A stretch of DNA of 64,000 bases, taken from positions 453,183 to 517,182 of the forward strand of contig JAKLFP010000001.1 of NCBI GenBank assembly GCA_022711115.1. Direction: 5' to 3'. The translations under genes were made by a program, and so were the position numbers. Source of the DNA: Candidatus Omnitrophota bacterium. GTDB taxonomy: Bacteria > Omnitrophota > Omnitrophia > Omnitrophales > Aquincolibacteriaceae. The notes beneath the pieces are model-generated. The model was not told the DNA's origin. It saw nothing but the letters and a program-made list of their open reading frames with translations, and did no database searches. Below, piece after piece: positions 1 through 64,000 of this stretch (the stretch's first letter is position 1; the number at the start of each line of letters is the position of its first letter).

Positions 1-272
1 TGTGGACAGGCGAGCAAAATACGATAGGACAAAAAGCCTGTCGTGCTCGTCCCATGCTTGGAATCATTGTCACCCGGGGCGTGGACTCTCGGGCGACGAG
101 GCGTAATCGGCTCAAGAGATGGATTCGCGAAACCTTCCGGGATCAGCAAAGTCGCTTAAAGGCGGGAATGGCATTCTTAATTAAAGTAAAAAAAACACAA
201 AAGCTCACGTCTTTTCCACGAATGAAAGAAGACCTTATCGCGATGTTTAAAAAAGCGGAAGTTTGGCTGTGA
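1..272 (+). CDS. rnpA: Ribonuclease P protein component, 5' end cut by window edge
   Basis: Reading frame is open from position 3. Translation ...[36 protein letters not shown] matches the conserved basic RNR motif region of RnpA. Followed by yidD and yidC in the canonical arrangement. Confidence 0.8.
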
Positions 273-481
273 AAAAATTTTTTCTTTTTTTAATATCTCT
301 TTATCGCTTTTCGGCATCCCCGCTTTTGGGACCCTGCTGCCGTTTTCAACCCAGTTGTTCTTGCTATGCTGAAGAAGCGATCAAGGAAAAAGGCGTGATC
401 AATGGAATAAAGCTTGCTGTCAAACGGCTTCTTAAATGCCATCCTTTTCATCCCGGCGGCTTCGACCCGCTTGAAAAATAA
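263..481 (+). CDS. yidD: Membrane protein insertion efficiency factor YidD
   Basis: 72 aa with the Cys-rich YidD signature ([21 protein letters not shown]...HPGGFDP). Sits between rnpA and yidC. Confidence 0.85.
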
Positions 482-489
482 GGAACCTT

Positions 490-2127
490 ATGGATAAAAA
501 TACTTTAAAAGCTATAGTTCTCTCAGCCGTCCTTCTTTTTGTTTATCCGCTTATGCTCAAATGGTTTTATCCGGCCGCATACCAAAAACCGGTACCGACG
601 GAACAGAACATTGTGCAAAAAACAGACCCTGTTATTGAAACCAAACCGCTGAGTCCCGCGGAAGGATCTTTCATAGAAAAAGGAGAAACGCCCGCAACAA
701 CTCTTTTTGAAAATGCTCTTTATCGAATAGAATTTTCCACTCTGGGAGGGACCATCACCAGCCTCTCCTATTTAGGGGAACCGGAGCGAAGAGCGCTGAC
801 CAAGACAGAATTTTTTACCGGTGATCCAAACCTGTCAGGAATTTTTGGTGTCAATATTCTTCACGAGAAAGCCAGCCTTGCTCATACGGTTTTTAAGATG
901 GTTCGCAAGGGGGTCAACAACGAGACCCTGGAATTCTTTTATGAATTACCGGGAGAATACCAGATTATTAAAACCTATACCATGCATCAGGATAAAGCAA
1001 CCATCGACCTTTTGGTTCGCGTTAGAAATCTGTCCGAGCGGGAAAAAAACATGCCGATCGAGCTGAATTATGGCGTGAGCTATGAAGAAGGTTTTCAAAA
1101 AGATTACGGTTACTACGATGCCGTGACTTATAGCGATAAACTGAATACGGCAGATCTTGCCAAGGTAAAGAAAAAAGGATACGCCTTTCCTGAAGCGACA
1201 CAATGGTCAGGGTTCATCAAAAAATATTTCGCGCTTCTTATAAAACCCGACGGGAAAATAGTCTCGGGAACCTCTAAAGCGGATGAAAAAAATCTCACCT
1301 CCACAGTTTTGTTGGAACCTTTGACAGTGCCCGCAGGGAGCGAAGCGAAGAGAGAAATTTTGATTTATGCCGGGCCGCAAAGATATGAAGTTCTCAAAAG
1401 TTTCGGAGTGGGTTTTGAAAGCGTTTTTTCCAGAGGCTTTTTCGGACTTTTTAAAACTTGGCTTTTGCTCGTTTTGAAATTCTTAAATCAATTCACCCAT
1501 AATTTTGGGTGGGCCCTCGTGATTCTTACACTTCTTATCAAATTGATCTTCGCCCCTTTAACGCACATTAGTTATTCCTCCATGAAGAAAATGCAGGCAC
1601 TTGCGCCAAAGCAGAAAGCGATCCAAGAACGGTACAAAAAAGATCCGGCGAAAGCACAACAGGAAGTCATGGCCCTTTACCGGCGAAACAAAGTCAATCC
1701 CATGATGGGCTGTCTTCCGATGCTTATACAAATACCCGTTTTCATAGCGATCTTTCGCCTTCTTCCGGAGGCAATCGAATTTCACGGAGCGCCGTTCATT
1801 TTCTGGATCAAAGATCTTTCCGCTCCCGATCATTTTTTAACGCTCCCTTTTACAATTCCTATTCTCGGCTGGGACGCGCTGAACATTCTGCCGATTCTGA
1901 TGGCGGCTTCTCAGGTCTGGTATCAAAAAATCATGCCGCAACAACCCGGATCGACTCCCGAGCAGGCAACCATCATGAACCTTATGCCGATATTTTTCGG
2001 ATTTATGTGCTATACCATGCCCTCAGGACTGACGCTTTACTGGTTTTTGCAGAACATTTTTTCAATAGCGCAGCAGGTTTTTATTAATAAGATCGTCGTC
2101 GTGTTGCATCACGAAGACGCACAATAA
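490..2127 (+). CDS. yidC: Membrane protein insertase YidC
   Basis: 545 aa. N-terminal TM helix, large periplasmic domain, then the conserved C-terminal five-TM Oxa1/YidC core (WALVILTLLIKLIFAPLT...MKKMQALAPKQKAIQERYKKDP...). Confidence 0.9.
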   Translation: MDKNTLKAIVLSAVLLFVYPLMLKWFYPAAYQKPVPTEQNIVQKTDPVIETKPLSPAEGSFIEKGETPATTLFENALYRIEFSTLGGTITSLSYLGEPERRALTKTEFFTGDPNLSGIFGVNILHEKASLAHTVFKMVRKGVNNETLEFFYELPGEYQIIKTYTMHQDKATIDLLVRVRNLSEREKNMPIELNYGVSYEEGFQKDYGYYDAVTYSDKLNTADLAKVKKKGYAFPEATQWSGFIKKYFALLIKPDGKIVSGTSKADEKNLTSTVLLEPLTVPAGSEAKREILIYAGPQRYEVLKSFGVGFESVFSRGFFGLFKTWLLLVLKFLNQFTHNFGWALVILTLLIKLIFAPLTHISYSSMKKMQALAPKQKAIQERYKKDPAKAQQEVMALYRRNKVNPMMGCLPMLIQIPVFIAIFRLLPEAIEFHGAPFIFWIKDLSAPDHFLTLPFTIPILGWDALNILPILMAASQVWYQKIMPQQPGSTPEQATIMNLMPIFFGFMCYTMPSGLTLYWFLQNIFSIAQQVFINKIVVVLHHEDAQ

Positions 2128-2195
2128 GTAAATAAAGAAAAGCAGAAAAATCTTTTTGCTTTTCCCGCTCCACGCTCTTCATCCTCGAGACAAAC

Positions 2196-4013
2196 ATGAC
2201 TACAAAAAATTTCGCGGCCATTGTGGTTGGAGCCGGTCACGCCGGAGTCGAAGCCTCTCTCGCCATTGCAAGATGCGGCTTCCCGGTTCTTGTGCTCACG
2301 ATGGATACGAAAGCCATCGCGCGTATGTCCTGCAACCCGGCCATTGGCGGTTTAGCAAAAGGCCACATCGTCCGGGAAATCGATGCTCTTGGAGGAGAAA
2401 TGGGTCTGGCAACGGACGCCACCGGAATCCAATTTCGAATGCTCAACAAATCCAAAGGCCCAGCGGTTTGGGCGCCGCGAGCCCAAGCGGACAAAAAACA
2501 GTACGAGCTTTACATGAAAAAAGCTCTCGAATCCGAAAAAAACCTTACACTCAAACAAGGCCAGGTTGTTGAGTTGCTCGTACAAGATGGAAAATGCCAC
2601 GGAGTGCGAACGAAAGAAGGCGATGAATTTTTCGGTGAGCATGTCATTTTGACCACGGGAACTTTTCTGCAAGGGTTGATTCATGTTGGCGAAGAGCATC
2701 ATCCCGGCGGGCGACGTGACGAACCTCCTGCCGTGGGGCTTTCGGATTCTCTGAGGCAATGCGGGATTGAACTTGTTCGTTTTAAAACAGGAACGCCGCC
2801 AAGAATACATCAAAAAAGCATTCGATGGGAAAACCTCGAAAAGCAGGACGGCGATGAGCCGCCGCCGGCGTTTTCATACCGGACAAAAAAATTGGCTGTC
2901 GAGCAAATGCCGTGCTATTTAACGCATACGAATGAAGCCGTCCACGACATTATTCGGACAAATCTACACCGATCCCCTCTTTACGCCGGGAAAATCCTTG
3001 GAGTCGGGCCGCGGTATTGCCCGTCCGTTGAAGATAAAGTTGTAAAATTTCCAAATAGAAAAAGCCATCAGATCTATTTAGAACCCGAGGGACGGAATAC
3101 GGATGAGATTTACGTCAACGGATTCTCGACTTCCCTGCCAAAAGACATTCAGAAAGAAGCGCTTCATCGGATTTTCGGGCTTGAGGATGCTGAAATAGTA
3201 AAATTCGGTTATGCGATTGAATACGATGCCGTTCCGCCGACGCAGTTGAGACACTCACTCGAAAGCAAAAAAATTCAAAATCTTTTCTTTGCGGGACAAA
3301 TTAACTGCACCTCTGGCTACGAAGAAGCAGGCGCCCAAGGTCTTATGGCAGGATTTAATGTGATACGCAAGCTTCGAGGAGAGCAGGAGTTCGTTCTGGA
3401 GCGCAACGAAGCTTACATCTCCGTGCTTGTGGATGATCTCGTGACCTGTGGTACGAACGAACCGTATCGCATGTTTACGTCAAGAGCGGAATTCCGGTTA
3501 CTGCTTCGTCAGGACAACGCTGACCAAAGGTTAATGAACTATGGATACAAGTTCGGCACCATTTCAAAAGAAACATATGATGAATTTAAAAATAAAATGG
3601 GAAGAATCGAAAAAGAAAAAGAAAATCTGAGAGAAAATAAAATAAAAAATGACAGCCTTTACAAATATATCAAGCGTCCCGAAATATCATATAAAGCATT
3701 GATAAAAAATAACTTACACTCATGCAATCTTAACGATGATGAAATCCATATTCTTGAAACAGAAATAAAATATGAAGGCTATATTTTGCAGCAGCAAAGC
3801 GAAGCAAAGAAATTCGAGAAGCTCGAAAAGAAAAAAATTCCGGAAACAATTGATTACGATGCTGTGAAAGGAATCGGACGCGAAGCAAAAGAAAAACTTA
3901 AAAAAATCAAACCAGAATCCATCGGGCAAGCCTCAAGAATTCCAGGCATCTCTTCTTGCGACTTATCGCTTCTGGCAGTTTACCTCAGGAAAAAAGCAAA
4001 AGATCTTCAATAA
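2196..4013 (+). CDS. mnmG: tRNA uridine 5-carboxymethylaminomethyl modification enzyme MnmG (GidA)
   Basis: 605 aa. N-terminal FAD-binding motif VVGAGHAGVEA and full-length similarity to MnmG/GidA. No mnmE, rsmG or jag is seen nearby. Confidence 0.9.
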   Translation: MTTKNFAAIVVGAGHAGVEASLAIARCGFPVLVLTMDTKAIARMSCNPAIGGLAKGHIVREIDALGGEMGLATDATGIQFRMLNKSKGPAVWAPRAQADKKQYELYMKKALESEKNLTLKQGQVVELLVQDGKCHGVRTKEGDEFFGEHVILTTGTFLQGLIHVGEEHHPGGRRDEPPAVGLSDSLRQCGIELVRFKTGTPPRIHQKSIRWENLEKQDGDEPPPAFSYRTKKLAVEQMPCYLTHTNEAVHDIIRTNLHRSPLYAGKILGVGPRYCPSVEDKVVKFPNRKSHQIYLEPEGRNTDEIYVNGFSTSLPKDIQKEALHRIFGLEDAEIVKFGYAIEYDAVPPTQLRHSLESKKIQNLFFAGQINCTSGYEEAGAQGLMAGFNVIRKLRGEQEFVLERNEAYISVLVDDLVTCGTNEPYRMFTSRAEFRLLLRQDNADQRLMNYGYKFGTISKETYDEFKNKMGRIEKEKENLRENKIKNDSLYKYIKRPEISYKALIKNNLHSCNLNDDEIHILETEIKYEGYILQQQSEAKKFEKLEKKKIPETIDYDAVKGIGREAKEKLKKIKPESIGQASRIPGISSCDLSLLAVYLRKKAKDLQ

Positions 4014-4150
4014 AGATATTTCTCATAACCTCCAAGGCCACATTGAATCGATATCCAAAGAGATTCATATAAAGCTTAATCAATATATTTTTTTAAAGAA
4101 TGCAGTTATATTATCTTGCCAAATATACATATATAAAAAATCTCATATAG

Positions 4151-4166
4151 AGTTTCACGTGAAACG
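4151..4166. promoter_or_regulatory. parS centromere-like site (aGTTTCACGTGAAACg)
   Basis: 14-bp perfect palindrome GTTTCACGTGAAAC matching the parS consensus TGTTNCACGTGAAACA. Lies in the AT-rich 470-bp gap between mnmG and parA. Confidence 0.75.
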
Positions 4167-4457
4167 GCACAGTATTTTTTAAACTCATAGAGCTTCATTT
4201 AAAGATTATCTATTTAGAGGGCTATCCGAAAAATTTCGGATTCCGCTTTCACAAAAAGAAAAGTCCAAAATTTTTTACGGTATTGATATTATCATCAAAA
4301 TTTCGAAAAATGTCTCCAGGCTCTTAAAATTTTATTCTATGGCGAGCTCAGAGATGAACCGTATAAAATCAAATTTTAATGATTGAATGCCGTAAAAAAC
4401 GATGTAAAATAACTGTAATATTTGCCGATGTTATTTATGGCATACTAAGAAAACAAT

Positions 4458-4473
4458 GTTTCACGTGAAACGT
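4458..4473. promoter_or_regulatory. parS centromere-like site (TGTTTCACGTGAAACg)
   Basis: 15/16 match to the parS consensus. Located 12 bp upstream of the parA start, just before an AGGAGG ribosome-binding site. Confidence 0.8.
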
Positions 4474-4484
4474 CAGGAGGTTCT

Positions 4485-5360
4485 ATGGGTAAAATATTTT
4501 CATTTTTCAATCAAAAAGGTGGCGTAGGAAAAACAACTTCTGTTATAAACATAGCTGCAGTTTTATCTCAGCAAGGTAAAAAATGTCTTATCATAGATCT
4601 AGATTCTCAAGCTAACGCTACAAGTGGTATTGGGATAGAGAAAAATGATAACGAATCCACAGCCTATCAAATTCTTGTTGATAAGTCAGATCCGTCCAGC
4701 TGCATCAAAAAAACCGCTATAGAGAATTTATGGATCATTCCATCAAACGCCCATTTAGCCGGAGCTGAAATGCATCTTATCAGTCAGGAAAAAAGAGAAT
4801 ATATTCTTAAAGAACAACTTCAAAAAATTTCTAGTGGCTATGATTTTATTTTTATTGATTGTCCGCCATCTCTTGGGCTAACAAGTATAAATGCTTTAAC
4901 AGCAAGCAATTATATCATTATACCTCTTCAGTGTGAGTACTATGCCTTAGAAGGACTTGGGCAACTTCTCAACACTTACCAGCTTGTAAAGAAAAATTTG
5001 AGCCAAGAACTTGAGCTTGGAGGAGTTATTTTGACGATGGCTGATTTCCGAACCAATTTAACGCAGCAAGTTGTCGAAGAAGTTCGAAGTTATTTCAAAG
5101 AGAAGGTTTTTCAAAACATAATTCCGAGATCCGTAAAACTTTCCGAGGCTCCAAGCTTTGGAAAGCCAGCTATTTTGTATGACCCTCACAACAAAGGATC
5201 GCAAAGCTATGTCGAGCTCGGAAAAGAATTTTTTATGAGATTTTCTCCCGGAGAAATCTTTTCGATGACAACCAATTCCGAGCCCAACACAGCTGTAGAA
5301 ACTCAAGCTGCACCACCAGAAAACATTCAAGAACAAATTCCGATAAAGCAGGAAGGATAA
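4485..5360 (+). CDS. parA: Chromosome partitioning ATPase ParA/Soj
   Basis: Deviant Walker A motif KGGVGKTT at the N-terminus, with ParA-family similarity throughout. AGGAGG RBS 4 nt upstream. Has a low-complexity C-terminal tail. Confidence 0.9.
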   Translation: MGKIFSFFNQKGGVGKTTSVINIAAVLSQQGKKCLIIDLDSQANATSGIGIEKNDNESTAYQILVDKSDPSSCIKKTAIENLWIIPSNAHLAGAEMHLISQEKREYILKEQLQKISSGYDFIFIDCPPSLGLTSINALTASNYIIIPLQCEYYALEGLGQLLNTYQLVKKNLSQELELGGVILTMADFRTNLTQQVVEEVRSYFKEKVFQNIIPRSVKLSEAPSFGKPAILYDPHNKGSQSYVELGKEFFMRFSPGEIFSMTTNSEPNTAVETQAAPPENIQEQIPIKQEG

Positions 5361-5392
5361 TGAAACCACAACCTATTTATTTATAAGGAGTT

Positions 5393-6355
5393 ATGATTAT
5401 GAAAAAAGCCCTTGGCAAAGGATTAAGCGCATTAATCCCTGATAGCTATGTTAAGGAACAACAAGACGCAGCCGTTGCAACTCAATACGAGGAACAAAAA
5501 CAAGCCGTTGTCGAAACTTTACCGCCAAAAGACGAAGTTTTAATTCAAAAAGATCTCGCCTCTGAAGCTTTTCAGCTTTTGCCTATAGCCAAGATTATTC
5601 CCAACGAAGATCAACCGAGAAAGAAATTTAATAACGAAACAATCGAAGAGCTTGCGAATTCCATAAAAGAAAAAGGCGTTTTGCAGCCCATTATTGTTAA
5701 GCGAGTCAATGAAAGTCAGTACAAATTAGTTTGTGGCGAAAGGAGATTTCGCGCAGCTTCTCTTTGTGGCCTTTCCGAAGTCCCGGCGGTAATCAAGGAT
5801 GTTGCCACAGAGGATTTTTTGGAATGGGCCTTGATCGAAAACATCCAACGGGAAGACTTGAATCCTCTGGAAGAAGCCGAAGCGTATCAGAGGCTGGTTG
5901 AAGAAAGAATGCTTTCTCAGGAAGAAGTTGCGAAACGCGTTGGTAAAAACCGAACAACCGTGACGAATATTCTAAGGCTTTTAAGATTACCCGACGAGGT
6001 GAAATTGTATTTGTCGGAAGGGCGGCTTTCCTCAGGACATGCCCGCGCGCTTTTGGGATTGTTGACACCGGAACATCAAAGACATATGGCGAAACGGATT
6101 GTGGAAGAGAATTTATCGGTCCGTCAGGTGGAAGCCATTGTCGGCCGCAGCGTTGCGCATAAGAGAAAAGCAAAAACAGCACGTCACCTCAGCGCCGAGA
6201 TCGTGGATCTCGAGACAAGACTGACGCATTTTCTTGGGACTCAGGCAAAAATCTATCCTAGGAAGAATCAAAAAGAAGGACGCATTGAAATCCAGTACTT
6301 TTCTTTGGACGATCTGGATCGCGTTCTTCAAAAGATAGGACTTCCTCGGGGGTAA
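5393..6355 (+). CDS. parB: Chromosome partitioning protein ParB/Spo0J
   Basis: ParB N-terminal box (GKGLSALIP), the ParB/Srx motif VCGERRFRAA, and an HTH region. Follows parA directly. Confidence 0.9.
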   Translation: MIMKKALGKGLSALIPDSYVKEQQDAAVATQYEEQKQAVVETLPPKDEVLIQKDLASEAFQLLPIAKIIPNEDQPRKKFNNETIEELANSIKEKGVLQPIIVKRVNESQYKLVCGERRFRAASLCGLSEVPAVIKDVATEDFLEWALIENIQREDLNPLEEAEAYQRLVEERMLSQEEVAKRVGKNRTTVTNILRLLRLPDEVKLYLSEGRLSSGHARALLGLLTPEHQRHMAKRIVEENLSVRQVEAIVGRSVAHKRKAKTARHLSAEIVDLETRLTHFLGTQAKIYPRKNQKEGRIEIQYFSLDDLDRVLQKIGLPRG

Positions 6356-6447
6356 TGATGAAATAGGGCCAAAGACTATAAAAGAAAACACAGGACGTTA
6401 ATGTTTTTAGAGAACAATCTTAGACAAGTTCGAAGCAAGCGCCTTAA

Positions 6448-6475
6448 TTGACATCAAAAAGCGCTATGCTATAAT
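6448..6475 (+). promoter_or_regulatory. Sigma70-type promoter (TTGACA-16 nt-TATAAT) upstream of the sugar-binding-protein gene
   Basis: Exact TTGACA at 6448-6453 and exact TATAAT at 6470-6475, about 100 bp upstream of the 6576 start. Confidence 0.5.
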
Positions 6476-6575
6476 TTGCGAACTTTATTATTTAATTTTT
6501 ATATTTTAAAATGGTTTTAAATAGAACAATATTTCCTCTCACCATTGGCAAAGCCTTTCAAAAAGGAAAATCCAA

Positions 6576-7871
6576 ATGGCAAAAAAGTTTTGGATAAAAA
6601 GTTTCTCAGTATTTTTAATAACCTGTGCCCTGATAGGCTGTAGTTCCGAAGGCTCGAAAAGCAATAAAGGAGTTACGGAAGTTAAAGTGAGCTTTTGGGG
6701 GACGCCCGAAGAAGTCCATATTATCACGGAGGCCCTTCAGGAATGGCAGAATGAACACCCCGAGATTAAAATCATTTTTGAACACACGCCTTATACCGGT
6801 TATATCAGTAAAATTCTTACGCGGATTGCCGGAGGGGCCGCGCCGGATATTATTGCCACTGAGGTTGATTATTTTGTAACCTTTGCTTCCAAGGAAGTTC
6901 TTGAAGACTTAAATCCTTATGTGGCGGCCGATGAGAAGAACTTTAAAAAGGAAGACTTTTTCCCTCAAATTATCGATCGTTTTACGCATAACGGGAAATT
7001 TTTTGCTGTCCCGCGGGATATCGCTCCGTTTGCCTGTGTGTTTTACAACAAAAGGCTTTTTGATGAAGCGAATCTTCCATATCCCACCGAGGATTGGACG
7101 TGGAGCGACTTGTTGCGCCTAGCGCGTGAACTTACCAAAAAAGACAATGCCGGACGCGTCACGCAGTACGGCTTCTACACCTGGGCATGGCAGAACTTCA
7201 TTTATGGCAACGGCGGCGGATTAGTGGACAATGTAAAAGATCCGAAAAAAACAAGACTTGATGATCCTCTCACGATTGCAGGCCTTCAATTTTATGCGGA
7301 CCTGAGCAACCTTTATGGTGTGATGCCAACACCAGTGGCTTTTTCGAACTTTGGAATGGGAGCGGATAGAATGTTTGCGAACGGCCGCATCGCGATGTTT
7401 CTTTCTGGCATCTGGGAAACCCCTCAATTCCGTAATTACAGTTTCGATTGGGATGTTGTGATGTTTCCTAAAAACAAAAAAGGAACCCGCGCCTTCGGGA
7501 CCGGCGGGACCGGTTATGCCATCCTGAAATCCTCCAAGCACAAGAAAGCCGCATGGGAGGTCATCAAAGCACTGACGGGCCCGGAAGGGCAGAGACAATT
7601 TGCCAAAAGGGGACTTGCGCAGCCGGCGCGTATTTCGGTAGCAGAAAGCGATGCCTTTGCCGGCGATGTCGCGGTGCCCGTAAATAAAAAAATGCTTAAT
7701 GAAGCGGTTCAATACAGCGTCTTCAGCCCGTTTCATCCTTCCTGGCGAGAGATAGAAGAAAAGATTATCAACCCAAAACTAGACCTTGTCTTTAATGGTA
7801 AGAAAAAAGCCATAGAAATTGTTAAAGAGTTAACGCCGGAAGTCAACGCCTTGTTGCAACAAACAAAGTAA
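6576..7871 (+). CDS. ABC transporter substrate-binding lipoprotein (family 1 solute-binding, carbohydrate type)
   Basis: 431 aa. Signal peptide with lipobox (LITCALIGCSS). Overall resemblance to sugar-binding SBPs. No permease or ATPase genes are adjacent. Confidence 0.7.
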   Translation: MAKKFWIKSFSVFLITCALIGCSSEGSKSNKGVTEVKVSFWGTPEEVHIITEALQEWQNEHPEIKIIFEHTPYTGYISKILTRIAGGAAPDIIATEVDYFVTFASKEVLEDLNPYVAADEKNFKKEDFFPQIIDRFTHNGKFFAVPRDIAPFACVFYNKRLFDEANLPYPTEDWTWSDLLRLARELTKKDNAGRVTQYGFYTWAWQNFIYGNGGGLVDNVKDPKKTRLDDPLTIAGLQFYADLSNLYGVMPTPVAFSNFGMGADRMFANGRIAMFLSGIWETPQFRNYSFDWDVVMFPKNKKGTRAFGTGGTGYAILKSSKHKKAAWEVIKALTGPEGQRQFAKRGLAQPARISVAESDAFAGDVAVPVNKKMLNEAVQYSVFSPFHPSWREIEEKIINPKLDLVFNGKKKAIEIVKELTPEVNALLQQTK

Positions 7872-7921
7872 ACACCTGCCGTCTTAATTCATCCGAAAAA
7901 AGGAGCTTTTTAGCGTTTTTC

Positions 7922-10396
7922 ATGAAAACAAATTTCAAAAAAAACAAAAAGAAAAAAGAAAAAAAGATGGCCATCAAAAAAGCCGCTAAAGCACAAGCCG
8001 AAAGCGAAAGAAAATACGAATCCCCCTACGGTTATTTCACAAAAGATGGCCGCGAATACGTCATCACACGTCCGGACGCACCGCGACCGTGGGTGAATGT
8101 TATTTCCAACGGCGATTATGGCGTCATTGAAACACAAACCGGCTCCGGTTTCTCCTGGAGGGACAACTCCAACCTTTCCCGAATCACACGATGGGACCAG
8201 GACCTTATACGGGACAATTGGGGGAAATATATTTATCTTCGGGATAAAGATAATGGTGATTACTGGTCCGGAACATGGAAGCCGTGCATGACGAAATACG
8301 ACTTTTTCGAAGTCCGTCACGGACAAGGATATTCCGTGTTTACCACCAAACTCCACGGGATTAAATTCGAAAAAACTCTTTTTGTGGACGTGGAAGATCC
8401 GGTAGAGGTTTGGAAAGTGGTGGTGGCCAACGAGACCGACAAAAAACGGCGCATCAGTCTCTTTACTTACTTTGATTGGTGTCTCGGGAGCTGGACAGAC
8501 ACACATCGAGAATTTCAAAAAACATTTATCGAAACAGAGATCGATCAGAAAAACGGGTGCATTCACGGCCTTAAACGCGCCCCGCTCGTTCCGGGTTTTA
8601 TTTCAACCGGCATCGCGGAAAAGCCTCTACAGGGATTTCATGCCGCAAGCCCGAAGCCCGTGGCCTATGACGGCGACAAAGAGTCTTTTCTTGGCCGATA
8701 CGGAGAAACGCATTCGCCGGCAGCCGTTATTGAAGGGAAGTGCCGTAATTCTGAAGGAAAGTGGGGGGATGCCGCGGCGAGTCTTCAGGTCGATGTTGAT
8801 CTTGGTCCTAGAGAATCCAAGACCGTGGTTTTTACATTAGGCTCCACGCGCAACCGGGAAGAAGCGGAACGCATCATCAAAAAATATTCCGACAGGCGCA
8901 CGGCAGATCAAGAGCTGCACAAAGTCAAAGCCCTGTGGGATTCATTCGTACATGCCTCGGAAGTAGAGACGCCGGACGAAGCCTTGAACTTTATGACAAA
9001 CACCTGGATGAAATATCAGGCAATTTCGGCCCGCATTTGGGGAAAATGTGCCTACTATCAGTCCAGCGGTGGCTACGGTTTTCGCGACCAGCTTCAGGAC
9101 TGCCAGATCTTTTTTGCCACACGGCCGGAGCTTGCGAAAAAACAGATTCTTTTACATGCCGAGCAGCAATTTCCGGACGGGACGGTCTATCATTGGTGGC
9201 ACCACGGGACCAATATCGGTGCTATTACCAACTGTTCGGACGATCTCCTCTGGCTTGACTTTATTACGCTGAACTATTTAGATGAAACAGCCGATGAAGC
9301 TATTTTGGATATTCCTGTAAAATTCTTGCCGGATTCAAAGACCAAAGAAGTCACTTTGGGAACTCTTTACGATCATCTGATACGCGCTATTGACAAAGCC
9401 TTGACGCGATTTTCTCCAAGAGGGCTGCCTCTTATTGGAGAATGTGACTGGAACGATGGGCTGAGCCATGTTGGCATTAAAGGTAAAGGTGAGTCGATCT
9501 GGCTGGGACACTTTTTGTATGGGATTTTGAATCGGATAGCGCCTATTATGAAAAAGCGCAACGATGTCCAAAAAGCGGAAGAATATCTTAATCGCGCTGA
9601 AGTCTTAAAAAAAGCCATCAACATTCATGGCTGGGACGGCGAATGGTATCTTGGCGCAACGCGCGATGACGGCCGGCCGCTTGGCAGCAAAACGTGTGAG
9701 ACGGGGAAAATATTTTTGAACTGTCAAACATGGGCTGTGATTACAGGCGTGGCAGATAAAGAAAGAGCCGGCATGGCCATGAATTCTGCCGCAAAAAAAT
9801 TATATAAAAAATACGGGCCGCTTCTTCTCACTCCCGGATATAACCAGACAGATGCAACGATAGGCTATATCACACGTTACGCACCTTCGGTCCGCGAGAA
9901 CGGCGGGCTTTATACTCATGCCGGGACTTGGGCCGTTCAAGCTGAAGCCATGATGCGCAACGGGGAACAAGCATACCAGGTATACAAAAGTTTTAATCCA
10001 GCGATTCGCGGGTTGGAACCTGACCTTTATTATTGTGAACCCTATGTGACTCCGGGAAATGTTGATGGTCCCGATTCACCGAATAATGGTCGCGGCGGAT
10101 GGACTTGGTATACAGGTTCTGCGGCTTGGTATGCCTTGGTGGCAATGAACTGGATGCTTGGAATTCGCCCTGACGCGAAAGGGTTGATAGTAGATCCTGT
10201 TATCCCAAAAAAGTGGGACGGGTTTAAAATGAAAAGACTTTTCCGTGGGACGACTTATTTGATCGAAGTGAAAAATCCGGACAAGGTCAATGAAGGCGTG
10301 AAAGAAATGATTGTCGACGGGAAAAGGCAAAAAGAAAATTTAATACCGGATTTTCATGACGGAAAAACACATCGCGTTGAAGTGACGCTCGGCTAA
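7922..10396 (+). CDS. GH94-family glycoside phosphorylase (cellobiose/beta-glucan phosphorylase-like)
   Basis: 824 aa. N-terminal YGYFTKDGREYVITRPDAPRPW resembles cellobiose phosphorylase N-termini. Contains the catalytic-Asp motif GECDWNDG and YGFRDQLQD. The true start may be the internal Met (MAIKK...) after a Lys-rich leader. Confidence 0.7.
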   Translation: MKTNFKKNKKKKEKKMAIKKAAKAQAESERKYESPYGYFTKDGREYVITRPDAPRPWVNVISNGDYGVIETQTGSGFSWRDNSNLSRITRWDQDLIRDNWGKYIYLRDKDNGDYWSGTWKPCMTKYDFFEVRHGQGYSVFTTKLHGIKFEKTLFVDVEDPVEVWKVVVANETDKKRRISLFTYFDWCLGSWTDTHREFQKTFIETEIDQKNGCIHGLKRAPLVPGFISTGIAEKPLQGFHAASPKPVAYDGDKESFLGRYGETHSPAAVIEGKCRNSEGKWGDAAASLQVDVDLGPRESKTVVFTLGSTRNREEAERIIKKYSDRRTADQELHKVKALWDSFVHASEVETPDEALNFMTNTWMKYQAISARIWGKCAYYQSSGGYGFRDQLQDCQIFFATRPELAKKQILLHAEQQFPDGTVYHWWHHGTNIGAITNCSDDLLWLDFITLNYLDETADEAILDIPVKFLPDSKTKEVTLGTLYDHLIRAIDKALTRFSPRGLPLIGECDWNDGLSHVGIKGKGESIWLGHFLYGILNRIAPIMKKRNDVQKAEEYLNRAEVLKKAINIHGWDGEWYLGATRDDGRPLGSKTCETGKIFLNCQTWAVITGVADKERAGMAMNSAAKKLYKKYGPLLLTPGYNQTDATIGYITRYAPSVRENGGLYTHAGTWAVQAEAMMRNGEQAYQVYKSFNPAIRGLEPDLYYCEPYVTPGNVDGPDSPNNGRGGWTWYTGSAAWYALVAMNWMLGIRPDAKGLIVDPVIPKKWDGFKMKRLFRGTTYLIEVKNPDKVNEGVKEMIVDGKRQKENLIPDFHDGKTHRVEVTLG

Positions 10397-10406
10397 TCCC
10401 CGGCCT

Positions 10407-12533
10407 ATGAGCTACGGCGAAAAACGTTCCCCAGGTTATAAAAAACACCCGGCGAACGTTTTTTTGCTTTTAACAGCCGTTTTTCTCCTGGGCCTTCTAC
10501 CCGCTGTTTATGCTAAAACCAAACAAACAGAGATTCAACCCAGCATTCAAGCCACACCCGGGCAGACCTCAAGAACCTATATTCAACAAATCGGGCCAGC
10601 AGGGGACGAAGAGACTGAAGAAACGATTAATGTTTACGGGTCTGTGCCTGCGAACAAGTCTCTTTTAACATCGAGTCGGTTTAGGGTGATCGATGATTTT
10701 AATTCGGGAAGTCTGAAGAATCAATTTGGCGATGATTGGAAGATCCATAAGGAAAAAGCCAAAAAAGCCGAGGTGAAAATAATTAAAGAAGATGGGCGAG
10801 GGGTTCGCTCGGGACACTCGCTTCAGATGCAATTCGACCTTCAAAAGAGGGAGCAGTTCGAATTATGGAGTTCTCTTGCCAAATTGAATATGACCAGGGC
10901 CGATTTTCTTGCGCTCAAGTGCCGGGTTAAAAACCGTGAAAAAGGGCAATTCGAAGGAAGGGTAAGAGTTGCGCTGAGCGATTGGGCCGGCAAGACAGTC
11001 GTGCGTGATATTACCGATACATGTCTGGAAACAAAAGAATGGAATGACGTTCTAGTGCCCATTTCTTTTTTTAAAGGAATTGATTTAAGGCAACTCGAGC
11101 GTATTGCTTTTTATGTTCTCTCAAGGACAAAAAGCACCGTGGGCGAAATAGACATCGATGAAGTAACTTTTTTTGGTCCCGAGGAAGTAGGCTTTGAAAG
11201 CGTAGCCGCTTCTTTAAAGGGATTCCCAAAAGTGGTTTTAGATTTTAAAAGAAGAGAAGAAATTTTAAATACCGCAAACGACAAGGAGCTTCTTTTAAAA
11301 ATCGCAAAAGACACATGGAAATATTTTGAGAACGGAGCAGACAAAGAACACCATTTGGTCGTAGACCATTTAAAGATCGGTGATTTCCCATTGGCGGCTA
11401 CTTACACATCGCCCACCAATATCGCCATGGATCTTTTGTCCACCGTCGCGGCCCGTGAACTTGGCATCCTTTCTTCAGAAAAAGCAGCGGAGCGTGTTCA
11501 AGCTGTTTTAAAAACACTTCAAGAAATGAAGCGATGGAAAGGTTTTTTTTATAACTACTATGAAGTGATCCGGCTTCAGGTTACCAGGCCGTTTATTTCG
11601 AGCGTGGATAACGGATGGCTTGCCATCTCGCTTGTAGTGCTCAGACAGGCTTTTCCCGGTAAGATCGCTGAGACGGCCACGGTTATTTTAAACGGATTCA
11701 ATTTCCAGGAATTTCTTGACCCGGAAAACAATCAGCTTTTCATCGGTTATGATGTAGAACGCAACGCCTTGACGCCTTACCATTATGGGTTGCTGGTGAC
11801 GGAAGCGCGCGCAATGAGCCTTTATGCGATTGGGAAAGGAGACCTGCCCCGCGAACATTGGTGGTTCCTCTACCGGACAGCGCCAAAAGCATGGACTTGG
11901 CAAAACCAGATTCCTAAAGGGAGAGAAGTAACGCAAGAAGGCGTGAATTATTTTCAAGGGTACTATGAGGACGATTCAAAAAAATTTGTTCCAAGCTGGG
12001 GAGGATCTCTTTTTGAATTTCTGATGCCGACCATAGTCATCAATGAAAAAAAATTTGCGCCTAAGGGTTTAGGTCTGAATGATCGAATTGTCACAGAACT
12101 CCAAAGGGACTATGCCCTGAAAGAAAAGAAATATCCTGTCTGGGGCATTTCTCCGGCAGCCGTGGGTAGCGGCAGGCGTTGGCAATACGGGGAATATGGA
12201 GTTAAAAAACTCAGCGTGAAAGGCTATCCGGATGCCGGCGTGATCACCCCGCATGTGACGTTTCTCGCTTTAGAGACTTTGCCCAAGGATGCTCTTAAAA
12301 ATATCCGGCAGCTCCTTAAATTTGACATTTACGGAGAATATGGGTTTTATGACTCGATAACGTTTCCGGGCAAGAGAGTGAATCGTCAATATCTGGCGCT
12401 GGATCAAGGCATGGTTCTTATCCCTATAGCGAATTATCTTAGGAACGGAGTCATTCAGAAATATTTTCATCAAGATTCTGTAGGACAAAAGGCAGAAGAG
12501 CTGTTAAAAAAGGAAGACTTTTTCAAAGAGTAA
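10407..12533 (+). CDS. Membrane-anchored/secreted glucoamylase-like (PF10091/GH144-like) putative glycoside hydrolase
   Basis: 708 aa. N-terminal hydrophobic anchor or signal peptide. The C-terminal roughly 450 aa is paralogous to the 56347..57621 protein (shared blocks TSPTNIAMDLLSTVAA / GSPSSIAATGFALAGY and WGISPAAVGSG / WGLSASLGPGG). Family assignment is from memory and not verified. Confidence 0.4.
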   Translation: MSYGEKRSPGYKKHPANVFLLLTAVFLLGLLPAVYAKTKQTEIQPSIQATPGQTSRTYIQQIGPAGDEETEETINVYGSVPANKSLLTSSRFRVIDDFNSGSLKNQFGDDWKIHKEKAKKAEVKIIKEDGRGVRSGHSLQMQFDLQKREQFELWSSLAKLNMTRADFLALKCRVKNREKGQFEGRVRVALSDWAGKTVVRDITDTCLETKEWNDVLVPISFFKGIDLRQLERIAFYVLSRTKSTVGEIDIDEVTFFGPEEVGFESVAASLKGFPKVVLDFKRREEILNTANDKELLLKIAKDTWKYFENGADKEHHLVVDHLKIGDFPLAATYTSPTNIAMDLLSTVAARELGILSSEKAAERVQAVLKTLQEMKRWKGFFYNYYEVIRLQVTRPFISSVDNGWLAISLVVLRQAFPGKIAETATVILNGFNFQEFLDPENNQLFIGYDVERNALTPYHYGLLVTEARAMSLYAIGKGDLPREHWWFLYRTAPKAWTWQNQIPKGREVTQEGVNYFQGYYEDDSKKFVPSWGGSLFEFLMPTIVINEKKFAPKGLGLNDRIVTELQRDYALKEKKYPVWGISPAAVGSGRRWQYGEYGVKKLSVKGYPDAGVITPHVTFLALETLPKDALKNIRQLLKFDIYGEYGFYDSITFPGKRVNRQYLALDQGMVLIPIANYLRNGVIQKYFHQDSVGQKAEELLKKEDFFKE

Positions 12534-12693
12534 TATAAAAATATACTTTCGAGCGTCCATCCATCCATCAGCCCATTCAACCAAGAGTGAAAACCCAAAA
12601 AAAACGACACTCAATTAATGCTTTGAAAAAGCATATAGTGGAGTTAAAATACGTGTCCTAAGAGACACTTATATAGCGATAAAGAAAGACCTT

Positions 12694-13947
12694 ATGACAA
12701 AAGCCGTTTTTGAAAGGAGCGCAACCAATATGATGATCAAACAAATGCTCAAGGACCGTATTTTAACAGATAAAGAACGAAAGAATCTTGCGATTCTTGA
12801 GGTCATTCGAAAAAACGGACCGATTTCCAGGACGGACATTTCCAAGCTTACTGAATTAAATATCGTTACCGTTTCCAACTATGTGAATCATTACATCAAA
12901 AAAGGACTTGTTGTCGAGGGAGAGCTGGATGAATCCACGGGGGGACGCAAGCCGGTCCTCGTCGAACTTAATCCCAAATCCGGATATATCGTTGGCGTAG
13001 GACTTAATATGATGAGCATGGTGGGCGTGCTTGTAGATCTTGAAATTAATGTGATCAGCGAAGTGAAGCGTGAAAGATCCCCGGAAAATTCCGAAAAAGT
13101 CATTTTGGAAATGGTCGATCTTGCGGCCGAGATTATCGATAAGGCAGAAATTGATAAATCAAAAATCGTGGGCGTCGGCGTCGGCGTGCCAGGGATTATT
13201 GATGAACGTGGCCGGACCATTCGCTGGCCGCAAAGTCTCGGCGATAAGGATATTTCGGTTTGCTCTTCCATCAAAGACACCTTCGAACGAAGATTAAACA
13301 TCCCGACAATTGTTGAAAATGACGCGAATGCGGCGGTGCTCGGAGAAAAATGGCTTGGGCTGGATCGTGACGTTCGCCATATGCTGTACATGTTCTCAGG
13401 CGTTGGCTGCGGTATTCTGATAAATGAGGAAATTTATCGCGGGGCCAACGGGGCTGCCGGAGAGCTCGGGATTAACAGCGCCCATTCGACCAAAGAATAT
13501 TCTCACAAAATCGCGACCCAGCTTGGACGGTGGGAAATGGATATCGGGATGGTTCGTCACGCACGCGAAAGGATCGAAAAAGGAGAAGAATCGATCTTGA
13601 AAGATTTGGTGCGTGGGGACCTGAACCTGCTGACTTTTAAAGAGATTGTCAGGGGCGTCAAAGAAAAAGATTCCCTGACCCTTAAAGTTGTTGAACAGGC
13701 CGGGCAAGACCTTGGGAAAAAAATAGCTTTTATCGTAAACCTTTTTAATCCGGAAGTTGTCGTGATCGGCGGGGGCATCGAAGATTGCGGCGCCACGCTG
13801 CTGGATTCTATCAAAAGCACAGTAAAAGAATGGTCTGTGGAAGAAGCCGCGTCGCAGGTCAAAATCATCCCTTCTGCTTTTGGTGAAAACGCCGTTGCGC
13901 TTGGTGTTGTGGGCATCGTCGCCCGAGAAATTTTCGCGCAGGCTTAA
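12694..13947 (+). CDS. ROK-family transcriptional regulator (NagC/XylR-like)
   Basis: N-terminal winged HTH (LAILEVIRKNGPISRTDISKLTELNIVTVSNYV) followed by a ROK sugar-kinase-like domain with glycine-rich GVGVGVPG. Confidence 0.8.
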   Translation: MTKAVFERSATNMMIKQMLKDRILTDKERKNLAILEVIRKNGPISRTDISKLTELNIVTVSNYVNHYIKKGLVVEGELDESTGGRKPVLVELNPKSGYIVGVGLNMMSMVGVLVDLEINVISEVKRERSPENSEKVILEMVDLAAEIIDKAEIDKSKIVGVGVGVPGIIDERGRTIRWPQSLGDKDISVCSSIKDTFERRLNIPTIVENDANAAVLGEKWLGLDRDVRHMLYMFSGVGCGILINEEIYRGANGAAGELGINSAHSTKEYSHKIATQLGRWEMDIGMVRHARERIEKGEESILKDLVRGDLNLLTFKEIVRGVKEKDSLTLKVVEQAGQDLGKKIAFIVNLFNPEVVVIGGGIEDCGATLLDSIKSTVKEWSVEEAASQVKIIPSAFGENAVALGVVGIVAREIFAQA

Positions 13948-13971
13948 TTTTTTTCGGGGCTTGAAAACAAC

Positions 13972-15006
13972 ATGATGGCTCTTATTCAAGAGCTTAAAGA
14001 AAAGGTTCTTTCCGGAGGTGAGATTTCTTCTGGCGAGGCTCTTTGCTTGGCTGTGACTGAAGAGCCCGAAATCGTGGACGCTTTGCTTGAAGCGGCCCAT
14101 GAGATTACGCTTCATTTCTGTTCGCAAAAGCCGGACCTTTGTTCCCTCATCAATGCAAAAAGCTACCTTTGCGCCGAAGACTGCGGTTTTTGTTCCCAAT
14201 CTTCTCATTATCAAACCGGTGCAGCACGTTACCCGCTCATGGAACCTGAGGAAATCGTACGCGTTGCAAAACAGTGCGAAAAAAAAGGCGTCCAAAGTTT
14301 TTGCATAGTGACAAGCGGTGAAACCTTAAATGCCCGGGAATTTGAACAGGTTCTTGAGACTTTTCATCGATTGAACGCAGAAACCGGTTTAAATCTTGAC
14401 GGATCGTTAGGCAATTTGACTGCGGGGCAGATTTGCAAACTCAAAGAAGCCGGGATGCGTCGTTTTAATCACAACCTGCAGTGCTCGCGCGATTTTTATC
14501 CAAAAATTGTTTCCACGCATACTTATGATAAACGAATGGAAACGTTGAAATTTTTGGAGGAAAACAAAGTCGAAATTTGTTCCGGCGGGATCTTAGGAAT
14601 GGGAGAAAGCCGTGAAGACAGAATCAAGCTTGCGTTTGAACTGAAAGCTTACGACCTGCATTGCCTGCCTATTAATATCTTAAATCCAAGGCCTGGAACA
14701 CCGCTTTGCAATCAGCTGCCTATCAACCCTTTAGAAATCATAAAAACCATTGCTATTTATCGCTTCATCCACCCGAAAGCCAATATCAAACTTGCCGGAG
14801 GACGGGAGCTCAATCTCGGAGTCTATTTTCAGGAAAAAGCCTTGCGCGGCGGCGCGAATGGACTGGTAGTTGGCGGTTATCTCACCACCGCTGGGAATCC
14901 GCTTCAAGAAGATATCAACATGCTCAGGCGGACAGGTTTTCTTGTCGGGGCGAATCAAGAACAGCCTTGCTGTAAGGGCTCTCAAACTTCAGTAACAAGT
15001 TGTTAG
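13972..15006 (+). CDS. bioB: Biotin synthase
   Basis: Radical SAM CxxxCxxC (CAEDCGFCSQSS). Also BioB motifs FNHNL, CSGGILGMGE, PINILNPRPGTPL and GGRE. Has an extra Cys-rich C-terminal tail (PCCKGSQTSVTSC). Confidence 0.9.
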   Translation: MMALIQELKEKVLSGGEISSGEALCLAVTEEPEIVDALLEAAHEITLHFCSQKPDLCSLINAKSYLCAEDCGFCSQSSHYQTGAARYPLMEPEEIVRVAKQCEKKGVQSFCIVTSGETLNAREFEQVLETFHRLNAETGLNLDGSLGNLTAGQICKLKEAGMRRFNHNLQCSRDFYPKIVSTHTYDKRMETLKFLEENKVEICSGGILGMGESREDRIKLAFELKAYDLHCLPINILNPRPGTPLCNQLPINPLEIIKTIAIYRFIHPKANIKLAGGRELNLGVYFQEKALRGGANGLVVGGYLTTAGNPLQEDINMLRRTGFLVGANQEQPCCKGSQTSVTSC

Positions 15007-15009
15007 GCC

Positions 15010-15738
15010 TTGGAACCTCTTCTTAAAGAAAAAACAATCCTCATTACAGGCGGCACAAGCCAACTGGGGCAGTCCTTTGTCCGGAAAGCTCTTGAACAAG
15101 GCGCCAAAGTTTTTTTTACCTACTTTCGAAACAAGGACTTTGCAGAACAATTACAAAAACTTGGCGCTAAGGGCTACCCTTGCGACCTGGCCAACATCAA
15201 TTCCATACATGAATTTGTCGCGGTCTTCAGGAAAGACGCTGAGCAGCTCGATGTTCTTATCCATAATGCGGCAATGACTGCGGACACAACGATCGAAAAA
15301 ATGTCGGAACAAGAATGGGATGCGGTGATGAAGGTGAATTTAAAAGCACCGTTCTATCTCACGAAGCAACTTTTGCCGCTGCTTTTTAAAGTTACACCAA
15401 GCAAAGTTTTTATGGTGGTAAGCCGGGCAGGCCTGAGCGGTCTTTATGGTGCGGCGAATTATGCGGCTTCCAAGGGCGGGCTTATTGCCATGGCCAAAAC
15501 GCTTGCCAAGGAGCTTGGACGGAAGAAAGTTCTCGTCAATGCCGTCAACCCGGGATTTATGTGTTCGGGCATGACTGTCCACGTCCCCGACAAAGTTTTG
15601 CAGAAAAACATCGAGGAAAGCCCGCTCAAAACCTTTTCCGGTCCTGAGGAAGTTGCCGGTTTTCTTGTTTATCTTTCTTCAGGTCTGATGCGACAGGTGA
15701 CAGGCCAAGTCTTTCATTTTGAATCCCGCCCGATATAG
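15010..15738 (+). CDS. FabG-like short-chain dehydrogenase (3-oxoacyl-ACP reductase homolog) embedded in the bio operon
   Basis: TTG start 4 bp after the bioB stop. TGGTSQLG Rossmann motif, and the active-site region VVSRAGLSGLYGAANYAASKGG contains the S...YxxxK catalytic residues. Confidence 0.75.
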   Translation: MEPLLKEKTILITGGTSQLGQSFVRKALEQGAKVFFTYFRNKDFAEQLQKLGAKGYPCDLANINSIHEFVAVFRKDAEQLDVLIHNAAMTADTTIEKMSEQEWDAVMKVNLKAPFYLTKQLLPLLFKVTPSKVFMVVSRAGLSGLYGAANYAASKGGLIAMAKTLAKELGRKKVLVNAVNPGFMCSGMTVHVPDKVLQKNIEESPLKTFSGPEEVAGFLVYLSSGLMRQVTGQVFHFESRPI

Positions 15739-15783
15739 GATAGAATTCCATTCTACTCATCAGCCAGGAGAGACATTATTACT

Positions 15784-16989
15784 ATGAAGCGACGTGTTGT
15801 GATCACAGGAATAGGCATTCTTTCTCCGATCGGGAACACCCTTAAAGAATTCGAGGAAAGTCTGAAAAAAGGAGTTTGCGGCAAGGACGACGCCGACTCT
15901 TCCAAAGTTTTGGGGTATAAGTTTCCGCCGCTTTTTCGTCTCAAAAACTTTAATCCGCATTCTTATGGTACGCACCTTCTGGACCCTTTTATTCAATATG
16001 CGGTAGCGGCGGCAGAACAGGCAATCAAGGATGCGAAGTTTGACCTTCAGTCCGTCGATCCTTACAGCATCGCATTGTCCGTCAGTTCCAGCAAAGGAGG
16101 CGTTCACACTCTGGATCGCCTAAAAGAACGGTTTCTTAAAAAACCCACGGCCATTTTGGGCGCAAGGCTTTATACCAGCGCCGTTCCGAATTTTGCCGAC
16201 CAATGGATCGCCAGGCGAATGGGTATTAAAGGGCCGGCTAAATGTTATGTAGCCGCATGCGCCACCGGAACCGTTGCCGTCATCGCTGGTTTTCGGATGG
16301 TTTCAGAAGGTCAGGCGGAATATTGTTTGGCAGGAGCGACCGACGCTTCGATTACACCGTTGATGCTCGGGGGCTACCAGAACATGGGCGCTCTTGCGAA
16401 AAGGAATATCCGTCCTTTTGATAAACACCGTGATGGATTTTTAGTCGGAGAAGGCGCCGGCGTCCTTTTTCTTGAAACGCTCGAAAGCGCGAAAAAACGC
16501 GGGGCAAAAATTTACGGCGAGATCCTCGAGGCAGCGCATGGGCAAAACACCACAGATCCAATCGCTTTTGATCCCGGCGACCACGCATTGTCTTTTACCC
16601 TTAAAACATTGATGCATCGGGCCGGGCTTTCTCCGGAGGAAATCGATTATATCAACCTGCATGGCACCGGGACGCGGCATGGCGATTTGTATGAAACGCT
16701 TGAATTGAAAGAAACTTTCGGAAAGCAGGCATACAAAATTCCGATGAGCTCCACCAAAGGGATGACAGGCCACATGCTTGGCGCGACAGGGGCCGCGGAG
16801 ATTATCGCGACGCTTTTGGGGATGCAGGAAAGTTTTGTGCCGCCGACCATCGGACTCGATCAAAAAGACCCCGCGTGCGACTTGGATTACACACCGGGAG
16901 AAATGCGTTCTCAAAAAATCACAACAGCGATCAAAATTTCCATGGGTTTTGGCGGACAGGTCGCGGTGATGGCGCTGCGCCGGCTATGA
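15784..16989 (+). CDS. KAS I/II-type beta-ketoacyl-ACP synthase (FabF/FabB-like) embedded in the bio operon
   Basis: 401 aa. N-terminus RRVVITGIGILSPIGN. Active-site Cys in VAACATGTVAV. His motifs NLHGTGTRHGD and KGMTGHMLGATGAAE. Its stop overlaps the bioF start as ATGA. Confidence 0.8.
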   Translation: MKRRVVITGIGILSPIGNTLKEFEESLKKGVCGKDDADSSKVLGYKFPPLFRLKNFNPHSYGTHLLDPFIQYAVAAAEQAIKDAKFDLQSVDPYSIALSVSSSKGGVHTLDRLKERFLKKPTAILGARLYTSAVPNFADQWIARRMGIKGPAKCYVAACATGTVAVIAGFRMVSEGQAEYCLAGATDASITPLMLGGYQNMGALAKRNIRPFDKHRDGFLVGEGAGVLFLETLESAKKRGAKIYGEILEAAHGQNTTDPIAFDPGDHALSFTLKTLMHRAGLSPEEIDYINLHGTGTRHGDLYETLELKETFGKQAYKIPMSSTKGMTGHMLGATGAAEIIATLLGMQESFVPPTIGLDQKDPACDLDYTPGEMRSQKITTAIKISMGFGGQVAVMALRRL

Positions 16990-18146
16990 GAAAAATCTGC
17001 CTTTCAGAGCTAGAAGAACTTAAACAGAGAAATCTTTACAGGGAATTGCGCGTCCTTGAAAACCATCAAGGCACAAAGGCCTATTTTCAAGGCCGTGAAC
17101 TACTTCTCTTTTGCAGCAATGATTATCTCGGATTAAGTCGCCATTCCCGGGTTGTCCAAGCATCACAAAAGGCACTGAAGCAATATGGCATTGGCGCGGG
17201 CGCAGCAAGGCTTATTTCCGGTAGCACGGAGGCACACAAAAGACTCGAGCAGAAAATCGCATGCCTCAAACAAAAAGAAAGCGCGCTCGTTTTTGCAACA
17301 GGATTTCTCGCCAATCTCGGGATTTTAACGGCGTTTGCCGGAGAAGGCGATGTGATCATTATGGATAAGCTTTGTCATGCGTCACTCATTGACGGCGCGC
17401 GGCTCTCCAAATCCGAGTTGCGCGTTTTTCCTCATAAAAATTATCGCAAGTGCGAAGAACTTCTTCAAAAAAGCAAAGACGCGCGAAGGCGAATTTTGGT
17501 AAGCGAAACTGTTTTCAGCATGGATGGTGATCTTGCGGACTTGAGAGAACTTATCCGTCTGAAAGAAAAATACGATGCTTTTTTTATGGTAGATGACGCG
17601 CATGGCACGGGCGTGCTTGGCCCGTATGGGCGTGGGGCCACCGAGAACAAAAAAATAGCCGGAAAAATCGACATCATCATGGGAACGCTTTCCAAAGCTA
17701 TCGGCGGATTGGGAGGTTTTGTCGCCGCGGACAAAGCTTTGGTCCATTATCTTATTAATTTTGCACGCCCATTCATTTTCACAACCGCCTTGCCGCCGGT
17801 TTTATGCGAAGCCGCTTACGCAGCTTTTTGTGTGATAGAAGAAGAACCGGCCATCAGAAAAAAACTTTGGCAAAACATCCAAGCAATTCATAAGGGCTTA
17901 ACGAAGCTCGACTTTTCGATTGCAAAACCCGAATCCGCGATTTTACCTGTCCTCTTTGGCAATGAAAGAAAAGCCATAGCGGCTTTTGAAGCGTTGCTGA
18001 AGCAAGGAATTTTTATCCCGGCGGTCCGCTACCCGACTGTTCCAAAAGGCAAAGCCCGGCTCCGCATCACGGTCAGCGCTGCGCATACCCAAAAAGATAT
18101 TGCAAAATTACTTCTGGCATTCAAAAAACTGAAGGCCGCTAAATAG
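16986..18146 (+). CDS. bioF: 8-amino-7-oxononanoate synthase
   Basis: PLP-dependent alpha-oxoamine synthase with full-length BioF resemblance and a SKAIGG-type lysine region. Start chosen at the internal ATG (MRKICLSELEELK...) that overlaps the KAS stop (ATGA); the listed ORF begins 111 nt earlier. Confidence 0.85.
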   Translation: MRKICLSELEELKQRNLYRELRVLENHQGTKAYFQGRELLLFCSNDYLGLSRHSRVVQASQKALKQYGIGAGAARLISGSTEAHKRLEQKIACLKQKESALVFATGFLANLGILTAFAGEGDVIIMDKLCHASLIDGARLSKSELRVFPHKNYRKCEELLQKSKDARRRILVSETVFSMDGDLADLRELIRLKEKYDAFFMVDDAHGTGVLGPYGRGATENKKIAGKIDIIMGTLSKAIGGLGGFVAADKALVHYLINFARPFIFTTALPPVLCEAAYAAFCVIEEEPAIRKKLWQNIQAIHKGLTKLDFSIAKPESAILPVLFGNERKAIAAFEALLKQGIFIPAVRYPTVPKGKARLRITVSAAHTQKDIAKLLLAFKKLKAAK

Positions 18147-18159
18147 AGAGACATTTCTT

Positions 18160-18810
18160 ATGATGAGAAAAACGATTCTAGTTGTTTTTTTTCTGGCAAT
18201 GATTTTTCAAGGAAGAAGTTTTGCGGCGGAAGGGAAATCCGTCAAATTACCGCCGCCACAAAGAGAGAACGGGAAACCTTTAATGCAGGCGTTGGGCGAA
18301 CGGCATAGCAGCCGCGAGTTCAGCCCCGAAGAGATTTCTCTGCAAACGCTTTCCAATCTTCTTTGGGCTGCAAATGGAATAAATCGTCCGGATGGGCGCC
18401 GGACCGCCCCTTCGGCGCATAACGCACAGGAAATCGATATTTATGTCGCTAAGAGAGAGGCGCTTTATTTATACCATGCCGACACCCACGAATTAACGTC
18501 TGTAGCCCAGGGAGACTTCCGGTCTTTCACCGGAAAGCAGTCTTTTGTCAAGGATGCGCCGGTGAGCCTTATCTTTGTTACCGATCTTGAAAAGCTGAGC
18601 GGAGATTCCGAACAAGATGCGAATTTTTACAGCAATACAGATACAGGCTATATCAGCCAAAATGTTTATCTCTATTGTGCTTCGGAAGGTCTTGCCACAG
18701 TGGTTCTTGGGTGGATTGACCGGGATCAAATAAACACAATTCTGAAACTTCGTCCACGACAACGCGTTATTCTGACCCAGCCTGTGGGTTATCCTAAAAA
18801 CAAAAAATGA
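18160..18810 (+). CDS. Nitroreductase-family flavoprotein with an N-terminal Sec-type signal peptide
   Basis: 216 aa. Clear signal peptide (MMRKTILVVFFLAMIFQGRSFA/AE). Nitroreductase-fold blocks (RHSSREFSPEEISLQTLSNLLWAANGINR...). Stop overlaps the bioA start (ATGA). Confidence 0.65.
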   Translation: MMRKTILVVFFLAMIFQGRSFAAEGKSVKLPPPQRENGKPLMQALGERHSSREFSPEEISLQTLSNLLWAANGINRPDGRRTAPSAHNAQEIDIYVAKREALYLYHADTHELTSVAQGDFRSFTGKQSFVKDAPVSLIFVTDLEKLSGDSEQDANFYSNTDTGYISQNVYLYCASEGLATVVLGWIDRDQINTILKLRPRQRVILTQPVGYPKNKK

Positions 18811-20153
18811 ACAAAAACGATTTAGTTGCTAAAGACAAAAAATATATCTGGCATCCATTCACGCAGATGCGTGATTGGCAATCGGAAGACGTGCTGGTGA
18901 TTGAAAAAGGCGAGGGTTGTTATTTGGTCGATACCCAAGGCCGCCGGTATCTCGACGGCGTGTCGTCGCTTTGGTGCAATGTGCACGGTCATCGCGTGAA
19001 AGCGCTCGACCAGGCCATTAAAAAACAGCTCGGAAAAATCGCACACAGCACTTTTTTAGGTCTCACCCACCCGCTAGCCATTGAACTTGCCGAAAGGCTT
19101 CTCTCTATGGCGCCAAAAGGTTTAACGCGCGTTTTTTATTCGGATTCAGGGTCCGAAGCCATGGAGATCGCACTCAAAATGGCGTTTCAATATTGGCAAC
19201 AATGCGGCCAGACGGGAAAAAAGAAATTTGCGAAACTTACCCATGCTTATCACGGTGACACGATCGGATCGGTAAGCGTTGGCGGCATCGATCTTTTCCA
19301 TCAGATCTACAAACCGCTTCTTTTTGATACCTTCGCAGTGCCGTCGCCTTATTGCTACCGGTGGCCTTCTACAAGCGATCCCGAGGAGGTCAAAGAAGCA
19401 TCTTTGAAAGCCATGGAAGCACTCTTCAAAAAGCATCATAAAGAGATCGCCGCATTAGTCATGGAACCTTTGATGCAAGGTGCGGCCGGGATGATCGACC
19501 AGCCGAAAGGATATATTTTCCGTGCGCGGCAACTGACAGAAAAGTATAATATCCTCCTGATCTTTGATGAAGTCGCTACGGGATTTGGTCGGACAGGGAA
19601 GATGTTCGCCGCGGGGCATGAGAAAGTTACTCCGGACCTTATGGCCGTTGCCAAAGGCATTACGGGCGGCTATTTACCGCTTGCCGCGACGCTCACGACC
19701 GAAAAAATTTATAAGGCGTTTCTTGGCAACTACGAAGAATTCAAAACATTTTTTCACGGACATACTTATACTGCCAATCCGTTGGCCTGCGCCGTCGCCA
19801 TCGCAAATCTCAAGCTTTTTGAAAAACAGAAAACAATCCGGAAGACACAAGCCAAAATTCGGCTGGTACAGGATCGGCTAAAAGGTTTTTATAATCTTCG
19901 CCATGTCGGTGATATCCGGCAAGTTGGTATGATGATCGGGATTGAATTGGTCCGTGATAAAAAGACCAAAGAAACTTACGATTCCAAAGAAAAGATTGGC
20001 ATTCGAGTGATTGAAAAAGCGAGAAAAAAAGGAGCCATCTTGCGCCCGCTAGGGTCTGTGATCGTATTGATGCCTCCTTTAGGGATGCATGAAAGACAGC
20101 TTCAACAGTTATTGAATATCACCTACCGGTCGATAAAAGAAGTTACTGAATAG
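18807..20153 (+). CDS. bioA: Adenosylmethionine-8-amino-7-oxononanoate aminotransferase
   Basis: Class III aminotransferase with BioA N-terminus (YIWHPFTQM...LVIEKGEGCYLVDTQGRRYLDGVSSLWCNVHGH) and a PLP lysine region. Confidence 0.9.
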   Translation: MNKNDLVAKDKKYIWHPFTQMRDWQSEDVLVIEKGEGCYLVDTQGRRYLDGVSSLWCNVHGHRVKALDQAIKKQLGKIAHSTFLGLTHPLAIELAERLLSMAPKGLTRVFYSDSGSEAMEIALKMAFQYWQQCGQTGKKKFAKLTHAYHGDTIGSVSVGGIDLFHQIYKPLLFDTFAVPSPYCYRWPSTSDPEEVKEASLKAMEALFKKHHKEIAALVMEPLMQGAAGMIDQPKGYIFRARQLTEKYNILLIFDEVATGFGRTGKMFAAGHEKVTPDLMAVAKGITGGYLPLAATLTTEKIYKAFLGNYEEFKTFFHGHTYTANPLACAVAIANLKLFEKQKTIRKTQAKIRLVQDRLKGFYNLRHVGDIRQVGMMIGIELVRDKKTKETYDSKEKIGIRVIEKARKKGAILRPLGSVIVLMPPLGMHERQLQQLLNITYRSIKEVTE

Positions 20154-20198
20154 CAGTTTGACGCAAGCAACGCAACGACAGCTTTTTTATTAACCGTT

Positions 20199-20951
20199 AT
20201 GCGAGGGAATATGAAAGCGGCAGGGATTTTTATCACAGGGACAGATACCGACGTCGGTAAAACCGTCGTCGCTGCGGGGCTTGCTCTCGTTCTTCGTGAT
20301 CGCGGACTCAAGGTTGGTGTGATGAAGCCAGTCGCGACAGGATGTTATGGCCTGGAGGAGAGGCTTATTCCTCAGGATGCCGCTTTTCTGATGGAGGCCG
20401 CACAAAATCAATTTGCCCCTTTAACGAGCCCGTCGCGTTTCCGGAATCCTCTGGCGCCAAGCGTTGCAGCCATGCTTGAAAAAAAAGAAGTCAATATTCA
20501 AAACATTCTCAAATGCTACCAACAGCTCCAGAAACATTATGATTTTCTTATCGTAGAAGGCGTAGGAGGTCTGATGGTGCCGCTCAAAAAAGATTATTAT
20601 GTGGCGAACCTCATTCGCGAGATGGGGCTGCCAATTCTAATTGTTTCTTATGCAGGACTCGGGGCCATCAACCATACGCTTTTGACCGTGGATGCGGCTG
20701 TGATCCGCGGTTTGGAATTACGGGGTATTATTTTTAACCGTGTTTCTGTTACGAATTATTCCTTGGCTGAGTTGACCAATCCCAAGGTGATTCACGATCT
20801 TTCGGGAGTTCCTATTTTGGGAAGTTTGCCAGATGTCGAAGGATTAAATCTGGATAGTTGTCAATTCGGCAGCCTCAAAGAGATCTTTCAGGAGCGAATC
20901 CAAGTCGACAAAATCCTTGGAGGTTTTACGCATCTAGCTCCTAGAAGATAG
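20199..20951 (+). CDS. bioD: Dethiobiotin synthetase
   Basis: P-loop FITGTDTDVGKT and BioD-like length (250 aa). Confidence 0.85.
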   Translation: MRGNMKAAGIFITGTDTDVGKTVVAAGLALVLRDRGLKVGVMKPVATGCYGLEERLIPQDAAFLMEAAQNQFAPLTSPSRFRNPLAPSVAAMLEKKEVNIQNILKCYQQLQKHYDFLIVEGVGGLMVPLKKDYYVANLIREMGLPILIVSYAGLGAINHTLLTVDAAVIRGLELRGIIFNRVSVTNYSLAELTNPKVIHDLSGVPILGSLPDVEGLNLDSCQFGSLKEIFQERIQVDKILGGFTHLAPRR

Positions 20952-20968
20952 CCTGAAAGGAACAAAAA

Positions 20969-22285
20969 TTGTCCACTCGCAACTTCGTTGGCATCCGCCT
21001 TGAAAGGAAAAAAGAGGCCAGTCTGCTTAACTGGAACCTCAAGCGGCCCTACACCCCCGAGAGAGTTCGTATTTCACTTCCAGCGACTGCCTACCCTTGC
21101 GTTCACGTCGGGAACAATGTGCAAACAGGGCAGAAGATCGCAGATCCCGTCGGGCCTGGGTGTGCGACCGTGCATTCAAGCATGGAAGGAGTCATCGAAA
21201 AGATAGCGATTTTTCCGGATGCGACAGGCGGCGAGAGTATGACGGTAGAGGTTCGCAGGCAAGGGGACCCCAAAGCGCCCGCAACATTCGAAAATGTTCG
21301 AAAAAACTGGGAGATTCTCAAGGAAGAAGAGCTTTTAGACATCTTTCAAAATTCCGGGATCGTTACCACAGATGCCTTGATGCAACCGGTACACGCCAAA
21401 ATAAAAAAAAATGAACAGCATCCAACTTTGATTATCAACGGCTGCGAACCTGAGCCGTACGTTACTTGTGAACAGGTGCTGGCCATGGCACATCCCCTGG
21501 AAATATTAAAAGGCGCCGAGATCTTAAAAAAAACTACGCGGGCAAACCAAATCCTTTTTGTTTTTGAAGATTGCAACTTGGAGTTAGTGGAACTTTTCAA
21601 AAGCAAAATTTATTTTTTAAAATGGGAACATGTCAAAGTGCGAACAGTGCCGGCCGTTTACCCGCAAGGACATGAAACCACATTGCTTCAGCGCTGGTTT
21701 TCCGGCAAAGAAGACCAGGCGATTGTGTTTCCAGCCTCCACGGCTTTTGCCGTTTATGAGGCGGTAGTTCACCAAAAGCCTTTTTATGAAAGAGTCTTGA
21801 CCGTAGGAGGCGAGTGTGTGATAGAACCGCGGAGTCTTTGGCTGCCTCTTGGAATTTCTTTTCGGGATGCCATTCACACCTGTAAGGGCGTTATGCGCGA
21901 ACCTCAGAAGGTTATCATGGGTGGACCCATGGCCGGAACAGCACAAGAGAATCTGGAAGTTTCTGTGATGGCGGGGACAAACGCTATTTTAGCGCTACCC
22001 AAAGAGGTTATAAGGGATAAAGCTGAAGAACCGTGCATTCGTTGCGGTGCCTGCGTTGACATGTGTCCGGTGTCTTTGTCACCCGCTATGATTACCTTGG
22101 CGGCGGAACACGGCGAATTTGAACTTGCGGAGAAATGGGATGTTTCAGCCTGCATCGAATGCGGTAATTGTAGTTATGTCTGCCCATCAAAGCGGCCGAT
22201 GTTGAAATGGATAAGAAAGGCTCAGGCGGAGATGGCCCAAACGGCTTTGCCCAAAAGTCAAAAAAACCATGAATACGCATCTTAA
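20969..22285 (+). CDS. RnfC/PduS-family iron-sulfur subunit homolog lacking the glycine-rich NADH/flavin motif
   Basis: TTG start with AAAGGA RBS, 18 bp after the bioD stop. N-terminal RnfC_N-like segment (LPATAYPCVHVGNNVQTGQKIADPVGPGCATVHSSMEGVIEKI). Two ferredoxin motifs (CIRCGACVDMCP, CIECGNCSYVCP). At the place where RnfC has GxGGAGFP the sequence reads SGIVTTDALMQP. Confidence 0.6.
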   Translation: MSTRNFVGIRLERKKEASLLNWNLKRPYTPERVRISLPATAYPCVHVGNNVQTGQKIADPVGPGCATVHSSMEGVIEKIAIFPDATGGESMTVEVRRQGDPKAPATFENVRKNWEILKEEELLDIFQNSGIVTTDALMQPVHAKIKKNEQHPTLIINGCEPEPYVTCEQVLAMAHPLEILKGAEILKKTTRANQILFVFEDCNLELVELFKSKIYFLKWEHVKVRTVPAVYPQGHETTLLQRWFSGKEDQAIVFPASTAFAVYEAVVHQKPFYERVLTVGGECVIEPRSLWLPLGISFRDAIHTCKGVMREPQKVIMGGPMAGTAQENLEVSVMAGTNAILALPKEVIRDKAEEPCIRCGACVDMCPVSLSPAMITLAAEHGEFELAEKWDVSACIECGNCSYVCPSKRPMLKWIRKAQAEMAQTALPKSQKNHEYAS

Positions 22286-23111
22286 AACATTGTCACCCCA
22301 CATTCGTTCCAGAGATTCTGTCGCCAAGAGATACTGGGGACTCACGCTTGCTTCGGTGCCTGTTTTTGTCGCCGTTATCTTAGGGGGCCAAGCGGGTGCT
22401 CTGAGAGTTCTTTTGTTCAGCATTATCAGCGCAGTAGCGTTTGATTTTTTGGGAGCGAAAATTTTGTTTAAAAAAGAACGTGTCAATAACGGTGAGGCGG
22501 TGCTAAGCGCGACACTTTTGACGCTTCTCCTTCCCAGGAATTGTCCTTTTGAGATTGCCGTATTCGGGATTTTTTTGGCGGTTTTTGTGGTCAAAGAACT
22601 TTTTGGGGGAACAGGCTCCTACCTTTTTCACCCCGTGCTGGCTGCCCGCATTTTTCTTCAAATGAGTTTTCCAGGATTTTTTGAAAACAGCGGCATGATC
22701 TTGGAAGAAAAAAGCGCTCTTTGGATACTTGGGGGGCTTTTAGTCAGCGGGGTGGCTGTCATAAGTCAGAAAAACAATCGGGAAATACCGCTTTTTTATA
22801 TTATGATTTCCTTGCTTTGTGTTTTATTGTTCCATTCTGGCATGGAGTCTTTAACGGTTTTAAATTGGATTTTTTTTACGGCATTTTTTCTTTTGGGAGA
22901 TTCCGTTGCGATGCCTCTGACTCGGAAAGGGACACGGATCTTTGTCTTAGGGGCGGCGCTTTTAAATTTCTTTTTCGAAGCGAAAGGTTTTTCTATGGCG
23001 GCGGCAGGCTACGCCATTTTATTGATGAATGCATTAACGCCATGGCTTGACGTGATGATGAAACCTGCCGCTTACAGAGCCAAGATCCATCTCAAGGCCA
23101 CCTATCCATGA
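22269..23111 (+). CDS. RnfD/NqrB-family membrane subunit homolog (short, no recognisable FMN-attachment motif)
   Basis: 280 aa polytopic. SPHIRS near the N-terminus, GGTGSYLFHPVLAARIFLQMSFP and a C-terminal block AFFLLGDSVAMPLTRKGTRIFVLGAALLNFFFEAKGFSMAAAGYAILLMNALTPWLD typical of RnfD/NqrB. No S/TGAT(P)L motif was found. Confidence 0.6.
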   Translation: MNTHLKTLSPHIRSRDSVAKRYWGLTLASVPVFVAVILGGQAGALRVLLFSIISAVAFDFLGAKILFKKERVNNGEAVLSATLLTLLLPRNCPFEIAVFGIFLAVFVVKELFGGTGSYLFHPVLAARIFLQMSFPGFFENSGMILEEKSALWILGGLLVSGVAVISQKNNREIPLFYIMISLLCVLLFHSGMESLTVLNWIFFTAFFLLGDSVAMPLTRKGTRIFVLGAALLNFFFEAKGFSMAAAGYAILLMNALTPWLDVMMKPAAYRAKIHLKATYP

Positions 23112-23257
23112 ACATAAAAAAAACGGTTTTAACAATGCTTCAGTATTTGTTCTTTGTTCTTTTTGTGGCCGTATTGCTGATCACGCTTTCGGGCGCAAAA
23201 ATGTTGAGCCAAGAGGTTCTGAAGAATGAATGGTATCGGGAGTTGATCCGGCCATGA
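23108..23257 (+). CDS. 49-aa single-TM protein translationally coupled to both neighbours (possible RnfG N-terminal anchor remnant)
   Basis: Not in the ORF track because it is under 60 aa. Its ATG overlaps the rnfD-like stop (ATGA at 23108-23111) and its stop overlaps the next gene's ATG (ATGA at 23254-23257). Sequence MNIKKTVLTMLQYLFFVLFVAVLLITLSGAKMLSQEVLKNEWYRELIRP. Confidence 0.4.
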   Translation: MNIKKTVLTMLQYLFFVLFVAVLLITLSGAKMLSQEVLKNEWYRELIRP

Positions 23258-23775
23258 AAATTCCCGACAGTCTTTTGTCCCGCATCATTTTTGCGTATCT
23301 TCCTTTCATGGTCTATGCCTTTGACCTTGAAAAGGCTTGGATCGCGGTGCTTTGTGTTGTTGCTGTTTTTTGGCTCACCGTTTTTTTCTTCTGGTTTACA
23401 CGGAATCTTTTCCCCGAAAAGCTCCGAAGCGAAGTTTTCTTCTTTTGGCTTCTTGCATGGGCCCAAGCGGTTTGGTATTTCACAAAACTTCAGCCTTTAT
23501 GGGCGCTCAGCGTTTTTTTCTTGATCCCTACCTCTTTTCTTGAGCCGAGCCAGAAAGCCAGCCGGGTGCGCGTTTTTTCTCGAGTGGTTCCGAGGTATTT
23601 TTGGGAAAGATTTTTGGCTGGATTTGGTTTTATCGGTTTTGTGATTGTGATGGCACTTGTTCAGGAGGTTTTAGGGCGCCAGTTCGGGATGATGTCTTTT
23701 CAACGGCCGGCCGGCATTTTGCTTTTACTTTCTTTAGCTGCTTTTTTATGGAAAAACCAGCCATATCAAAGGTGA
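23254..23775 (+). CDS. RnfE/RnfA (Rnf-Nqr) family membrane subunit homolog, divergent
   Basis: Polytopic membrane protein. The C-terminal region FLAGFGFIGFVIVMALVQEVLGRQFG resembles the RnfE block [25 protein letters not shown]. The track lists an alternative start at 23230. Confidence 0.45.
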   Translation: MKIPDSLLSRIIFAYLPFMVYAFDLEKAWIAVLCVVAVFWLTVFFFWFTRNLFPEKLRSEVFFFWLLAWAQAVWYFTKLQPLWALSVFFLIPTSFLEPSQKASRVRVFSRVVPRYFWERFLAGFGFIGFVIVMALVQEVLGRQFGMMSFQRPAGILLLLSLAAFLWKNQPYQR

Positions 23776-23776
23776 G

Positions 23777-24289
23777 ATGATGGTTTATTCTCTAATTATT
23801 ACTTTCGGTTTGTTGTTTGCGATTCGCGGCGTCAAAAGCTTGACGCTGCAAAATCCGGAGAAAACACTTCCTGAAGTCTGGCGCCAGGCCGTCGATTTTT
23901 GTTTGACGCTTGCGTTCACCCTTTTGTATTTTGAAGCCTCATTATGCATTGTAGGTATCCAGAGCTTTGTCCAGGACCATGCCTTGTTGGTGATTGGATT
24001 TTTGGCGTATGTCTTTTCAAAATACCAAAAGAAAACGGATATCTTTTTCCTCTCCATGACAGTCCTCACCTTTTTAATTTATTCCGAACAAAAGAATTTG
24101 CTGCACGGTCTCTTTTGGGTGGGTGCCGTGAGCATTGGGATAGCTTTGTTCCGGACTTGTTTTCTTGGATTGCGATACAAACTTTTGTTTTCTCGTGTTC
24201 CCAAGATGATGCAAGGGTGGCCGATTCTTTGCCTTTTGGCATCTCTTTTATCCCTGGCTCTTTGGGGAATTGGGAGGCTGATTTTCTAA
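23777..24289 (+). CDS. RnfA/RnfE (Rnf-Nqr) family membrane subunit homolog, divergent
   Basis: 170 aa polytopic. The C-terminal RVPKMMQGWPILCLLASLLSLALWGIG resembles the RnfA C-terminus [26 protein letters not shown]. Start is 2 bp after the previous stop. Confidence 0.45.
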   Translation: MMVYSLIITFGLLFAIRGVKSLTLQNPEKTLPEVWRQAVDFCLTLAFTLLYFEASLCIVGIQSFVQDHALLVIGFLAYVFSKYQKKTDIFFLSMTVLTFLIYSEQKNLLHGLFWVGAVSIGIALFRTCFLGLRYKLLFSRVPKMMQGWPILCLLASLLSLALWGIGRLIF

Positions 24290-24357
24290 GGTTTTTTCCA
24301 TGAAAGTCGAAAATAGGTAAAGGAAAATCATTTTTATAAACTCAAAGAGGACTTCCC

Positions 24358-25440
24358 ATGGCTATTGAAGAATTCTTGATCGGCGCAGTACAAAAAGAAG
24401 CTTCGGACATTCACCTTACTGCGGGACGACCGGTTACCTACCGTCTTGTCGGTGACCTGGTGTCGATGACAGACAAACCTTTGACCGCACAAGATACCGA
24501 ATCTTTTGCTAAAGAGATCACAACAGAGACGCAACGTAAAAAAATCGAAGAGGTAGGCGGTATTGATTTCGGTTTTTCTTTCAAGGATAAAGCACGCTTT
24601 CGTGTCTCCTGCTTCAAAACACAAGGCCGGTACGGGATCGTGCTGCGTCTTTTACCCACCCGGTTTTTTAATTTTCAAGACATCGGTTTGCCGCCTCAAA
24701 TCATAGAAGTTTTAAACCTTCCTCGCGGATTGGTTCTTGTGACCGGCCCGACAGGATCCGGTAAAACGACGTCGCTCGCGACAATGCTTAACTACATCAA
24801 TGAAAACTTTCCAAGGCATATCATTACCGTGGAAGATCCTGTGGAATTTGTGCATCCTCACAAAAAATCCTTAGTCACTCAACGAGAGGTTGGGGAGGAT
24901 GTCCCGAGCTTTTCCGAAGCCATCGTCAAATCCCTGCGCCAGGACCCGGACGTGATTCTTATCGGAGAAATGCGCGACCTGGCGACTATGGAATCCGCGA
25001 TCCGCGCAGCGGAAACAGGCCATTTGGTTTTTTCAACCTTACACACCACCGGCGCCGCACGAACGGTTGACCGCATCATCGATGTTTTTCCTTCTCATCA
25101 ACAGCCGCAGATTCGCATCCAGCTTGCCTCAACGGTCGTGGCTGTTATTTCCCAAGTGCTTATCCCGCGCTTGGACGGGAATGGACGTGTTGCCGCCTTT
25201 GAAATTATGTTCGCGACCCCGGCCATCCGCAATCTTATCCGTGAAGGAAAGACCTATCAAATTCTTTCGGAAATTCAGACCGGGTCCCGCTACGGTATGA
25301 TTATGCTGGATGAACATTTAAAGCAACTCTATGCCAGCGGGGCCATTGGCTACGAAGCAGCTTTAGAAGTTTCGGTCGACCCAAGAGAACTTGGGCTTCA
25401 GCTTTCCAAAATACAGTCGCCAATAAAAGGGAAAAAATAA
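24358..25440 (+). CDS. pilT: Type IV pilus retraction ATPase PilT
   Basis: Walker A GPTGSGKTT plus the PilT-specific AIRNLIREGK motif. 360 aa. Confidence 0.85.
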   Translation: MAIEEFLIGAVQKEASDIHLTAGRPVTYRLVGDLVSMTDKPLTAQDTESFAKEITTETQRKKIEEVGGIDFGFSFKDKARFRVSCFKTQGRYGIVLRLLPTRFFNFQDIGLPPQIIEVLNLPRGLVLVTGPTGSGKTTSLATMLNYINENFPRHIITVEDPVEFVHPHKKSLVTQREVGEDVPSFSEAIVKSLRQDPDVILIGEMRDLATMESAIRAAETGHLVFSTLHTTGAARTVDRIIDVFPSHQQPQIRIQLASTVVAVISQVLIPRLDGNGRVAAFEIMFATPAIRNLIREGKTYQILSEIQTGSRYGMIMLDEHLKQLYASGAIGYEAALEVSVDPRELGLQLSKIQSPIKGKK

Positions 25441-25640
25441 TTATCATATAAGGCAAATTATGCTTGACCTGTCAGGATGACTTCGTTATGCTATTGTCGC
25501 CTTGAGCAGGTAAGGCCAATCTAAATTCCATTCGAAAGAGATCATAGGTTCAATTCCATCGTTAAAATTTGACCGCTTTTTATCTTTCCATAGGTTATCT
25601 GGACCATCAAAGGGAAAATCATTAACAATTTGTTTCTGCT

Positions 25641-28352
25641 ATGAAAAAAAATATCCCAAGAAGCCCTCAAGGGGAGAAGCTTTTCCTTATTGACGGCAAT
25701 TCCTTTTGTTACCGGGCATTCTACGCGATTCCTGCTTTGACGAATTCTAAGGGAGAGCCGACGAACGCTATCTATGGTTTTGTGGCTATCTTGCGCAAAC
25801 TCATAGAGGAACAACAACCGGACCATCTCGCGGTCTGTTTTGACCGCAAAGAACCGACATTCCGCCATGAGAAGTATAAGGAATATAAGGCACAACGGAA
25901 ACCGATGCCTCCCGAGCTTGTGGCGCAAATGGAGCCTATCAAAGAATTTTGCCGCATCTCGGACATCCCCATTTTTGAAAAAGCAGGCTATGAAGCGGAT
26001 GATGTGATCGGCACTTTGGCAGTTTTAGGAAAAAAAGAAGGGCACCAAGTTTTTATTGTGACCGGAGATAAGGACGCTTTTCAATTAGTGGACGACAGGA
26101 TAAAAATCCTTCAACCCCATAAAGAAAACTTGGTCTATGACATAGCAAAGGTCAAAGAGCGCTTTAGCGGTTTAGGGCCGGAGAAGATTGTGGATATTCT
26201 GGCGCTGATGGGAGACGCTTCAGACAATATTCCGGGGGTTCCCGGGATTGGTGAAAAAACTGCGATAAAATTAATCCAAGAGTTCGGTTCCGTCGAAGAA
26301 CTTATTCATAATTGGGAGCGGCTCTCTTCGGAGAAACAGAAACAAAAAATAAAAGAAAACATGGAAGATCTTAAGATGTCCCAAATGCTCGCGACGATTG
26401 ACACGCGTGTTCCTCTTGAAGTCGACTGGAATGCTATGCGTATCGGTGAGCCGGACCATGCGATGCTGGCCGAATTTTTTAAGCGCTATGAATTTCGTGG
26501 TTTTCTTAAAACAGCTCTACCGCAGGGAGAAAAGGAAGAAGGGAAGCGCAGTTACCAGGCCGTTCAAAGCGAAGCTGAAATGAAAAAATTTCTTAGCAAA
26601 CTAAAAAATGAAAAAACTGTAAGTTTTGACACAGAAACTACTTCAAGCGATCCTATGGTCGGAGAACTTGTCGGCATGAGTTTTTCATGGGAGCCTTTTA
26701 CCGCCTACTACATACCGGTTTCTTCCTCGTTCCACACAGGAAAAGGGTTGCCGGTCAAAGAGGTGTTGGAAGATCTCAAAGCTATTTTTGAAGATGAGAA
26801 AATTCAAAAATACGGACAAAACATAAAATACGATCAAATCATTCTGGCGCGTAATGGCGTGCAAATGAAAGGCATTGCTTTTGACACCATGATCGCAAGC
26901 TACCTCATTGATCCCATCAAGCGGAACCACAACCTGGATGATATTTCGATGGAATACCTGAATGTAAGAAAGATCCCGACCGAAAGTTTGATCGGGGAAG
27001 GGAAAAAACAGATCAGCATGGCTGAAGTTCCGATTGAAAAAATTACGGAATACGCCTGCGAAGATGCCGATTGCGTTTTTCGTCTCGTTCCTATTTTGAA
27101 AGCCAAACTAAAAGAACTGAAGCTTATGGAGCTTTATGAAGCCGTTGAGTTGCCGCTTGCCGAAGTTTTAGCTCACATGGAGATGAATGGGGTAGCTCTC
27201 GACCTTGATTTCCTGAAGAAACTTTCGGAAAAAGCAGCGCAAGAAATCGCAGTTCTACAAAAAGAAATTTATCAAGAAGCTGGTGCAGCATTCAATCTGG
27301 ACTCGCCGAAACAAATAGCAGATATTCTTTTTGTTCAGAAAAAACTCCCGGCCTTCAAAAAAACAAAAACAGGATATTCGACGGATGCAAGCGTGCTTGA
27401 AAAACTGGCGCTTTCTTATGAACTGCCGCGGAAAATTTTGGAATATCGAGAACGATCCAAGCTGAAATCCACTTATTTGGATGCATTGCCTGAAATGGTC
27501 AATTCCAGCACTCATTGCGTGCATACTTCTTATCATCAAACAACGACGGACACGGGACGGCTTTCGAGTTCAGAACCTAATTTGCAGAATATCCCTATCA
27601 AAACAGAAACTGGAAGATTAGTGCGCAAAGCATTTATTCCCCGCGAACGGAAAAAAGAAAAAGGGAAGATTCTTTCTGCAGATTATTCTCAAATCGAACT
27701 GCGCATCCTCGCACATTTTTGCGAAGATCCGAGCTTGGTCAAAGCCTTTGCCGAAGACCGGGACATTCACAGCTTTACGGCAACGTTGCTTTACGGTGGG
27801 AAGGAACAGGATGTGACACGGGAGATGCGCAATGCCGCCAAGACGATCAATTTCAGCATTATTTACGGAAAAACAAGTTACGGTCTTTCCCAAGACCTTC
27901 ATATTTCGATTCAAGAAGCGGATGCGTTTATTAAGAATTATTTTGAACGATATAGAAAAATAAAAGAATTTCTGGATTCTCAACGAGAAAAAGCCAAAAA
28001 AGAAGGTTTTTTAACAACCCTTCTCGGCAGGCGTTCTTATTTCCCCAATATTCATGCCCCGAACATACAGCTTCGTCAATACGCGGAACGGGCGGCGATC
28101 AACGCACCGCTTCAGGGATCCGCCGCAGACTTGATCAAGGTTGCCATGATCGCGATCCAAAAAAAGCTGGAAGCTGAGCAATGCGAAAGCCTGATGATCA
28201 TGCAAGTTCATGACGAGCTTGTATTTGATGCTCCTGAGAAAGAAACCGAGGTGCTGTCTTCAATGGTAAAAAAAGAAATGGAACACGCCTGCAAACTTAA
28301 AGTGCCGCTTAAGGTCGATATTTCTGTGGGGGATTCATGGTACAAAAACTAG
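25641..28352 (+). CDS. polA: DNA polymerase I
   Basis: 903 aa. 5'-3' exonuclease N-terminus, a 3'-5' exonuclease DxE region (VSFDTETTS), and polymerase motifs (DYSQIELRILAH, QVHDELVFD). Confidence 0.95.
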   Translation: MKKNIPRSPQGEKLFLIDGNSFCYRAFYAIPALTNSKGEPTNAIYGFVAILRKLIEEQQPDHLAVCFDRKEPTFRHEKYKEYKAQRKPMPPELVAQMEPIKEFCRISDIPIFEKAGYEADDVIGTLAVLGKKEGHQVFIVTGDKDAFQLVDDRIKILQPHKENLVYDIAKVKERFSGLGPEKIVDILALMGDASDNIPGVPGIGEKTAIKLIQEFGSVEELIHNWERLSSEKQKQKIKENMEDLKMSQMLATIDTRVPLEVDWNAMRIGEPDHAMLAEFFKRYEFRGFLKTALPQGEKEEGKRSYQAVQSEAEMKKFLSKLKNEKTVSFDTETTSSDPMVGELVGMSFSWEPFTAYYIPVSSSFHTGKGLPVKEVLEDLKAIFEDEKIQKYGQNIKYDQIILARNGVQMKGIAFDTMIASYLIDPIKRNHNLDDISMEYLNVRKIPTESLIGEGKKQISMAEVPIEKITEYACEDADCVFRLVPILKAKLKELKLMELYEAVELPLAEVLAHMEMNGVALDLDFLKKLSEKAAQEIAVLQKEIYQEAGAAFNLDSPKQIADILFVQKKLPAFKKTKTGYSTDASVLEKLALSYELPRKILEYRERSKLKSTYLDALPEMVNSSTHCVHTSYHQTTTDTGRLSSSEPNLQNIPIKTETGRLVRKAFIPRERKKEKGKILSADYSQIELRILAHFCEDPSLVKAFAEDRDIHSFTATLLYGGKEQDVTREMRNAAKTINFSIIYGKTSYGLSQDLHISIQEADAFIKNYFERYRKIKEFLDSQREKAKKEGFLTTLLGRRSYFPNIHAPNIQLRQYAERAAINAPLQGSAADLIKVAMIAIQKKLEAEQCESLMIMQVHDELVFDAPEKETEVLSSMVKKEMEHACKLKVPLKVDISVGDSWYKN

Positions 28353-28951
28353 TGGTAGGAATTACGGGCGGTATCGGGACCGGGAAAAGTTCAGTCGCCC
28401 GACTCTTCAGAAAATATGGGGCCGAAGTGATCGATGCGGACCAGATCGCCCACGATGCTTTAAAGAAAGGCAGCCCTGTTTTCGACCAAATCGCAGTGCT
28501 TTTTGGTGATGCCTGGGAGAACCACGGAAAAAAACTTAACCGGGAAAAAATTGCCGAGGAAGTTTTTTCGAATCCGGAAAAACGCAAACAATTGGAAGCC
28601 CTTATCCATCCGTATGTCTATGAAAAAATTAAAGAAAACATCGAAGAGACCGTCAAAAGAACAGTGATCGTGGAAGTCCCGCTCCTTTTTGAAGCCGGTT
28701 TCCAAAAACTCTGCGACAAGGTCTTGACCGTAAAATGTAATCGCACGGTCAAACAAAAGAGATTTAAAGGTAAACGATTCTCTGCGGAAGAGATCCGGAC
28801 AAGGGAAAATGCCCAAATGCCGGAATCTCTAAAAATCCAAAAGGCCGATTTCATTATTGATAATTCAGGGTCCATTTCTCAAACTACAAGGCAGGTCGAA
28901 CAGCTGTGGCATAAGTTCGAATCCCTTTCAAAAGGAGCAACAAAACAATGA
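28337..28951 (+). CDS. coaE: Dephospho-CoA kinase
   Basis: P-loop [13 protein letters not shown] at the N-terminus and CoaE-like length. Confidence 0.85.
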
Positions 28952-30366
28952 CAAGAGACACAAGAGAACCAAGAGAAAGAAACCATATGCATCGCAGACC
29001 TCCTGCGGATCATGCAAGCCGTCCTCCTCGTATGGCACCGGAAGATACGGCGGCCAACGGAGAGGCTTTGGAAAAAGCCATCGAGCAACAGAAGTCCGGG
29101 GAAAAGCCGCTGGATGTCGCCAGTCTTAAGAAAATTAAAATCAGCGAGCTTCAAAAAATGGCTCACAAATTCAAAATAGAAAATGTGGCCGGTCTTAAAA
29201 GACAAGACCTGATCTTTAAAATTCTCCAAGGGCAGGCGCAGCAATCCGGGCTGATGTTCGGAGAAGGTGTGCTTGAAATCCTCGAAGACGGTTTCGGTTT
29301 TCTTCGATCACCAAATTATAACTATCTTCCTTCGCCGGATGATATCTATGTCAGTCCGAGCCAGATCCGAAGGTTCAATTTAAGAACCGGCGATGTAGTG
29401 AGCGGGCTTATCCGTCCTCCCAAAGAAGGTGAAAGGTACTTTGCCCTGCTCAAAGTCGAACTTATCAATTTTGAGGATCCAGACAGTTCAAAAGATAAAA
29501 TTGCTTTTGATAACCTCACGCCGCTTTATCCGAACAGGCGCATCATGTTGGAGACGACGCCTGAAGAGGTTTCCATGCGCGTAATGGATCTTTTGACTCC
29601 GATTGGGTTAGGGCAGCGCGGCTTGATTGTGGCGCCTCCCTATAGCGGCAAAACAATCCTTTTGCAAAAACTCGCGAACAGCCTTACCACCAATCACCCG
29701 GATGCCTATCTGATCGTTCTTTTGATCGATGAGCGCCCTGAAGAAGTGACGGACATGCAGCGTTCCGTAAAAGGGGAGGTGATCGCTTCTACCTTCGACG
29801 AACCTGCGGATCGGCACGTACAGGTTGCCGAGATTGTGCTCGAAAAAGCCAAGCGACTCGTTGAACACAAGCGTGATGTTGTCATCTTACTTGACAGTAT
29901 TACGCGTCTTGCGCGAGCTTACAATACGGTAGCCCCGCATTCCGGCAAGATCCTTTCGGGAGGCGTGGATTCCAACGCATTGCACAAACCGAAAAGATTT
30001 TTCGGCTCTGCTCGTAACGTAGAAGAGGGCGGCAGCATCACGATTATCGCGACGGCGCTTGTGGATACGGGTTCCCGAATGGACGAAGTCATCTTTGAAG
30101 AGTTCAAAGGCACGGGCAATATGGAACTCCAGCTTGACCGTAATCTCTTTCAAAGGAGGATCTATCCGTCCATTGACGTCAAGAAATCGAATACGAGGAA
30201 AGAAGATCTTCTTATGCCGGCGGAGGAATTAAATCGTGTGTGGATCTTAAGAAAAGTTTTGAACGAACTGAACCCTTCCGAGGCGATGGAGCTTTTGGTA
30301 GACCGTCTTCGGAAGACAAAAAGCAACGCTGAATTTTTACTCAGCATGAACAAAGTGGAGAAATAA
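28948..30366 (+). CDS. rho: Transcription termination factor Rho (with Arg/Pro-rich N-terminal extension)
   Basis: Rho N-terminal domain ([29 protein letters not shown]), OB-fold RNA-binding region and RecA-like ATPase core. Start overlaps the coaE stop (ATGA). Confidence 0.9.
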
Positions 30367-30367
30367 A

Positions 30368-30691
30368 ATGAAAAAAGAAATTCATCCCAAATACGGACCT
30401 TCAACCATTCAATGCGCCTGTGGCAACGTGATCGAAACTCGGAGCGTGATGCCGCGGATCCAGGTGGATATTTGTTCCACATGCCACCCTTTTTTTACCG
30501 GCAAAATGAAACTTTTAGACACCGCCGGACGCATTGATCGTTTCAAGAAAAAATTCGACGGACGAGTCGCGGTTAATAAAAAATCAACCAAAGTGATGCC
30601 CAAGATGCCGGTCAAGCTCAAATTTTCGGATGAGGTCAGAAAAGAAAAGCTGCAAGCTCTTAAAGAGAAGGTCAAAGCAGCCGGGAAATGA
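30368..30691 (+). CDS. rpmE: 50S ribosomal protein L31 with long basic C-terminal extension
   Basis: MKKEIHPKY...CxC...CHPFFTG L31 signature. 107 aa against the usual roughly 70. Confidence 0.85.
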
Positions 30692-31764
30692 GAATCCGAG
30701 GAAGGCTTGAAAAAACCGAGGCAAGGTTCAAGGAACTGGAGTCTTTGCTGGCCGAACCGCAGACCGTTCGGGACCGGAATTTATTCCAAAAACTGAGCAA
30801 GGAAATGTCGCAGATCCGGCCGATTATCGAGGTTTTTTTTCAATACAGGAGAACCGAAAAAGAGGTCGAAGACCTGAAGCATAGTTTGAGCGAAAACCAT
30901 GGCGATCCGGCCATGAAAGGGCTCATTGAAGAAGAAATCAAGAGTCTGGAAGCGGATCAGACAAAGCGGGAACTTCAGCTCGAAGACCTTTTTTTACGTG
31001 ACATGGAACCCAATGCTGCGCGTGATGTCATTATAGAAATCCGTGCGGGCACAGGAGGCGAAGAGGCGGCGCTTTTTGCGTCTGACCTTTTTCGCATGTA
31101 TAGCATGTATGCGGCAGGACACGGTCTTCGAATCGAGGTGATGGACTCCAACCCGACCGGGATCGGCGGATTTAAAGAAATGATCTTTGGCGTGAGCGGA
31201 GCGCATGCTTATAGCTGTTTTAAATATGAAAGCGGAATTCATCGTGTTCAGCGAGTACCGAGGACCGAAGCGAGCGGACGCATTCATACTTCTGCGGTGA
31301 CAGTTGCGGTATTGCCTGAAGCCGCGGAAGAAGAAATCGAGATTGTGCCGACGGACCTTAAGATCGATGTCTATCGTGCTTCGGGAGCTGGCGGGCAACA
31401 TGTAAACAAGACCGAATCCGCAGTGCGCATTACCCATATTCCCACAGGATTTGTGGTGGCGTGTCAGGATGAACGTTCTCAGCACAAAAATAAGTTGAAG
31501 GCAATGCGTATTTTGCGCGCGCGCATTTTTGAAGCGCGAGAACAGCAACATATGGCTGAAACTGCGAAAAACCGGAAAGAACAAGTCGGCACGGGGGATC
31601 GCTCTGGCAAGATACGGACGTATAATTATCCGGATAATCGCGTCACGGACCATCGTATCGGTCTTACCCTTTATAGTTTAGGGCAAATTCTGGACGGACA
31701 TCTGGAGACGCTGGTCCAGGCGCTTGCCGAAGACGAAAAAGTCCGGGTGTTGACCACTTTATGA
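30688..31764 (+). CDS. prfA: Peptide chain release factor 1
   Basis: GGQ motif ([25 protein letters not shown]) and the RF1/RF2 fold. Followed by prmC as is usual for RF1. Confidence 0.9.
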
Positions 31765-32639
31765 TTCTTGAAAAAGGTATCGGAAATACAATACATGAAC
31801 TGATCCTCTTCGGACGAGAAGAGCTCCGGCAGGCCGGTATCGAGGAAGCCCAGCAGGAATGCGACCGGATTTTGATGAAATTTTTGGGTTGTTCACGGAC
31901 AGAGATTTATTTGAAGAAACATAAATTGATGAAGACGGAAGTAAAAGAAAATTTTTTAACGGTCCTTGAAAAACGGAAAAGGCGCATTCCTCTCGGCTAT
32001 CTTTTGCAGGAAGCGGACTTTTGGAAAGAAACATTATACGTGAATGAAAATTGCCTTATTCCACGGCCGGAAACGGAAATTCTTGTTGAAAATGTTTTGC
32101 AGGTGATCAGGGGGTCGAAAAAAGAACGCTTTTCATTTTTGGATCTTGGCGCAGGCTCCGGAGCTATTGCGGTCGCGATTATGAATGCCTTTGAAGCAGT
32201 TTACGGGACGCTTTCGGATATTTCCGAAGAGGCACTGAAAGTTGCTACGAAAAATCTAAAAAAATATTCATTAACAAGCCGGGCCAAGGTGGTGCAAGGC
32301 GACCTTTTCGAGCCATTTTCCAACGATGAAAAGTGGGATTTAATCGTTTCCAACCCACCCTATCTGACTTCCTGGGATATGAAAAAACTTCAACCAGAAC
32401 TAACTTTTGAACCCAAAGAGGCATTGGACGGTGGCATAGACGGCCTTGATTTTTATCAGAAGATAGTTTCTGAGGCTAAAGGGCATCTTGTGCCGGGCGG
32501 GACAGTCGCGGTTGAAGTGGGGCAAGGACAGGCGGATATAGTTTCAAAGTGGTTTCGGGAATCAGGTTATGATAATATTCAGCTTTTCAAAGACTATTTG
32601 CAGGTCCAGAGAGTTATTATGGCCCAAAGGAATTCTTAG
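31761..32639 (+). CDS. prmC: Release factor glutamine N5-methyltransferase PrmC (HemK)
   Basis: SAM-binding [11 protein letters not shown] and the NPPY motif (VSNPPY). Confidence 0.85.
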
Positions 32640-32647
32640 AGCTTTGT

Positions 32648-33913
32648 ATGGACAAGATCATTATCGAAGGCGGGGTAAAACTTAAGGGAGAAGTCGATAT
32701 CTCAGGGTCAAAGAATGCCGTTTTGCCGATTATGGCAGCGGCACTTTTGACCGAAGAGGAATCCATTATTGAGAATGTTCCATCGCTTTGGGACGTTCAT
32801 ACCATGGTGAAGTTGTTGCGTTCTTTGGGCGCCAAGGCCATCCTGGAAGAAGGCATTTTAAAGATCAAACCAGGGAATCATTTAAAACCTCTTGCACCCT
32901 ATAGATTAGTCAAAACTATGCGAGCATCTGTCTGTGTTTTGGGGCCGCTTTTGGCACGTCTGGGAGAGGCGGAAGTGTCGCTTCCTGGCGGTTGCGCCAT
33001 CGGTCCCAGGCCTATCGATTTGCATCTAAAAGGTCTGGAGGCATTGAATGCGGATATCAATATTCAACACGGATACGTCAAGATTAAAACAAAAAAAAAG
33101 TTACGCGGTTCTGAAATTTATCTAGGCGGGGCCTATGGTTCCTCGGTTTTGGCGACAGATAATGTTATGATGGCGGCCACTCTTTCACATGGGAAAACAG
33201 TGATCGAAAATGCGGCTTGCGAACCCGAGGTGGTGGATCTTGCAAGGTTTTTAAAAAAAATGGGCGCGAAGATTGAGGGAGAAGGGTCCCCTCGTATCGA
33301 GATCGAAGGTGTCCGGAAGTTACGTGGCGTGAATTATCGCGTCATTCCAGACAGGATCGAGGCTGGGACATTTATGTTTGCCGCAGCGATTACGGGAGGT
33401 GATATTCTGATCCGCAGAATGGAACCGGGACATTTGAACGCGGTCATCGATAAGTTGCATCAGGCGGGTGTGCGAATTGATAAGTTCAAAAATACAGTAC
33501 ATGTAAGAAAAAACGGAAGGCTCAAACCCATCGATATTACGACGCTTCCTTATCCGGCATTTCCGACAGATTTGCAGGCGCAGGCCATGGCACTAATGAG
33601 CGTTACGCCTGGGATCAGCATTGTGACGGAAAAAATTTATCCGAACCGGTTCATGCACGTTCCGGAACTCGGCCGTATGGGAGCTAAGATTATTTTAGAA
33701 GGGCCGAGTGCGATCGTACACGGTGTTAAAAAGTTGAGCGGAGCGCCGGTCATGGCATCCGATCTTAGGGCCAGCGCAGCGTTGGTGCTCGCCGGTCTTG
33801 TCGCCGAAGGCGCGACGGAAGTCCAGCGTGTTTATCATCTGGACCGGGGTTATGAAAACCTCGAGCAAAAACTCACATCTCTTGGGGCAAAGATCCGAAG
33901 GGAAAAAGAGTGA
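32648..33913 (+). CDS. murA: UDP-N-acetylglucosamine 1-carboxyvinyltransferase
   Basis: 421 aa. MurA N-terminus (IIEGG.KLKGEV.ISGSKNAVLPIM) and an active-site region. Confidence 0.9.
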   Translation: MDKIIIEGGVKLKGEVDISGSKNAVLPIMAAALLTEEESIIENVPSLWDVHTMVKLLRSLGAKAILEEGILKIKPGNHLKPLAPYRLVKTMRASVCVLGPLLARLGEAEVSLPGGCAIGPRPIDLHLKGLEALNADINIQHGYVKIKTKKKLRGSEIYLGGAYGSSVLATDNVMMAATLSHGKTVIENAACEPEVVDLARFLKKMGAKIEGEGSPRIEIEGVRKLRGVNYRVIPDRIEAGTFMFAAAITGGDILIRRMEPGHLNAVIDKLHQAGVRIDKFKNTVHVRKNGRLKPIDITTLPYPAFPTDLQAQAMALMSVTPGISIVTEKIYPNRFMHVPELGRMGAKIILEGPSAIVHGVKKLSGAPVMASDLRASAALVLAGLVAEGATEVQRVYHLDRGYENLEQKLTSLGAKIRREKE

Positions 33914-33953
33914 CAGTAGACATAGTGAATCATGAGATTCTAAAGGAGGCAAT

Positions 33954-34211
33954 GTGGCAGTCAGAATCCGAATGAAACGTTTTGGAAGTAAAAACCGCCC
34001 TCAGTGGCGTATTGTGGTGAGCGATACCAAGATGCCGCGCGATGGCCGCTTTATCGAGGAGATCGGGTATTACGACGCTCTCCCCAAAGAAGATATTTTT
34101 GTTGTGAAGCAAGAACGACTCGATTATTGGGTTAAGCAGGGCGCTCAGATGAGCGTGGCCTTGAAAAGCCTTGTGCGCCGTCAAAAGAAAAAACAAAAAA
34201 AGAGCGCCTAA
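33954..34211 (+). CDS. rpsP: 30S ribosomal protein S16
   Basis: MAVRIRMKRFGSKNRPQWRIVV is the S16 N-terminus. Confidence 0.9.
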   Translation: MAVRIRMKRFGSKNRPQWRIVVSDTKMPRDGRFIEEIGYYDALPKEDIFVVKQERLDYWVKQGAQMSVALKSLVRRQKKKQKKSA

Positions 34212-34238
34212 CCCTTTTAAAAGGTCGGGAAAGCCTTC

Positions 34239-34931
34239 ATGAAGATTACGGTCGATGTTGTAACGCTTTTCCCGGTTTTTTTTGAAAGCCCGCTTCAAGA
34301 GTCGCTTTTAAAAAAAGCGCAGGACAAAGGACTTGTAGCATTCAATATCCACGATTTGCGCCAATGGACTCACGATCGACATAAAACGGCTGATGACAAA
34401 CCGTTCGGCGGGGGAGCAGGCATGGTGATGAAACCGGAGCCGATTTTTGAATGTGTCGAAGAAATCGGAAAAGATGCCTGGGTGGTGCTTCTGGATCCGC
34501 AAGGCGAGCCCATGAGCCAGAAATTGGCGCAGAAGCTGGCGAAAAAAAAGCATTTGGTGCTGATTGCCGGTCATTATGAAGGGGTGGATCAACGGGTGAA
34601 AGACCACCTGATCGACCAAGAAATTTCCGTTGGCGATTTCATTACGATGGGAGGCGAAGCGCCGGCGTTATGCTTGATCGAAGCTGTTACACGGCTCATC
34701 CCTGGAGTTTTGGGAAATGAGGACTCGGTTCAGCATGAAAGTTTTCAAACAGGCATTTTGGAGTACCCGCACTATACAAGGCCGAGGGAATATCGCGGTT
34801 GGAAAGTTCCGGATGTCTTGGTTTCCGGAAATCATAAAGAAGTGGATCTTTGGCGCCGTAAGGCGGCCGAACAGGTGACGCGTCAAAAACGACCGGACCT
34901 TTTGAAATCATCGTTAAGGAGAAAAAAATGA
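34239..34931 (+). CDS. trmD: tRNA (guanine37-N1)-methyltransferase
   Basis: TrmD N-terminus ([14 protein letters not shown]) and the SAM-binding knot region ([10 protein letters not shown]...GGEAPA). Confidence 0.9.
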
Positions 34932-35236
34932 GCAAAATGGACATTGTTGAAAAGGAATTTGCATCCAAAAAAACAGCGGCATTTCGTGTCGGGGACACTT
35001 TAAAAGTACATGTTCGCGTGAAAGAAGGGGACAAAACGCGAACCCAGCTTTTTGAAGGCACCTGTATTCGAAAAAAAGGAACTGGCGCCAGAGCCAGTTT
35101 CACGGTTCTTAAAGAAAGCTACGGCGACAAGGTCGAGAAGGTATTCCCCCTTTATTCGCCGAATGTGGAAAAGATTGTGGTGAGCCATAAAGGAAAAGTT
35201 CGCCGGGCAAAACTTTATTATCTGAAACAAAAATAA
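34928..35236 (+). CDS. rplS: 50S ribosomal protein L19
   Basis: L19 family resemblance ([30 protein letters not shown]). Lies in the conserved rpsP-trmD-rplS cluster. Confidence 0.85.
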
Positions 35237-35255
35237 TTTTTTCGGAACCAAGGCG

Positions 35256-35924
35256 ATGGAAACTTCTCTCAAGGAGACTCGCAAGGCATTGCTCCTTCAA
35301 GAATTGCAGGAGTTCGATCGCTCGCAAACGACAAAACTTAACGGATGGATGGCCGGCGTGGATGAAGCCGGCCGCGGGCCTTTAGCGGGTCCTGTGGTCG
35401 CTTCCGCCGTGATCCTTTTTCAACCCGAAGTCCTTCTTGGCGTCAACGATTCCAAAAAACTCAGCTCCTCCCAGCGGGAAAAGCTTTACAGTATCATTGC
35501 CCGTTCCGCGCTTGTAGGAATCGGTATGGTGGATGAAAGGCAAATCGATGAACTGAATATCTATGAAGCGACGCGCCTTGCCATGAAAAAAGCGGTCTTG
35601 AATTTGACGCATACCCCCGCACTTCTCTTAATAGACGGTCCTATGCGTCTTGATCTTTCCATCGAGCAAAAAGGTCTTATCCACGGCGATCAAAAATCCT
35701 TGAGCATTGCTGCGGCCTCGATTGTGGCAAAGGTTTTCCGGGATTATTGGATGCACCGGCTTCATGAGCTTTATCCAGCCTATTCGTTTCACCAGCATAA
35801 AGGATATGGGACAGCCGCCCACATGGCTGCTTTGCAAACCATAGGACCTTCTCCGGTCCATCGGTATAGCTTCACCCCTGTCCGCGAATGTTTAAAAACG
35901 GTTCCTGAAAAAGTTGCTTTATGA
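35256..35924 (+). CDS. rnhB: Ribonuclease HII
   Basis: Catalytic motif GVDEAGRGPLAGPVV and RNase HII length. Confidence 0.9.
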   Translation: METSLKETRKALLLQELQEFDRSQTTKLNGWMAGVDEAGRGPLAGPVVASAVILFQPEVLLGVNDSKKLSSSQREKLYSIIARSALVGIGMVDERQIDELNIYEATRLAMKKAVLNLTHTPALLLIDGPMRLDLSIEQKGLIHGDQKSLSIAAASIVAKVFRDYWMHRLHELYPAYSFHQHKGYGTAAHMAALQTIGPSPVHRYSFTPVRECLKTVPEKVAL

Positions 35925-36319
35925 AGCTTTCTCCAAATCCTCGGCCGTTTCATTTATCCCTCGGAGATCGCGGCGAAACAGTCGCCTGTGATTTTTTGAG
36001 GAAAGAGGGCTATGAAATTGTTCAAAAGAACTATAAGTGCAAGTTGGGCGAGATCGATGTCGTGGCCAAACGCAGAGGGCGGATTGCCTTTGTCGAGATT
36101 AAAACAAGAACAAGTGTCCAGTTTGGCTCGCCGCAGGAAGCCGTGAATTTTAAAAAACAAGAAAAGCTCGCAAAACTCGCTGAATGGTATCTAAAAGAAA
36201 AGAAAATTACCAACAGCCCTATTGCTTTTGATGTTGTTGCGGTTCATTGGGAAGACGGGAAAAGGCCGTTGGTTCGCCTTATTAAAGATGCTTTTGAGAA
36301 AGACGATAAAGAATATTGA
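35921..36319 (+). CDS. yraN: YraN-family (UPF0102) endonuclease
   Basis: GEIDVVAKRRGRIAFVEIKTR signature. Commonly found downstream of rnhB. Confidence 0.8.
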   Translation: MKLSPNPRPFHLSLGDRGETVACDFLRKEGYEIVQKNYKCKLGEIDVVAKRRGRIAFVEIKTRTSVQFGSPQEAVNFKKQEKLAKLAEWYLKEKKITNSPIAFDVVAVHWEDGKRPLVRLIKDAFEKDDKEY

Positions 36320-36413
36320 TTATCTTTCAAGAACCGTGCAAAATAAAGCGTTTTTACTGGTGGTTTATGTTGCATAAGCTGTATTTCCTGGAGAACCAAA
36401 GAAGCATTTTAAA

Positions 36414-37727
36414 ATGAAAAAAACAGCCCTGTTTTTGTGCCTCAGCTTTTTCTTTTTTTCAGTGTTTGCCTATGCTGAAGATAAAAAAGAAGATTTTTAT
36501 AAGCCTGTTTACGAAAAGCCTTTAAAAACGTCATCCCTCAAAGATCCTGTTTCTCGGGTTCTCGCATTTCCCTTCGAATTGATCAAGTGGCCTTTGGACA
36601 AAGCACTCGTGTTTATGGAGAAGAAGCGTCTTGACCGGAAAGCCATATGGCTTTATGAAAAATCGGTAGAATATGGCGTGACTCCCCGAGTGGACTCTCT
36701 GAACTTTAACGGCATTCCTTCTTATGGAGCAGACTTTGATTTTGTGAGAATTTTTCGCCAAAAAGAAATGTATCCTGATTTGATTGCCAAGGGCTGGATC
36801 AATCATGGTCCGGCTGTTTACTTTCAAACAGGGGCGGAATTCGGGAAGCAAAGAATTGCAGATACAGGGTTTCATGTTTCAGAGTTTTTTCAATATGAAA
36901 ACCGTCGAAATGAAACTTTCTACGGGATTGGTCCCTACAGCAGCCGGGGGGATAGCGCCTCTTATATCATAGAAAGAACGACTTTGGCGACTCGAGCAGG
37001 GTACGAATTTTCTCCGACGCTGGATCTTACCTCTCAATTTGGGTATGACCATGTAAATATCAAAAACAGATCCCATGGAGGAAAAGGCAATATTACCGAA
37101 GTTTTTGCCAGAGATAACATACCAGGCCTCTACGGAGATGATCTTTTAAGTTACTCCTTGAGCCTGAAGCGAGATACACGTGATAGCAAAAGTTCTGCAA
37201 CGCAAGGCAGCTACCAAAAACTGATTTTTAAATATACAGACGGCGTACAAAGCTCCAAGGCGCAATACTTCACATATCAAGTCGATGCGGCAAAATATTT
37301 CCAACTTGCTTCGCCGAGGAGGGTCCTTGCCGCGCGGCTTTTTGCGGAACATAACCAAACCATCAATCGAGGCGATATGCCCTTTTACAATATGGCGAAA
37401 CTGGGAGGCTCCGGAACTTTCCCATACGTTAGCCAAACATCCAGGGGTTACGTCTACGACCGTTTTTACGGCCAAAGCACGGTCCTTCTGAATCTCGAGT
37501 ATCGCTATACCATCTGGCAATATCGAGAGTTCCAGCTTGACACGGTTTTTTTCGTGGATGAGGGGCAGGTCTTTGGCAATCTAGGTAAATTTAACTTTTC
37601 ACACTTTCGCGAATCTTATGGCATGGGATTCAATCTGAATTATTCGAAACTTGTGTTGCTTAGTTTTGACGTGGCGCATGGCGATGAGGGAACACAATTT
37701 TATATTGAAAACAAAATCCCTTTTTAA
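36414..37727 (+). CDS. Omp85/surface-antigen-family outer membrane beta-barrel, POTRA-less
   Basis: Signal peptide. C-terminal region with the Omp85 pattern (LGGSGTFPYVSQTSRGYVYDRFYG...NLEYRY...FFVDEGQVFGN) and a C-terminal Phe. Confidence 0.5.
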   Translation: MKKTALFLCLSFFFFSVFAYAEDKKEDFYKPVYEKPLKTSSLKDPVSRVLAFPFELIKWPLDKALVFMEKKRLDRKAIWLYEKSVEYGVTPRVDSLNFNGIPSYGADFDFVRIFRQKEMYPDLIAKGWINHGPAVYFQTGAEFGKQRIADTGFHVSEFFQYENRRNETFYGIGPYSSRGDSASYIIERTTLATRAGYEFSPTLDLTSQFGYDHVNIKNRSHGGKGNITEVFARDNIPGLYGDDLLSYSLSLKRDTRDSKSSATQGSYQKLIFKYTDGVQSSKAQYFTYQVDAAKYFQLASPRRVLAARLFAEHNQTINRGDMPFYNMAKLGGSGTFPYVSQTSRGYVYDRFYGQSTVLLNLEYRYTIWQYREFQLDTVFFVDEGQVFGNLGKFNFSHFRESYGMGFNLNYSKLVLLSFDVAHGDEGTQFYIENKIPF

Positions 37728-37736
37728 GTTTGAAAA

Positions 37737-39395
37737 ATGGAATATAAAGGCATGAAAAAAATAACAACAGCAACTCTCTTGATGGTTTTCGCGGTGGGAA
37801 CGATTTTTTTGGGAATGACGCCCGCTGTTTTTGCAAAAGAAAACACGGCCCAATTCGAAAAAGAATGGACAGCATTTTACAAAGATATTTTCGATCAGAA
37901 TTTTTACAGCGAAGGCATCAACCAGCTCGATCTAGGCCGGTGGTGGCGAAAGATCTTCCGCAAGAAGATTCCTTCGGCCAATATTAATGTTTTCGATGAA
38001 GTGCCAGACTCCAACTTTTTTACAAACCGCCACGCACGCGCGAGACTTTCTGCGGAGGCCTTGGAGAAGGGGTACCATGAAGAGGAAGGTGCCGACCTTA
38101 GTCAGCCGTTGACGGTGATTGCTGCTGAACAACAAGGTATTCACTATGGCTTTATTGTTGAGGATGCAAAAAAAGACCGGTATTTTTTAAAATTTGATTC
38201 GCAAGGGCATTTAGAGTTAAACACCGGCGCAGAAGTTATCGCCAGCCGTTTTTATTATGCCTTGGGTTATAACGTACCACAATACAACATCCTCTTTTTT
38301 AAACCGGATCAGATCAAGGTCAGCGAAGACGCAATCACTTATGACAATACGGGCTTTGTGAAAAAGCTCACACAACAGATCCTCGAAAAATACCTTTTAG
38401 CTATACCTCAATTGCCGGGAGGCACTTACCGGGCCTCGGCGAGCAAGCTTTTCAAGGCACAAGAAGCGGGGGATGTTAGCTTCTGGTCACGAAAAAAAGA
38501 AGATCCTCAAGAGGTTGTTCACCACCGAGATCGTAGAGATTTTCGCGGGCTTAGAGTTTTTTCGGCGTGGCTTAACAATGAGAATATTCGGGAAAGCAAT
38601 GCTCTGTATATGAAAACAAATGAAAACGGACAAGTTGCCTTCAAACCATATCTGTTTGGGTTTGCAACAGCGTTAGGTGCAGCGATGGGAGGGGACAAGC
38701 CTCCCATGCTTGGGTATGAATACCTGGCAGATTATGGAGAGGCCTTTAAATCTTTTTTAGCGCTTGGATTTCGAGAGAAACCATGGCAAAAGAAATGGCG
38801 GGAAGCGAGTGAAAAAAATAGCCCTCTTTCTTCCGTCGGCTATTTTTCAAGCGAACATTTTGATCCCGCCCGATATAAAACACTATTGCCGTATGAGGCA
38901 TTCCGTTTGGTAACGAGCGCAGATGGTTTTTGGGCCGCGAAGAACGTTATGGCTTTTTCGGATGAAGATATTCGGACCATGGTCAAGGCCGGGCAATATA
39001 GCGATTCCGCCGCTGCGGATTCTGTCACCCAAACACTAATTGAGCGTCGCGACAAGATCGGTCGATATTGGTTTTTGCAAGCTAACCCGCTGGATGGTTT
39101 CGCTTTTTCGGATGGGAAACTATCTTTTAAAGACCTGGCGATCGATTATAAATTTATACCCAAAGAAGGAACTATATACCATGTGGAGGTTGTTTCCTCA
39201 GGAAAGAAACCCCGCAGAATTGCCGAATTGAAAATATCCGAGCCCATCCTTTCCATTCAACCGGAGTGGTTTCAAAACGACAAGGACATTAACCTCATCA
39301 TTCGGGTCGCAAGGCCGTCTGCGAAAGAACTTGGCTTCTCGGTTTCTATTTCCTTGAATACTGTCGGCATCCAAGGGATTCGTCACCAGGATTGA
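37737..39395 (+). CDS. Secreted protein of unknown function (552 aa)
   Basis: Signal peptide (ITTATLLMVFAVGTIFLGMTPAVFA). No domain recognised. Start is 10 bp after the Omp85-like gene. Confidence 0.6.
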   Translation: MEYKGMKKITTATLLMVFAVGTIFLGMTPAVFAKENTAQFEKEWTAFYKDIFDQNFYSEGINQLDLGRWWRKIFRKKIPSANINVFDEVPDSNFFTNRHARARLSAEALEKGYHEEEGADLSQPLTVIAAEQQGIHYGFIVEDAKKDRYFLKFDSQGHLELNTGAEVIASRFYYALGYNVPQYNILFFKPDQIKVSEDAITYDNTGFVKKLTQQILEKYLLAIPQLPGGTYRASASKLFKAQEAGDVSFWSRKKEDPQEVVHHRDRRDFRGLRVFSAWLNNENIRESNALYMKTNENGQVAFKPYLFGFATALGAAMGGDKPPMLGYEYLADYGEAFKSFLALGFREKPWQKKWREASEKNSPLSSVGYFSSEHFDPARYKTLLPYEAFRLVTSADGFWAAKNVMAFSDEDIRTMVKAGQYSDSAAADSVTQTLIERRDKIGRYWFLQANPLDGFAFSDGKLSFKDLAIDYKFIPKEGTIYHVEVVSSGKKPRRIAELKISEPILSIQPEWFQNDKDINLIIRVARPSAKELGFSVSISLNTVGIQGIRHQD

Positions 39396-39455
39396 TCAAA
39401 CCAAGTAGCCGTTTCTGTTTTTTACTTCCAAGAAATCATTCCATGCTCAGGCAGG

Positions 39456-41735
39456 CTAGAACCGCAGAGGCTGTTTCAAAGGTATCGTAAAGGAAAAGAC
39501 GCTTCCTTTTTTGTATTCAGAGTTTACAGCAATGGCGCCATGATGCTGATCAATGATTTTTTTTGAAATGGCAAGCCCAAGGCCCGTACCGCCAGGCGCT
39601 ATAAGTTTCGCACCCTCGAGTTGTCCAAATTTCCTGAATAGTTTAGGAATATCCTTTTGCTGGATACCGATGCCGGTATCCAGCACCGAGACCTTGACGC
39701 CCTTGGGATCCAGAGAGGATTTGATTTTGATACCGCCCTCCAGGGTAAACTTTATGGCGTTCTGGAAAAAATTTGTTAGCACTTGAATGATTTTATCCCG
39801 ATCGACCATAATCTCCGGGAGATCGTTTTCCAGCTCAAGCTCCAGAGTCAGATTCTTGTTTTCCGCTAGAGGTCGCATAGCGCTTGCAGCTTCTCGAACA
39901 ATTTTGTTCAAGTCGCATTTTTTGAATTGAAATTCAATAACACCTGCTTCAAGTTTATGGAAAGCAAGCACATCATTGATTAAACGGACCAGCCGCTCAA
40001 CGCAGCGTTTTGAAATATTAAGAACTTCCTTTTGCTCTTCATTGAGATCCCCTGTCAATCCCTCCAAAACAATACTGATGCCTTCTTTAATGGAATGGAT
40101 CGGGGTGCGAAGTTCATGAGAAACCATCTGGATGAGTTCTGCCTTTATTTCCACGGATTCCTGGTATTTGCGCTCCGTGATATCTTTTGCAAAGCAATAA
40201 AATCCTGAAAAGCCCTGATCTTTTCCCAAAGTTCGGACCAGCACAACATATTGATGAAAAATAGCACCGTCTTTTCGAAATACTTTTACTTCTGCTTCCG
40301 ATTTGCCCCTTTCTTTCATCTCCGTGACAGCCGTTTTCGCCTTTTCATGATCCTCGGGACAAACCATTTCCAAAGGGTTGTGACCCACAAGCTCCTGAGG
40401 ATTTTCATAACCCAGCATAGCGGCGTAGGCTTTATTGACATTTAAAAATCTTAAATTGAAATCAAGCTGAGCGATCCCGTCAAGGGCGTTTTCCATGGCC
40501 ATGGAAAGCTCCTGCAAACGATGTTCAGCCTGGATCTGGTCGGTGATATCTTCCGAAATGCCCAGCAGATAAGCTGGGTTGCCGTGAGAATCCATGACCG
40601 GAATTTTCTTTGTGTGAAGGATGCGGGTTCCTTTTGGAGTCACGATGGGTTCTTCAGGGATGTCCACAAGAGACTTACCCGCAAGAGCCTCTCTGTCTTT
40701 CAAAGTAAAAAAATCAGCCTGTTCTTTCAGAAAAAAAGAGTAATCATTTTTCCCGATAAATTCATCCTGCCTATGACCCAGAAGCTCGGCGCCCGCGCGG
40801 TTAAAACGAATAAATCGAAGCTCTTTTGCTTCCTTGATGAAAAGCATGATAGGAATGTTCTCAATAATAGAGTCAAGAAAGACATTTGCGTCTTTTAAAT
40901 CCCTTTCAGCACGAAGGCGCTCCTCAATCTGCTTACGGAGCTCTTCATTGGAGAGAGTGAGCTGGCTTGCTTTTTGTTGAAGTTCCGCTGTTCTTTCGGC
41001 AACGTTGATTTCAAGCGCTTGGTTGCTGGTCGTGAGCTTGGTGAAGGATCCCTCGAGATTTTTGATTGTGGGCAAAACCACCAATAACCCGACAAGTCCG
41101 AGGCAAACCAGATTTGCAATGAACAAAACAATGCCTATGCGATGGATCGATACAAGTTTTTTGTTGTTTGCTTCTTGGAATTTTACAATCTTCGTGCGCA
41201 AGAACTGTAAAAGATTGTCATTCTTGGACAGGAACTTTAAAAGATGGGGATTGCTGGAGCTAAGACGCACAGGGGAACCTATCAGGAACTTTTTGACGGC
41301 GGAAATATAATCGCTGATTTGGTCATTCAAAAGAACCGGAGGATCAGAATAAATTTTCCGGAGAGCAGGGACCAGTTCTCTAGGGAAGTTTGTTCTCTCC
41401 GCGATAATATCATTCGAAGTGGTTGCAAAAAAAAGAGTTCTCTTTAACCCTTCGTGAACCTCTGCCCTAAGGGCTTTTCGCTCGGCAAGATCGTTGGATT
41501 GGGCATAGCTCGCTGCAAGGAAAGCTGTTTTTTGGAGGATCGTATATTGGTTCTCCATAAAACTGATGAGCGCGGAACTTTTGGAGGCATGGCCGATCTG
41601 GTCGTGCAGGATCATGAAATTCGCGATTGAAAAAACTCCAAGAAAAAAGAAAGCTAAGAAAAACTTGAGGTTTGTTTGAAATAAGATCGGATCTTTTTTT
41701 TGTTTCATAAGGGGTGCGTTTTTCAGTCCAGCCAT
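39456..41735 (-). CDS. Sensor histidine kinase with extracytoplasmic sensor domain and PAS domains
   Basis: Two TM helices bracketing a roughly 170-aa sensor domain. Multiple PAS-like segments. HisKA H-box VSHELRTPIHSI and a C-terminal HATPase_c (G-boxes GTGLGLAI). Confidence 0.85.
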   Translation of the reverse strand: MAGLKNAPLMKQKKDPILFQTNLKFFLAFFFLGVFSIANFMILHDQIGHASKSSALISFMENQYTILQKTAFLAASYAQSNDLAERKALRAEVHEGLKRTLFFATTSNDIIAERTNFPRELVPALRKIYSDPPVLLNDQISDYISAVKKFLIGSPVRLSSSNPHLLKFLSKNDNLLQFLRTKIVKFQEANNKKLVSIHRIGIVLFIANLVCLGLVGLLVVLPTIKNLEGSFTKLTTSNQALEINVAERTAELQQKASQLTLSNEELRKQIEERLRAERDLKDANVFLDSIIENIPIMLFIKEAKELRFIRFNRAGAELLGHRQDEFIGKNDYSFFLKEQADFFTLKDREALAGKSLVDIPEEPIVTPKGTRILHTKKIPVMDSHGNPAYLLGISEDITDQIQAEHRLQELSMAMENALDGIAQLDFNLRFLNVNKAYAAMLGYENPQELVGHNPLEMVCPEDHEKAKTAVTEMKERGKSEAEVKVFRKDGAIFHQYVVLVRTLGKDQGFSGFYCFAKDITERKYQESVEIKAELIQMVSHELRTPIHSIKEGISIVLEGLTGDLNEEQKEVLNISKRCVERLVRLINDVLAFHKLEAGVIEFQFKKCDLNKIVREAASAMRPLAENKNLTLELELENDLPEIMVDRDKIIQVLTNFFQNAIKFTLEGGIKIKSSLDPKGVKVSVLDTGIGIQQKDIPKLFRKFGQLEGAKLIAPGGTGLGLAISKKIIDQHHGAIAVNSEYKKGSVFSFTIPLKQPLRF

Positions 41736-41737
41736 CT

Positions 41738-43429
41738 TCAGGCGGGTCTTCCTAGAAAGAATCCCTGACCGTATTTAACGCCGATTTCTTTTAGCCGTTG
41801 CAGATCTTCCTCAGACTCGATCCCCTCGGCAATAACTTCCGAGTTCAAATCCTCTGCGATCTTCAGAACGCGGCGCATAGAACGCTCCACCTGTGGGTTT
41901 TTGGATATCCCAATAACGTATTTCTTATCAAGTTTAACGACATCCGGCTCTAAAAGTATAAGACTTTCAAGGCATGTATTGCCAAATCCCACGTCATCTA
42001 CAGCGATCTGAATCCCATAATTCTTAAAAGTTTCAACGGGGCCAATCAGATGAGAAGGTTCGCCGAGGATTTGCTGCTCACTAATTTCCAGGCAATAGTT
42101 TTGAGCGGGGCAGTTTACAGAGAGTTTTTCAATGAGCTCCTCAACCTGGAGGTCAATGATGGTCGCTGGAAATAGATTGATATGGCGGTGCATTTGAGCC
42201 GGAAGTTCCGATGAAGCAGTGACGCAGGAACGGAAGCAATGACGGTCCACAAGCGTAAGGATGTTGTTTTCCATGGCGACTCGGAAAAAAACATCCGGCA
42301 TACAGACAGCGCCATTTTGAAGGCGGGACAAAAACTCATAGCCGATCACTGCTTGGTCCTCGAGGCGCACAATCGGTTGTTTGAGCGCGAAAAAATCATT
42401 TCCCTTGCGTAAAATTTCCGGCAAAGGGGATGGGGAGGTGGTAGGTACCCTTTCTTTAGGTCTCTCGAGTTCATTGTAGGAAATACAATTTTTTCCATTT
42501 GCTTTACTTCGTCTTAAAAGGGGATCGGCAATCGCCAGCAATTCGTCAACCGAAGTGATTTGCTCAGGGACTGGAGTGACACCGATGCTCGCGGTGACGC
42601 GGAACGTCTCCTTTTCCCCGAGAGAAATCGTAGTGTGGGAGATAGCTGATTTCAGCCTTTCGGCAAGTTGAAGGCCTTCATTCAATTCGGTTTTTGGAAG
42701 AATAAGGATAAATTCATCACCGCCGACTCTTGCAATATGATCAGAAAGCCGGACAGCATCCCTTATCTGCTTGGAAGTTTCTTTAAGAAGAATATCTCCC
42801 ACCGGATGCCCAAGAGAATCATTGATTTTTTTAAAATTATCGATGTCAATAACAAGGGCCATCATGTCCCAGCCCTCGCGGATCATAAGCTGGATTTCAC
42901 GATTTAACGCCTGTTGTAACCCACTCCGATTGTAAAGTTCGGTCAAAGGATCTAAGGCAGCCATCTTTTCAAGGCGGAGATTGGTTTCGCGAAGCCTTCC
43001 GGTGACGGATGCGAGCTTTTCCTTAATACGATGCCGGTCAATGGCGTGATGAATAATTCTCAGCAACAGTTTGGAGTTAAAGTCGTTTTTGACAACATAA
43101 TCATCAGCTCCCTTGCGGACAGCATCGATTGCCAATGCGTCATTATCAAGCCCTGTCATGATGACAATCGGGGTATGTCTAGCTTGCGCGTGAACCTTAA
43201 TAAAAGTCTGTATGCCGCTTGAATCCGGGAGCACTAGATCAAGCAAGATCAAGTCCCATGAGTTTTCTTGTAACAAGTCAAGGGCCTGTTGCAGGTCGAG
43301 CGCGCAAGTAATTTGAAGAGGCGGGTTCTTTTCTCTGGTGAGGCGTATCTTAAGTATGCTGGCGAACTCGGGATCATCTTCCACAAGCAAAAGCTTCAGA
43401 CTGGGTTGTATGAATTTTTCGCCGTTCAT
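41738..43429 (-). CDS. Response regulator with REC-GGDEF-EAL architecture
   Basis: REC (LLLVEDDPEFASILK...LILLDLVLPDSSG). GGDEF with an intact RVGGDEFILIL. EAL domain with variant EFLSR, DDVGFG, KLDK and EGIESEE motifs. Confidence 0.85.
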   Translation of the reverse strand: MNGEKFIQPSLKLLLVEDDPEFASILKIRLTREKNPPLQITCALDLQQALDLLQENSWDLILLDLVLPDSSGIQTFIKVHAQARHTPIVIMTGLDNDALAIDAVRKGADDYVVKNDFNSKLLLRIIHHAIDRHRIKEKLASVTGRLRETNLRLEKMAALDPLTELYNRSGLQQALNREIQLMIREGWDMMALVIDIDNFKKINDSLGHPVGDILLKETSKQIRDAVRLSDHIARVGGDEFILILPKTELNEGLQLAERLKSAISHTTISLGEKETFRVTASIGVTPVPEQITSVDELLAIADPLLRRSKANGKNCISYNELERPKERVPTTSPSPLPEILRKGNDFFALKQPIVRLEDQAVIGYEFLSRLQNGAVCMPDVFFRVAMENNILTLVDRHCFRSCVTASSELPAQMHRHINLFPATIIDLQVEELIEKLSVNCPAQNYCLEISEQQILGEPSHLIGPVETFKNYGIQIAVDDVGFGNTCLESLILLEPDVVKLDKKYVIGISKNPQVERSMRRVLKIAEDLNSEVIAEGIESEEDLQRLKEIGVKYGQGFFLGRPA

Positions 43430-43488
43430 TTATTGCCCCGATTTTCTGTGAACCAATAAGCTTTAAGATGCTATGGTTTGAAGCAAGA

Positions 43489-43953
43489 TTATTTCACTAA
43501 AGCCTCCGGAAAAATTTTTTTAATATTTTCAAGAAGTTCATTGAATTCATAAGGTTTTGTGAGATAAGCATCCGCGCCGATGACTTTTCCAAGAATTTTA
43601 TCCACCATGGAATCCTTGCCCGTCAGCATGATGATAGGAATTTTTGCGATCTGCTCGTCATAATTTTCCCGGATCTTTTTGCAAACCTCTTCGCCCGGGA
43701 GCTTCGGAATCATCAGGTCAAGGATGACAAGATCAGGGATGCTTTCTGTCGCTTCCTTGAGGCCGGTCGCCCCATCAAAAGCCGTTAAGACTTCAAAGCC
43801 CAAATTTTTAAGACGAAAAGACAAAAATTTGCTGGCGCTGTATTCATCCTCAATAATAAGGATCTTTTTTTTGCGGGATAGACGAACTTGTTCCATGTTA
43901 ATTGATTCTGATGTTTTTAATGCTGAGCTGCGGTTTTTTGTGCTAGTCGTCAT
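43489..43953 (-). CDS. Single-domain CheY-like response regulator
   Basis: REC domain (ILIIEDE...LVILDLMIPKLPG...KPY). Start set at the ATG (MTTSTKN) preceded by AAGGGG 7 nt upstream; the listed ORF extends to 44043. Confidence 0.75.
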   Translation of the reverse strand: MTTSTKNRSSALKTSESINMEQVRLSRKKKILIIEDEYSASKFLSFRLKNLGFEVLTAFDGATGLKEATESIPDLVILDLMIPKLPGEEVCKKIRENYDEQIAKIPIIMLTGKDSMVDKILGKVIGADAYLTKPYEFNELLENIKKIFPEALVK

Positions 43954-44221
43954 ACGAACACCCCTTATAAAAATCTGTGGGAAATCCAGTTCGTATCTAC
44001 TTGTTCTAAAAAAGAAACATTTTTTAAAAAACACTTTCTTCACTTCTAAAAAAAGTATAGCCTCATTTTATGGAAAAGGCAAATGAAGGCGCTATTTTGA
44101 GATAAAAAAAATACTCTTTTGATGAGAAAAGCATATTAAAATTCTATTTTGCTATTCCATTATTTGATTTTAAAAATCTTTGTTTTAGGGGTTCTTCAAA
44201 AAATAGACACAACACAATTCT

Positions 44222-45868
44222 TCAAGCGGGCATTCCCCAGTAGTATCCTTGGCCGTATTGCACACCGAGTTCTTTTAGAGCTTCAAGATCCTCCCGATTT
44301 TCAATGCCTTCGGCGATAATCTTGGTATCAAGGCTGCCCACAACATGCAAAAGCCGCCGCAAAACCTCTCGTCGGCCTTTATCATGAGCGACATCCCTGA
44401 TAATGCCTTTATCTAATTTGATGACATCAGGCTGGAGAATAATGAGACTCTCAAGACAACTTCGCCCGAATCCCACATCGTCAATGGCAATACATATACC
44501 GCGTTTTTTGAATTCCGTTATTGCTGGCACAAGATAGGACGGATCTCCCAGAATCTGCTGTTCGCTAATCTCAACACAGTAGGACCCGCAAAGACTTGTG
44601 GGCGGGAATAACCGGTCAAATTGCTCGGTTTGAAGTCCTGCAAGAGTAGAAGGAAAAAGGTTTAAATGTTTCTCGTAGGCGGCCGGGACTTTATACGAAG
44701 CCGCCATCGTTGTTTCAAGACAATGATGATCGACGGCGAGAAGAATATTGCCTTCTCGGCTGAAATTTAAAAATTCTTCCGGCATTTCAAAACCGGGGAT
44801 AGTCGAACGGGACAAAAACTCGTAGCCGACCGTTTTTTCTTCAGAAAGGTCCCAAATCGTTTGCTTGACCGCGTGAAAACAACGGCCTGATTTGAGCTGT
44901 TCAATAACGTTTTCAGTCTTTTCTTCCTTGCCATCCTCAAAGCTGACACGGTTCTTCCCAAGTCGCTTACTCTTTGCAAGCGCTCCATGGGTTTGCTCGA
45001 GAAGTTCCTCGATAGAAAGATTTCGTTTTGTGACATTGATAACCCCAAAACTTGCTGTGATACGTATCTCTTGACCGCTTAGGGACATAGCCGGGGTTCG
45101 GCTTATTGCAAGGCGGAGTCTTTCGCAAAATCGAGCCGCCTCTGCCGAGCGAGTGTCCGGCAGCAGGATGATAAACTCATCCCCGCCGATTCGAGATACA
45201 TAATCTTCAAGGCGAATGGTATTTTTCAAAATTTTTGCGATTTCCTGAAGGACAATATCGCCTACCGCATGTCCAAAAGAATCGTTGATGGGTTTAAAGT
45301 TGTCTAGATCCAGCAAAATGACCACAAGATTCGAGCCCTCACGAGCGGAGACTTGGAGTTCCCTGGAAAGGACGCGTTGCAAACCGCGCCGGTTAAGCAA
45401 TTGGGTCAAAGGATCCAGCGAAGAAAGCTGTTCGAGACGCTTGTTAAGTTCTTCGAATTGTTTTTTTTGATGATGGCGTTCAATCGCATAATTCAAAATG
45501 CGGAAAAGGACTTTTCGATCGACGTTCCCTTTCACCACATAATCCTGAGCACCTCTTTTAACGGCTTCAAGGGCTAGCGCATCATCATCCATGCCGCTCA
45601 GGATCACAAAAGGGACATCTTTGATTACGGAGGCTAATTTTTCAAAAGTTGCGATACCGTTGCTGTCCGGTAAACCGAGATCAAGAAGAATTAAATCAAA
45701 TTTCTTTTCGCAGAGGATTTGCAAAGCAGACCCAAGGTTTGTCGCGACTTCCACCTCAAAGGAAGGTTGCTTTTCGGAAAGGAGATTAAGTTTTAAAAGG
45801 TTGGTATAGTCAGGGTCATCTTCCACAAGCAGCATTCTTTTGCTTGCAGGAATGGTATTTTCAGTCAT
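44222..45868 (-). CDS. Response regulator with REC-GGDEF-EAL architecture (paralog of 41738..43429)
   Basis: REC (MLLVEDDPDYTNLLK). GGDEF (RIGGDEFIILL). EAL with the same EFLSR variant, DDVGFG, KLDK and EGIENRED. Confidence 0.85.
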   Translation of the reverse strand: MTENTIPASKRMLLVEDDPDYTNLLKLNLLSEKQPSFEVEVATNLGSALQILCEKKFDLILLDLGLPDSNGIATFEKLASVIKDVPFVILSGMDDDALALEAVKRGAQDYVVKGNVDRKVLFRILNYAIERHHQKKQFEELNKRLEQLSSLDPLTQLLNRRGLQRVLSRELQVSAREGSNLVVILLDLDNFKPINDSFGHAVGDIVLQEIAKILKNTIRLEDYVSRIGGDEFIILLPDTRSAEAARFCERLRLAISRTPAMSLSGQEIRITASFGVINVTKRNLSIEELLEQTHGALAKSKRLGKNRVSFEDGKEEKTENVIEQLKSGRCFHAVKQTIWDLSEEKTVGYEFLSRSTIPGFEMPEEFLNFSREGNILLAVDHHCLETTMAASYKVPAAYEKHLNLFPSTLAGLQTEQFDRLFPPTSLCGSYCVEISEQQILGDPSYLVPAITEFKKRGICIAIDDVGFGRSCLESLIILQPDVIKLDKGIIRDVAHDKGRREVLRRLLHVVGSLDTKIIAEGIENREDLEALKELGVQYGQGYYWGMPA

Positions 45869-46284
45869 GGAATAGATCCTCTATTGATAACAAAATAACC
45901 AAAATCGACGTACCCTTTAACTTATAATACTAATTATACTCCTTCCAAGTAAATCCACTCCATCAAAAAAATCGCTGTAGTTCGGATCACGAGAAAATAC
46001 CCCCGATCGAATAATTTACAGTAACACGGAAAAGTTAATAACCTCAAAATTTCAAAATAAAACTCATGCGCGCAGCCCACGAAACTCATTTGTACGGATT
46101 TGATGGAGATGTGTATAATTTTATGGAGCGACACAAAAAGGTGAGCGGGATGTAGAAAAAAAGTTTAACAAGAATCAGGATAAGTAAGGTCATTTCCAAT
46201 AAATTGTTCGTGTAATCAAAAAAACAACCCAATAATGTTTAAATAATCAAAAAACCTCAATAATGAGCAGGCAAAAATTAAAAC

Positions 46285-47373
46285 ATGATTTCATACAATT
46301 TATTAAAACCTAAGACAATTTGGGAAATATCTCCAGAAACGGATCTTGCCAATATCCGAGGGGGCACCTTTCCTTCAAAAATGCATTTAAGCTTGACCGA
46401 GGCCTGTAATCTAACGTGCAGACATTGTAGGCGCGGGCATCATTTTGTTCGAAAAAACGAAATGTCAAAAGAGATGCTAGATCATATTATTCATGATTTT
46501 TTCCCCTATATCTGTGCCTTGCGAATTGGCGGGAGCGATCTAGGCGAACAAATGCTTTCACCTTATTTTAATTATTTTTTAGGTCAAATTCGAAGATACC
46601 CCATCGATGTTGAACTGGTCACAAACGGGACATTCCTGTCAGAAGATAACGTTGAAGAACTCGTTTCTTCCTTGGCGATTATTTATTTGTCGCTGGAGGG
46701 AATGAACGAAAATTACGAAAAAGTCAGAGGATTTAAATGGAATCAGTGGGTCAAAAATCTTGAGCTGTTGTTAAAGAGCAGGGAGCGAAGTAAAGGACGA
46801 AGGCCTCTGGTCAATCTGTTAGTCACGACATTAAGAAGTTATCAAAGCAACTATTTTAAATTGTTGGAATTTGCCAAAGCAAAAAAAATCGATGGAATCT
46901 CTTTTAGAAATTTCCGCCCTCTTTGTTCGAAAGAAAAAAAAGAATCATTTTTATTCGACGAAGAAAAACACAATCTTTTTTATAATCAAATCAAAAAGAA
47001 AGCAATGGAATTAGGGGTGGCGGTTTCGTGCCCGCCGCCGTTTCCTGTCGGCAATATGAAACCTATCTCGTGTTACCGCAAACCGTGCGGGCAACCCTTT
47101 GAAGTCTTTGGAATCCAAAGCGGCGGTGAAGTTATTCCGTGTTGCAACAGACCGGTTGATCTGGGGGATTACAGCCCCGGATATGCTAATATCATGGCGA
47201 GTTGGACGTCCGAAGCTTTTATAAATTTAAGGAAAACTGTTAATTCAGAAAATCCGTTGCCAGTTTGCCAACATTGTGGAGTTGCAGTGAGTAACCCTTA
47301 TGAGACGAGACCTGTTTTTTTGTCGTTTCAACAAAAAATCCGGAGCTTTTTTTGTCATGGGAGGGAAAAATAA
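46285..47373 (+). CDS. Radical SAM protein with C-terminal SPASM/twitch-like Cys cluster
   Basis: CNLTCRHC (Cx3Cx2C) near the N-terminus. C-terminal Cys-rich region (CPPPF...CYRKPCGQPF...PCCNRP...CQHCG). 362 aa. Confidence 0.7.
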   Translation: MISYNLLKPKTIWEISPETDLANIRGGTFPSKMHLSLTEACNLTCRHCRRGHHFVRKNEMSKEMLDHIIHDFFPYICALRIGGSDLGEQMLSPYFNYFLGQIRRYPIDVELVTNGTFLSEDNVEELVSSLAIIYLSLEGMNENYEKVRGFKWNQWVKNLELLLKSRERSKGRRPLVNLLVTTLRSYQSNYFKLLEFAKAKKIDGISFRNFRPLCSKEKKESFLFDEEKHNLFYNQIKKKAMELGVAVSCPPPFPVGNMKPISCYRKPCGQPFEVFGIQSGGEVIPCCNRPVDLGDYSPGYANIMASWTSEAFINLRKTVNSENPLPVCQHCGVAVSNPYETRPVFLSFQQKIRSFFCHGREK

Positions 47374-47480
47374 TAAAGAAGCGGATCAACTTTAACCTGT
47401 TTTCAATAAGGAGATTACAGGAATATTTTTAGCCCCACCACTGCTGGGCTAAACTCCTGTATCGAATTGCCTCGGCAAAA

Positions 47481-47990
47481 CTAAACATGAAACCCAATCG
47501 GCGATTTGGGTTTTGACAGTTGCGGTTCTAACAACTCTTTGATTGCCTGAAAGACGATCTTGAATTGATGGTCATATTTTTTCTCCATTGTCTCGATTTT
47601 CTGCCGCAATTCCTTATGACTCGCCAGCATTTCCCTTAACTTCGTGAATGTCCGCATGATTTGTATATTCACTTCCACGGCTCTCTCGCTATTGAGGATG
47701 CTGGATAACATTAGGATGCCACGTTCGGTGAAAGCATAGGGGAGATGTCCATCGAGGTGTTGTCTCGAAGGTATCGCAAAATGCGATACCATAGCGTGAA
47801 CCTCTTTTAAATTAAGCCGGAACATGAAATCATAGGGGAAACGTTTGATGTTCCGTTTTACTTGCTCCCTTAGCCTAATTGGTTTTACTCCGTAAAGAAT
47901 CGCTAAGTCTTTATCGAGCATAATTTTCTGCCCACGAAGCAGAAATATCTTATTTTGAATGATTTCTTGTGGGATTAATTTTGCTGTCAT
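47481..47990 (-). CDS. ORF6N-domain (phage antirepressor/KilA-like DNA-binding) protein
   Basis: LRGQKIMLDKDLAILYGVKPIRLREQVKRNIKRFPYDFMFRL matches the ORF6N domain. Start set at the ATG (MTAKLI) with AAAGGA upstream; the longer track ORF would read through the operator-like repeats. Confidence 0.7.
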   Translation of the reverse strand: MTAKLIPQEIIQNKIFLLRGQKIMLDKDLAILYGVKPIRLREQVKRNIKRFPYDFMFRLNLKEVHAMVSHFAIPSRQHLDGHLPYAFTERGILMLSSILNSERAVEVNIQIMRTFTKLREMLASHKELRQKIETMEKKYDHQFKIVFQAIKELLEPQLSKPKSPIGFHV

Positions 47991-48020
47991 TGTTGATGTC
48001 CTTTTCATGTTTTTTAAAAA

Positions 48021-48047
48021 GTGACAGTCACCAAAGGTGACAGTCAC
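48021..48047. promoter_or_regulatory. Tandem 11-bp palindromes GTGACAGTCAC-caaag-GTGACAGTCAC (putative operator)
   Basis: Two identical self-complementary 11-mers separated by 5 bp, directly upstream of the ORF6N gene start. Confidence 0.5.
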
Positions 48048-48161
48048 TAATTCCACCACTGCCGGTCGAGCGAGCGGTATTGGATCGCCTCGGCGATGTG
48101 CTCACTTTGGATTTGTTCAGATCCCGCTAAGTCACTGATCGTTCGGGCGATTTTAAGTATC
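48047..48161 (-). pseudogene. Duplicated 3'-terminal fragment of comM (remnant)
   Basis: On the minus strand it translates to ...[37 protein letters not shown]. The intact comM C-terminus is ...[37 protein letters not shown]. 115 bp, about 83% identical to 49516..49630, with no indels. Confidence 0.7.
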
Positions 48162-48336
48162 CGAACAAGGATTTGCTCTATACAACCTACGAATATCCCG
48201 ACTTTGTGCCGACCGTAATCATCAGATGGGAGGGGTTGGTAGGCATCGGGGTTTAAATAGGGGTCTTCAAGTTACCGGCGAAAGGGGAAATCCTTAGGCC
48301 TTTACAAATAAGAATTATTACTATATAGTTTCGGGC

Positions 48337-48765
48337 ATGAAACGCTTGCTTGAAGAAAAGGATGCCTTCCACGACAAATGCCGGGAGCGCGGACTAAAGC
48401 TCACGCCTCAGCGACTGGCGATTTATGAAGCAATGCGCTACTCGAAAGAGCATCCCTCCATCGACATGGTCTATCAAAAGATCAAGAAAAAATTCCCTCG
48501 AATTTCGTTTGATACGGTTTACCGGACGCTTATTACACTCTGCGATATCGGACTTGTAAAACCTGTAGAAGGGTATGGTTACACAAGGCGTTTTGATCCC
48601 AATACGGGCCAGCATCACCATTTTCATTGTGTTAAATGCCAGAAGATCGTCGATTTTTACGATCAAACTTATGACCGATTAACGGCTCCCTCAAAAATAG
48701 CGCCGGGCTACAAAATCTTGAGCAAAAAGGTGGTGGTTGAGGGCCTTTGCCCGGATTGCAGCTAA
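48337..48765 (+). CDS. Fur-family metalloregulator (Fur/Zur/PerR type)
   Basis: N-terminal wHTH (LKLTPQRLAIYEAM). Metal-site motifs HHHFHCVKCQK and C-terminal CPDC. A TTTACA-17 nt-TATAGT promoter lies immediately upstream. Confidence 0.8.
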   Translation: MKRLLEEKDAFHDKCRERGLKLTPQRLAIYEAMRYSKEHPSIDMVYQKIKKKFPRISFDTVYRTLITLCDIGLVKPVEGYGYTRRFDPNTGQHHHFHCVKCQKIVDFYDQTYDRLTAPSKIAPGYKILSKKVVVEGLCPDCS

Positions 48766-48917
48766 AGAATTTTTTTTGGCTTTAGAGTAATAATAATTAC
48801 GATTTAGTAAATCAGCGCAAATTCAAGGAGGTGGCCAATCGAGAAAATAAAGCGTGATAAGCGGATGCAGTAAATAATATAAAAATATGGATATCAACCC
48901 AAAAGGAGAAAACTATC

Positions 48918-49412
48918 ATGTCAAACGATAAGTATACATCGATCGTAAAACTTGACTTCCAGTATGCGCACAGATTTATGAATTATCCAGGAGAGGCAAG
49001 CTATCTTCATGGACATTCGGGATTGCTAACGATCGAAATTGAAGGTGATTTAAATAAACATAATTATGCCTACCCAGTAAAAGAGGCGCAAAAATTAGCA
49101 TGGGCAGTAGCCGACAACTTCATGCATGCAACAATTTTTCAAGAAGGCGACCCTTTGCTTGATTTAGTGTTGCAGGGTTATGAAAAAACTGGAATAAAAG
49201 GCACAACAAATAGATTTGGGACGCCTGCGAAAGCTCTCAACCACGAGCTGGTAAAATCATTTCCTGAAAGCAGAGTCGCTGTTAGCAAAGGGCCATCTAC
49301 TTGCGAATGGTTCTGCACGGTATTCTATGAACTATTGAAAGACAAGTTGAATATTAAGAAAATAGAATTCCGTTCTTCTTCGTTGAACTGCGCATCAAGA
49401 ACGTTTAATTAA
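48918..49412 (+). CDS. 6-pyruvoyl-tetrahydropterin synthase/QueD-fold protein, atypical
   Basis: LDFQYAHRF...ASYLHGHSGLLTIEIEG matches the PTPS/QueD pattern FEAAHRL...CxxxHGHSF. The Cys of CxxxHGH appears replaced (ASYLHGHS). Confidence 0.55.
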   Translation: MSNDKYTSIVKLDFQYAHRFMNYPGEASYLHGHSGLLTIEIEGDLNKHNYAYPVKEAQKLAWAVADNFMHATIFQEGDPLLDLVLQGYEKTGIKGTTNRFGTPAKALNHELVKSFPESRVAVSKGPSTCEWFCTVFYELLKDKLNIKKIEFRSSSLNCASRTFN

Positions 49413-49515
49413 AAAACAGTCTATAGTAAAAGACATCCACAGGGGCGGTTCTCCTTTAAATGATTGGACCAGCTTGAGCTGCCGAGAACCGTCCCTGGGT
49501 TTACGCCCATTGCCG

Positions 49516-49630
49516 TTAACTCCACCACTGCCGGTCGAGGGAACGATATTGAATAGCTTCTGCGATGTGGTCGGATTGGATCTGTTCGCAACCAGCTAAG
49601 TCGCTGATCGTTCGGGCGATTTTAAGAATC
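49516..49630. repeat. comM 3'-end copy B of an imperfect 115-bp direct repeat (partner at 48047..48161)
   Basis: By manual alignment there are about 20 mismatches over 115 positions and no indels. Identical blocks: CCACCACTGCCGGTCGAG and CTGATCGTTCGGGCGATTTTAAG. Confidence 0.7.
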
Positions 49631-51036
49631 TTATAATAAGCGCGGGCGGAAAGGCGCAGTTCTTTCATGGCCATTTCGATCAGTTTCCGGCCTTGGACGT
49701 CCGGTGTTGCAAAACTTTTAATATCTCGAGGGGACATTTGAGAGTTAGTGTCATAAGGTTTTTGCCGGTAGCGTGCTTTTTGGATCTTACGGCAAGCACA
49801 CACGCGGCTTCGGATAGATGCCGAATCCTCAGCAAAGGTTTCCTGGCTGGTCAGAGTTTGAAATGAAAGGGCAGGCACTTCGATCTGAATATCAATACGG
49901 TCCAGGATCGGCCCCGAGATCTTGGACCTGTATTTGTGGATCTGTCCCAAAGAACAGCGGCATGTTCTGTTTCTATCGCCAAGGTGCCCACACATGCACG
50001 GGTTCATGGTCGCGACCAAAAGAAAATTGGCAGGATAAGAGACCTGGTTTTTTGCGCGGGAGATAGTGATACATCCATCTTCAAGCGGACCGCGGAGGAT
50101 TTCCAGAGCATCACGACGAAATTCTGGAAACTCATCGAGAAAAAGCACCCCTCCATGGGCAAGGGATATTTCGCCCGGTTTAGGCTGTGTCCCACCACCG
50201 GCAAGGGCAATAGCGGAAGATGTGTGATGAGGCGAACGGAAGGGCCGTTCGCGAATGAGGTCACATCCTTCTGGAATCGATCCTGACACACTATGGATTT
50301 TGGTAATTTCCAGAGCTTCTTCAAAATCCATGGGAGGAAGAATGCTGGGGATACGGCGAGCCAGCATGGTTTTCCCGCTGCCAGGTGGTCCTATAAAAAG
50401 TAGTTGATGATTCCCAGAAACAGCGATCTCAATGGCGCGTTTAGCGGCTAACTGACCTTTTACCTCGGAAAAATCCAGAAATCCCTGTTGCGGCGGGGTA
50501 TTTTTATATGCACTGTTGCTGATAGGTTCAATCGGTTTGTTTCCGTTTAAAAATTCAACGGTTTCTTTTAAATCTTGAACAGGAAAGATCACCGTTCCCT
50601 TTGCTAGCGCGGCTTCAGCGGCATTTTTTGAAGGCAGAATGAAAGAATGGTTCTTCAGACCTGTCGTGATCACGAGGGCACCCTTCAAAGGGCGTAACGC
50701 GCCGTCCAGGGCTAATTCGCCGAGAAAGGTATAATTTGCAAGCTTCTCAGGAGAAATCACGCCATGGCAAGCAAGAATGCCGAGAGCTATGGGGAAGTCA
50801 AAAGCAGCGCCCTCCTTTTTGATATCTGCCGGAGCTAGGTTAATGGTGATTTTGTCAGCCGGGATCTGGTACCCGCTGTTTTTAATCGCCGTGCGGACCC
50901 GCTCTCTGGCCTCTTTGATGCTGGTGTCGGGCAGGCCGACCACAATGAGTTGGGGAAGGCCGTTACTAATATCGACCTCAATATCAACTGGGAAGGCATG
51001 AATCCCTAGCGCAAAAGCACTTTTAATACGTATCAT
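49516..51036 (-). CDS. comM: YifB/ComM-family Mg-chelatase-like AAA+ ATPase
   Basis: 506 aa. N-terminal Lon-like domain, Walker A GPPGSGKTM, and a C-terminal ChlI-like region. Confidence 0.9.
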   Translation of the reverse strand: MIRIKSAFALGIHAFPVDIEVDISNGLPQLIVVGLPDTSIKEARERVRTAIKNSGYQIPADKITINLAPADIKKEGAAFDFPIALGILACHGVISPEKLANYTFLGELALDGALRPLKGALVITTGLKNHSFILPSKNAAEAALAKGTVIFPVQDLKETVEFLNGNKPIEPISNSAYKNTPPQQGFLDFSEVKGQLAAKRAIEIAVSGNHQLLFIGPPGSGKTMLARRIPSILPPMDFEEALEITKIHSVSGSIPEGCDLIRERPFRSPHHTSSAIALAGGGTQPKPGEISLAHGGVLFLDEFPEFRRDALEILRGPLEDGCITISRAKNQVSYPANFLLVATMNPCMCGHLGDRNRTCRCSLGQIHKYRSKISGPILDRIDIQIEVPALSFQTLTSQETFAEDSASIRSRVCACRKIQKARYRQKPYDTNSQMSPRDIKSFATPDVQGRKLIEMAMKELRLSARAYYKILKIARTISDLAGCEQIQSDHIAEAIQYRSLDRQWWS

Positions 51037-51206
51037 GAACTATGCCCCCTTTATTTTCACAGAAACAAGCTTGCTTTTTGAAGACTCGAAACTTATAATG
51101 ACTCTTTCGAACAGAGAGAAGGTTAAGTTATTTAAGTTATAATCATAATTATTATAATTTTAAATCATTAAACTATAGGTGTCAACCTCTTCTTGAAAAA
51201 AGATCT

Positions 51207-51659
51207 ATGCTAGTGCTCAATAACCCTCCATTCCATGCCGAGAAAGCTTTTGTTGCTGTATTTTTAAGCTGGTTTGTAGCGCAGGCGCTAAAAGTCATTT
51301 TAGGCGGATCGCGGCAGAAAAAATTCGATGTTCGTTGGCTTTTTGACACGGGAGGCATGCCGAGTGCTCACTCGGCAACGGTGTCAAGCTTGGCAGCGGT
51401 GATCGGGCTTTATTATGGTTTTAACACAATCCCGTTTCTCATTGGATTGATTTTATGTTTGATCACCATGTTTGATGCCGCGGGCGTTAGGCGTCACTTT
51501 GGAAGGCAGGCCAAAATCCTGAATGAAATCATCGATGAATTTTATGTTAAGGGGGCCGTGCCTGAAAAACGCCTCAAAGAACTTCTTGGGCACACGCCGG
51601 TCGAAGTTCTTTTGGGCGCGCTTCTCGGGATTTTTATAGCATGGATTTTATGCAGATAA
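51207..51659 (+). CDS. Divergent PAP2-family membrane protein (DUF212-like)
   Basis: 150 aa. GGMPSAHSA motif and an overall pattern like acid phosphatase/vanadium haloperoxidase-related DUF212. Confidence 0.6.
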   Translation: MLVLNNPPFHAEKAFVAVFLSWFVAQALKVILGGSRQKKFDVRWLFDTGGMPSAHSATVSSLAAVIGLYYGFNTIPFLIGLILCLITMFDAAGVRRHFGRQAKILNEIIDEFYVKGAVPEKRLKELLGHTPVEVLLGALLGIFIAWILCR

Positions 51660-52642
51660 AAATAAGAAAACAAATCCTGCCCTGTTTTTTAATGCTGGCC
51701 TTCATTTTAACGCCTGCGTTTTGTTTTGCCGTTGAAAAAGCCAGCATGAAAGATACTACAAATAAAAAATCCGTCTCTCTTTCCCAAAAAGAAAATTTTC
51801 CTCCCGAAGATTTTAAAAAAGACAAAAAAGATTTTTTTCCTTCGGGTAATTTTGTTGCGGATTCAAAAAAATCCGAATCAAGCGCAATAGCTTCCGTAAC
51901 TGTGGGACCTAAGGAAAATGATGCTTCTAAAAAGGTGAATATAAAAGAAACAGAAAAAAGGTCAGTCGAAACAAAAAAGGAGGTTTCTGTCATAGACACT
52001 AAAACAGCCTCTCAAAAAGCAGAGCCGGCCGTTAAAGCGGAAACGGCTTCAATAAGTGCCGGTTCGTTGCCGGAAGAAATGGAAAAGCACTGGGCCGCCT
52101 TATTCTCTAAAGAAGGCAATGAGGGGAGCATCATTTATACAGTGAAACCCGGAGACAATCTTTATGTTCTTGCGCTCAAGAACCATACGACCGTAGATCT
52201 GATTAAGAAAATCAACGGGCTTACGAGTGACACGATTTATCCACAAATGAAATTAAAAATTCAAACGGCCCCATTTTCCATTTATGTGACAAAAACCAAA
52301 AATACACTCACGCTTTTTACAAATGGCGAAGCGATAAAAGAATATTCCGTAGCGACCGGAAAGAATGGCAGTACCCCTGTAGGGACGTTTAAGATCACGA
52401 CAAAACTTATGAATCCAACCTGGTTTAAAACAGGCGCGATCCTGCCCCCCGAGAGCCCTGAGAATGCCCTAGGAACACGCTGGCTGGGTTTTGACAAGCC
52501 AGCCTATGGGATCCATGGAACGATTGATCCCCAGAGTATTGGTAAGCAAGCTTCCGAAGGTTGTATCCGGATGCTTAATGAACAAGTCGAAGAACTGTAT
52601 AGCATGGTGCCCGTTGGCACCCAAGTCACGATTCAGGAGTAG
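51641..52642 (+). CDS. LysM-domain L,D-transpeptidase (YkuD family)
   Basis: Signal peptide. LysM (YTVKPGDNLYVLALKNHTTVDLIKKINGL). YkuD catalytic motif HGT...EGCIRM. Confidence 0.8.
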   Translation: MDFMQIKIRKQILPCFLMLAFILTPAFCFAVEKASMKDTTNKKSVSLSQKENFPPEDFKKDKKDFFPSGNFVADSKKSESSAIASVTVGPKENDASKKVNIKETEKRSVETKKEVSVIDTKTASQKAEPAVKAETASISAGSLPEEMEKHWAALFSKEGNEGSIIYTVKPGDNLYVLALKNHTTVDLIKKINGLTSDTIYPQMKLKIQTAPFSIYVTKTKNTLTLFTNGEAIKEYSVATGKNGSTPVGTFKITTKLMNPTWFKTGAILPPESPENALGTRWLGFDKPAYGIHGTIDPQSIGKQASEGCIRMLNEQVEELYSMVPVGTQVTIQE

Positions 52643-52655
52643 AAAGAACTTCTCT

Positions 52656-53705
52656 ATGCCATCAAAACTAAAAAAAAAGAAAATTAAAACAGAATCTGTC
52701 GTTGAACCGATCTCTACCAAAAAAGTTCAGCTGGGGACGCGGGATATTTTTAATGCTTGTCTTCCATTTGAGAGGGCCGTGGTTGAAATGGAAAAAAAGA
52801 TCAATGAATTAAGAAAAATGAGCCACGACGGGATCGATCTTTCCGGCGAAATCAATAGCGCGGAGAAAAAACTGGAAAAAGCGATCAAAGATATTTTTGA
52901 CAATCTTACACCGTGGCAGCGCGTTCAAGTGGCCCGTCATCCCCTTCGTCCCTACACGCTTGATTACGTGAATTATTTAACGACCGATTTTCTTGAGCTT
53001 CATGGAGACAGACGTTTTAGCGATGACCATGCGATCGTTACCGGCATTGCAAAATGGGAAGGCAAAAAGCCGATTTGCATTATCGGTCATCAAAAAGGCC
53101 GTGATACAAAAGAGAATCTTATGCGAAGTTTTGGAAGTGCGCATCCGGAAGGCTACAGGAAAGCCATGCGCGTTATGGAGCTTGCGGAAAAGCACAACCT
53201 TCCTATTCTCTGTTTCATTGATACGCCGGGCGCCTATCCGGGGATCGGGGCCGAAGAACGTGGCCAGGCCGAAGCCATTGCTTACAATCTCAGAGAGATG
53301 AGCGATCTTAAAGTGCCGATCATCTGCGTGGTGATCGGCGAAGGTGGCAGCGGTGGCGCTTTGGGGATCGGGGTAGGGGACAAGATCCTCGTGATGCAAA
53401 ACGCTTATTATTCCGTGATTTCACCGGAAGGATGTGCGGCGATTCTCTGGAAAGAACCGACGCGTGCGCCGGATGCCGCCACCGCACTTAAGCTCACGGC
53501 TGAAGATCTGCTCAGTTTGGGTGTGATCGACGGGATTATTCCAGAACCGCTCGGAGGGGCACACCGTGATTTTTCAGTAACCGCAGAAAATGTTCGGAAA
53601 GCCATCAATGATGCCTTGGAAGCACTCGGCAGCATCCCCAAGAAAGATCTGATAGAGTTGCGGTATCAGAAATTCCGAAAAATGGGTGTTTTTTCGGATA
53701 AATAA
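52656..53705 (+). CDS. accA: Acetyl-CoA carboxylase carboxyltransferase subunit alpha
   Basis: Full-length AccA similarity (LPFERAVVEMEKKIN..., TPWQRVQVARHPLRPYTLDY, FIDTPGAYPGIGAEERGQ, GEGGSGGALGIGVGD). Start set at the ATG (MPSKLKKKK); the listed ORF from 52491 is an upstream read-in overlapping the previous gene. Confidence 0.9.
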   Translation: MPSKLKKKKIKTESVVEPISTKKVQLGTRDIFNACLPFERAVVEMEKKINELRKMSHDGIDLSGEINSAEKKLEKAIKDIFDNLTPWQRVQVARHPLRPYTLDYVNYLTTDFLELHGDRRFSDDHAIVTGIAKWEGKKPICIIGHQKGRDTKENLMRSFGSAHPEGYRKAMRVMELAEKHNLPILCFIDTPGAYPGIGAEERGQAEAIAYNLREMSDLKVPIICVVIGEGGSGGALGIGVGDKILVMQNAYYSVISPEGCAAILWKEPTRAPDAATALKLTAEDLLSLGVIDGIIPEPLGGAHRDFSVTAENVRKAINDALEALGSIPKKDLIELRYQKFRKMGVFSDK

Positions 53706-53741
53706 TTTTTTTCACCCTTCGTCGATGCGAAGCTTTCATGA

Positions 53742-53963
53742 TTACGAAATACGCTTTTCAGCCTTCAGAAATTCCCTTTTAAGATTTATCAAACGCTCTA
53801 ACCGTTTTTTTTCTCGGACAACCCGCCTCAAAGTCTTTTCCGGTACTTCCAACAGGGCCACTTCACTAACGCGTTTGATATGACTAGGGAAAAGGTGGAC
53901 AAGCTCGCAAGTCGAAACGCCGCGATGGTATTTCAAGTCAATCAGCTGCTCATAAAGTGTCAT
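53742..53963 (-). CDS. Small hypothetical protein (73 aa), convergent with accA
   Basis: GGAG about 9 nt upstream of the ATG. Charged, coiled-coil-like C-terminus. No family recognised. Confidence 0.35.
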   Translation of the reverse strand: MTLYEQLIDLKYHRGVSTCELVHLFPSHIKRVSEVALLEVPEKTLRRVVREKKRLERLINLKREFLKAEKRIS

Positions 53964-54174
53964 TTTATTATCTCCAGATTCTTCTGAAAATCGATCCCAG
54001 TCAACCTGTTTCTGCTGAGATTATCGTCTTTTTAAGATAATCCCTAAAAATAAATAGCGGCATTATATCTATATATAGCATGTTTATACATACAAACGCA
54101 CTATTACTTGTGTAACATTAAAATTATTTTAAAAAATAGTTGACTTCATTTTTAATTTTTATAGATTGTAATGT

Positions 54175-54197
54175 ATAAAATGTAATTTACATTTTAT
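54175..54197. promoter_or_regulatory. Perfect 10-bp inverted repeat ATAAAATGTA-att-TACATTTTAT
   Basis: Located 6 bp upstream of the TPR gene start in an AT-rich divergent intergenic region. A TTGACT-17 nt-TAGATT promoter-like element lies about 40 bp further upstream. Confidence 0.4.
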
Positions 54198-54202
54198 AAA
54201 AT

Positions 54203-54886
54203 ATGAGATTAATAATAATGATGCTGACAATGACAGGATATTTAATCGCTGGCGGACACATCCCCCAAGCGAATGCCTTTTGGGGAAAGTCAGAATCTGA
54301 AATGAAAAAGGCAAGGCGCTACTACCAATCCCACGAATACTATAAAGCACGGTCGGCAGTTCAAGAGATCCTCAACAAAAATCCCGGAGACGATGAAGCT
54401 CAAAAATTCATGGCGGATATCTTAGACAAAGAGATTGAACGTCAAAAAAAGCAGGTCTTACCCCAGGCCATCGAAGAAATGAATCATGGCGAAAAATTTG
54501 ATGAAGTCAAATCATGGCTGGAAAGGAGCCGCACTCTTTTTGCAGCCAATCAGTATGATTTGGCCCTGTTTGCCGCAGAAAAGGTTTTTCTTTATGACCC
54601 CTCCAACAATGAATCGTCGGAGCTTATCGACAAGATCAAGGCGAAGGCGCTGAAGGAGGGCAAAGCCGACACACTTTTCATCCATAAAATGTATAAAGAA
54701 GAAATCGCGGAGCGCTTAAGCCGCTATAGGAACGATGCGGAAGATCTTTTTGTCCGAGGGCAATTAGGGCAGGCGAGGTTTACGGCCGAAAAGGTTCTTC
54801 TCTTGGAACCGGAAGATCCGCAAGCGTTGGCGCTTTACCAAAAGATCATGGCACAAGAAGAAAAAATGAGGGGTGCATCGCTATGA
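54203..54886 (+). CDS. Secreted TPR-like repeat protein
   Basis: Signal peptide (MRLIIMMLTMTGYLIAGGHIPQANA). Helical repeats with a TPR-like pattern. Stop overlaps the next start (ATGA). Confidence 0.55.
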   Translation: MRLIIMMLTMTGYLIAGGHIPQANAFWGKSESEMKKARRYYQSHEYYKARSAVQEILNKNPGDDEAQKFMADILDKEIERQKKQVLPQAIEEMNHGEKFDEVKSWLERSRTLFAANQYDLALFAAEKVFLYDPSNNESSELIDKIKAKALKEGKADTLFIHKMYKEEIAERLSRYRNDAEDLFVRGQLGQARFTAEKVLLLEPEDPQALALYQKIMAQEEKMRGASL

Positions 54887-55125
54887 AACGCGAAAAACTC
54901 TACAAAATCGGTGAGGTGATGCAGTACACCAATCTTTCCAGACAGACACTGCACAATTATACCGTCGCGGGTCTTATCCACGAGGCTAGGCGAACGATAT
55001 CGGGACACCGACTTTATGATGAAACAGCATTTGATCGTTTGGAGCAAATCAAGATCTTACAGTCTAAGAATTATACTTTAATTCAAATCAAAAAAATCCT
55101 GGAACAGCAGGAGACCCCCAAATGA
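54883..55125 (+). CDS. Small MerR-type HTH DNA-binding protein
   Basis: 80 aa. YKIGEVMQYTNLSRQTLHNYTVAGLI is a MerR-like HTH. It is only the DNA-binding domain. Confidence 0.55.
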   Translation: MKREKLYKIGEVMQYTNLSRQTLHNYTVAGLIHEARRTISGHRLYDETAFDRLEQIKILQSKNYTLIQIKKILEQQETPK

Positions 55126-55164
55126 ACGATGATTTACTTATATTAACTCAAAAGGAGACCCCCC

Positions 55165-55944
55165 ATGCACGAAGATGAAGTCAAGATGTGGAAGAAATAT
55201 AAAAGAGTCAAAAGCCTTGCCTTACGTGAAGAAATCGTAAAGAAGTATTTGTATTTGGTGAAATATGTAGCCGGGCGCGTTGCGATCGGCCTGCCGCCCA
55301 ATGTCGAGTTCAATGACCTTGTCAGCTACGGCATTCTTGGGCTTTTTGATGCGATTAACAAATATGATGTGTCTCAAGGGAACAAGTTCGAAACCTATGC
55401 CGTTTCACGCATCCGGGGATCGATCATGGATGAGCTTCGTAAACTGGATTGGGCACCAAGGCTTTTGCGCAAACGCGCCAGGGAGATCGATAGAAAATGT
55501 AAGGAGCTTGAAGAAAAAAATGGGCGTTTGGCCACTGAAGATGAGCTTGCCAAAGCCCTGAAAATCTCAACAGACGACCTCAACTCCATCTATAGCGATC
55601 TTAATTCCACGACTTTTTTGTCGCTCGATGAGGTCTGGCAAAATGATGATGGCAATAAACCCATTTCGAGGTTGCAGACCATTGAGGACTCTTTGATTAC
55701 GAACCAGTTCAGCTTTGTTCACCAGGGAGAAGTCAAGGAGCTTTTAGCAGAAGCCATCGACCAGCTTCCCGAGAAGGAGAAGCTTGTGATTGTGCTTTAT
55801 TATTATGAAAATCTTACCCTCCGTGAAATTGGTGAGATTCTGGATGTTTCCGAGTCAAGGGTTTGCCAGATCCATACTAAAGTCGTGACCCGTTTACGCG
55901 GGCATTTAATGCGTCGAGCCGGGCATTTAACGCTGGAGGCATAA
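55165..55944 (+). CDS. fliA: RNA polymerase sigma factor FliA/sigma-28 family
   Basis: Sigma-70 regions 2, 3 and 4 with a FliA/WhiG-like pattern (YLYLVKYVAGRVA...; region 4 LTLREIGEILDVSESRVCQIH). Confidence 0.8.
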   Translation: MHEDEVKMWKKYKRVKSLALREEIVKKYLYLVKYVAGRVAIGLPPNVEFNDLVSYGILGLFDAINKYDVSQGNKFETYAVSRIRGSIMDELRKLDWAPRLLRKRAREIDRKCKELEEKNGRLATEDELAKALKISTDDLNSIYSDLNSTTFLSLDEVWQNDDGNKPISRLQTIEDSLITNQFSFVHQGEVKELLAEAIDQLPEKEKLVIVLYYYENLTLREIGEILDVSESRVCQIHTKVVTRLRGHLMRRAGHLTLEA

Positions 55945-56098
55945 CAGCAAAGGGCGAAGTCTAAAAGGAAATTTTAAAAACAATACAAATAAATTAAGGT
56001 TTTACCACGCTGCGTCGATATAAGTAATGCCACAGCGAGAAAAGCCGTGTACATGTTTTATCCCAAAACGGCCGCAAGTGGTTACAAAGGCAGGAAGA

Positions 56099-56350
56099 AT
56101 GCAAAGCGTGGTAGAAAACAAAAGACCTAAATTCAGAATCCAGGTTCCGAGCGAAAAAACGAATGCTGAAAAAGAACGCGAGGAAGTCCGGAAATATCTT
56201 CGTCTCATTCCCACCGAAGCGGAACCCAATCTGGGGCGTGTCCGCGAGATCAAAGAAGAGATTAAGAAGGGCACCTATTTGACCCGTGAAATAATCGAAG
56301 AGGCCGCAACGCAACTCGCCCTTCGGCTTTTGAGAAAAGAAAAGGATTAA
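56099..56350 (+). CDS. flgM: Anti-sigma-28 factor FlgM
   Basis: C-terminal RVREIKEEIKKGTYLTREIIEEAATQL matches the FlgM sigma-28-binding helix region. Start set at the internal ATG (MQSVVENK); the listed ORF begins at 56027. Confidence 0.65.
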   Translation: MQSVVENKRPKFRIQVPSEKTNAEKEREEVRKYLRLIPTEAEPNLGRVREIKEEIKKGTYLTREIIEEAATQLALRLLRKEKD

Positions 56351-57621
56351 TCTTTAGAAGGCTGTAACTTTTTGTCGAGACCCGTAAGCTCGATCCATCT
56401 TTGGACGGGCGCAAGCTCCATGAATTTTTTCCAGACCGCTTCCTCATTAAGATAATTTTCTAACATCAACAAAGTAATGCCCTGATCAATCCCGAGGTAT
56501 TCGTCGGACCACCAATCTTTATCCAGATTGAAAGCGTCTTTGAAACCGAAATTTCCGTATAAATTTTTTTGATAATTTTCGTAAAAAAAGCGCGCAGCTT
56601 TGGTCGATTGCTCCGGGGTGAAAACAATGGATGACAGGGCGGCATAGGGGGCAATGGTGCCGTCATGCGTTCCTGTACCGGGTTTTCCGCCGTAAGCTTT
56701 ATAACCTCCTGGACCCAAAGAAGCGGAAAGCCCCCAAGAATTTTCGGAATAACCCTTGTATTTTTCAGAAAAGCTCAATGAATAATCCCGGTTAGCGAGC
56801 GTGGCTTCCTTGGAGTTCTCAAAAAAATTAATATTTTTATCCATCAATTTCCGAAAATCGATATAAGCATGCGAGAATTGATAAGTAAAAAGAGAACCCG
56901 TGGAGGCGTAGACAACTTTATGCCCATGATATTCTTCTGTAGGGCGGAGCCACTTTTTCCATGCTGCTGGCGGGATAGGGTGATGAGGGGCTCCGATCGC
57001 GAGGGCCTGGAGCACCATGAGCTCACTGTAGCAGTCCCAATAGTAAGGGAGGAATTTCGCCTCAGGAGTCCAGCCCATACAAACAAAGTCTGAACCGTTC
57101 AACATCCACTTCCAATTCACTCTCGCATAGATTTCATAGGCAAGCTTTTCCACCTCGGTTCCAGGATAATATTTGGCGGCGAGGAGCGCTCCGGCAACAA
57201 CGAGGGCCGTATCCATCGAAGAAGCCTCTGACGCCCAGATCCGTTTTCCGGTTTGGGCATCCACAAAGTGATAAAAAAAGCCTTCCTTATGCGCCGTTTT
57301 ATTTTTAAGCATCTGAAGGGTGGTTAATAAACGAGAATAGGCAAGTTCAGGAGACATCCAGCCTCGGGACCCTCCTATGGCATAACCTGCCAGAGCAAAT
57401 CCAGTGGCCGCAATAGACGAGGGGGAACCTGCGCGGGAGGAATCCCGCGTGAGACCTGTTTTTTTGTCAGAGAAACGGATGAAATATTGAAGGGTGTCTT
57501 GCTCGATTTTGTTTAAGAGAAGGGCATCTTCTTGAGTGGGTTCAAAAGAGGCAAAAGAAAAAAGACTATTCCCGCTCAAAAGCAGGATCCCAGTGAGGAA
57601 AATGATAAAACGCTTAAACAT
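56347..57621 (-). CDS. Secreted glucoamylase-like (PF10091/GH144-like) putative glycoside hydrolase, paralog of 10407..12533
   Basis: Signal peptide (MFKRFIIFLTGILLLSGNSLFSFA). Shares blocks with the C-terminal domain of the 10407..12533 protein. Start set at the internal Met; the listed ORF extends to 57681. Confidence 0.4.
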   Translation of the reverse strand: MFKRFIIFLTGILLLSGNSLFSFASFEPTQEDALLLNKIEQDTLQYFIRFSDKKTGLTRDSSRAGSPSSIAATGFALAGYAIGGSRGWMSPELAYSRLLTTLQMLKNKTAHKEGFFYHFVDAQTGKRIWASEASSMDTALVVAGALLAAKYYPGTEVEKLAYEIYARVNWKWMLNGSDFVCMGWTPEAKFLPYYWDCYSELMVLQALAIGAPHHPIPPAAWKKWLRPTEEYHGHKVVYASTGSLFTYQFSHAYIDFRKLMDKNINFFENSKEATLANRDYSLSFSEKYKGYSENSWGLSASLGPGGYKAYGGKPGTGTHDGTIAPYAALSSIVFTPEQSTKAARFFYENYQKNLYGNFGFKDAFNLDKDWWSDEYLGIDQGITLLMLENYLNEEAVWKKFMELAPVQRWIELTGLDKKLQPSKD

Positions 57622-58270
57622 CAGCGGAAGTTTTGATGTTTGAAAGTTTTTCTCGTATCTTGGCAACAGCTTGCGAGGCATCGTTTTCTTGAGAGATCAC
57701 CTTAAGCTCTGCAAGCAAATGGTCCGTTTTTTCGAGGGCGGCGTTCAACTCTTCAGCGACGGGATGTCCTTCATCCAATTTTCTCAGAAAAACCCGGGTG
57801 CGGTAATTACCTTTCTCCATTTCATCAAAAGCCTTACTGAAGCGATAAAGAGGCCCTGCGATCTTGTGGGAAAGAAAAACAGTGCCCCATGCGATGACCG
57901 TGAGAAGCAAAGCGAATTTCCAGAGAAGCGATCGGTTTGTTTCGTTGAGGATCTCTTTGAAGACTTCTCGTTGTCGAGCGCTCAGTTTTTCAGTTTGCTT
58001 GAACAAAGAAAGGGAAGAAAGCGTCTGGTGGGTTTCGGGATGTCGGGCTTGCTCATATTCGATCATACGGGAAGCGGTAAGAAGATCTTCTCGCGTTTGT
58101 TGATCCGAGAAGGCGTCAAGCACTTTTCCCCAAATACCGATATAAAACCCAAAAATAGTGACCGCGCTGATGATGAGCAGCGGCACCGTTAGGAAAAGCA
58201 TGTAACGGATTTGGAGAGGTTTATTAATAAAAAAATGTTTTCGCCGATTTTGTAACATGATTTTCCTCAA
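57614..58270 (-). CDS. Membrane protein with two TM helices and a HAMP domain
   Basis: TM1 (LFLTVPLLIISAVTIFGFYIGIW), TM2 (WKFALLLTVIAWGTVFLS), then a HAMP-like IAGPLYRFSKAFDEMEKGNYRTRV. No output domain. Confidence 0.55.
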   Translation of the reverse strand: MRKIMLQNRRKHFFINKPLQIRYMLFLTVPLLIISAVTIFGFYIGIWGKVLDAFSDQQTREDLLTASRMIEYEQARHPETHQTLSSLSLFKQTEKLSARQREVFKEILNETNRSLLWKFALLLTVIAWGTVFLSHKIAGPLYRFSKAFDEMEKGNYRTRVFLRKLDEGHPVAEELNAALEKTDHLLAELKVISQENDASQAVAKIREKLSNIKTSADV

Positions 58271-58428
58271 GGTTTATCTTAGTGAAAAGGAAATCATCTG
58301 TCAAAAAGAACTTGCTGTTGTATAATACAAAGCCAGTTTTGGAATGGTGACTTGGGGCGTTGAAAATCTCATTTTTTTTGGGTTATTTTTCAATTCCTGA
58401 TTTTTAAAGATCCGGAGGATTCTTTATT

Positions 58429-60273
58429 ATGTGCGGCATTATCGGTTATATTGGTTATCGTGATGCTATCCCTGTGCTTGTCAATGGGTTGGAGAAACTA
58501 GAGTACCGCGGCTACGACTCTGCGGGCATTGCTTGCCTGCCGCATCAAAAGGAACGTTTTTTTGTCATTAAAGAGAAGGGGAAGCTGAGCGCTTTAAAGG
58601 AAAAGCTCGGTGATTTCAGTGTCGAAGCCCACCTTGGGATCGGACATACCCGTTGGGCGACCCATGGAGAACCTTCCCGCGTTAATGCTCATCCCCACAT
58701 TGACGCTGCGGGAAAAATCGCATTAGTTCATAACGGCATTATTGAAAATTATGCCACGCTCAAAAATATTCTCCAAAAAAAAGGCATGCGCTTCCTTTCT
58801 CAAACAGACACCGAGGTTGGGGCTAATCTGATCGGGTTGCATTACCACAAAACCCCCAAACTTTTTGATGCTGTGCAGCGAGCGGTCAGCGAATTGCATG
58901 GTTTTTTTTCATTGGTTCTTTTTACAAAGGAAGATCCGGAAACTCTGATTGCCTATAAAAGATCAAACCCCCTTGTGATCGGGCTTGGGCAACGGGAGAA
59001 TTTTATAGCGAGTGATGTGACGGCGTTGCTCCCTTATACGCGAGAAGTGATTTACCTTGAAGATGAAGATCTCGCTGTCATCACCGCCAAAGAGGTTTCC
59101 ATTTATTCTCTTAAGACAAGATCCTGGGTCAAAAGACGGTCAAGCACGGTCAATTGGGATGTAGCCCAGGCGCAGAAGCAAGGCTTTCCGCACTTCATGC
59201 TGAAAGAAATGTATGAACAACCGGATGTCTTGAAGACGATTCTCAACAAGCGGATTCAAAAAAATGGCGAGATTTTTTTCGACACCCTTTCCAAAAAATT
59301 TCAAACACAACTCAAAAACATCGAACGCGTTTCTATGATTAGTTGCGGTACGGCTTATCACGCGGGACTTGTCGGCAGTATCGCTATAGAAAAATATGCA
59401 AAAATCTCTTGTCGAACCCAGGTCTCAAGCGAATTTCGCTACGGGGATTCGCTTTTAAATAAAAAAGATCTTGTGGTGCTGATCACCCAGTCCGGCGAGA
59501 CGGCAGATACGCTGGCTGCTTTGCGGGAAGCGAAGGCAAAAGGCGCCGCAACGCTCGCGATTGTCAATGTTGTCGGAAGCACGATCGCGCGGGAGGCCGA
59601 CGCTGTGATCTACACGCATGCGGGGCCGGAGATCGGGGTTGCTTCAACAAAGGCTTATACAGCCCAACTGGCGACACTTCTCTTACTGGCTTTTTATATG
59701 GCAAAAATTCGCAGGACCATCGCAGATGCCGATTTTAAAAAACTAATAAAAGAAATCAAAAAAATTCCGCAGCATTGCGCCAAAATCTTGAAAGAAATAA
59801 AAAAATTTGAAACCTGCGCTCAAAAACATTATACGCGGCGTAATTTTCTTTATCTGGGGCGCGGGTGCAATTACCCGACAGCCCTCGAAGGGGCTTTAAA
59901 ATTAAAAGAGATTTCTTATGCCCATGCGCATGGATACGCAGCAGGGGAAATGAAGCACGGGCCGATCGCGCTTATCGATCATGAACAGCCGGTGATCTGC
60001 ATCGCGTCAAATTCGTTTACAATCGACAAAATGATTTCCAATATTCAGGAGATCCGGGCACGCGACGGGATTGTCATTGCGATTGGGACGGAAGGGCATA
60101 GAGAACTCGAGAAAATGGCGGATGATTTCTTTTCTGTTCCGGCAGTTCCGGAAATATTGTCGCCGATACTTACGGTCATTCCTTTACAGTTTTTTGCTTA
60201 CAAGATAGCTGTACTTAATGGCAGGGATGTGGATCAGCCAAGAAACCTGGCAAAGTCCGTCACTGTCGAGTAG
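58429..60273 (+). CDS. glmS: Glutamine--fructose-6-phosphate aminotransferase
   Basis: N-terminal MCGIIGYIG (Ntn Cys) and two SIS domains. 614 aa. Confidence 0.95.
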   Translation: MCGIIGYIGYRDAIPVLVNGLEKLEYRGYDSAGIACLPHQKERFFVIKEKGKLSALKEKLGDFSVEAHLGIGHTRWATHGEPSRVNAHPHIDAAGKIALVHNGIIENYATLKNILQKKGMRFLSQTDTEVGANLIGLHYHKTPKLFDAVQRAVSELHGFFSLVLFTKEDPETLIAYKRSNPLVIGLGQRENFIASDVTALLPYTREVIYLEDEDLAVITAKEVSIYSLKTRSWVKRRSSTVNWDVAQAQKQGFPHFMLKEMYEQPDVLKTILNKRIQKNGEIFFDTLSKKFQTQLKNIERVSMISCGTAYHAGLVGSIAIEKYAKISCRTQVSSEFRYGDSLLNKKDLVVLITQSGETADTLAALREAKAKGAATLAIVNVVGSTIAREADAVIYTHAGPEIGVASTKAYTAQLATLLLLAFYMAKIRRTIADADFKKLIKEIKKIPQHCAKILKEIKKFETCAQKHYTRRNFLYLGRGCNYPTALEGALKLKEISYAHAHGYAAGEMKHGPIALIDHEQPVICIASNSFTIDKMISNIQEIRARDGIVIAIGTEGHRELEKMADDFFSVPAVPEILSPILTVIPLQFFAYKIAVLNGRDVDQPRNLAKSVTVE

Positions 60274-60341
60274 CGATTACGGTTTTTCGAGAGCCAAGTT
60301 TTAACTTCCATTTAAGAAGAGGACAACCGCGTTCGGATGAC

Positions 60342-61904
60342 TTGTCAGTGAAAACGGTAAAAGAAATTCTTTCAAACATCCTTTTCTGGCTTCAAGACAC
60401 GCAATTCAAGATTTATGATCTTCTTTTCCTTTTGGTTTATGGCGCCATTATTGGTTTTGCGATTTGGCACCATGAACCTTGGAGCGACGAAGCCCTTCCC
60501 TGGATGATTGCCCGAGATACAGACTGGGGCGGTTTTTTTAATATGATGTTCCATAACTATGACAGACATCCCGCTCTTTTACACACGATCTTGATTCCTT
60601 TTACAAAATTCGGATTACCTTATTTTTCTCAAACCATCTTAAATCTTTTGCTGTCACTGTGGGTTGCGTTTCTTTTCCTTACCCGGGCCCCTTTTAGCCG
60701 CGTCTTTAGGGTCCTTTTCTTATTCTCCTATTACATCATTTATGAATACTCCGTGATCACGCGGCCGTACATGCTGGCGGTTGCTCTTGTTTTTACTATA
60801 GCCTTGATTTATTCCAAACGAGAAAAGTATCCCGTAATCTATGCGGCTTTGATCACACTACTTTTTCACGCAGATTATATGGGGTTTGGTTTGGCATCAG
60901 GTCTGACACTCGCTTTTTTCCTTGAGTATAAATCTTTTTTCAAGAGTCATCCGCGTATGATGGCGGCTTTTTTAATGATGGCTTTGAATGGAGCGCTGGT
61001 TCTTTGGATTGGCCATGCGCTTCCGCCGGATCATGCCGAGTATGGGAGTAAGATGGCATTTTCAATTTCCTATCTAGGAAAATCTGCCGCCAACGCTTTT
61101 TTTCCGTTTGCAGAACACGGGCTGCACGATGTTTTGAGAGTTTGGATGGCAACCTTGGCGGCTTTTGCTGTGCTCATCCTGACGTTTGTGTCTTTGATCA
61201 ACAAGCCGATTCCTGCCCTGATCCTGGGAACATCGCTGGGCTTTCTGCTGACAGTCTTCACCTTTTTTTCATTTGGAGACTACCGTAATCATGGCTTCAT
61301 TTTGATCAGTGTCGTTTTTTCTCTTTGGATCGCGTGCAATTATCCGGAAGATTCCGTTGAACCTCTTTCGAGATGGCAAATATTTCAACGAAAGGCAGCA
61401 CGTAACGCGTTGATCATTACGAGTATCTGCATTCTGTTCGGTCTTCAAAACGTTTACTATGTGTATGTGCTGGAGCGTCATCTCCCTTTTTCGGGGGCGA
61501 AAGGTATGGCGAAAGTTATCCGACAACTTGAAAAAGAGCAGCGTATTTTTGAACAAGGTTTTGTGATCGTGGCGCCGCATAAAAATTCCGTCGGCATCAT
61601 GCCGTATCTGCCGGGAGTGAAGTTTTGGAGTCCCTGCACAGCCAGTTATGCGGCTTACTACAAAAGCAGCCGCGCTATGGGGGCATGTAATAATTTATCA
61701 GAATTGGATGCTGTCAAAATGACGAAGGCCTATTTCGGCGATCTAAGAAGAGTCCTTTTTCTTTTCCGGAATCCATTGCCGCCTTTTTTCCAAGACCCCG
61801 ACTATGAATTTCGGGCCATTTTTTATGTATCCAAAGCTTTTGGATATTGGTACGAAACTTTTTTTCTTTATCAGACACTTCCTAAGGCTGTCCGCAAAGA
61901 ATAG
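60342..61904 (+). CDS. Polytopic membrane protein, GT-C-like glycosyltransferase candidate
   Basis: 520 aa with more than 10 predicted TM helices. Conserved acidic loop HEPWSDEALPWMIARD after TM1. Paralog of 62575..64000. Confidence 0.35.
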   Translation: MSVKTVKEILSNILFWLQDTQFKIYDLLFLLVYGAIIGFAIWHHEPWSDEALPWMIARDTDWGGFFNMMFHNYDRHPALLHTILIPFTKFGLPYFSQTILNLLLSLWVAFLFLTRAPFSRVFRVLFLFSYYIIYEYSVITRPYMLAVALVFTIALIYSKREKYPVIYAALITLLFHADYMGFGLASGLTLAFFLEYKSFFKSHPRMMAAFLMMALNGALVLWIGHALPPDHAEYGSKMAFSISYLGKSAANAFFPFAEHGLHDVLRVWMATLAAFAVLILTFVSLINKPIPALILGTSLGFLLTVFTFFSFGDYRNHGFILISVVFSLWIACNYPEDSVEPLSRWQIFQRKAARNALIITSICILFGLQNVYYVYVLERHLPFSGAKGMAKVIRQLEKEQRIFEQGFVIVAPHKNSVGIMPYLPGVKFWSPCTASYAAYYKSSRAMGACNNLSELDAVKMTKAYFGDLRRVLFLFRNPLPPFFQDPDYEFRAIFYVSKAFGYWYETFFLYQTLPKAVRKE

Positions 61905-62017
61905 AAATTTCTTTTGAGGAATTTTGCATTTATGATAGTAATGGGGAAGGGATATAAAAGGTGCCAAGATCTTTTGCGTGTTTTTTAAAAGGCACCAAAC
62001 TTTAAAAGGAGGATGAT

Positions 62018-62545
62018 ATGAAATGTCCGCGAACGGGAGTCATCATGAAAGAAGTAGCCGTCGGCCACTTTAAAATCGATATCTGTGAAAGCTGCGCAGG
62101 GATCTGGTTTGATCATTTGGAATTCGAAAAGTTTGACGAGGCGCATGAAAAAACAGGGGATGAGGTTTTGAAGCTGTTGGAATCCATCCCCAAATTTCCA
62201 TTAGATTTAAACCGTCGCATCCATTGTCCGCGATGCATCGATGCGGTTCTGATGAGACGTTTTGAAAGCCCGCTCAAAAAAATCGCATTGGATGAATGCC
62301 CGTCGTGTGGGGGCTTGTGGCTTGATGCCGGAGAACTTGCGGAATACCGGAAACTTTTCCCGAAAGAAGAAGACCGGAAAAAAGCCAGCCAAGAATTTGT
62401 GAATAAAGAAATTATGCCGCTATTTAAAAAAGAAGCCCAAAAAGGAGAGGATGAGCTCAAACAAGCAAAACATATTGCCGGTATGTTTCGCTTGGTTTGT
62501 CCGAGCTTCTACATTCCCGGAAAACAGGAAGGGGCTGCCTTCTGA
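62018..62545 (+). CDS. zf-TFIIB-like zinc-ribbon protein (two tandem CxxC...CxxC repeats)
   Basis: CPRTG...IDICESCAGIWFDHLEFEK and CPRCID...LDECPSCGGLWLDAGELAEY match the bacterial TFIIB-type zinc-finger pattern. Confidence 0.6.
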   Translation: MKCPRTGVIMKEVAVGHFKIDICESCAGIWFDHLEFEKFDEAHEKTGDEVLKLLESIPKFPLDLNRRIHCPRCIDAVLMRRFESPLKKIALDECPSCGGLWLDAGELAEYRKLFPKEEDRKKASQEFVNKEIMPLFKKEAQKGEDELKQAKHIAGMFRLVCPSFYIPGKQEGAAF

Positions 62546-62574
62546 ACCAGAAAGATTTAGACCTCGAAAGCTGA

Positions 62575-64000
62575 ATGGAATATTCCTTTAAGAAAAATTC
62601 TTTGCTGGCCCATCTCGTGCAAAAGCTGCAAAAACTGACCGGAGCGGTCTTTTCTTGGCTTGCTGAAAAGCAATTCAGATTAAGCGATCTTTTTATCCTG
62701 GGCGTTTATCTTTCAGTAGTCGGATGGGGTTCTTGGAAACATGAACCATGGAGCGATGAAGCCTTTCCCTGGTTGATCGCACGGGACGCCGATTGGCGGA
62801 CTTTTCTGCAGATCCTTTTTACAAATCAGGATAAACATCCCGGTCTTTTTTATTTGATCCTTCGCCCTTTTGCCAGTGCCGGATTCCCCTATTTCACGCA
62901 ATCAATTATCAACCTCGTTTTCGCGGTGACAGCAGCCTTTATTTTTCTGAGTCGGGCACCGTTCAGTCGCATTTTCCGTTATCTTTTTTTGTTTTCTTTT
63001 TTCATGGTTTATGAATATGCCGTCATTGTACGGACCTACATGCTTTCTGTTATGTTAATTTTTCTAATGGCCGCATTTTACCCGAAGCGATTGGCGCACC
63101 CTATCCTTTATACGGTTCTGGTATTACTGCTACTGTATTCGGATTATATGTGTCTTGGGCTGGGCGTTGGTTTAACGATCGCCTTTGCGGTCGAGCATTG
63201 GGAACGTGTTCAAACAGAGTGGAAAATAAAATCAGCTTTTCTCATCATGGCGGCAAACGCCATATTTATTCTCTGGCTCGGACATTCTCTGCCGCGGGAT
63301 CATTTCCAGTATGGTGAGCCCCTGTTGCCTTTTCAAATGAAAAATCTTCTTATGCCTTTTGCCAACGCCTTTTCCCCTTTTTCAGAGTTAAATGCGAACT
63401 ATCCAAGACTTATCGTTACTTTAGCGATCTCTGCGGGCTCGCTCATTGTTTTTTTAACTTTTATGGCGCTTATCGGAAAATTGATACCGGTTATGATTTT
63501 TGGAATTTCAATGAGCGAGCTTTTATTGATTTTTTCTTTTATTAACGCAGGGGATTATCGGCATCATGGGTTTATCCTTTTTACCGTTATTTTTGTTCTT
63601 TGGATCGCATCCGCGTATCCCGAGAAGGTGCCCGCTTTTTTCCGCGAACCGGAAGAAACGTTTGGCGAAAAAAGCCGAAAGCTGAAGACCAGTGCCGTCA
63701 CTATGATCGGGCTGCTTCTTTTTTTGGGACTCCAGAATATTTTTTATGTCTATGTGCTGGAAAGTTACTGGCTTTTTTCCGGAGCAAAACCTATGGCGAA
63801 AGCTATTCAAACGGTCGACAAAGAGGAGAAAATTTTTAAACAAGGTTTTGTGATCGTTGCCAAGCACAAAAAATCCATAGGGTTATTGCCCTATTTGCCG
63901 GGCGTGAAGTTCTGGAATCCCTGCACTGGGGACTTTCCCAAATATTATAAAGTCAATCGAGAGCTGGCTTCTTGCGATACGTTGCCGCTAGATCAGGCCA
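62575..64000 (+). CDS. Polytopic membrane protein, paralog of 60342..61904 (3' end beyond window)
   Basis: Open frame from the ATG at 62575 to the window end. Collinear similarity with the upstream paralog (HEPWSDEAFPWLIARD, RAPFSRIFR, VYEYAVIVRTYML, YRHHGFILFTVIFVLWIA, KQGFVIVAKHKKSIG). Absent from the ORF track because no stop falls within the window. Confidence 0.6.
   Translation, partial: MEYSFKKNSLLAHLVQKLQKLTGAVFSWLAEKQFRLSDLFILGVYLSVVGWGSWKHEPWSDEAFPWLIARDADWRTFLQILFTNQDKHPGLFYLILRPFASAGFPYFTQSIINLVFAVTAAFIFLSRAPFSRIFRYLFLFSFFMVYEYAVIVRTYMLSVMLIFLMAAFYPKRLAHPILYTVLVLLLLYSDYMCLGLGVGLTIAFAVEHWERVQTEWKIKSAFLIMAANAIFILWLGHSLPRDHFQYGEPLLPFQMKNLLMPFANAFSPFSELNANYPRLIVTLAISAGSLIVFLTFMALIGKLIPVMIFGISMSELLLIFSFINAGDYRHHGFILFTVIFVLWIASAYPEKVPAFFREPEETFGEKSRKLKTSAVTMIGLLLFLGLQNIFYVYVLESYWLFSGAKPMAKAIQTVDKEEKIFKQGFVIVAKHKKSIGLLPYLPGVKFWNPCTGDFPKYYKVNRELASCDTLPLDQA

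What the first reader, a model, noticed from the sequence alone, without database searches (positions are those of the whole stretch)
15010..16989. FabG-like reductase and FabF-like ketoacyl synthase embedded between bioB and bioF
The biotin operon here is bioB, SDR (FabG-like, TTG start 4 bp after bioB), KAS I/II (Cys-His-His intact; stop overlaps bioF start), bioF, bioA, bioD. None of the known pimeloyl-thioester genes (bioC/bioH, bioW, bioI, bioZ) is in the window. A dedicated condensing enzyme plus ketoreductase inside the operon suggests a private fatty-acid-synthase-like route to the pimeloyl moiety. As far as I recall, extended bio operons with FAS-like genes have been noted by comparative genomics in Desulfovibrio, but the chemistry remains uncharacterised. 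I am not certain of that reference.
Basis: partly seen in the sequence, partly recalled or inferred. Interest (0 to 1): 0.6.

Follow-up and report, generated by a model that had tools for sequence, protein, structure and literature searches.

The report
Biotin-operon ketosynthase with lysine-gated pocket
An uncultured Omnitrophota bacterium carries, inside its biotin operon, its own diverged copies of two fatty-acid-synthesis enzymes that most likely build the seven-carbon biotin precursor without the usual methyl-ester trick, a smaller version of a poorly understood pathway known from Desulfovibrio.

Summary
The window (a Candidatus Omnitrophota MAG) encodes bioB, a FabG-like SDR, a FabF-like KAS with an intact Cys-His-His triad, then bioF, bioA and bioD.

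The KAS and SDR are not housekeeping genes.
- Both score below the NCBIfam FabF/FabG cut-offs.
- An Omnitrophica FabF in a canonical plsX-fabHDG-acpP-fabF cluster is 51% identical to E. coli FabF but 36% to this KAS.
- The KAS clade is monophyletic (99/100 NJ bootstrap).
- It has a diagnostic SSSKGG motif. The two FabF "back gate" residues Ile108 and Phe202 are replaced by Lys and Tyr, a plausible omega-carboxylate site.

In 51 related loci this KAS always lies beside bio genes. bioF follows directly in 33 of 37 informative cases, and the SDR lies upstream in 26 of 35. No ACP or dehydratase gene is present in any of them. The nitroreductase is an exported protein of a widespread family that is not linked to biotin, so it is probably a passenger.

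Most likely function: BioC/BioH-independent pimeloyl-ACP synthesis. This is a minimal variant of the Desulfovibrio extended bio cluster (Rodionov 2004; Trotter 2023), whose chemistry is still uncharacterised. Whole-genome absence of bioC/bioH and orthology to DVU2563 could not be tested.

The parts
13972..15006 (+). bioB, biotin synthase
   Evidence: TIGR00433 scores 356 bits against a cut-off of 225. Radical_SAM and BATS domains are present.
15010..15738 (+). FabG-like SDR ketoreductase specific to the bio operon (242 aa, TTG start)
   Evidence: TIGR01830 scores 188.6 bits, below the 297.75 cut-off. Identity is 29% to E. coli FabG and 33% to an Omnitrophica housekeeping FabG. Ser138/Tyr151/Lys155 are invariant in 29 clade members, and Arg139 and a C-terminal Ser-Arg are at least 90% conserved. 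It lies upstream of the KAS in 26 of 35 informative related loci.
15784..16989 (+). FabF-like KAS I/II specific to the bio operon (401 aa), the 'SSSKGG' clade
   Evidence: TIGR03150 scores 359 bits, below the 493.75 cut-off. Identity is 33% to EcFabF and 36% to Omnitrophica FabF. The clade is monophyletic in 99 of 100 NJ bootstraps against about 105 FabF/FabB sequences. bioF is directly downstream in 33 of 37 informative loci.
16084..16101 (+). SSSKGG motif (residues 101-106). Lys104 (16093-16095) replaces the FabF back-gate residue Ile108.
   Evidence: Lys is invariant in 119/119 close homologues, 10/10 distant representatives and 12 further homologues. None of about 105 FabF/FabB sequences has it. 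The back-gate role of I108/F202 comes from PMC9006962.
16258..16260 (+). Catalytic Cys159 codon. His293 is at 16660-16662 and His330 at 16771-16773.
   Evidence: Aligned to EcFabF C163/H303/H340.
16375..16377 (+). Tyr198, which replaces the FabF back-gate residue Phe202
   Evidence: Tyr in 119/119 close homologues and 34/36 of the diverse clade set. Phe in 105/105 FabF/FabB sequences.
16986..18146 (+). bioF, 8-amino-7-oxononanoate synthase
   Evidence: TIGR00858 scores 464 bits against a cut-off of 426. The start overlaps the KAS stop as ATGA.
18160..18810 (+). Exported nitroreductase-family protein, a probable passenger gene in the operon
   Evidence: PF00881 domain. The N-terminal signal peptide is conserved across the family. 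In 79 of 80 genomic loci of this family no bio gene is nearby, and there is no conserved neighbour. It is absent from most KAS-bearing bio operons.
18807..20153 (+). bioA, the SAM-dependent 8-amino-7-oxononanoate (KAPA) transaminase
   Evidence: TIGR00508 scores 563 bits against a cut-off of 405.
20199..20951 (+). bioD, dethiobiotin synthase (alternative start at 20211)
   Evidence: TIGR00347 scores 168 bits against a cut-off of 83. The gene call in public contigs starts at the second Met.

Best explanation
The SDR and KAS are dedicated, bio-operon-resident paralogues of FabG and FabF. Together they supply BioF with pimeloyl-ACP without BioC methylation or BioH demethylation.

Proposed mechanism (all steps inferred):
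- The KAS keeps the Cys-His-His condensing machinery. Its acyl pocket is closed and made polar by Lys104 and Tyr198 in place of the FabF back gate Ile108/Phe202, with Ser101-103 and Ser189 nearby.
- It therefore accepts short primers with a free omega-carboxylate and rejects ordinary fatty-acyl chains.
- It condenses malonyl-ACP (as primer) with malonyl-ACP to give 3-oxoglutaryl-ACP. After reduction it condenses glutaryl-ACP with malonyl-ACP to give 3-oxopimeloyl-ACP.
- The SDR reduces these omega-carboxy 3-oxoacyl-ACPs.
- The housekeeping ACP, FabZ and enoyl reductase do the remaining steps, because no dedicated copies are in the operon.

What is shown: gene identities, paralogy, synteny and the residue signature.
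What is inferred: substrate, product, the number of rounds, and the role of Lys104.
For: 1. Paralogy. Both proteins fall below the FabF/FabG equivalog cut-offs. An Omnitrophica rpmF-plsX-fabH-fabD-fabG-acpP-fabF cluster exists separately. Its FabF is 51% identical to EcFabF but 36% to this KAS, and its FabG is 43% identical to EcFabG but 33% to this SDR. The KAS clade is monophyletic in 99 of 100 NJ bootstraps.
2. Synteny. In 51 related loci the KAS always neighbours bio genes wherever the flanks are informative. bioF is immediately downstream in 33 of 37. Upstream, the SDR is present in 26 of 35 and bioB is directly adjacent in 6 of 35. This holds down to about 40% KAS identity.
3. Pocket. 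FabF GSGIGG becomes SSSKGG and F202 becomes Y, invariant in the clade and absent from about 105 FabF/FabB sequences. I108 and F202 form the back gate at about C7-C8 of the acyl chain (PMC9006962). A basic or polar distal pocket is what was predicted, and in part seen, for BioZ binding the glutaryl carboxylate (PMC7645780; PMC12625853).
4. No known pimelate gene is in the window. AccA in the window shows a biotin-dependent malonyl-CoA supply.
5. Precedent. FAS-like genes in the D. vulgaris bio cluster are required for growth without biotin (PMC10102598). E. coli FabG/FabA/FabI process the BioZ product in vitro.
Against: - There is no experimental evidence for this clade.
- Absence of bioC/bioH/bioW/bioZ/bioE elsewhere in the genome was not testable.
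- No dedicated ACP, dehydratase or enoyl reductase is present, so the housekeeping enzymes would have to accept free-carboxyl C5 intermediates. That is unproven; only the C7 case is shown, in the BioZ work.
- Lys104 sits at a position that faces C7-C8 in FabF, so reaching a C3 malonyl carboxylate is doubtful and the first round may need another solution.
- No 3D coordinates were inspected.
- No BirA operator or other biotin-responsive element was found.
- The SDR is missing from about a quarter of related operons.
Confidence: 0.65

Rival explanations
1. BioZ-like single condensation. The KAS acts only once, condensing a glutaryl thioester made by some catabolic route with malonyl-ACP to give 3-oxopimeloyl-ACP. 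The SDR then reduces that product.
For: Lys104 and Tyr198 lie at the depth of a C5-C7 chain, which suits a glutaryl primer better than a malonyl one. BioZ shows that this chemistry suffices and that housekeeping FabG/FabA/FabI finish the job.
Against: The enzyme is a Cys-His-His KAS I/II type, which normally takes acyl-ACP rather than acyl-CoA primers. No glutaryl-CoA-forming, lysine-degradation or CoA-transferase gene is linked in any of 51 loci. A dedicated KR would hardly be needed, since E. coli FabG reduces 3-oxopimeloyl-ACP.
Confidence: 0.15
2. They are ordinary or back-up fatty-acid-synthesis enzymes (a second FabG/FabF pair). They sit beside the bio genes only because biotin and fatty-acid synthesis are co-regulated.
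For: The best family hits are FabF and FabG, and the closest solved structures are FabF and FabG. The catalytic residues are intact.
Against: Scores are below the equivalog cut-offs. The clade is separate, with 99/100 support. A Lys across the back gate should block chains longer than about C6. Canonical fabG-acpP-fabF exists elsewhere in the phylum. The strict linkage is to bioB/bioF, never to acpP/fabD/fabH.
Confidence: 0.04
3. The nitroreductase-family gene is a working part of the pathway, for example as the missing enoyl-ACP reductase. This would parallel DVU1220 and the cluster-embedded nitroreductase-like genes of Syntrophobacter and Desulfobacter.
For: Trotter 2023 found a nitroreductase requirement and cluster-embedded nitroreductase-like genes. 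Here the gene is translationally coupled to bioA and is also present at the same site in UBA1443.
Against: The family carries a conserved Sec-type signal peptide, so it is exported, away from ACP chemistry. In 79 of 80 loci of the family there is no bio gene nearby and no conserved neighbour. Most SSSKGG-KAS bio operons lack it, and the bioF-bioA gap holds unrelated inserts elsewhere: a small lipoprotein, a GGDEF protein, an efflux pump.
Confidence: 0.12
4. The pair makes a different small acyl product that only shares regulation with biotin genes, such as another dicarboxylate, a lipoate precursor or a polyketide.
For: The product was not determined. A few loci show only bioB-KAS pairs without bioF nearby.
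Against: The neighbours are bona fide BioB/F/A/D equivalogs. The KAS stop overlaps the bioF start. No other tailoring genes are conserved nearby.
Confidence: 0.04

Closest known systems
Desulfovibrio-type extended biotin cluster: DVU2558-DVU2565 plus DVU1220 (Rodionov et al. 2004, PMC545781; Trotter et al. 2023, PMC10102598)
   Same: FabF-like KAS and FabG-like KR genes are embedded among bioB/F/A/D. bioC and bioH are absent from the locus. [quoted passage not shown] Both occur in anaerobes. Biochemistry is unknown for both.
   Different: Here there is no dedicated ACP and no FabZ-like dehydratase (D. vulgaris has one ACP and two FabZ-like genes). No BirA site and no adjacent birA are present. 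The phylum is different (Omnitrophota, and at least one TA06 protein). The nitroreductase here is an exported, non-bio-linked type. Orthology of the KAS/SDR to DVU2563/DVU2561 was not testable with the available collections.
BioZ, a KAS III-type 3-ketoacyl-ACP synthase of alpha-proteobacteria (PMC7645780, PMC8024396, PMC12625853)
   Same: A condensing-enzyme paralogue recruited to biotin synthesis. It tolerates a free omega-carboxyl primer through a polar distal pocket (Ser84/Ser287 H-bond the C5 carboxyl). It bypasses BioC/BioH and relies on housekeeping FabG, dehydratase and enoyl reductase.
   Different: BioZ has the FabH fold, a Cys-His-Asn triad and an acyl-CoA primer from lysine catabolism. 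The enzyme here is a FabF-type Cys-His-His KAS with a Lys/Tyr-modified back gate, and it usually comes with its own ketoreductase.
E. coli BioC-BioH route using housekeeping FabB/FabF, FabG, FabZ and FabI
   Same: Two fatty-acid-synthase-type elongation rounds from a malonyl thioester to a C7 dicarboxyl-ACP, which is handed to BioF.
   Different: E. coli disguises the carboxylate as a methyl ester so that the unmodified hydrophobic FAS enzymes accept it. Here there is no methyltransferase or esterase in the locus, and the condensing enzyme itself appears to be adapted.
Housekeeping FabF (KAS II), e.g. B. subtilis 4LS5 and E. coli 2GFW
   Same: Same fold and catalytic residues. These are the closest solved structures (E = 5e-83).
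   Different: 33-36% identity. GSGIGG becomes SSSKGG. F202Y, E191D, A193S, A279L, A313Y and F398M. It is not next to acpP.

Membership tests
Desulfovibrio-type extended bio cluster | FabF-like KAS and FabG-like KR encoded between biotin ring-assembly genes | tested here: met
   Order is bioB-SDR-KAS-bioF. It is conserved in relatives.
Desulfovibrio-type extended bio cluster | Dedicated acyl carrier protein in the cluster (DVU2562) | tested here: not met
   No ACP in the window or in 55 related loci, using E. coli and Omnitrophica AcpP as tblastn queries and an analysis of unassigned ORFs in the clusters.
Desulfovibrio-type extended bio cluster | FabZ-like dehydratase genes in the cluster (DVU2560, DORF42491) | tested here: not met
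   No FabZ hit. The unassigned ORFs in the clusters are unrelated proteins.
Desulfovibrio-type extended bio cluster | KAS and KR orthologous to DVU2563 and DVU2561 | not testable with these tools
   No Desulfovibrio sequence could be retrieved.
Desulfovibrio-type extended bio cluster | Genome lacks bioC/bioH/bioW and other pimelate routes | not testable with these tools
   Absent from the 64-kb window and from the flanks of related loci.
Desulfovibrio-type extended bio cluster | BirA operator upstream of the operon | tested here: not met
   The best matches to TTGTAAACC-N12-18-GGTTTACAA have at least 4 mismatches and none is near bioB. No palindrome is present near bioB.
Desulfovibrio-type extended bio cluster | Nitroreductase-like protein required or clustered | tested here: inconclusive
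   A nitroreductase-family gene is in the operon, but its family is exported and not bio-linked in 79 of 80 loci.
FabF (KAS II) housekeeping equivalog | Score at or above the TIGR03150 trusted cut-off | tested here: not met
   359 bits against 493.75.
FabF (KAS II) housekeeping equivalog | Cys-His-His triad, Lys335 and gate residue Phe400 | tested here: met
   C159, H293, H330, K325 and F389.
FabF (KAS II) housekeeping equivalog | Hydrophobic Ile108/Phe202 back gate that admits long acyl chains | tested here: not met
   Lys104 and Tyr198 are invariant in the clade.
FabF (KAS II) housekeeping equivalog | Location in the fab cluster next to acpP | tested here: not met
   It lies between the SDR and bioF. 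The canonical Omnitrophica cluster is separate.
FabG housekeeping equivalog | Score at or above the TIGR01830 cut-off, with the Ser-Tyr-Lys triad | tested here: not met
   188.6 bits against 297.75. The triad itself is present. Identity to Omnitrophica FabG is 33%.
BioZ | KAS III (FabH) fold with a Cys-His-Asn triad | tested here: not met
   Pfam assigns ketoacyl-synt and Ketoacyl-synt_C, not ACP_syn_III, and the triad is Cys-His-His.

The most novel reading that the evidence does not exclude
A single remodelled FabF paralogue, with a Lys/Tyr 'carboxylate gate', usually helped by one ketoreductase, is enough to let the ordinary FAS II machinery and the ordinary ACP assemble pimeloyl-ACP from three malonyl units with a free omega-carboxylate. 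That would realise the classical 'three malonates' proposal that was dismissed for canonical FAS enzymes. It would also be a distinct, minimal pimelate pathway that arose independently of the ACP- and dehydratase-containing Desulfovibrio cluster.
Probability: 0.4. Interest if true: 0.75.

Novelty: new variant of a known kind. Interest (0 to 1): 0.6.

Why it matters
How bacteria make the pimelate moiety is the variable and still incomplete part of biotin biosynthesis. The Desulfovibrio FAS-like route has genetic support but no biochemistry.

The Omnitrophota version reduces the problem to one or two genes and gives a concrete residue-level hypothesis: Lys104 and Tyr198 replace the FabF back gate. 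That hypothesis can be tested directly by complementing E. coli bioC/bioH mutants and by in vitro assays.

It would also correct genome-based calls of an incomplete biotin pathway in Omnitrophota and related candidate phyla. The SSSKGG motif would serve as a sequence marker for annotating this step.

Tried and rejected
- The nitroreductase as a marker of bio clusters. An alignment-based scan of species genomes returned 80 loci in many phyla, and only one (the closest relative) had bio genes nearby. The family has no conserved neighbours. I therefore rejected it as a core pathway component. This used the only genome-contig scan, so Desulfovibrio, Syntrophobacter and Desulfobacter clusters could not be fetched for an orthology test.
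- The representative-library search with the KAS was swamped by giant multi-KS polyketide synthases. Only about 11 single-domain hits were usable.
A narrower one worked.
- Searches for a BirA operator, promoters and terminators (not above shuffled expectation), Rfam elements (none) and palindromes near bioB gave no regulatory element.
- The ROK regulator 24 bp upstream was considered as a possible bio regulator and set aside. It travels with the upstream sugar genes and is absent from other bio operons.
- A Biopython bootstrap timed out and was replaced by a numpy neighbour-joining routine.
- A preprint's statement that the Omnitrophota biotin pathway is 'partial' lists only bioF/A/D/B, so I did not use it as evidence that bioC/bioH are absent.
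- No structure prediction was run, because the tool does not return side-chain coordinates.
Full report
**Observation**

They run bioB (13972-15006), a 242-aa SDR (15010-15738), a 401-aa KAS (15784-16989), bioF (from 16986), bioA (18807-20153) and bioD (20199-20951). The SDR has a TTG start 3 nt after the bioB stop. The bioF ATG overlaps the KAS stop as ATGA.

BioB, BioF, BioA and BioD all pass their TIGRFAM equivalog cut-offs. The SDR has the adh_short/KR domains, and the KAS has both ketoacyl-synthase domains. The KAS catalytic residues are intact: Cys159, His293, His330, Lys325 and Phe389 align with E. coli FabF C163, H303, H340, K335 and F400.

Its stop overlaps the bioA start.

The window belongs to a Candidatus Omnitrophota MAG (GCA_035390585.1 and identical contigs). 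It lies near the replication origin, with yidC, mnmG, parA and parB at 490-6355.

**No known pimelate genes in the window**

tblastn with E. coli AcpP, FabZ, FabH, FabD, BioC and BioH found nothing in the 64 kb. An Omnitrophica AcpP query also found nothing. Pfam content of almost every ORF shows no BioW, P450, FabH-like, methyltransferase/esterase pair or BioE. AccA (52491-53705) shows that the organism runs a biotin-dependent acetyl-CoA carboxylase.

**These are not housekeeping genes**

- The KAS scores 359 bits against FabF TIGR03150 (cut-off 493.75). The SDR scores 188.6 bits against FabG TIGR01830 (cut-off 297.75).
- An Omnitrophica contig carries the canonical rpmF-plsX-fabH-fabD-fabG-acpP-fabF cluster.
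- That FabF is 51% identical to E. coli FabF but only 36% to the window KAS. That FabG is 43% identical to E. coli FabG but 33% to the window SDR.
- In a neighbour-joining analysis of 36 diverse relatives of the KAS against about 105 FabF/FabB sequences, the bio-operon clade is a separate bipartition in 99 of 100 bootstraps.

**Residue signature**

The FabF loop G105-S-G-I108-G-G reads S-S-S-K-G-G in the clade. Lys (Lys104 in the window) is invariant in 119/119 close homologues, in 10/10 of the nearest 50%-identity representatives, and in 12 further homologues. None of the FabF/FabB sequences has it.

Phe202 is Tyr (Tyr198) in the clade and Phe in all FabFs. Other clade-wide changes are E191D, A193S, A279L, A313Y and F398M.

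[quoted passage not shown] The gate sits at about C7-C8 of the bound chain, and I108F restricts chain length (PMC9006962). A Lys/Tyr pair there, with several added Ser hydroxyls, should close the pocket to fatty-acyl chains and offer a charged, hydrogen-bonding site for a short chain ending in a carboxylate. This is an inference from alignment; no coordinates were inspected.

The same logic was proposed for BioZ (PMC7645780). In the BioZ-glutaryl-CoA structure the C5 carboxyl is held by two serines at the tunnel bottom (PMC12625853).

The SDR clade keeps Ser138, Tyr151 and Lys155. It also has a conserved Arg immediately after the catalytic Ser, and a conserved C-terminal Ser-Arg, both absent from E. 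coli FabG.

**Synteny**

- A homologue at 68% identity (UBA1443) has bioB-SDR-KAS-bioF-nitroreductase-[efflux pump]-bioA-bioD.
- Homologues at 59% and 50% have bioB-SDR-KAS-bioF-bioA-bioD with no nitroreductase.
- A homologue at about 40% has bioB-SDR-KAS-bioF.
- A metagenome scan with the clade-specific peptide VSSSKGG[VMI]xT returned 46 loci.

Over 51 non-duplicate loci, bioF is immediately downstream of the KAS in 33 of 37 cases with enough flank. Two more have one intervening gene before bioF, and two are bioB-KAS pairs only.

Upstream, 26 of 35 have the SDR, 21 of them adjacent and 5 with an insertion. Six have bioB directly adjacent with no SDR. Three have a different neighbour.

No locus contains an ACP or FabZ homologue.

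In a 382-389-aa subgroup the arrangement is coiled-coil protein, KAS, a 327-aa Rossmann-type oxidoreductase with no Pfam family, bioF, bioD. The one named protein in this subgroup is from candidate division TA06. The oxidoreductase may be a non-orthologous ketoreductase.

**The nitroreductase**

Its family has a conserved Sec-type signal peptide and occurs in many anaerobe phyla. In 79 of 80 genomic loci there is no bio gene within 10 kb. No neighbour family is shared by more than 7 loci.

The bioF-bioA gap holds unrelated inserts in other lineages: a small lipoprotein, a GGDEF protein, an efflux pump. The SDR-KAS gap holds cysD/cysN in four loci.

I therefore treat the nitroreductase as a probable passenger. 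The coincidence with the nitroreductase requirement in D. vulgaris, and with cluster-embedded nitroreductase-like genes in two Desulfobacterota, leaves about a 12% chance that it takes part.

**Regulation**

I found no BirA operator, no promoter or terminator enrichment, no Rfam element and no palindrome. A ROK-family regulator ends 24 bp before bioB, but it belongs with the upstream sugar-utilisation genes and is not conserved next to other bio operons.

**Comparison with what is known**

Rodionov et al. (2004) predicted, and Trotter et al. (2023) supported by transposon fitness, that the ACP, KAS, KR and FabZ-like genes inside the Desulfovibrio bio operon, plus an unlinked nitroreductase, make pimeloyl-ACP without methyl esters. 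The biochemistry is unresolved. Further literature searches found no characterisation of this route and no description of it in Omnitrophota.

The window cluster shares the principle but lacks the dedicated ACP and dehydratases and lacks a BirA site. Orthology to DVU2563/DVU2561 could not be tested. It works like BioZ, as a condensing-enzyme paralogue that tolerates a free carboxylate, but it is not a member of that family (different fold class and triad).

**Verdict**

The most likely function is BioC/BioH-independent pimeloyl-ACP synthesis by a dedicated Lys-gated KAS plus ketoreductase, using the housekeeping ACP, dehydratase and enoyl reductase (confidence about 0.65). A BioZ-like single-condensation variant is the main rival.

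It is a new, minimal variant of a known but biochemically uncharacterised kind. Its value is that it reduces the problem to one or two genes with a testable residue-level hypothesis.

Noticed in passing
window 18160-18810: Nitroreductase-fold protein with a conserved Sec-type signal peptide (MMRKTILVVFFLAMIFQGRSFA|AE). The family is at least 50% identical across Omnitrophota, Planctomycetota, Acidobacteriota, Desulfobacterota, Bacteroidota and others, and has no conserved gene neighbours. An exported flavoenzyme-like protein of unknown role.
   Followed up: yes
L097 9180-10163; L098 9189-10172 (and L098 6688-7950): In a 382-389-aa subgroup of the same KAS clade, the SDR is replaced by a 327-aa protein with an N-terminal GxGxxG Rossmann motif and no Pfam family above threshold. 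It lies between the KAS and bioF. A roughly 420-aa coiled-coil protein precedes the KAS. The 327-aa protein may be a non-orthologous ketoreductase.
   Followed up: partly
L113, L116, L120, L121 (between SDR and KAS); L093 828-7178: Sulfate-assimilation genes are tied to these bio operons in some lineages. cysD/cysN-like genes are inserted between the SDR and KAS. APS kinase, PAPS reductase, ATP sulfurylase, two PALP enzymes, ThiS and a NIL-domain protein lie directly upstream of bioB.
   Followed up: no
window 20969-24289: rnfC and rnfD are followed by two ORFs (23230-23775, 23777-24289) with no Pfam hit, instead of recognisable rnfG/E/A/B. In a relative (L093) a 775-aa multi-DsbA/thioredoxin protein sits between rnfC and rnfD.
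   Followed up: no
window 12694-13947: A ROK-family regulator with an N-terminal winged helix ends only 24 bp before bioB. It is conserved together with the upstream SBP, GH94 phosphorylase and glycoamylase genes in close relatives, so the bio operon may be read through from a sugar-utilisation unit.
   Followed up: partly
window 15421-15426 and 15724-15729: The SDR clade has an Arg immediately after the catalytic Ser (S138-R139; E. coli FabG has Val) and a conserved C-terminal Ser-Arg. These could be carboxylate or ACP contacts.
   Followed up: partly
window 37737-39395 and 60342-61904: Two large ORFs (552 and 520 aa) have no Pfam family.
   Followed up: no
window 490-6355: yidC, mnmG (gidA), parA and parB in a row indicate that the window lies next to the chromosomal replication origin. 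Cumulative GC skew rises steadily across the window.
   Followed up: no

What the first reader, a model, noticed from the sequence alone, without database searches (positions are those of the whole stretch)
18160..18810. Exported nitroreductase-fold flavoprotein wedged between bioF and bioA
This 216-aa nitroreductase-family protein has an unmistakable Sec-type signal peptide and no twin-arginine. It sits inside a cytoplasmic biosynthetic operon with its stop overlapping the bioA start. Cofactor-containing nitroreductases are normally cytoplasmic, so a periplasmic one co-translated with biotin enzymes is unexpected. It could be a non-canonical step, such as processing or salvage of a biotin precursor at the envelope, or the hydrophobic segment may be an uncleaved N-terminal membrane anchor.
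Basis: partly seen in the sequence, partly recalled or inferred. Interest (0 to 1): 0.55.

Follow-up and report, generated by a model that had tools for sequence, protein, structure and literature searches.

The report
Exported flavoprotein riding in biotin operon
A secreted FMN-binding nitroreductase-fold protein really does sit between two biotin-synthesis genes, but it belongs to a very large, already crystallised family that is almost never linked to biotin genes, and the spot it occupies holds unrelated genes or nothing in close relatives, so it is most likely a long-resident passenger rather than a new biotin enzyme.

Summary
ORF 18160-18810 (+) encodes a 216-aa PF00881 protein with a Sec-type signal peptide (MMRK / TILVVFFLAMIF / QGRSFA|AE) and no twin arginine. 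Its stop overlaps the bioA start (ATGA). It lies inside ROK-bioB-FabG-like-FabF-like-bioF-[X]-bioA-bioD-rnfCD of a Candidatus Omnitrophota genome.

The protein belongs to a very large exported family with solved FMN structures: B. thetaiotaomicron BT_0217 (8CQS) and B. fragilis BF3017 (3HOI), at 44-45% identity and TM 0.81/0.90. In that family, 115 of the 120 closest homologues carry the same kind of signal peptide.

Of 80 loci from other species, only one (also Omnitrophota) has bio genes nearby. No neighbour is conserved across the family. In syntenic operons of close relatives the bioF|bioA junction is a variable slot. It holds this gene, this gene plus other genes, a lipoprotein, a GGDEF protein, a HipA/nuclease set, or nothing.

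The most likely history is one old capture followed by repeated loss, which points to a passenger gene. One caveat remains: nitroreductase-like genes are genetically or positionally implicated in the Desulfovibrio-type biotin pathway (PMC10102598). I could not test whether those genes belong to this family.

The parts
18160..18810 (+). Gene for the exported nitroreductase-fold (BT_0217/BF3017-family) flavoprotein precursor, 216 aa
   Evidence: ORF; PF00881 at E=1e-28; PDB sequence hits 8cqs at 1e-46 and 3hoi at 9e-46; fold TMq 0.81 / TMt 0.90
18160..18225 (+). Sec-type signal peptide (residues 1-22: MMRK / TILVVFFLAMIF / QGRSFA), predicted to be cleaved after Ala22
   Evidence: Sequence; tripartite pattern in 115/120 homologues; family consensus FA-xE; AlphaFold gives helix 4-17 and then pLDDT<50 for residues 16-24; the PDB constructs of homologues start just after this point
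18226..18807 (+). Mature FMN-binding domain (residues 23-216). It carries the RHSSREF phosphate-binding-type motif (R48, R52), invariant W69, N88, Y95, K145, Y157, C173, and the C-terminal GYPK
   Evidence: Invariant columns; alignment to the FMN-bound structures 8cqs and 3hoi; model pLDDT 79, pTM 0.78
18807..18810 (+). ATGA overlap: the bioA start codon overlaps the stop codon of the nitroreductase gene
   Evidence: Sequence; ORF ends
13972..15006 (+). bioB (biotin synthase)
   Evidence: TIGR00433, 356 bits against a cut-off of 225
15010..15738 (+). FabG-like SDR (3-oxoacyl-ACP reductase-like) belonging to the bio operon
   Evidence: PF13561/PF00106; TIGR01830 at 189 bits, below its cut-off; conserved at this position in all relatives examined
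15784..16989 (+). FabF-like beta-ketoacyl synthase belonging to the bio operon
   Evidence: PF00109/PF02801; TIGR03150 at 359 bits, below its cut-off of 494; conserved synteny
16986..18146 (+). bioF (8-amino-7-oxononanoate synthase); its ATG overlaps the KAS stop
   Evidence: TIGR00858, 464 bits against a cut-off of 426; identical 386-aa protein P0121
18807..20153 (+). bioA
   Evidence: TIGR00508, 563 bits against a cut-off of 405
20199..20951 (+). bioD
   Evidence: TIGR00347, 168 bits against a cut-off of 83
18147..18806 (.). The variable slot between bioF and bioA. In this window the nitroreductase gene fills it; in relatives its content differs
   Evidence: Slot length ranges from 78 to 5311 bp, with different contents across syntenic operons

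Best explanation
The gene encodes a precursor flavoprotein of the BT_0217/BF3017 family, which lies on the SagB-like branch of the nitroreductase superfamily. The proposed mechanism is inferred. The precursor is exported unfolded through Sec and cleaved after Ala22. It folds in the periplasm into the usual nitroreductase-type dimer and picks up non-covalent FMN there. It then acts as a two-electron oxidoreductase or dehydrogenase on a small envelope or periplasmic substrate, without NAD(P)H or acyl-ACP, because neither is available outside the cytoplasm. The natural substrate is unknown for the whole family. Its place in the bio operon reflects history rather than biochemistry. The bioF|bioA junction of this Omnitrophota clade is a permissive insertion slot. 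An ancestor captured the gene there once, and it has been co-transcribed with bioA ever since. It has been lost or replaced repeatedly while the bio genes stayed intact. It is therefore a passenger and not a step of biotin synthesis.
For: Family identity: PF00881 at E=1e-28. Sequence hits to the FMN-bound crystal structures 8CQS (BT_0217) at 1e-46, 3HOI (BF3017) at 9e-46 and 3HJ9 at 1e-36. The model has pLDDT 79, and the top Foldseek hits are 3hoi and 8cqs at TMq 0.81, TMt 0.90, 44-45% identity; the next best are the SagB-like oxidases ThcOx, BmdC and McbC (TMq 0.65-0.74), ahead of NfsA/NfsB (0.55-0.59). Export: 115/120 homologues have a signal peptide and only 6 have RR, and all bio-linked clade members shown keep it. 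Size and spread: more than 8000 hits (search saturated); 2828 representatives of 50%-identity clusters at E<=1e-10; at least 571 species loci across many diderm anaerobe phyla. No family-wide link to biotin: bio genes lie nearby in only 1 of 80 species loci, and no KAS or SDR gene is nearby. The most common neighbour cluster occurs in 8 of 79 loci. Variable slot in syntenic operons. History: the bio-linked genes fall in one clade that excludes all 79 non-linked ones. In the BioF tree, operons with and without the gene interleave. Composition and codon usage match the neighbouring genes. Orthologue-level relatives sit outside bio operons: P0026/L094 at 63% identity, and P0043/L095 at 60% between YdbH-like/DUF1318 and AsmA/DUF748 envelope genes.
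Against: The gene has stayed in the operon over considerable divergence (nitroreductase identity down to about 61%). It is always on the operon strand and is tightly packed against bioF or bioA, which would also fit selection for co-expression. Absence from the operon does not prove absence from the genome, and I could not scan the genomes whose operons lack it. Published work implicates nitroreductase-like proteins in exactly this FabF/FabG-type biotin pathway. DVU1220 mutants of D. vulgaris fail to grow without biotin, and S. fumaroxidans and Desulfobacter vibrioformis carry a nitroreductase-like gene inside their bio clusters (PMC10102598). The operon here has no recognisable dehydratase, enoyl reductase or ACP. 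Export, cleavage, FMN loading and the redox partner are all inferred, not shown.
Confidence: 0.62

Rival explanations
1. The protein is a real accessory component of the Desulfovibrio-type (FabF/FabG-dependent) biotin pathway. One version makes it the counterpart of the nitroreductase-like proteins implicated in Desulfobacterota. Another has it acting at the envelope on a biotin vitamer or pimelate-type precursor, for salvage, repair or redox processing.
For: The gene has been retained in the operon across a whole clade and is translationally coupled to bioA. DVU1220, a nitroreductase, is needed for growth without biotin, and nitroreductase-like genes sit inside the bio clusters of S. fumaroxidans and D. 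vibrioformis (PMC10102598). The operon lacks an obvious enoyl reductase.
Against: The conserved Sec signal peptide places the protein where acyl-ACP and NAD(P)H are absent, so the enoyl-ACP reductase role proposed in the paper cannot apply. DVU1220 is predicted to bind a [4Fe-4S] cluster, whereas the mature protein here has a single Cys. The gene is missing from at least 6 of about 12 sampled syntenic operons whose bio genes are intact. Zero of 79 other species loci link the family to bio, KAS or SDR genes. Close relatives lie in non-bio contexts.
Confidence: 0.2
2. The hydrophobic N-terminus is an uncleaved signal anchor, or the annotated start is wrong. The flavoprotein would then be membrane-tethered or actually cytoplasmic.
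For: No experimental localisation exists for any family member. SignalP and TMHMM could not be run. AlphaFold models residues 4-17 as a helix.
Against: The hydrophobic core is only 12 residues and is followed by Q-G-R, which is too short for a stable transmembrane helix. The motif S-F-A|A-E is canonical, and the family consensus is FA-xE. The n/h/c architecture is kept in 115/120 homologues despite sequence drift. There is no alternative upstream start, and the next Met (M14) lacks a ribosome-binding site. Even an uncleaved anchor would leave the domain outside the cytoplasm.
Confidence: 0.06
3. It is a SagB/ThcOx-type azoline dehydrogenase of a RiPP or thiazole/oxazole pathway, as the NCBI name 'SagB/ThcOx family dehydrogenase' suggests.
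For: TIGR03605 (SagB domain) is the best NCBIfam hit, at E=1e-15. ThcOx, BmdC and McbC are the best structural matches outside the protein's own family.
Against: The score of 57.4 is below the 78.4 cut-off. Identity to those enzymes is only 18-22%. No cyclodehydratase, YcaO or precursor-peptide gene is next to it here, and no partner recurs in the 79 other loci. Known SagB-type enzymes work in the cytoplasm, while this family is exported.
Confidence: 0.03

Closest known systems
BT_0217 of Bacteroides thetaiotaomicron (PDB 8CQS) and BF3017 of B. fragilis (PDB 3HOI); more distantly Reut_A1228 (PDB 3HJ9)
   Same: Same family: 44-45% identity over the whole mature domain, TMq 0.81 / TMt 0.90, rmsd about 2 A. 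The same RxSxR FMN-type motif is present. The crystallised constructs begin at the same mature N-terminus (..K-x-[IV]-x-LP-x-P..), with the signal peptide removed. Physiological function is unknown. BT_0217 appears only in a list of putative nitroreductases deleted together in a drug-metabolism study (PMC13171619).
   Different: The phylum differs (Omnitrophota against Bacteroidota).
Nitroreductase-like proteins of the Desulfovibrio-type biotin pathway (DVU1220; bio-cluster genes of Syntrophobacter fumaroxidans and Desulfobacter vibrioformis; PMC10102598)
   Same: A nitroreductase-fold gene is associated with a bio cluster that contains dedicated FabF-like and FabG-like genes instead of bioC/bioH, in an anaerobe.
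   Different: DVU1220 is unlinked and is predicted to carry FMN plus a [4Fe-4S] cluster; the protein here has one Cys and a signal peptide. The paper proposes a cytoplasmic enoyl-ACP reductase role, which is incompatible with export.
SagB / ThcOx / McbC / BmdC FMN-dependent azoline oxidases
   Same: They are the nearest structurally characterised branch of the superfamily (TMq 0.65-0.74). They share LLWAAxG and R-T-x-PSA-type motifs and use FMN without NAD(P)H.
   Different: The score is below the TIGR03605 cut-off, identity is 18-22%, there is no biosynthetic partner, and the protein is exported.
Classical NAD(P)H nitroreductases NfsA/NfsB/Frp
   Same: The PF00881 fold and an FMN-binding dimer.
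   Different: NF008033 scores 23 bits against a cut-off of 223, and TMq is 0.55-0.59. These enzymes are cytoplasmic and NAD(P)H-dependent.
Sec-exported flavoproteins that acquire flavin outside the cytoplasm (for example Shewanella FccA, or ApbE-flavinylated RnfG/NqrC); cited from general knowledge, not tested here
   Same: They are precedents showing that a flavoprotein can be exported by Sec and loaded with flavin after export.
   Different: The folds differ. No ApbE-type flavinylation motif (SGAT-like) is visible in this protein, so any FMN would be bound non-covalently.

Membership tests
Nitroreductase superfamily (Pfam PF00881) | Score above the Pfam gathering threshold across the domain | tested here: met
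   101.1 bits against 23.5, residues 47-211, covering profile positions 3-167 of 167
BT_0217/BF3017-like exported nitroreductase family | Full-length similarity in sequence and fold to the solved members | tested here: met
   phmmer 1e-46 and 9e-46; Foldseek E about 1e-22, TMt 0.90, 44-45% identity
BT_0217/BF3017-like exported nitroreductase family | N-terminal Sec-type signal peptide ahead of the conserved K-I-x-LP-x-PQ mature start | tested here: met
   Present in the window protein and in 115/120 homologues. This is a rule-based test; SignalP was not available
BT_0217/BF3017-like exported nitroreductase family | FMN actually bound and the protein actually in the periplasm | not testable with these tools
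   Only conservation of the RxSxR motif and homology to FMN-bound crystal structures
SagB/ThcOx peptide dehydrogenases (TIGR03605) | Score above the NCBIfam cut-off | tested here: not met
   57.4 bits against a cut-off of 78.4
SagB/ThcOx peptide dehydrogenases (TIGR03605) | Adjacent cyclodehydratase/YcaO and precursor peptide genes | tested here: not met
   The neighbours are bioF and bioA. No neighbour recurs in the 79 other loci
NfsA/NfsB-type NAD(P)H nitroreductases | Equivalog-level match | tested here: not met
   NF008033 scores 23.3 bits against a cut-off of 223
Iodotyrosine deiodinase (IYD) and BluB subfamilies | Significant sequence match to IYD structures or a BluB model | tested here: not met
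   IYD chains 3tnz and 5yak match only at E=0.017-0.077. No BluB model appears among NCBIfam hits at E<=0.01
Tat-exported cofactor proteins | Twin-arginine motif (S/T-R-R-x-F-L-K) in the n-region | tested here: not met
   The n-region is MMRK; RR occurs in only 6/120 homologues
DVU1220-type biotin-linked nitroreductase (FMN + [4Fe-4S]) | Cysteine ligands for a 4Fe-4S cluster | tested here: not met
   The mature protein has one Cys. DVU1220 is described as FMN + [4Fe4S] in PMC10102598
Bio-cluster nitroreductase-like genes of S. fumaroxidans / D. vibrioformis | Sequence orthology to those genes | not testable with these tools
   The sequences could not be retrieved. A profile search with Desulfobacterota family members returned only MAG proteins, and the paper's supplement holds no identifiers
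Core biotin-synthesis operon gene | Conserved presence in syntenic bio operons of close relatives | tested here: not met
   Absent from L084, L085, L086, L087, L088, L089, L090 and the P0149 contig; present in the window, L001, L002-L004 and L093

The most novel reading that the evidence does not exclude
The exported flavoprotein is functionally tied to the Desulfovibrio-type, FabF/FabG-dependent biotin pathway. Trotter et al. noticed nitroreductase-like genes in Desulfobacterota bio clusters; if those are members of this same Sec-exported family, the mysterious nitroreductase requirement of the pathway would be an extracytoplasmic redox step, such as processing or salvage of a pimelate or biotin-type precursor at the envelope, and not the proposed enoyl-ACP reductase.
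Probability: 0.12. Interest if true: 0.75.

Novelty: new member of a known kind. Interest (0 to 1): 0.3.

Why it matters
Taken at face value, the finding suggested an unknown envelope step in biotin synthesis. The evidence instead points to a passenger gene sitting in a hypervariable operon junction. This is a useful caution against inferring function from operon position alone.

Two things of wider interest remain. First, there is a very large, highly conserved family of Sec-exported FMN proteins in anaerobic diderm bacteria. At least 571 species loci were found, members share more than 50% identity across phyla, and two Bacteroides crystal structures exist. No physiological function, electron partner or flavin-loading route is known for it.

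Second, a nitroreductase-like protein is genetically required for the still unresolved Desulfovibrio-type pimeloyl-ACP pathway. If the clustered nitroreductase-like genes of that pathway turn out to be this exported family, the current enoyl-reductase hypothesis would fail and the pathway would need rethinking.

Tried and rejected
- Literature searches for 8CQS, 8CQT, BF3017, 'periplasmic nitroreductase', 3HOI/3HJ9, and nitroreductase superfamily plus signal peptide found nothing relevant. BT_0217 appears only in a list of nine deleted putative nitroreductases.
- The metagenome-contig scan with BioF gave only one usable syntenic locus, L090.
- I tried to reach the S. fumaroxidans and D. vibrioformis bio-cluster nitroreductase genes with a profile of Desulfobacterota family members. 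It returned only unnamed MAG proteins. The paper's supplements held no identifiers.
- Recent horizontal transfer is rejected. GC (0.468), GC3 (0.449) and codon-usage cosine (0.91) are all within the range of the neighbouring bio genes.
- A second copy in the window is rejected; tblastn finds only the gene itself.
- An internal promoter or terminator isolating the gene is rejected. Consensus scans found no plus-strand site between bioF and bioA, and overall counts were at shuffle level.
- A link to the downstream rnfC/rnfD genes was considered, with the protein as a periplasmic FMN partner. I dropped it because relatives keep rnfCD after losing the nitroreductase gene.
- An enoyl-ACP reductase role is rejected on topology, because the signal peptide is conserved even in the bio-linked clade.

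Full report
**1. What is there**

The window carries a tightly packed plus-strand operon.
- A ROK-family regulator or kinase lies at 12694-13947.
- bioB (13972-15006) follows.
- Next is a FabG-like SDR (15010-15738).
- Next is a FabF-like ketoacyl synthase (15784-16989).
- bioF (16986-18146) follows.
- The gene in question is at 18160-18810.
- bioA (18807-20153) and bioD (20199-20951) come next.
- An rnfC-like gene (20969-22285) and an rnfD-like gene (22269-23111) follow directly.

BioB, BioF, BioA and BioD all exceed their NCBIfam equivalog cut-offs. The 216-aa product matches Pfam Nitroreductase (PF00881) at E=9.9e-29. An identical protein is on record from a Candidatus Omnitrophota MAG, where it is named 'SagB/ThcOx family dehydrogenase' (P0001). 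The stop codon overlaps the bioA start as ATGA.

**2. The signal peptide is real**

The N-terminus reads MMRK, then TILVVFFLAMIF, then QGRSFA|AEG. That is a positively charged n-region, a 12-residue hydrophobic core, and a c-region with Ser at -3 and Ala at -1. There is no twin arginine.

Among the 120 closest homologues, 115 show the same architecture although the sequences themselves have drifted. Only 6 contain RR and 1 has a lipobox. The family consensus ends in FA-xE, immediately before the conserved mature start K-I-x-LP-x-PQ-x-x-GKPLMQAL.

AlphaFold, run on a 28-sequence alignment, gave pLDDT 79 and pTM 0.78. It models residues 4-17 as a detached helix, followed by a low-confidence linker at residues 16-24. 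The crystallised homologues begin exactly at the predicted mature N-terminus.

A 12-residue core followed by Q-G-R is too short for a membrane anchor. No alternative start would remove the peptide. SignalP and TMHMM were not available, so this conclusion rests on rules and conservation.

**3. What family it belongs to**

The best sequence matches among solved structures are these:
- 8CQS, E=1e-46.
- 3HOI, the 'FMN-dependent nitroreductase BF3017' of Bacteroides fragilis, E=9e-46.
- 3HJ9 (Reut_A1228), E=1e-36.

Foldseek on the model returns the same three at TMq 0.81, TMt 0.82-0.91 and 39-45% identity, and it identifies 8CQS as BT_0217 of B. thetaiotaomicron. The next structural neighbours are the SagB-like FMN oxidases ThcOx, BmdC and McbC and the Ava_2154 protein (TMq 0.65-0.74). 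These rank ahead of NfsA/NfsB-type NAD(P)H nitroreductases (0.55-0.59).

The protein nevertheless fails the SagB model cut-off (57.4 against 78.4 bits) and the NfsA equivalog (23 against 223 bits). Matches to iodotyrosine deiodinase are insignificant (E=0.017 or worse). No BluB model is hit at E<=0.01.

R48 and R52, in the RHSSREF motif aligned to the FMN-bound structures, are invariant, as are the C-terminal GYPK and many other positions. The mature protein has one cysteine, so it cannot hold an Fe-S cluster.

The only literature I found on BT_0217 lists it among nine putative nitroreductases deleted together in a drug-metabolism study (PMC13171619). No physiological role is known.

**4. Size and spread of the family**

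The word-indexed search saturated at 8000 hits, all about 210-220 aa long. An exhaustive HMMER scan of 1.84 billion cluster representatives found 5463 representatives at E<=0.001, 2828 at E<=1e-10 and 511 at E<=1e-30.

The best 80 loci come from many anaerobic diderm phyla:
- Omnitrophota, Planctomycetota, Desulfobacterota and Bacteroidota.
- Verrucomicrobiota, Acidobacteriota, Nitrospirota and Elusimicrobiota.
- Latescibacterota, Zixibacteria and others.

**5. Is the family linked to biotin genes?**

I ran tblastn with the window's BioB, SDR, KAS, BioF, BioA, BioD and RnfC against those 80 loci, which carry up to 10 kb of flank on each side. Only L004, an Omnitrophica MAG (UBA1443) whose copy is 65% identical to the window protein, has bio genes next to the nitroreductase gene. 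In one further locus, a bioF-like gene with 42% identity lies 7 kb away (L007). The other 78 loci gave no bio, KAS or SDR hit.

I then clustered all neighbouring ORFs within 6 kb. No conserved partner emerged; the most frequent neighbour family occurs in 8 of 79 loci. The family behaves as a stand-alone gene.

**6. Is the gene conserved in syntenic operons of close relatives?**

The ROK-bioB-SDR-KAS-bioF ... bioA-bioD-rnfC backbone is conserved in Omnitrophota relatives whose BioF is 61-81% identical. What varies is the content of the bioF|bioA junction:

| Source | Content of the bioF\|bioA junction |
|---|---|
| Window | Nitroreductase gene alone |
| L001 | DUF6804 membrane protein plus nitroreductase gene |
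| L093 | MORN-repeat protein plus nitroreductase gene |
| L002-L004 | Nitroreductase gene plus a TolC/MacA/MacB efflux operon |
| L084, L085, probably L090 | 375-aa protein with TPR and an HEFAH motif; the L084 copy has a lipobox |
| L086 | GGDEF protein |
| L089 | DUF1016/HipA/HTH on the opposite strand plus an SNase |
| L087 | At least five unrelated genes |
| P0149 contig and L088 | Nothing; 78 bp between the bioF and bioA matches in L088 |

**7. History of the gene in this clade**

In a neighbour-joining tree of the family, all bio-linked copies fall in one clade. Five were verified directly and eight were inferred from shared contig lengths; one such inference was checked and confirmed. 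That clade excludes all 79 non-linked copies from other species.

In the BioF tree, operons with and without the gene interleave. GC, GC3 and codon usage of the gene are indistinguishable from its neighbours. The simplest reading is one old capture at the base of this Omnitrophota clade, vertical inheritance, and several independent losses or replacements.

One member of the same clade, P0026/L094 at 63% identity, is not bio-linked. A slightly more distant Omnitrophota copy, P0043/L095 at 60% identity, lies between YdbH-like/DUF1318 and AsmA/DUF748 genes, which is an envelope context.

**8. The complication**

A literature search turned up Trotter et al. 2023 (PMC10102598). The paper covers Desulfovibrio vulgaris, whose bio cluster contains FabF-, FabG-, FabZ- and ACP-like genes instead of bioC/bioH. 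In that organism an unlinked nitroreductase, DVU1220 (FMN plus [4Fe-4S]), is specifically required for growth without biotin.

In Syntrophobacter fumaroxidans and Desulfobacter vibrioformis, such clusters contain a nitroreductase-like gene. The authors suggest this gene could be the missing enoyl-ACP reductase.

The Omnitrophota operon is of the same general type, with FabF-like and FabG-like genes and no bioC, bioH, bioW, bioI or bioZ. This raises the prior that the nitroreductase-fold gene is not there by accident.

Four points argue against that reading:
- The protein here has a conserved signal peptide, even in the bio-linked clade, so it cannot act on acyl-ACP.
- It lacks cysteines for an Fe-S cluster.
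- It is dispensable for operon integrity in many relatives.
- The family shows no bio linkage elsewhere, including in eight Desulfobacterota loci.

I could not obtain the S. fumaroxidans or D. vibrioformis sequences. Whether they belong to this exported family remains the key open test. I also could not check whether genomes whose operon lacks the gene carry a copy elsewhere.

**9. Verdict**

The 'non-canonical biotin step' part is not supported. The gene is best explained as a long-resident passenger in a hypervariable operon junction (confidence about 0.6). A genuine accessory role in the Desulfovibrio-type biotin pathway remains a minority possibility (about 0.2).

It is a new member of a known kind. 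Interest is modest, at 0.3.

Noticed in passing
window 18147-18806; L001, L002-L004, L084-L090, L093: The bioF|bioA junction of this Omnitrophota bio operon is a hypervariable insertion slot, 78 bp to 5.3 kb long. In different relatives it holds the nitroreductase gene, DUF6804, a MORN-repeat protein, a TolC/MacAB efflux operon, a TPR/HExxH protein (the L084 copy is a lipoprotein), a GGDEF protein, HipA/HTH/SNase, or nothing. Many of these genes encode envelope proteins.
   Followed up: yes
window 12694-20951: The bio operon is of the Desulfovibrio type, with dedicated FabG-like and FabF-like genes between bioB and bioF and no bioC/H/W/I/Z. Unlike D. vulgaris, it has no dedicated ACP or FabZ-like gene. 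A ROK-family gene always precedes it in relatives. How the pimeloyl moiety is made here is unknown.
   Followed up: partly
window 20969-24289: rnfC-like and rnfD-like genes follow bioD directly and are conserved there in relatives. After them come only two small ORFs: 23230-23775, with a weak Rnf-Nqr match at E=0.0035, and 23777-24289, with no Pfam match. A T2SSE ATPase gene follows those. No recognisable RnfG/E/A/B is present, so this may be a reduced or divergent Rnf-like module.
   Followed up: partly
window 16875-16989: The mechanical ORF for bioF starts at GTG 16875 (423 aa) and would overlap the KAS gene by 115 nt. Homologues and the identical database protein (386 aa) indicate that the true start is ATG 16986, an ATGA overlap with the KAS stop.
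   Followed up: yes
L095 4309-7676: In another Omnitrophota genome a 60%-identical family member sits between YdbH-like plus DUF1318 genes and an AsmA/DUF748 gene. These belong to families associated with outer-membrane lipid transport, which hints at an envelope-related role for the family.
   Followed up: no
L084 7152-8279; L085 7221-8345: A 375-aa protein has a TPR region and an HEFAHC (HExxH-type) motif, and no significant Pfam family. The L084 copy has a lipoprotein signal (LFFSGC). It occupies the same slot in three relatives and may be an uncharacterised lipoprotein metallopeptidase.
   Followed up: partly
proteins P0241-P0243, P0248, P0259: Some representatives of the family are much longer (406-997 aa) and contain two nitroreductase-like stretches or extra domains. 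Fused or duplicated architectures therefore exist.
   Followed up: no
window 7922-12533: Upstream of the operon lie a GH94 glycan phosphorylase (7922-10396) and a DUF3131/glucoamylase-like protein (10407-12533). Both are conserved next to the ROK gene in relatives.
   Followed up: no

Follow-up and report, generated by a model that had tools for sequence, protein, structure and literature searches.

A stripped-down Rnf-type membrane module beside the biotin genes of Candidatus Omnitrophota, a probable cofactor-depleted descendant of rnfCDGEAB

What a set of Rnf-like membrane genes does behind a biotin operon, and whether the two are functionally connected, is the question raised by positions 20969-24289 of a metagenome-assembled genome of Candidatus Omnitrophota, analysed here within a stretch of 64,000 nucleotides (the window). 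Five tightly packed open reading frames (ORFs) directly follow bioD on the + strand; a sequence-only reading had taken them for a stripped-down Rnf/Nqr-like module, suggested to be dedicated to the biotin pathway and of a kind not known before. The features are the following:

20199..20951, + strand: bioD (dethiobiotin synthetase; annotated as PF13500/CbiA on identical contigs), last gene of the bio cluster, given for context only and outside the module
20969..22285, + strand: RnfC' (438 aa), above the TIGR01945 cut-off, with Pfam domains and PDB alignments to 7zc6_C, 8ahx_C and 9eri_C
22269..23111, + strand: RnfD' (280 aa), PF03116 at 151 bits, with a deletion relative to 9eri_D, 8ahx_D and 7zc6_D
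23108..23257, + strand: 49-aa single-helix peptide at the rnfG position, from a conserved ORF and motif
23254..23775, + strand: RnfE' (173 aa), from a family profile, hhalign, and an AlphaFold model with its fold matches
23777..24289, + strand: RnfA' (170 aa), from TIGR01943, PDB RnfA matches, AlphaFold and Foldseek
24260..24291, + strand: weak terminator-like structure (hairpin, then a T-run) where A' ends, from a consensus scan only

The gene order is that of canonical rnfC-D-G-E-A with rnfB absent, the canonical reference operon rnfCDGEAB being that of locus L040. Between the bioD stop codon (TAG at 20949-20951) and the TTG at 20969 where RnfC' starts, the measured gap is 17 nt, and not the 18 bp first given, with a Shine-Dalgarno-like stretch (GAAAGGAA) lying in it. 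The reading frames of C' and D' overlap by 17 nt, ATGA overlaps are found at the junctions of D' with the short peptide gene and of the latter with E', and a single nucleotide separates E' from A'; the five proteins would still be made as a unit. The hairpin at 24260..24291 may mark the end of this transcription unit ahead of pilT, in a scan whose total number of sites does not exceed the shuffled expectation. The same consensus scan finds no terminator-like site at the bioD/rnfC' junction, and this, together with the short gap and the Shine-Dalgarno-like stretch, makes co-transcription of the bio genes and the rnfC' module plausible in the window's own sub-clade.

RnfC' scores 301.9 bits on TIGR01945 (rnfC) versus a cut-off of 245.95 and matches RnfC_N, Complex1_51K and Fer4, with a make-up of RnfC_N barrel, NuoF-like domain, SLBB domain and a ferredoxin domain carrying two intact CxxCxxCxxxCP motifs. 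The NuoF-like domain is devoid of the glycine-rich FMN/NADH loop and reads SGIVTTDALMQPVHAK; in the PDB alignment, TTDALMQP stands where 7zc6_C has GMGGATFP. This loss, already suspected from the window, extends to the family, as GxGG[AGS] occurs in 0/53 C' of the metagenome family loci versus 15/16 canonical-like controls in the same scan, and a new motif, GLVTTDxxMEPVHxK, is conserved across the family C' at the site of the former loop. Both 4Fe-4S motifs, by contrast, are intact, as had also been stated, with all eight cysteines invariant in 26 genome loci and in L037-L039, and both motifs matched by 50 of the 53 metagenome C'.

RnfD' is an RnfD/NqrB membrane core from which the 40-70 aa loop bearing the FMN-threonine (D-x-x-S-x-A-T-P-L) is deleted, as it is in every family member; residues 142 and 144 of RnfD' align to 144 and 186 of 9eri_D, i.e., the loop is gone. 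The FMN-attachment motif that the sequence-only reading could not find is therefore missing family-wide with its whole loop: in alignment A3 it is present in 7/8 canonical RnfD and in no family sequence, and 0/47 D' from metagenome loci contain it. In Acetobacterium woodii (A. woodii), RnfD N123 and D249 are riboflavin ligands (PMC11889175). The equivalent of D249 is kept in 25/26 loci. At the N123 position most of the close clade, the window's RnfD' included, has His, although L104 and L106 have the canonical Asn and the N..N motif persists in canonical form in deeper lineages; part of a putative riboflavin pocket is thus left in RnfD'. A gradient of decay is apparent from L104, whose C' still has GVVGLGGEPFPPH and whose D' still has FGGLGQNPFNPA, with the FMN loop already gone.

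The peptide at the rnfG position, located between D' and E', is conserved as a single helix of 34-49 aa with the motif MNIKK..(K/Q)YLF(L/F)xLFLxLLxAIL; its ORF is found in 20 of 26 loci scanned, the filter having missed the other six, and it is also present in L037-L039. Some divergent relatives encode at this position a protein of 225-239 aa with a similar N-terminal helix, and that of L035 (239 aa) matches nothing in Pfam, NCBIfam or the PDB. The 49-aa peptide probably represents what is left of RnfG, namely its membrane anchor (TM1), a homology drawn from position only. No FMN_bind or RsxG-like domain is matched in the 64-kb window or related loci, and no RnfB, either RsxB or canonical, in the window or any family locus, in agreement with the initial observation that rnfB and rnfG are absent. 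A partner of the module, for instance an RnfB-like or flavin protein, may nevertheless be encoded elsewhere in these genomes.

RnfE' is recognisable only through the family profile, which matches RnfE (7zc6_E, E=2.4e-8) and NqrD (2.7e-6), with an hhalign probability of 94.6% across 163 columns. The top 10 matches of its AlphaFold model (pLDDT 92.9) are all NqrD or RnfE and, as modelled, RnfE' has the six-helix RnfE/NqrD fold. The sequence similarity of RnfA' to RnfA is limited to the C-terminal 70 aa, corresponding to the last two helices (TIGR01943, E=1.6e-5; 9eri_A, E=4e-5), and the top 11 PDB matches of its model (pLDDT 74.8) in Foldseek are RnfA, NqrE, NqrD or RnfE; the model likewise assigns it the RnfA/NqrE fold. 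The family identity proposed for the three membrane subunits is thereby confirmed. The [2Fe-2S] cysteine motifs are altered in RnfE', where L-A-x-L-P stands in place of LG-x-C-P and S-(L/V) in place of N-C, and no conserved cysteine column exists among 89 E' sequences; RnfA' has cysteines only at 128 and 152 and none at the equivalents of C25/C113, within a weak N-terminal alignment. The module thus has none of the four RnfE and RnfA cysteines that ligate the membrane [2Fe-2S] cluster. A natural E'-A' fusion protein (P0288) in a relative supports a conserved E'/A' heterodimer.

The cofactor ligands of the A. woodii complex are RnfD T156, RnfG T185, RnfA C25/C113 and RnfE C25/C108, and mutation of the [2Fe-2S] cysteines, of RnfG T185 or of the riboflavin ligands abolishes activity and autotrophic growth (PMC11889175); the cofactors of the membrane subunits are termed 'strictly conserved' in RNF and NQR in a 2025 review (PMC12174285). 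Since nearly all sites of the electron chain are lost, the module probably no longer works as an Rnf ion pump, and we infer from its sequences that it cannot act as a ferredoxin:NAD+ oxidoreductase nor pump ions via a redox-gated [2Fe-2S] centre. The family assignments, the rnfC-D-G-E-A order and these losses together bear out the notion of a stripped-down Rnf-type module.

Nevertheless, the kept Fe-S cysteines, GLVTTDxxMEPVHxK and the riboflavin Asp together could reflect a residual redox function. In such a short chain, a cytoplasmic donor would dock at the former FMN/NADH site and electrons would pass between the two RnfC' [4Fe-4S] clusters, the RnfD' riboflavin and a membrane quinone or other acceptor, resembling the last steps of Na+-NQR, from the NqrB riboflavin to ubiquinone. 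The invariance of the eight cysteines even in divergent loci, the near-universal Asp, the N..N motif of the deeper lineages and the new motif in place of the glycine-rich loop all speak for this possibility, and in NQR the electrons do exit from riboflavin to an NqrB-bound quinone (PMC12174285). However, His replaces the N123 ligand in most of the close clade, RnfD is said to lack the amphipathic helices that form the quinone pocket in NqrB (PMC12174285), a donor or acceptor is identifiable in no locus, and folding alone often suffices to retain Fe-S clusters, so that a residual chain is considered rather unlikely.

The same five-gene architecture, with intact ORFs, recurs in ~90 related loci, and the named ones are all Omnitrophota; the D' family comprises ~100 clusters at 90% identity, the A' family 81 clusters, and the E' family 106 representatives at 50% identity. 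Estimated from pairs near synonymous saturation (median dS ~1), the dN/dS (NG86) values of C', D', E' and A' are 0.13, 0.16, 0.12 and 0.24, respectively, compared with 0.04-0.13 for neighbouring housekeeping genes, indicating that the module genes are not pseudogenes. All four proteins nevertheless evolve at a much higher rate than those encoded next to them, D' being 30-50% identical between loci in which Rho is 87-91% identical, which also fits relaxed constraint. This rapid evolution and the near-complete loss of catalytic features would be expected of a decaying operon awaiting deletion, but a non-functional relic is scarcely credible in view of the dN/dS values of 0.12-0.24, of the retained E'-A' fusion, and of five intact ORFs that keep conserved family-specific motifs and their translational coupling even between loci with a D' identity of only ~30%. 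Maintenance of the five-gene module by purifying selection is, on these sequence comparisons, well supported.

A different partner is suggested by 10/55 loci in which a protein of 418-790 aa, composed of repeated DsbA/thioredoxin domains (NF041057, E=1e-102; CPFC motifs), is encoded directly between C' and D'; the module might then take part in periplasmic thiol-disulfide chemistry, partnering in the membrane a DsbA-like lipoprotein of several domains that many relatives encode within the cluster. The protein is, however, absent from the window and its whole sub-clade, D', E' and A' have no conserved cysteine pairs for a relay, and other loci carry unrelated opposite-strand insertions between C' and D', which may mean no more than that insertions are tolerated there. 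Such a link is therefore regarded as improbable.

The association with the biotin genes, on which the proposal of a dedicated role was built, holds in part of the family and weakens with divergence. The order bioD followed by an rnfC-like gene, whose conservation in relatives had been put forward as a check, is found in 25/63 metagenome family loci (bioD itself being 72-85% identical in related loci), but mnmA lies between the two in 20/63, with the order bioD-mnmA(-PP-loop gene)-rnfC'. In three divergent loci, C' is preceded by unrelated genes, with pilT-polA still downstream; in 5/63, mnmA is upstream of rnfC' and the contig ends there. A' is followed by pilT in 30/32 loci and by polA in 2/32, so pilT is a more constant neighbour than bioD before C'. 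The whole block, from ROK-bioB through pilT-polA-coaE-rho-rpmE-prfA, is syntenic across the clade and, given this region-wide synteny with housekeeping genes, the bioD/rnfC' adjacency carries little functional weight. Judged from the gene orders, direct bioD|rnfC' contact is the derived state.

A biotin-dedicated module would supply the radical-SAM enzyme BioB with electrons, Fe-S or sulfur, or act as a scaffold for the pathway at the membrane. It would account for the closeness of bioD in the window, with a Shine-Dalgarno-like site and no terminator-like site at the junction, and for the presence of the bio cluster upstream, directly or behind mnmA, in 45/53 metagenome loci with an identified gene before C'. 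On the other side, roughly half of the lineages have mnmA, with or without the PP-loop gene, between bioD and C', the three divergent loci carry unrelated genes upstream while keeping pilT-polA, L006 and L020 have bioB, SDR and KAS genes and bioF that are non-adjacent, the entire block is syntenic with housekeeping genes, and no entry site for NAD(P)H, ferredoxin or flavodoxin is left. With neither RnfB nor an NADH/FMN site in the family loci, no electron entry or exit is recognisable, which makes the module a poor source of low-potential reductant. The proposed supply of reductant to BioB is thus not supported, and a dedicated biotin role of any of these kinds is very improbable; in our reading the adjacency is inherited gene order and conserved synteny, probably with shared transcription as well in the sub-clade, and not functional coupling.

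In summary, descent of the module from a canonical rnfCDGEAB operon, specific to a large Omnitrophota clade, is well supported by sequence, and we give an about even chance to the overall reading of a selected, cofactor-depleted Rnf descendant that forms a non-pumping membrane complex and neighbours the biotin genes by synteny. In this descendant, rnfB would have been lost and rnfG cut down to its membrane helix, and the transmembrane electron path erased through loss of the FMN/NADH loop from RnfC, of the FMN-threonine loop from RnfD, of the FMN domain from RnfG and of the four cysteines from RnfA/RnfE, the two RnfC' [4Fe-4S] motifs and part of the RnfD' riboflavin pocket being the only cofactor sites that appear to remain. 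From what is left, the module most likely persists as a non-pumping complex whose D'/E'/A' core may conduct ions or small solutes or be purely structural. RnfC' would form a cytoplasmic cap, by analogy with cofactor-free NqrA in Na+-NQR, its Fe-S clusters presumably serving folding and docking or, at most, redox sensing. NqrA is an RnfC homolog without cofactors, retained for structural reasons, and loss of RnfB has been proposed to render RnfC degenerate (PMC4014512, PMC12174285). Literature searches returned no description of such a complex, in line with the novelty first claimed for it, and in our reading the cofactor-depleted Rnf variant is new.

Among known systems, Rnf (RnfCDGEAB, the ion-translocating ferredoxin:NAD+ oxidoreductase; 7ZC6, 8AHX, 9ERI) shares with the module the C-D-G-E-A gene order, an RnfC above the TIGR01945 cut-off with both [4Fe-4S] motifs, the PF03116 core of RnfD, the RnfE and RnfA folds and, at the RnfG position, a single-helix protein in the module; it differs in having RnfB, the RnfG flavin domain, the RnfC FMN/NADH loop, the RnfD FMN-threonine loop and the [2Fe-2S] cysteines that E' and A' are missing. 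Na+-NQR (NqrABCDEF) and the module both derive from an rnfCDGEA-type operon after loss of rnfB, and the NADH/FMN site is gone from the RnfC-type subunit of each (NqrA in Na+-NQR), which agrees with the course of events set out by Reyes-Prieto et al. 2014 (PMC4014512). Nevertheless, all module subunits score better on Rnf than on Nqr models, and Na+-NQR recruited NqrF as a new electron input, whereas the module has no NqrF-like gene, none being found after the NqrE homolog among the called genes, where pilT or polA follows A'. Na+-NQR also keeps the NqrB/NqrC flavins and the NqrD/E [2Fe-2S] centre that the module has lost, while NqrA has lost the Fe-S cysteines that RnfC' keeps. PrdC, an electron transfer protein associated with proline reductase, belongs like RnfC' to the RnfC family and is employed without a complete Rnf complex; RnfC' scores weakly on its model (TIGR04481, 111 bits, far under the 490-bit cut-off), and PrdC is a soluble, stand-alone protein of the prd operon, whereas RnfC' is encoded together with homologs of RnfD, RnfE and RnfA.

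The five consecutive genes at 20969-24289 encode homologs of Rnf subunits set in Rnf order (C', D', a 49-aa stub, E' and A', after RnfC, RnfD, RnfE and RnfA), in which most of the cofactor sites are gone while the genes themselves are shown to be under selection. They lie between biotin genes and pilT, in the arrangement listed here, and contig DAOOUA010000002.1 (MAG GCA_035390585.1, Candidatus Omnitrophota) is identical to the window.

Genes around the five-gene module (window positions, strand)
13972-15006, +, bioB
15010-15738, +, FabG-like SDR
15784-16989, +, FabF-like ketosynthase
end at 18146, +, bioF
18160-18810, +, secreted nitroreductase/SagB-like gene
18807-20153, +, bioA
20199-20951, +, bioD
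20969-24289, +, five-gene module C'-D'-stub-E'-A'
24358-25440, +, pilT
downstream of pilT, +, polA, coaE, rho

The start codon of C' is a TTG at 20969, separated from bioD by a 17-nt gap with GAAAGGAA; the last 17 nt of C' also belong to D', ATGA overlaps join D' to the stub and the stub to E', E' and A' are spaced by 1 nt, and a 68-nt gap containing a hairpin-like site precedes pilT. The bioD-C' junction has no terminator-like site, weak evidence that allows co-transcription of the two genes in the window. Site counts in a promoter and terminator scan of 13000-26000 did not exceed the shuffled expectation, and the scan says nothing reliable about where operons begin or end. At the start of the window (490-6355), yidC, mnmG (gidA), parA and parB suggest a region near the chromosomal replication origin.

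The stripped-down Rnf-type module proposed in the sequence-only reading is upheld by profile, HMM and fold matches of C', D', E' and A' to Rnf families, and the membrane subunits do match Rnf/Nqr families. In Pfam and TIGRFAM searches, C' (438 aa) scores 301.9 bits with TIGR01945, above the cut-off, and contains the domains RnfC_N, Complex1_51K, SLBB and Fer4; three solved RnfC chains match it with E=1e-52 to 1e-59. D' (280 aa) reaches 151 bits with PF03116 and falls below the rnfD equivalog cut-offs; it is an RnfD/NqrB-family protein. For A' (170 aa), the sequence match to RnfA is confined to the last two helices, the N-terminal alignment being weak; the top 11 PDB matches of its AlphaFold model (pLDDT 74.8) are all RnfA, NqrE, NqrD or RnfE, with TM 0.45-0.59. 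The homology of E' (173 aa) became visible only after an exhaustive profile search had broadened the family: hhalign found no match between the close-clade alignment and E. coli RsxE or RsxA, and phmmer and the close-clade profile found nothing significant in the PDB. The exhaustive search yielded 106 representatives at 50% identity, all of 150-200 aa except for two fusions and a small number of truncated sequences, and the resulting 89-sequence profile detects RnfE (E=2.4e-8 to 7.9e-8) and NqrD (2.7e-6) in the PDB and aligns with canonical RnfE in hhalign over 163 columns at 94.6% probability. PF02508 is touched by 23 of the 89 members, and the top 10 matches of the E' model (pLDDT 92.9) are NqrD or RnfE chains only. 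The existence of a natural single-chain E'-A' fusion in one relative (P0288, 299 aa; E' HMM at residues 9-152, A' HMM at residues 181-298) argues for a conserved E'/A' pair. A 308-aa protein (P0289) is probably a second natural fusion of this kind.

The 49-aa ORF encodes a conserved peptide of a single helix (MNIKK..(K/Q)YLF(L/F)xLFLxLLxAIL) in exactly the position that rnfG occupies in the rnfCDGEAB order of a canonical reference operon (L040). It gives no RnfG signal in Pfam, NCBIfam or the PDB, and from position and topology only we read it as the surviving TM1 of RnfG. In some divergent relatives, this position is taken by a protein of 225-239 aa that starts with a similar helix, contains no domain that could be recognised and may be a degenerate RnfG; at L035 (870-1589, 239 aa) and L079 (13559-14236), a domain of about 190 aa accompanies the helix and matches nothing in Pfam, NCBIfam or the PDB.

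Cofactor sites were scored against the ligands defined in the A. woodii Rnf structure (PMC11889175), and their state across the family, that is, the loci sharing the five-gene architecture, is as follows.

Cofactor sites of Rnf and their state in the family
RnfC glycine-rich FMN/NADH loop: conserved GLVTTDxxMEPVHxK in its place
RnfD loop bearing the FMN-threonine: deletion in all members
RnfG flavin domain: absent
RnfE [2Fe-2S] cysteines: exchanged for other residues, the motifs now reading L-A-x-L-P and S-L/V
RnfA [2Fe-2S] cysteines: no Cys close to the equivalent positions
rnfB: not found in the window nor in any related locus

The family alignments thus bear out the earlier observation that the NADH/FMN motif of RnfC and the FMN motif of RnfD are missing with the 4Fe-4S motifs intact, and the claim that the cluster has neither rnfB nor rnfG likewise stands. 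A related locus, L104 (9530-12897), carries a near-canonical GVVGLGGEPFPPH in C' and the canonical riboflavin motif FGGLGQNPFNPA in D', and already has no FMN loop, no G domain and none of the [2Fe-2S] cysteines; it resembles an intermediate step, with a gradient of decay visible between lineages.

In A. woodii, mutation of the [2Fe-2S] cysteines, of RnfG T185 or of the riboflavin ligands abolishes activity (PMC11889175), and the membrane cofactors of RNF and NQR have been described as "strictly conserved" in a 2025 review (PMC12174285). From the established structures and mutagenesis it follows that the complex is unable to move electrons through the membrane, to reduce NAD+ or to take ferredoxin electrons via RnfB; because it cannot carry out these transfers, it is neither a ferredoxin:NAD+ oxidoreductase nor a redox-driven pump. 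The chief alternative to a non-pumping complex is that a short redox chain survives, which would run from the Fe-S clusters through riboflavin to an acceptor in the membrane: both RnfC [4Fe-4S] clusters keep their full set of eight cysteines, RnfD keeps the riboflavin-binding Asp, and its partner Asn is canonical in the deeper lineages and replaced by His in the close clade.

Among species-representative genomes, 19 have the five-gene architecture, every labelled one belonging to Omnitrophota; it is also present in 63 metagenome loci, retrieved with a conserved RnfC' segment as the query, and in several further contigs. NG86 dN/dS values, derived from pairs with dS of 0.05-1.5 and with dS near saturation, are 0.13 for C', 0.16 for D', 0.12 for E' and 0.24 for A', and 0.075, 0.056 and 0.039 for BioD, PilT and Rho, respectively. 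The module evolves fast, D' being 30-50% identical between loci in which Rho is 87-91% identical, and the family-specific motifs are nonetheless kept. Pure decay, with which the lost sites and the fast evolution might be reconciled, is less likely, and the cluster is shown to be under selective maintenance. The nearest canonical RnfD (P0102) comes from an unrelated organism, with a PolA 41% identical.

The sequence-only reading had also linked the module to the biotin operon and proposed a dedicated biotin role, so that support of BioB has to be weighed. The adjacency holds in the window and its sub-clade, where the order ROK-bioB-SDR-KAS-bioF-bioA-bioD-C'-D'-stub-E'-A'-pilT-polA-coaE-rho hardly varies; the genomes concerned are closely related, and the entire block is syntenic, including its housekeeping genes. 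Across the 63 family loci, 25 have bioD directly upstream of C'; 20 have bioD-mnmA, sometimes with a PP-loop/LarE-like gene, 5 have mnmA at the contig end, 3 have unrelated genes, and 10 are not covered. Given this spread, direct contact with bioD is a derived juxtaposition within a conserved block and no argument for a function in biotin synthesis; the dedicated role is not sustained, and BioB support is a less likely explanation than the residual redox chain. The divergent locus L037 was considered as a lineage outside the bio neighbourhood and dropped, its contig ending at mnmA and longer contigs having bioD just 5' of mnmA, and an apparent BioD-RnfC' fusion in L055/L056 proved to be an artefact, the 713-aa ORF arising from an open upstream frame with bioD in a different frame. 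Within the bio cluster, the SDR and the ketosynthase between bioB and bioF (15010-16989) both score below the FabG/FabF equivalog cut-offs and recur at the equivalent place in L008, L013, L015, L038, L039 and most metagenome loci; none of bioC, bioH, bioW, bioI and bioZ lies nearby, and the two genes may supply the pimeloyl thioester by a dedicated route. The nitroreductase/SagB-like gene between bioF and bioA, which encodes a signal peptide, is not found at this spot in either L003 or L005, turns up again in L038 and L084, and varies in presence among contigs with identical RnfC'.

Downstream, the gene next to A' is pilT, highly conserved and of housekeeping type, in 30 of 32 cases, a tighter adjacency than that of bioD. 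It holds where polA-coaE-rho is replaced (L039) and where no bio genes lie upstream (L078, L086). A functional link prompted by this adjacency was rejected, the 68-nt gap and its hairpin-like site lying between the genes and other support being absent. A link with DsbA is also less likely: a multi-domain DsbA-like lipoprotein is encoded between C' and D' in 10 of 55 loci and is absent from the window's sub-clade. Such lipoproteins (418-790 aa, two or three DsbA/thioredoxin repeats, a match to NF041057 of the Rcas_1661 family, CPFC motifs) occur in L037 (2542-4914), L069, L071, L076, L079, L080, L082, L085, L090, L101 and L103. The C'/D' junction tolerates insertions, since opposite-strand (-) insertions split the two genes in two lineages (L089, 10915-14231; L070, 10915-18489). 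These insertions contain ThiF-like, nitroreductase-like and PilZ-plus-acyltransferase-like genes, and that of L070 also an ABC transporter.

Two unrelated contigs carry other reduced Rnf-like clusters. In L117 (7142-9675, high GC), an RnfC/RnfD pair has neither the glycine-rich loop (SGITEWNAPHLPIHKK) nor the FMN-threonine motif (DAAAMPAPL) and is followed by thrS in place of rnfE and rnfA; this pair may have degenerated independently. In L123 (9521-13190), rnfC-D-E-A retains cofactor motifs (GMGGASFP, SGAS, LGLCP, NC) and has neither an rnfG between D and E nor an rnfB downstream of A.

The module may be viewed, tentatively and with slightly less than even confidence, as a natural "pseudo-Rnf", an RnfB-less rnfCDGEA operon that shed its whole transmembrane cofactor chain and was re-used for a non-respiratory job. 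The module most likely persists as a non-pumping membrane complex with a conducting or structural core, where RnfC' would act as a cytoplasmic cap whose Fe-S clusters could serve folding, docking or sensing; in the pseudo-Rnf reading, the new job might be that of an ion or solute conduit, or of a platform in the membrane with an Fe-S protein as its cap, maybe a redox sensor. A precedent is found in NqrA, cofactor-free yet required (PMC4014512, PMC12174285). The Rnf/Nqr membrane scaffold can evidently be kept by selection after the loss of cofactors called strictly conserved (PMC12174285), which raises the question of the scaffold's own role, and the pseudo-Rnf reading, if true, would provide the first case of this scaffold kept without redox chemistry.

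No description of such a cofactor-depleted Rnf variant was found in the literature search, in line with the earlier statement that no such complex is known. Genome-based metabolic models of Omnitrophota routinely credit Rnf, treated as canonical, for energy conservation (PMC8542988, PMC10066038), and D' of this clade is named "RnfABCDGE type electron transport complex subunit D" by NCBI and JGI; an Rnf annotation here would be wrong, because sites essential in A. woodii mutagenesis (PMC11889175) are lacking, and the cluster ought not to be classed as a working Rnf or Nqr. It differs from Rnf in five tested defining features, although its descent from Rnf is clear, and from Na+-NQR in having neither NqrF nor the NQR flavins. 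The hypothetical ancestor of Na+-NQR was also an rnfCDGEA operon without RnfB, whereas the cluster, in the pseudo-Rnf reading, would have recruited no new electron input; it offers a present-day instance of the "RnfB-loss, then RnfC degenerates" step proposed on the way to Na+-NQR (PMC4014512), on a different path.
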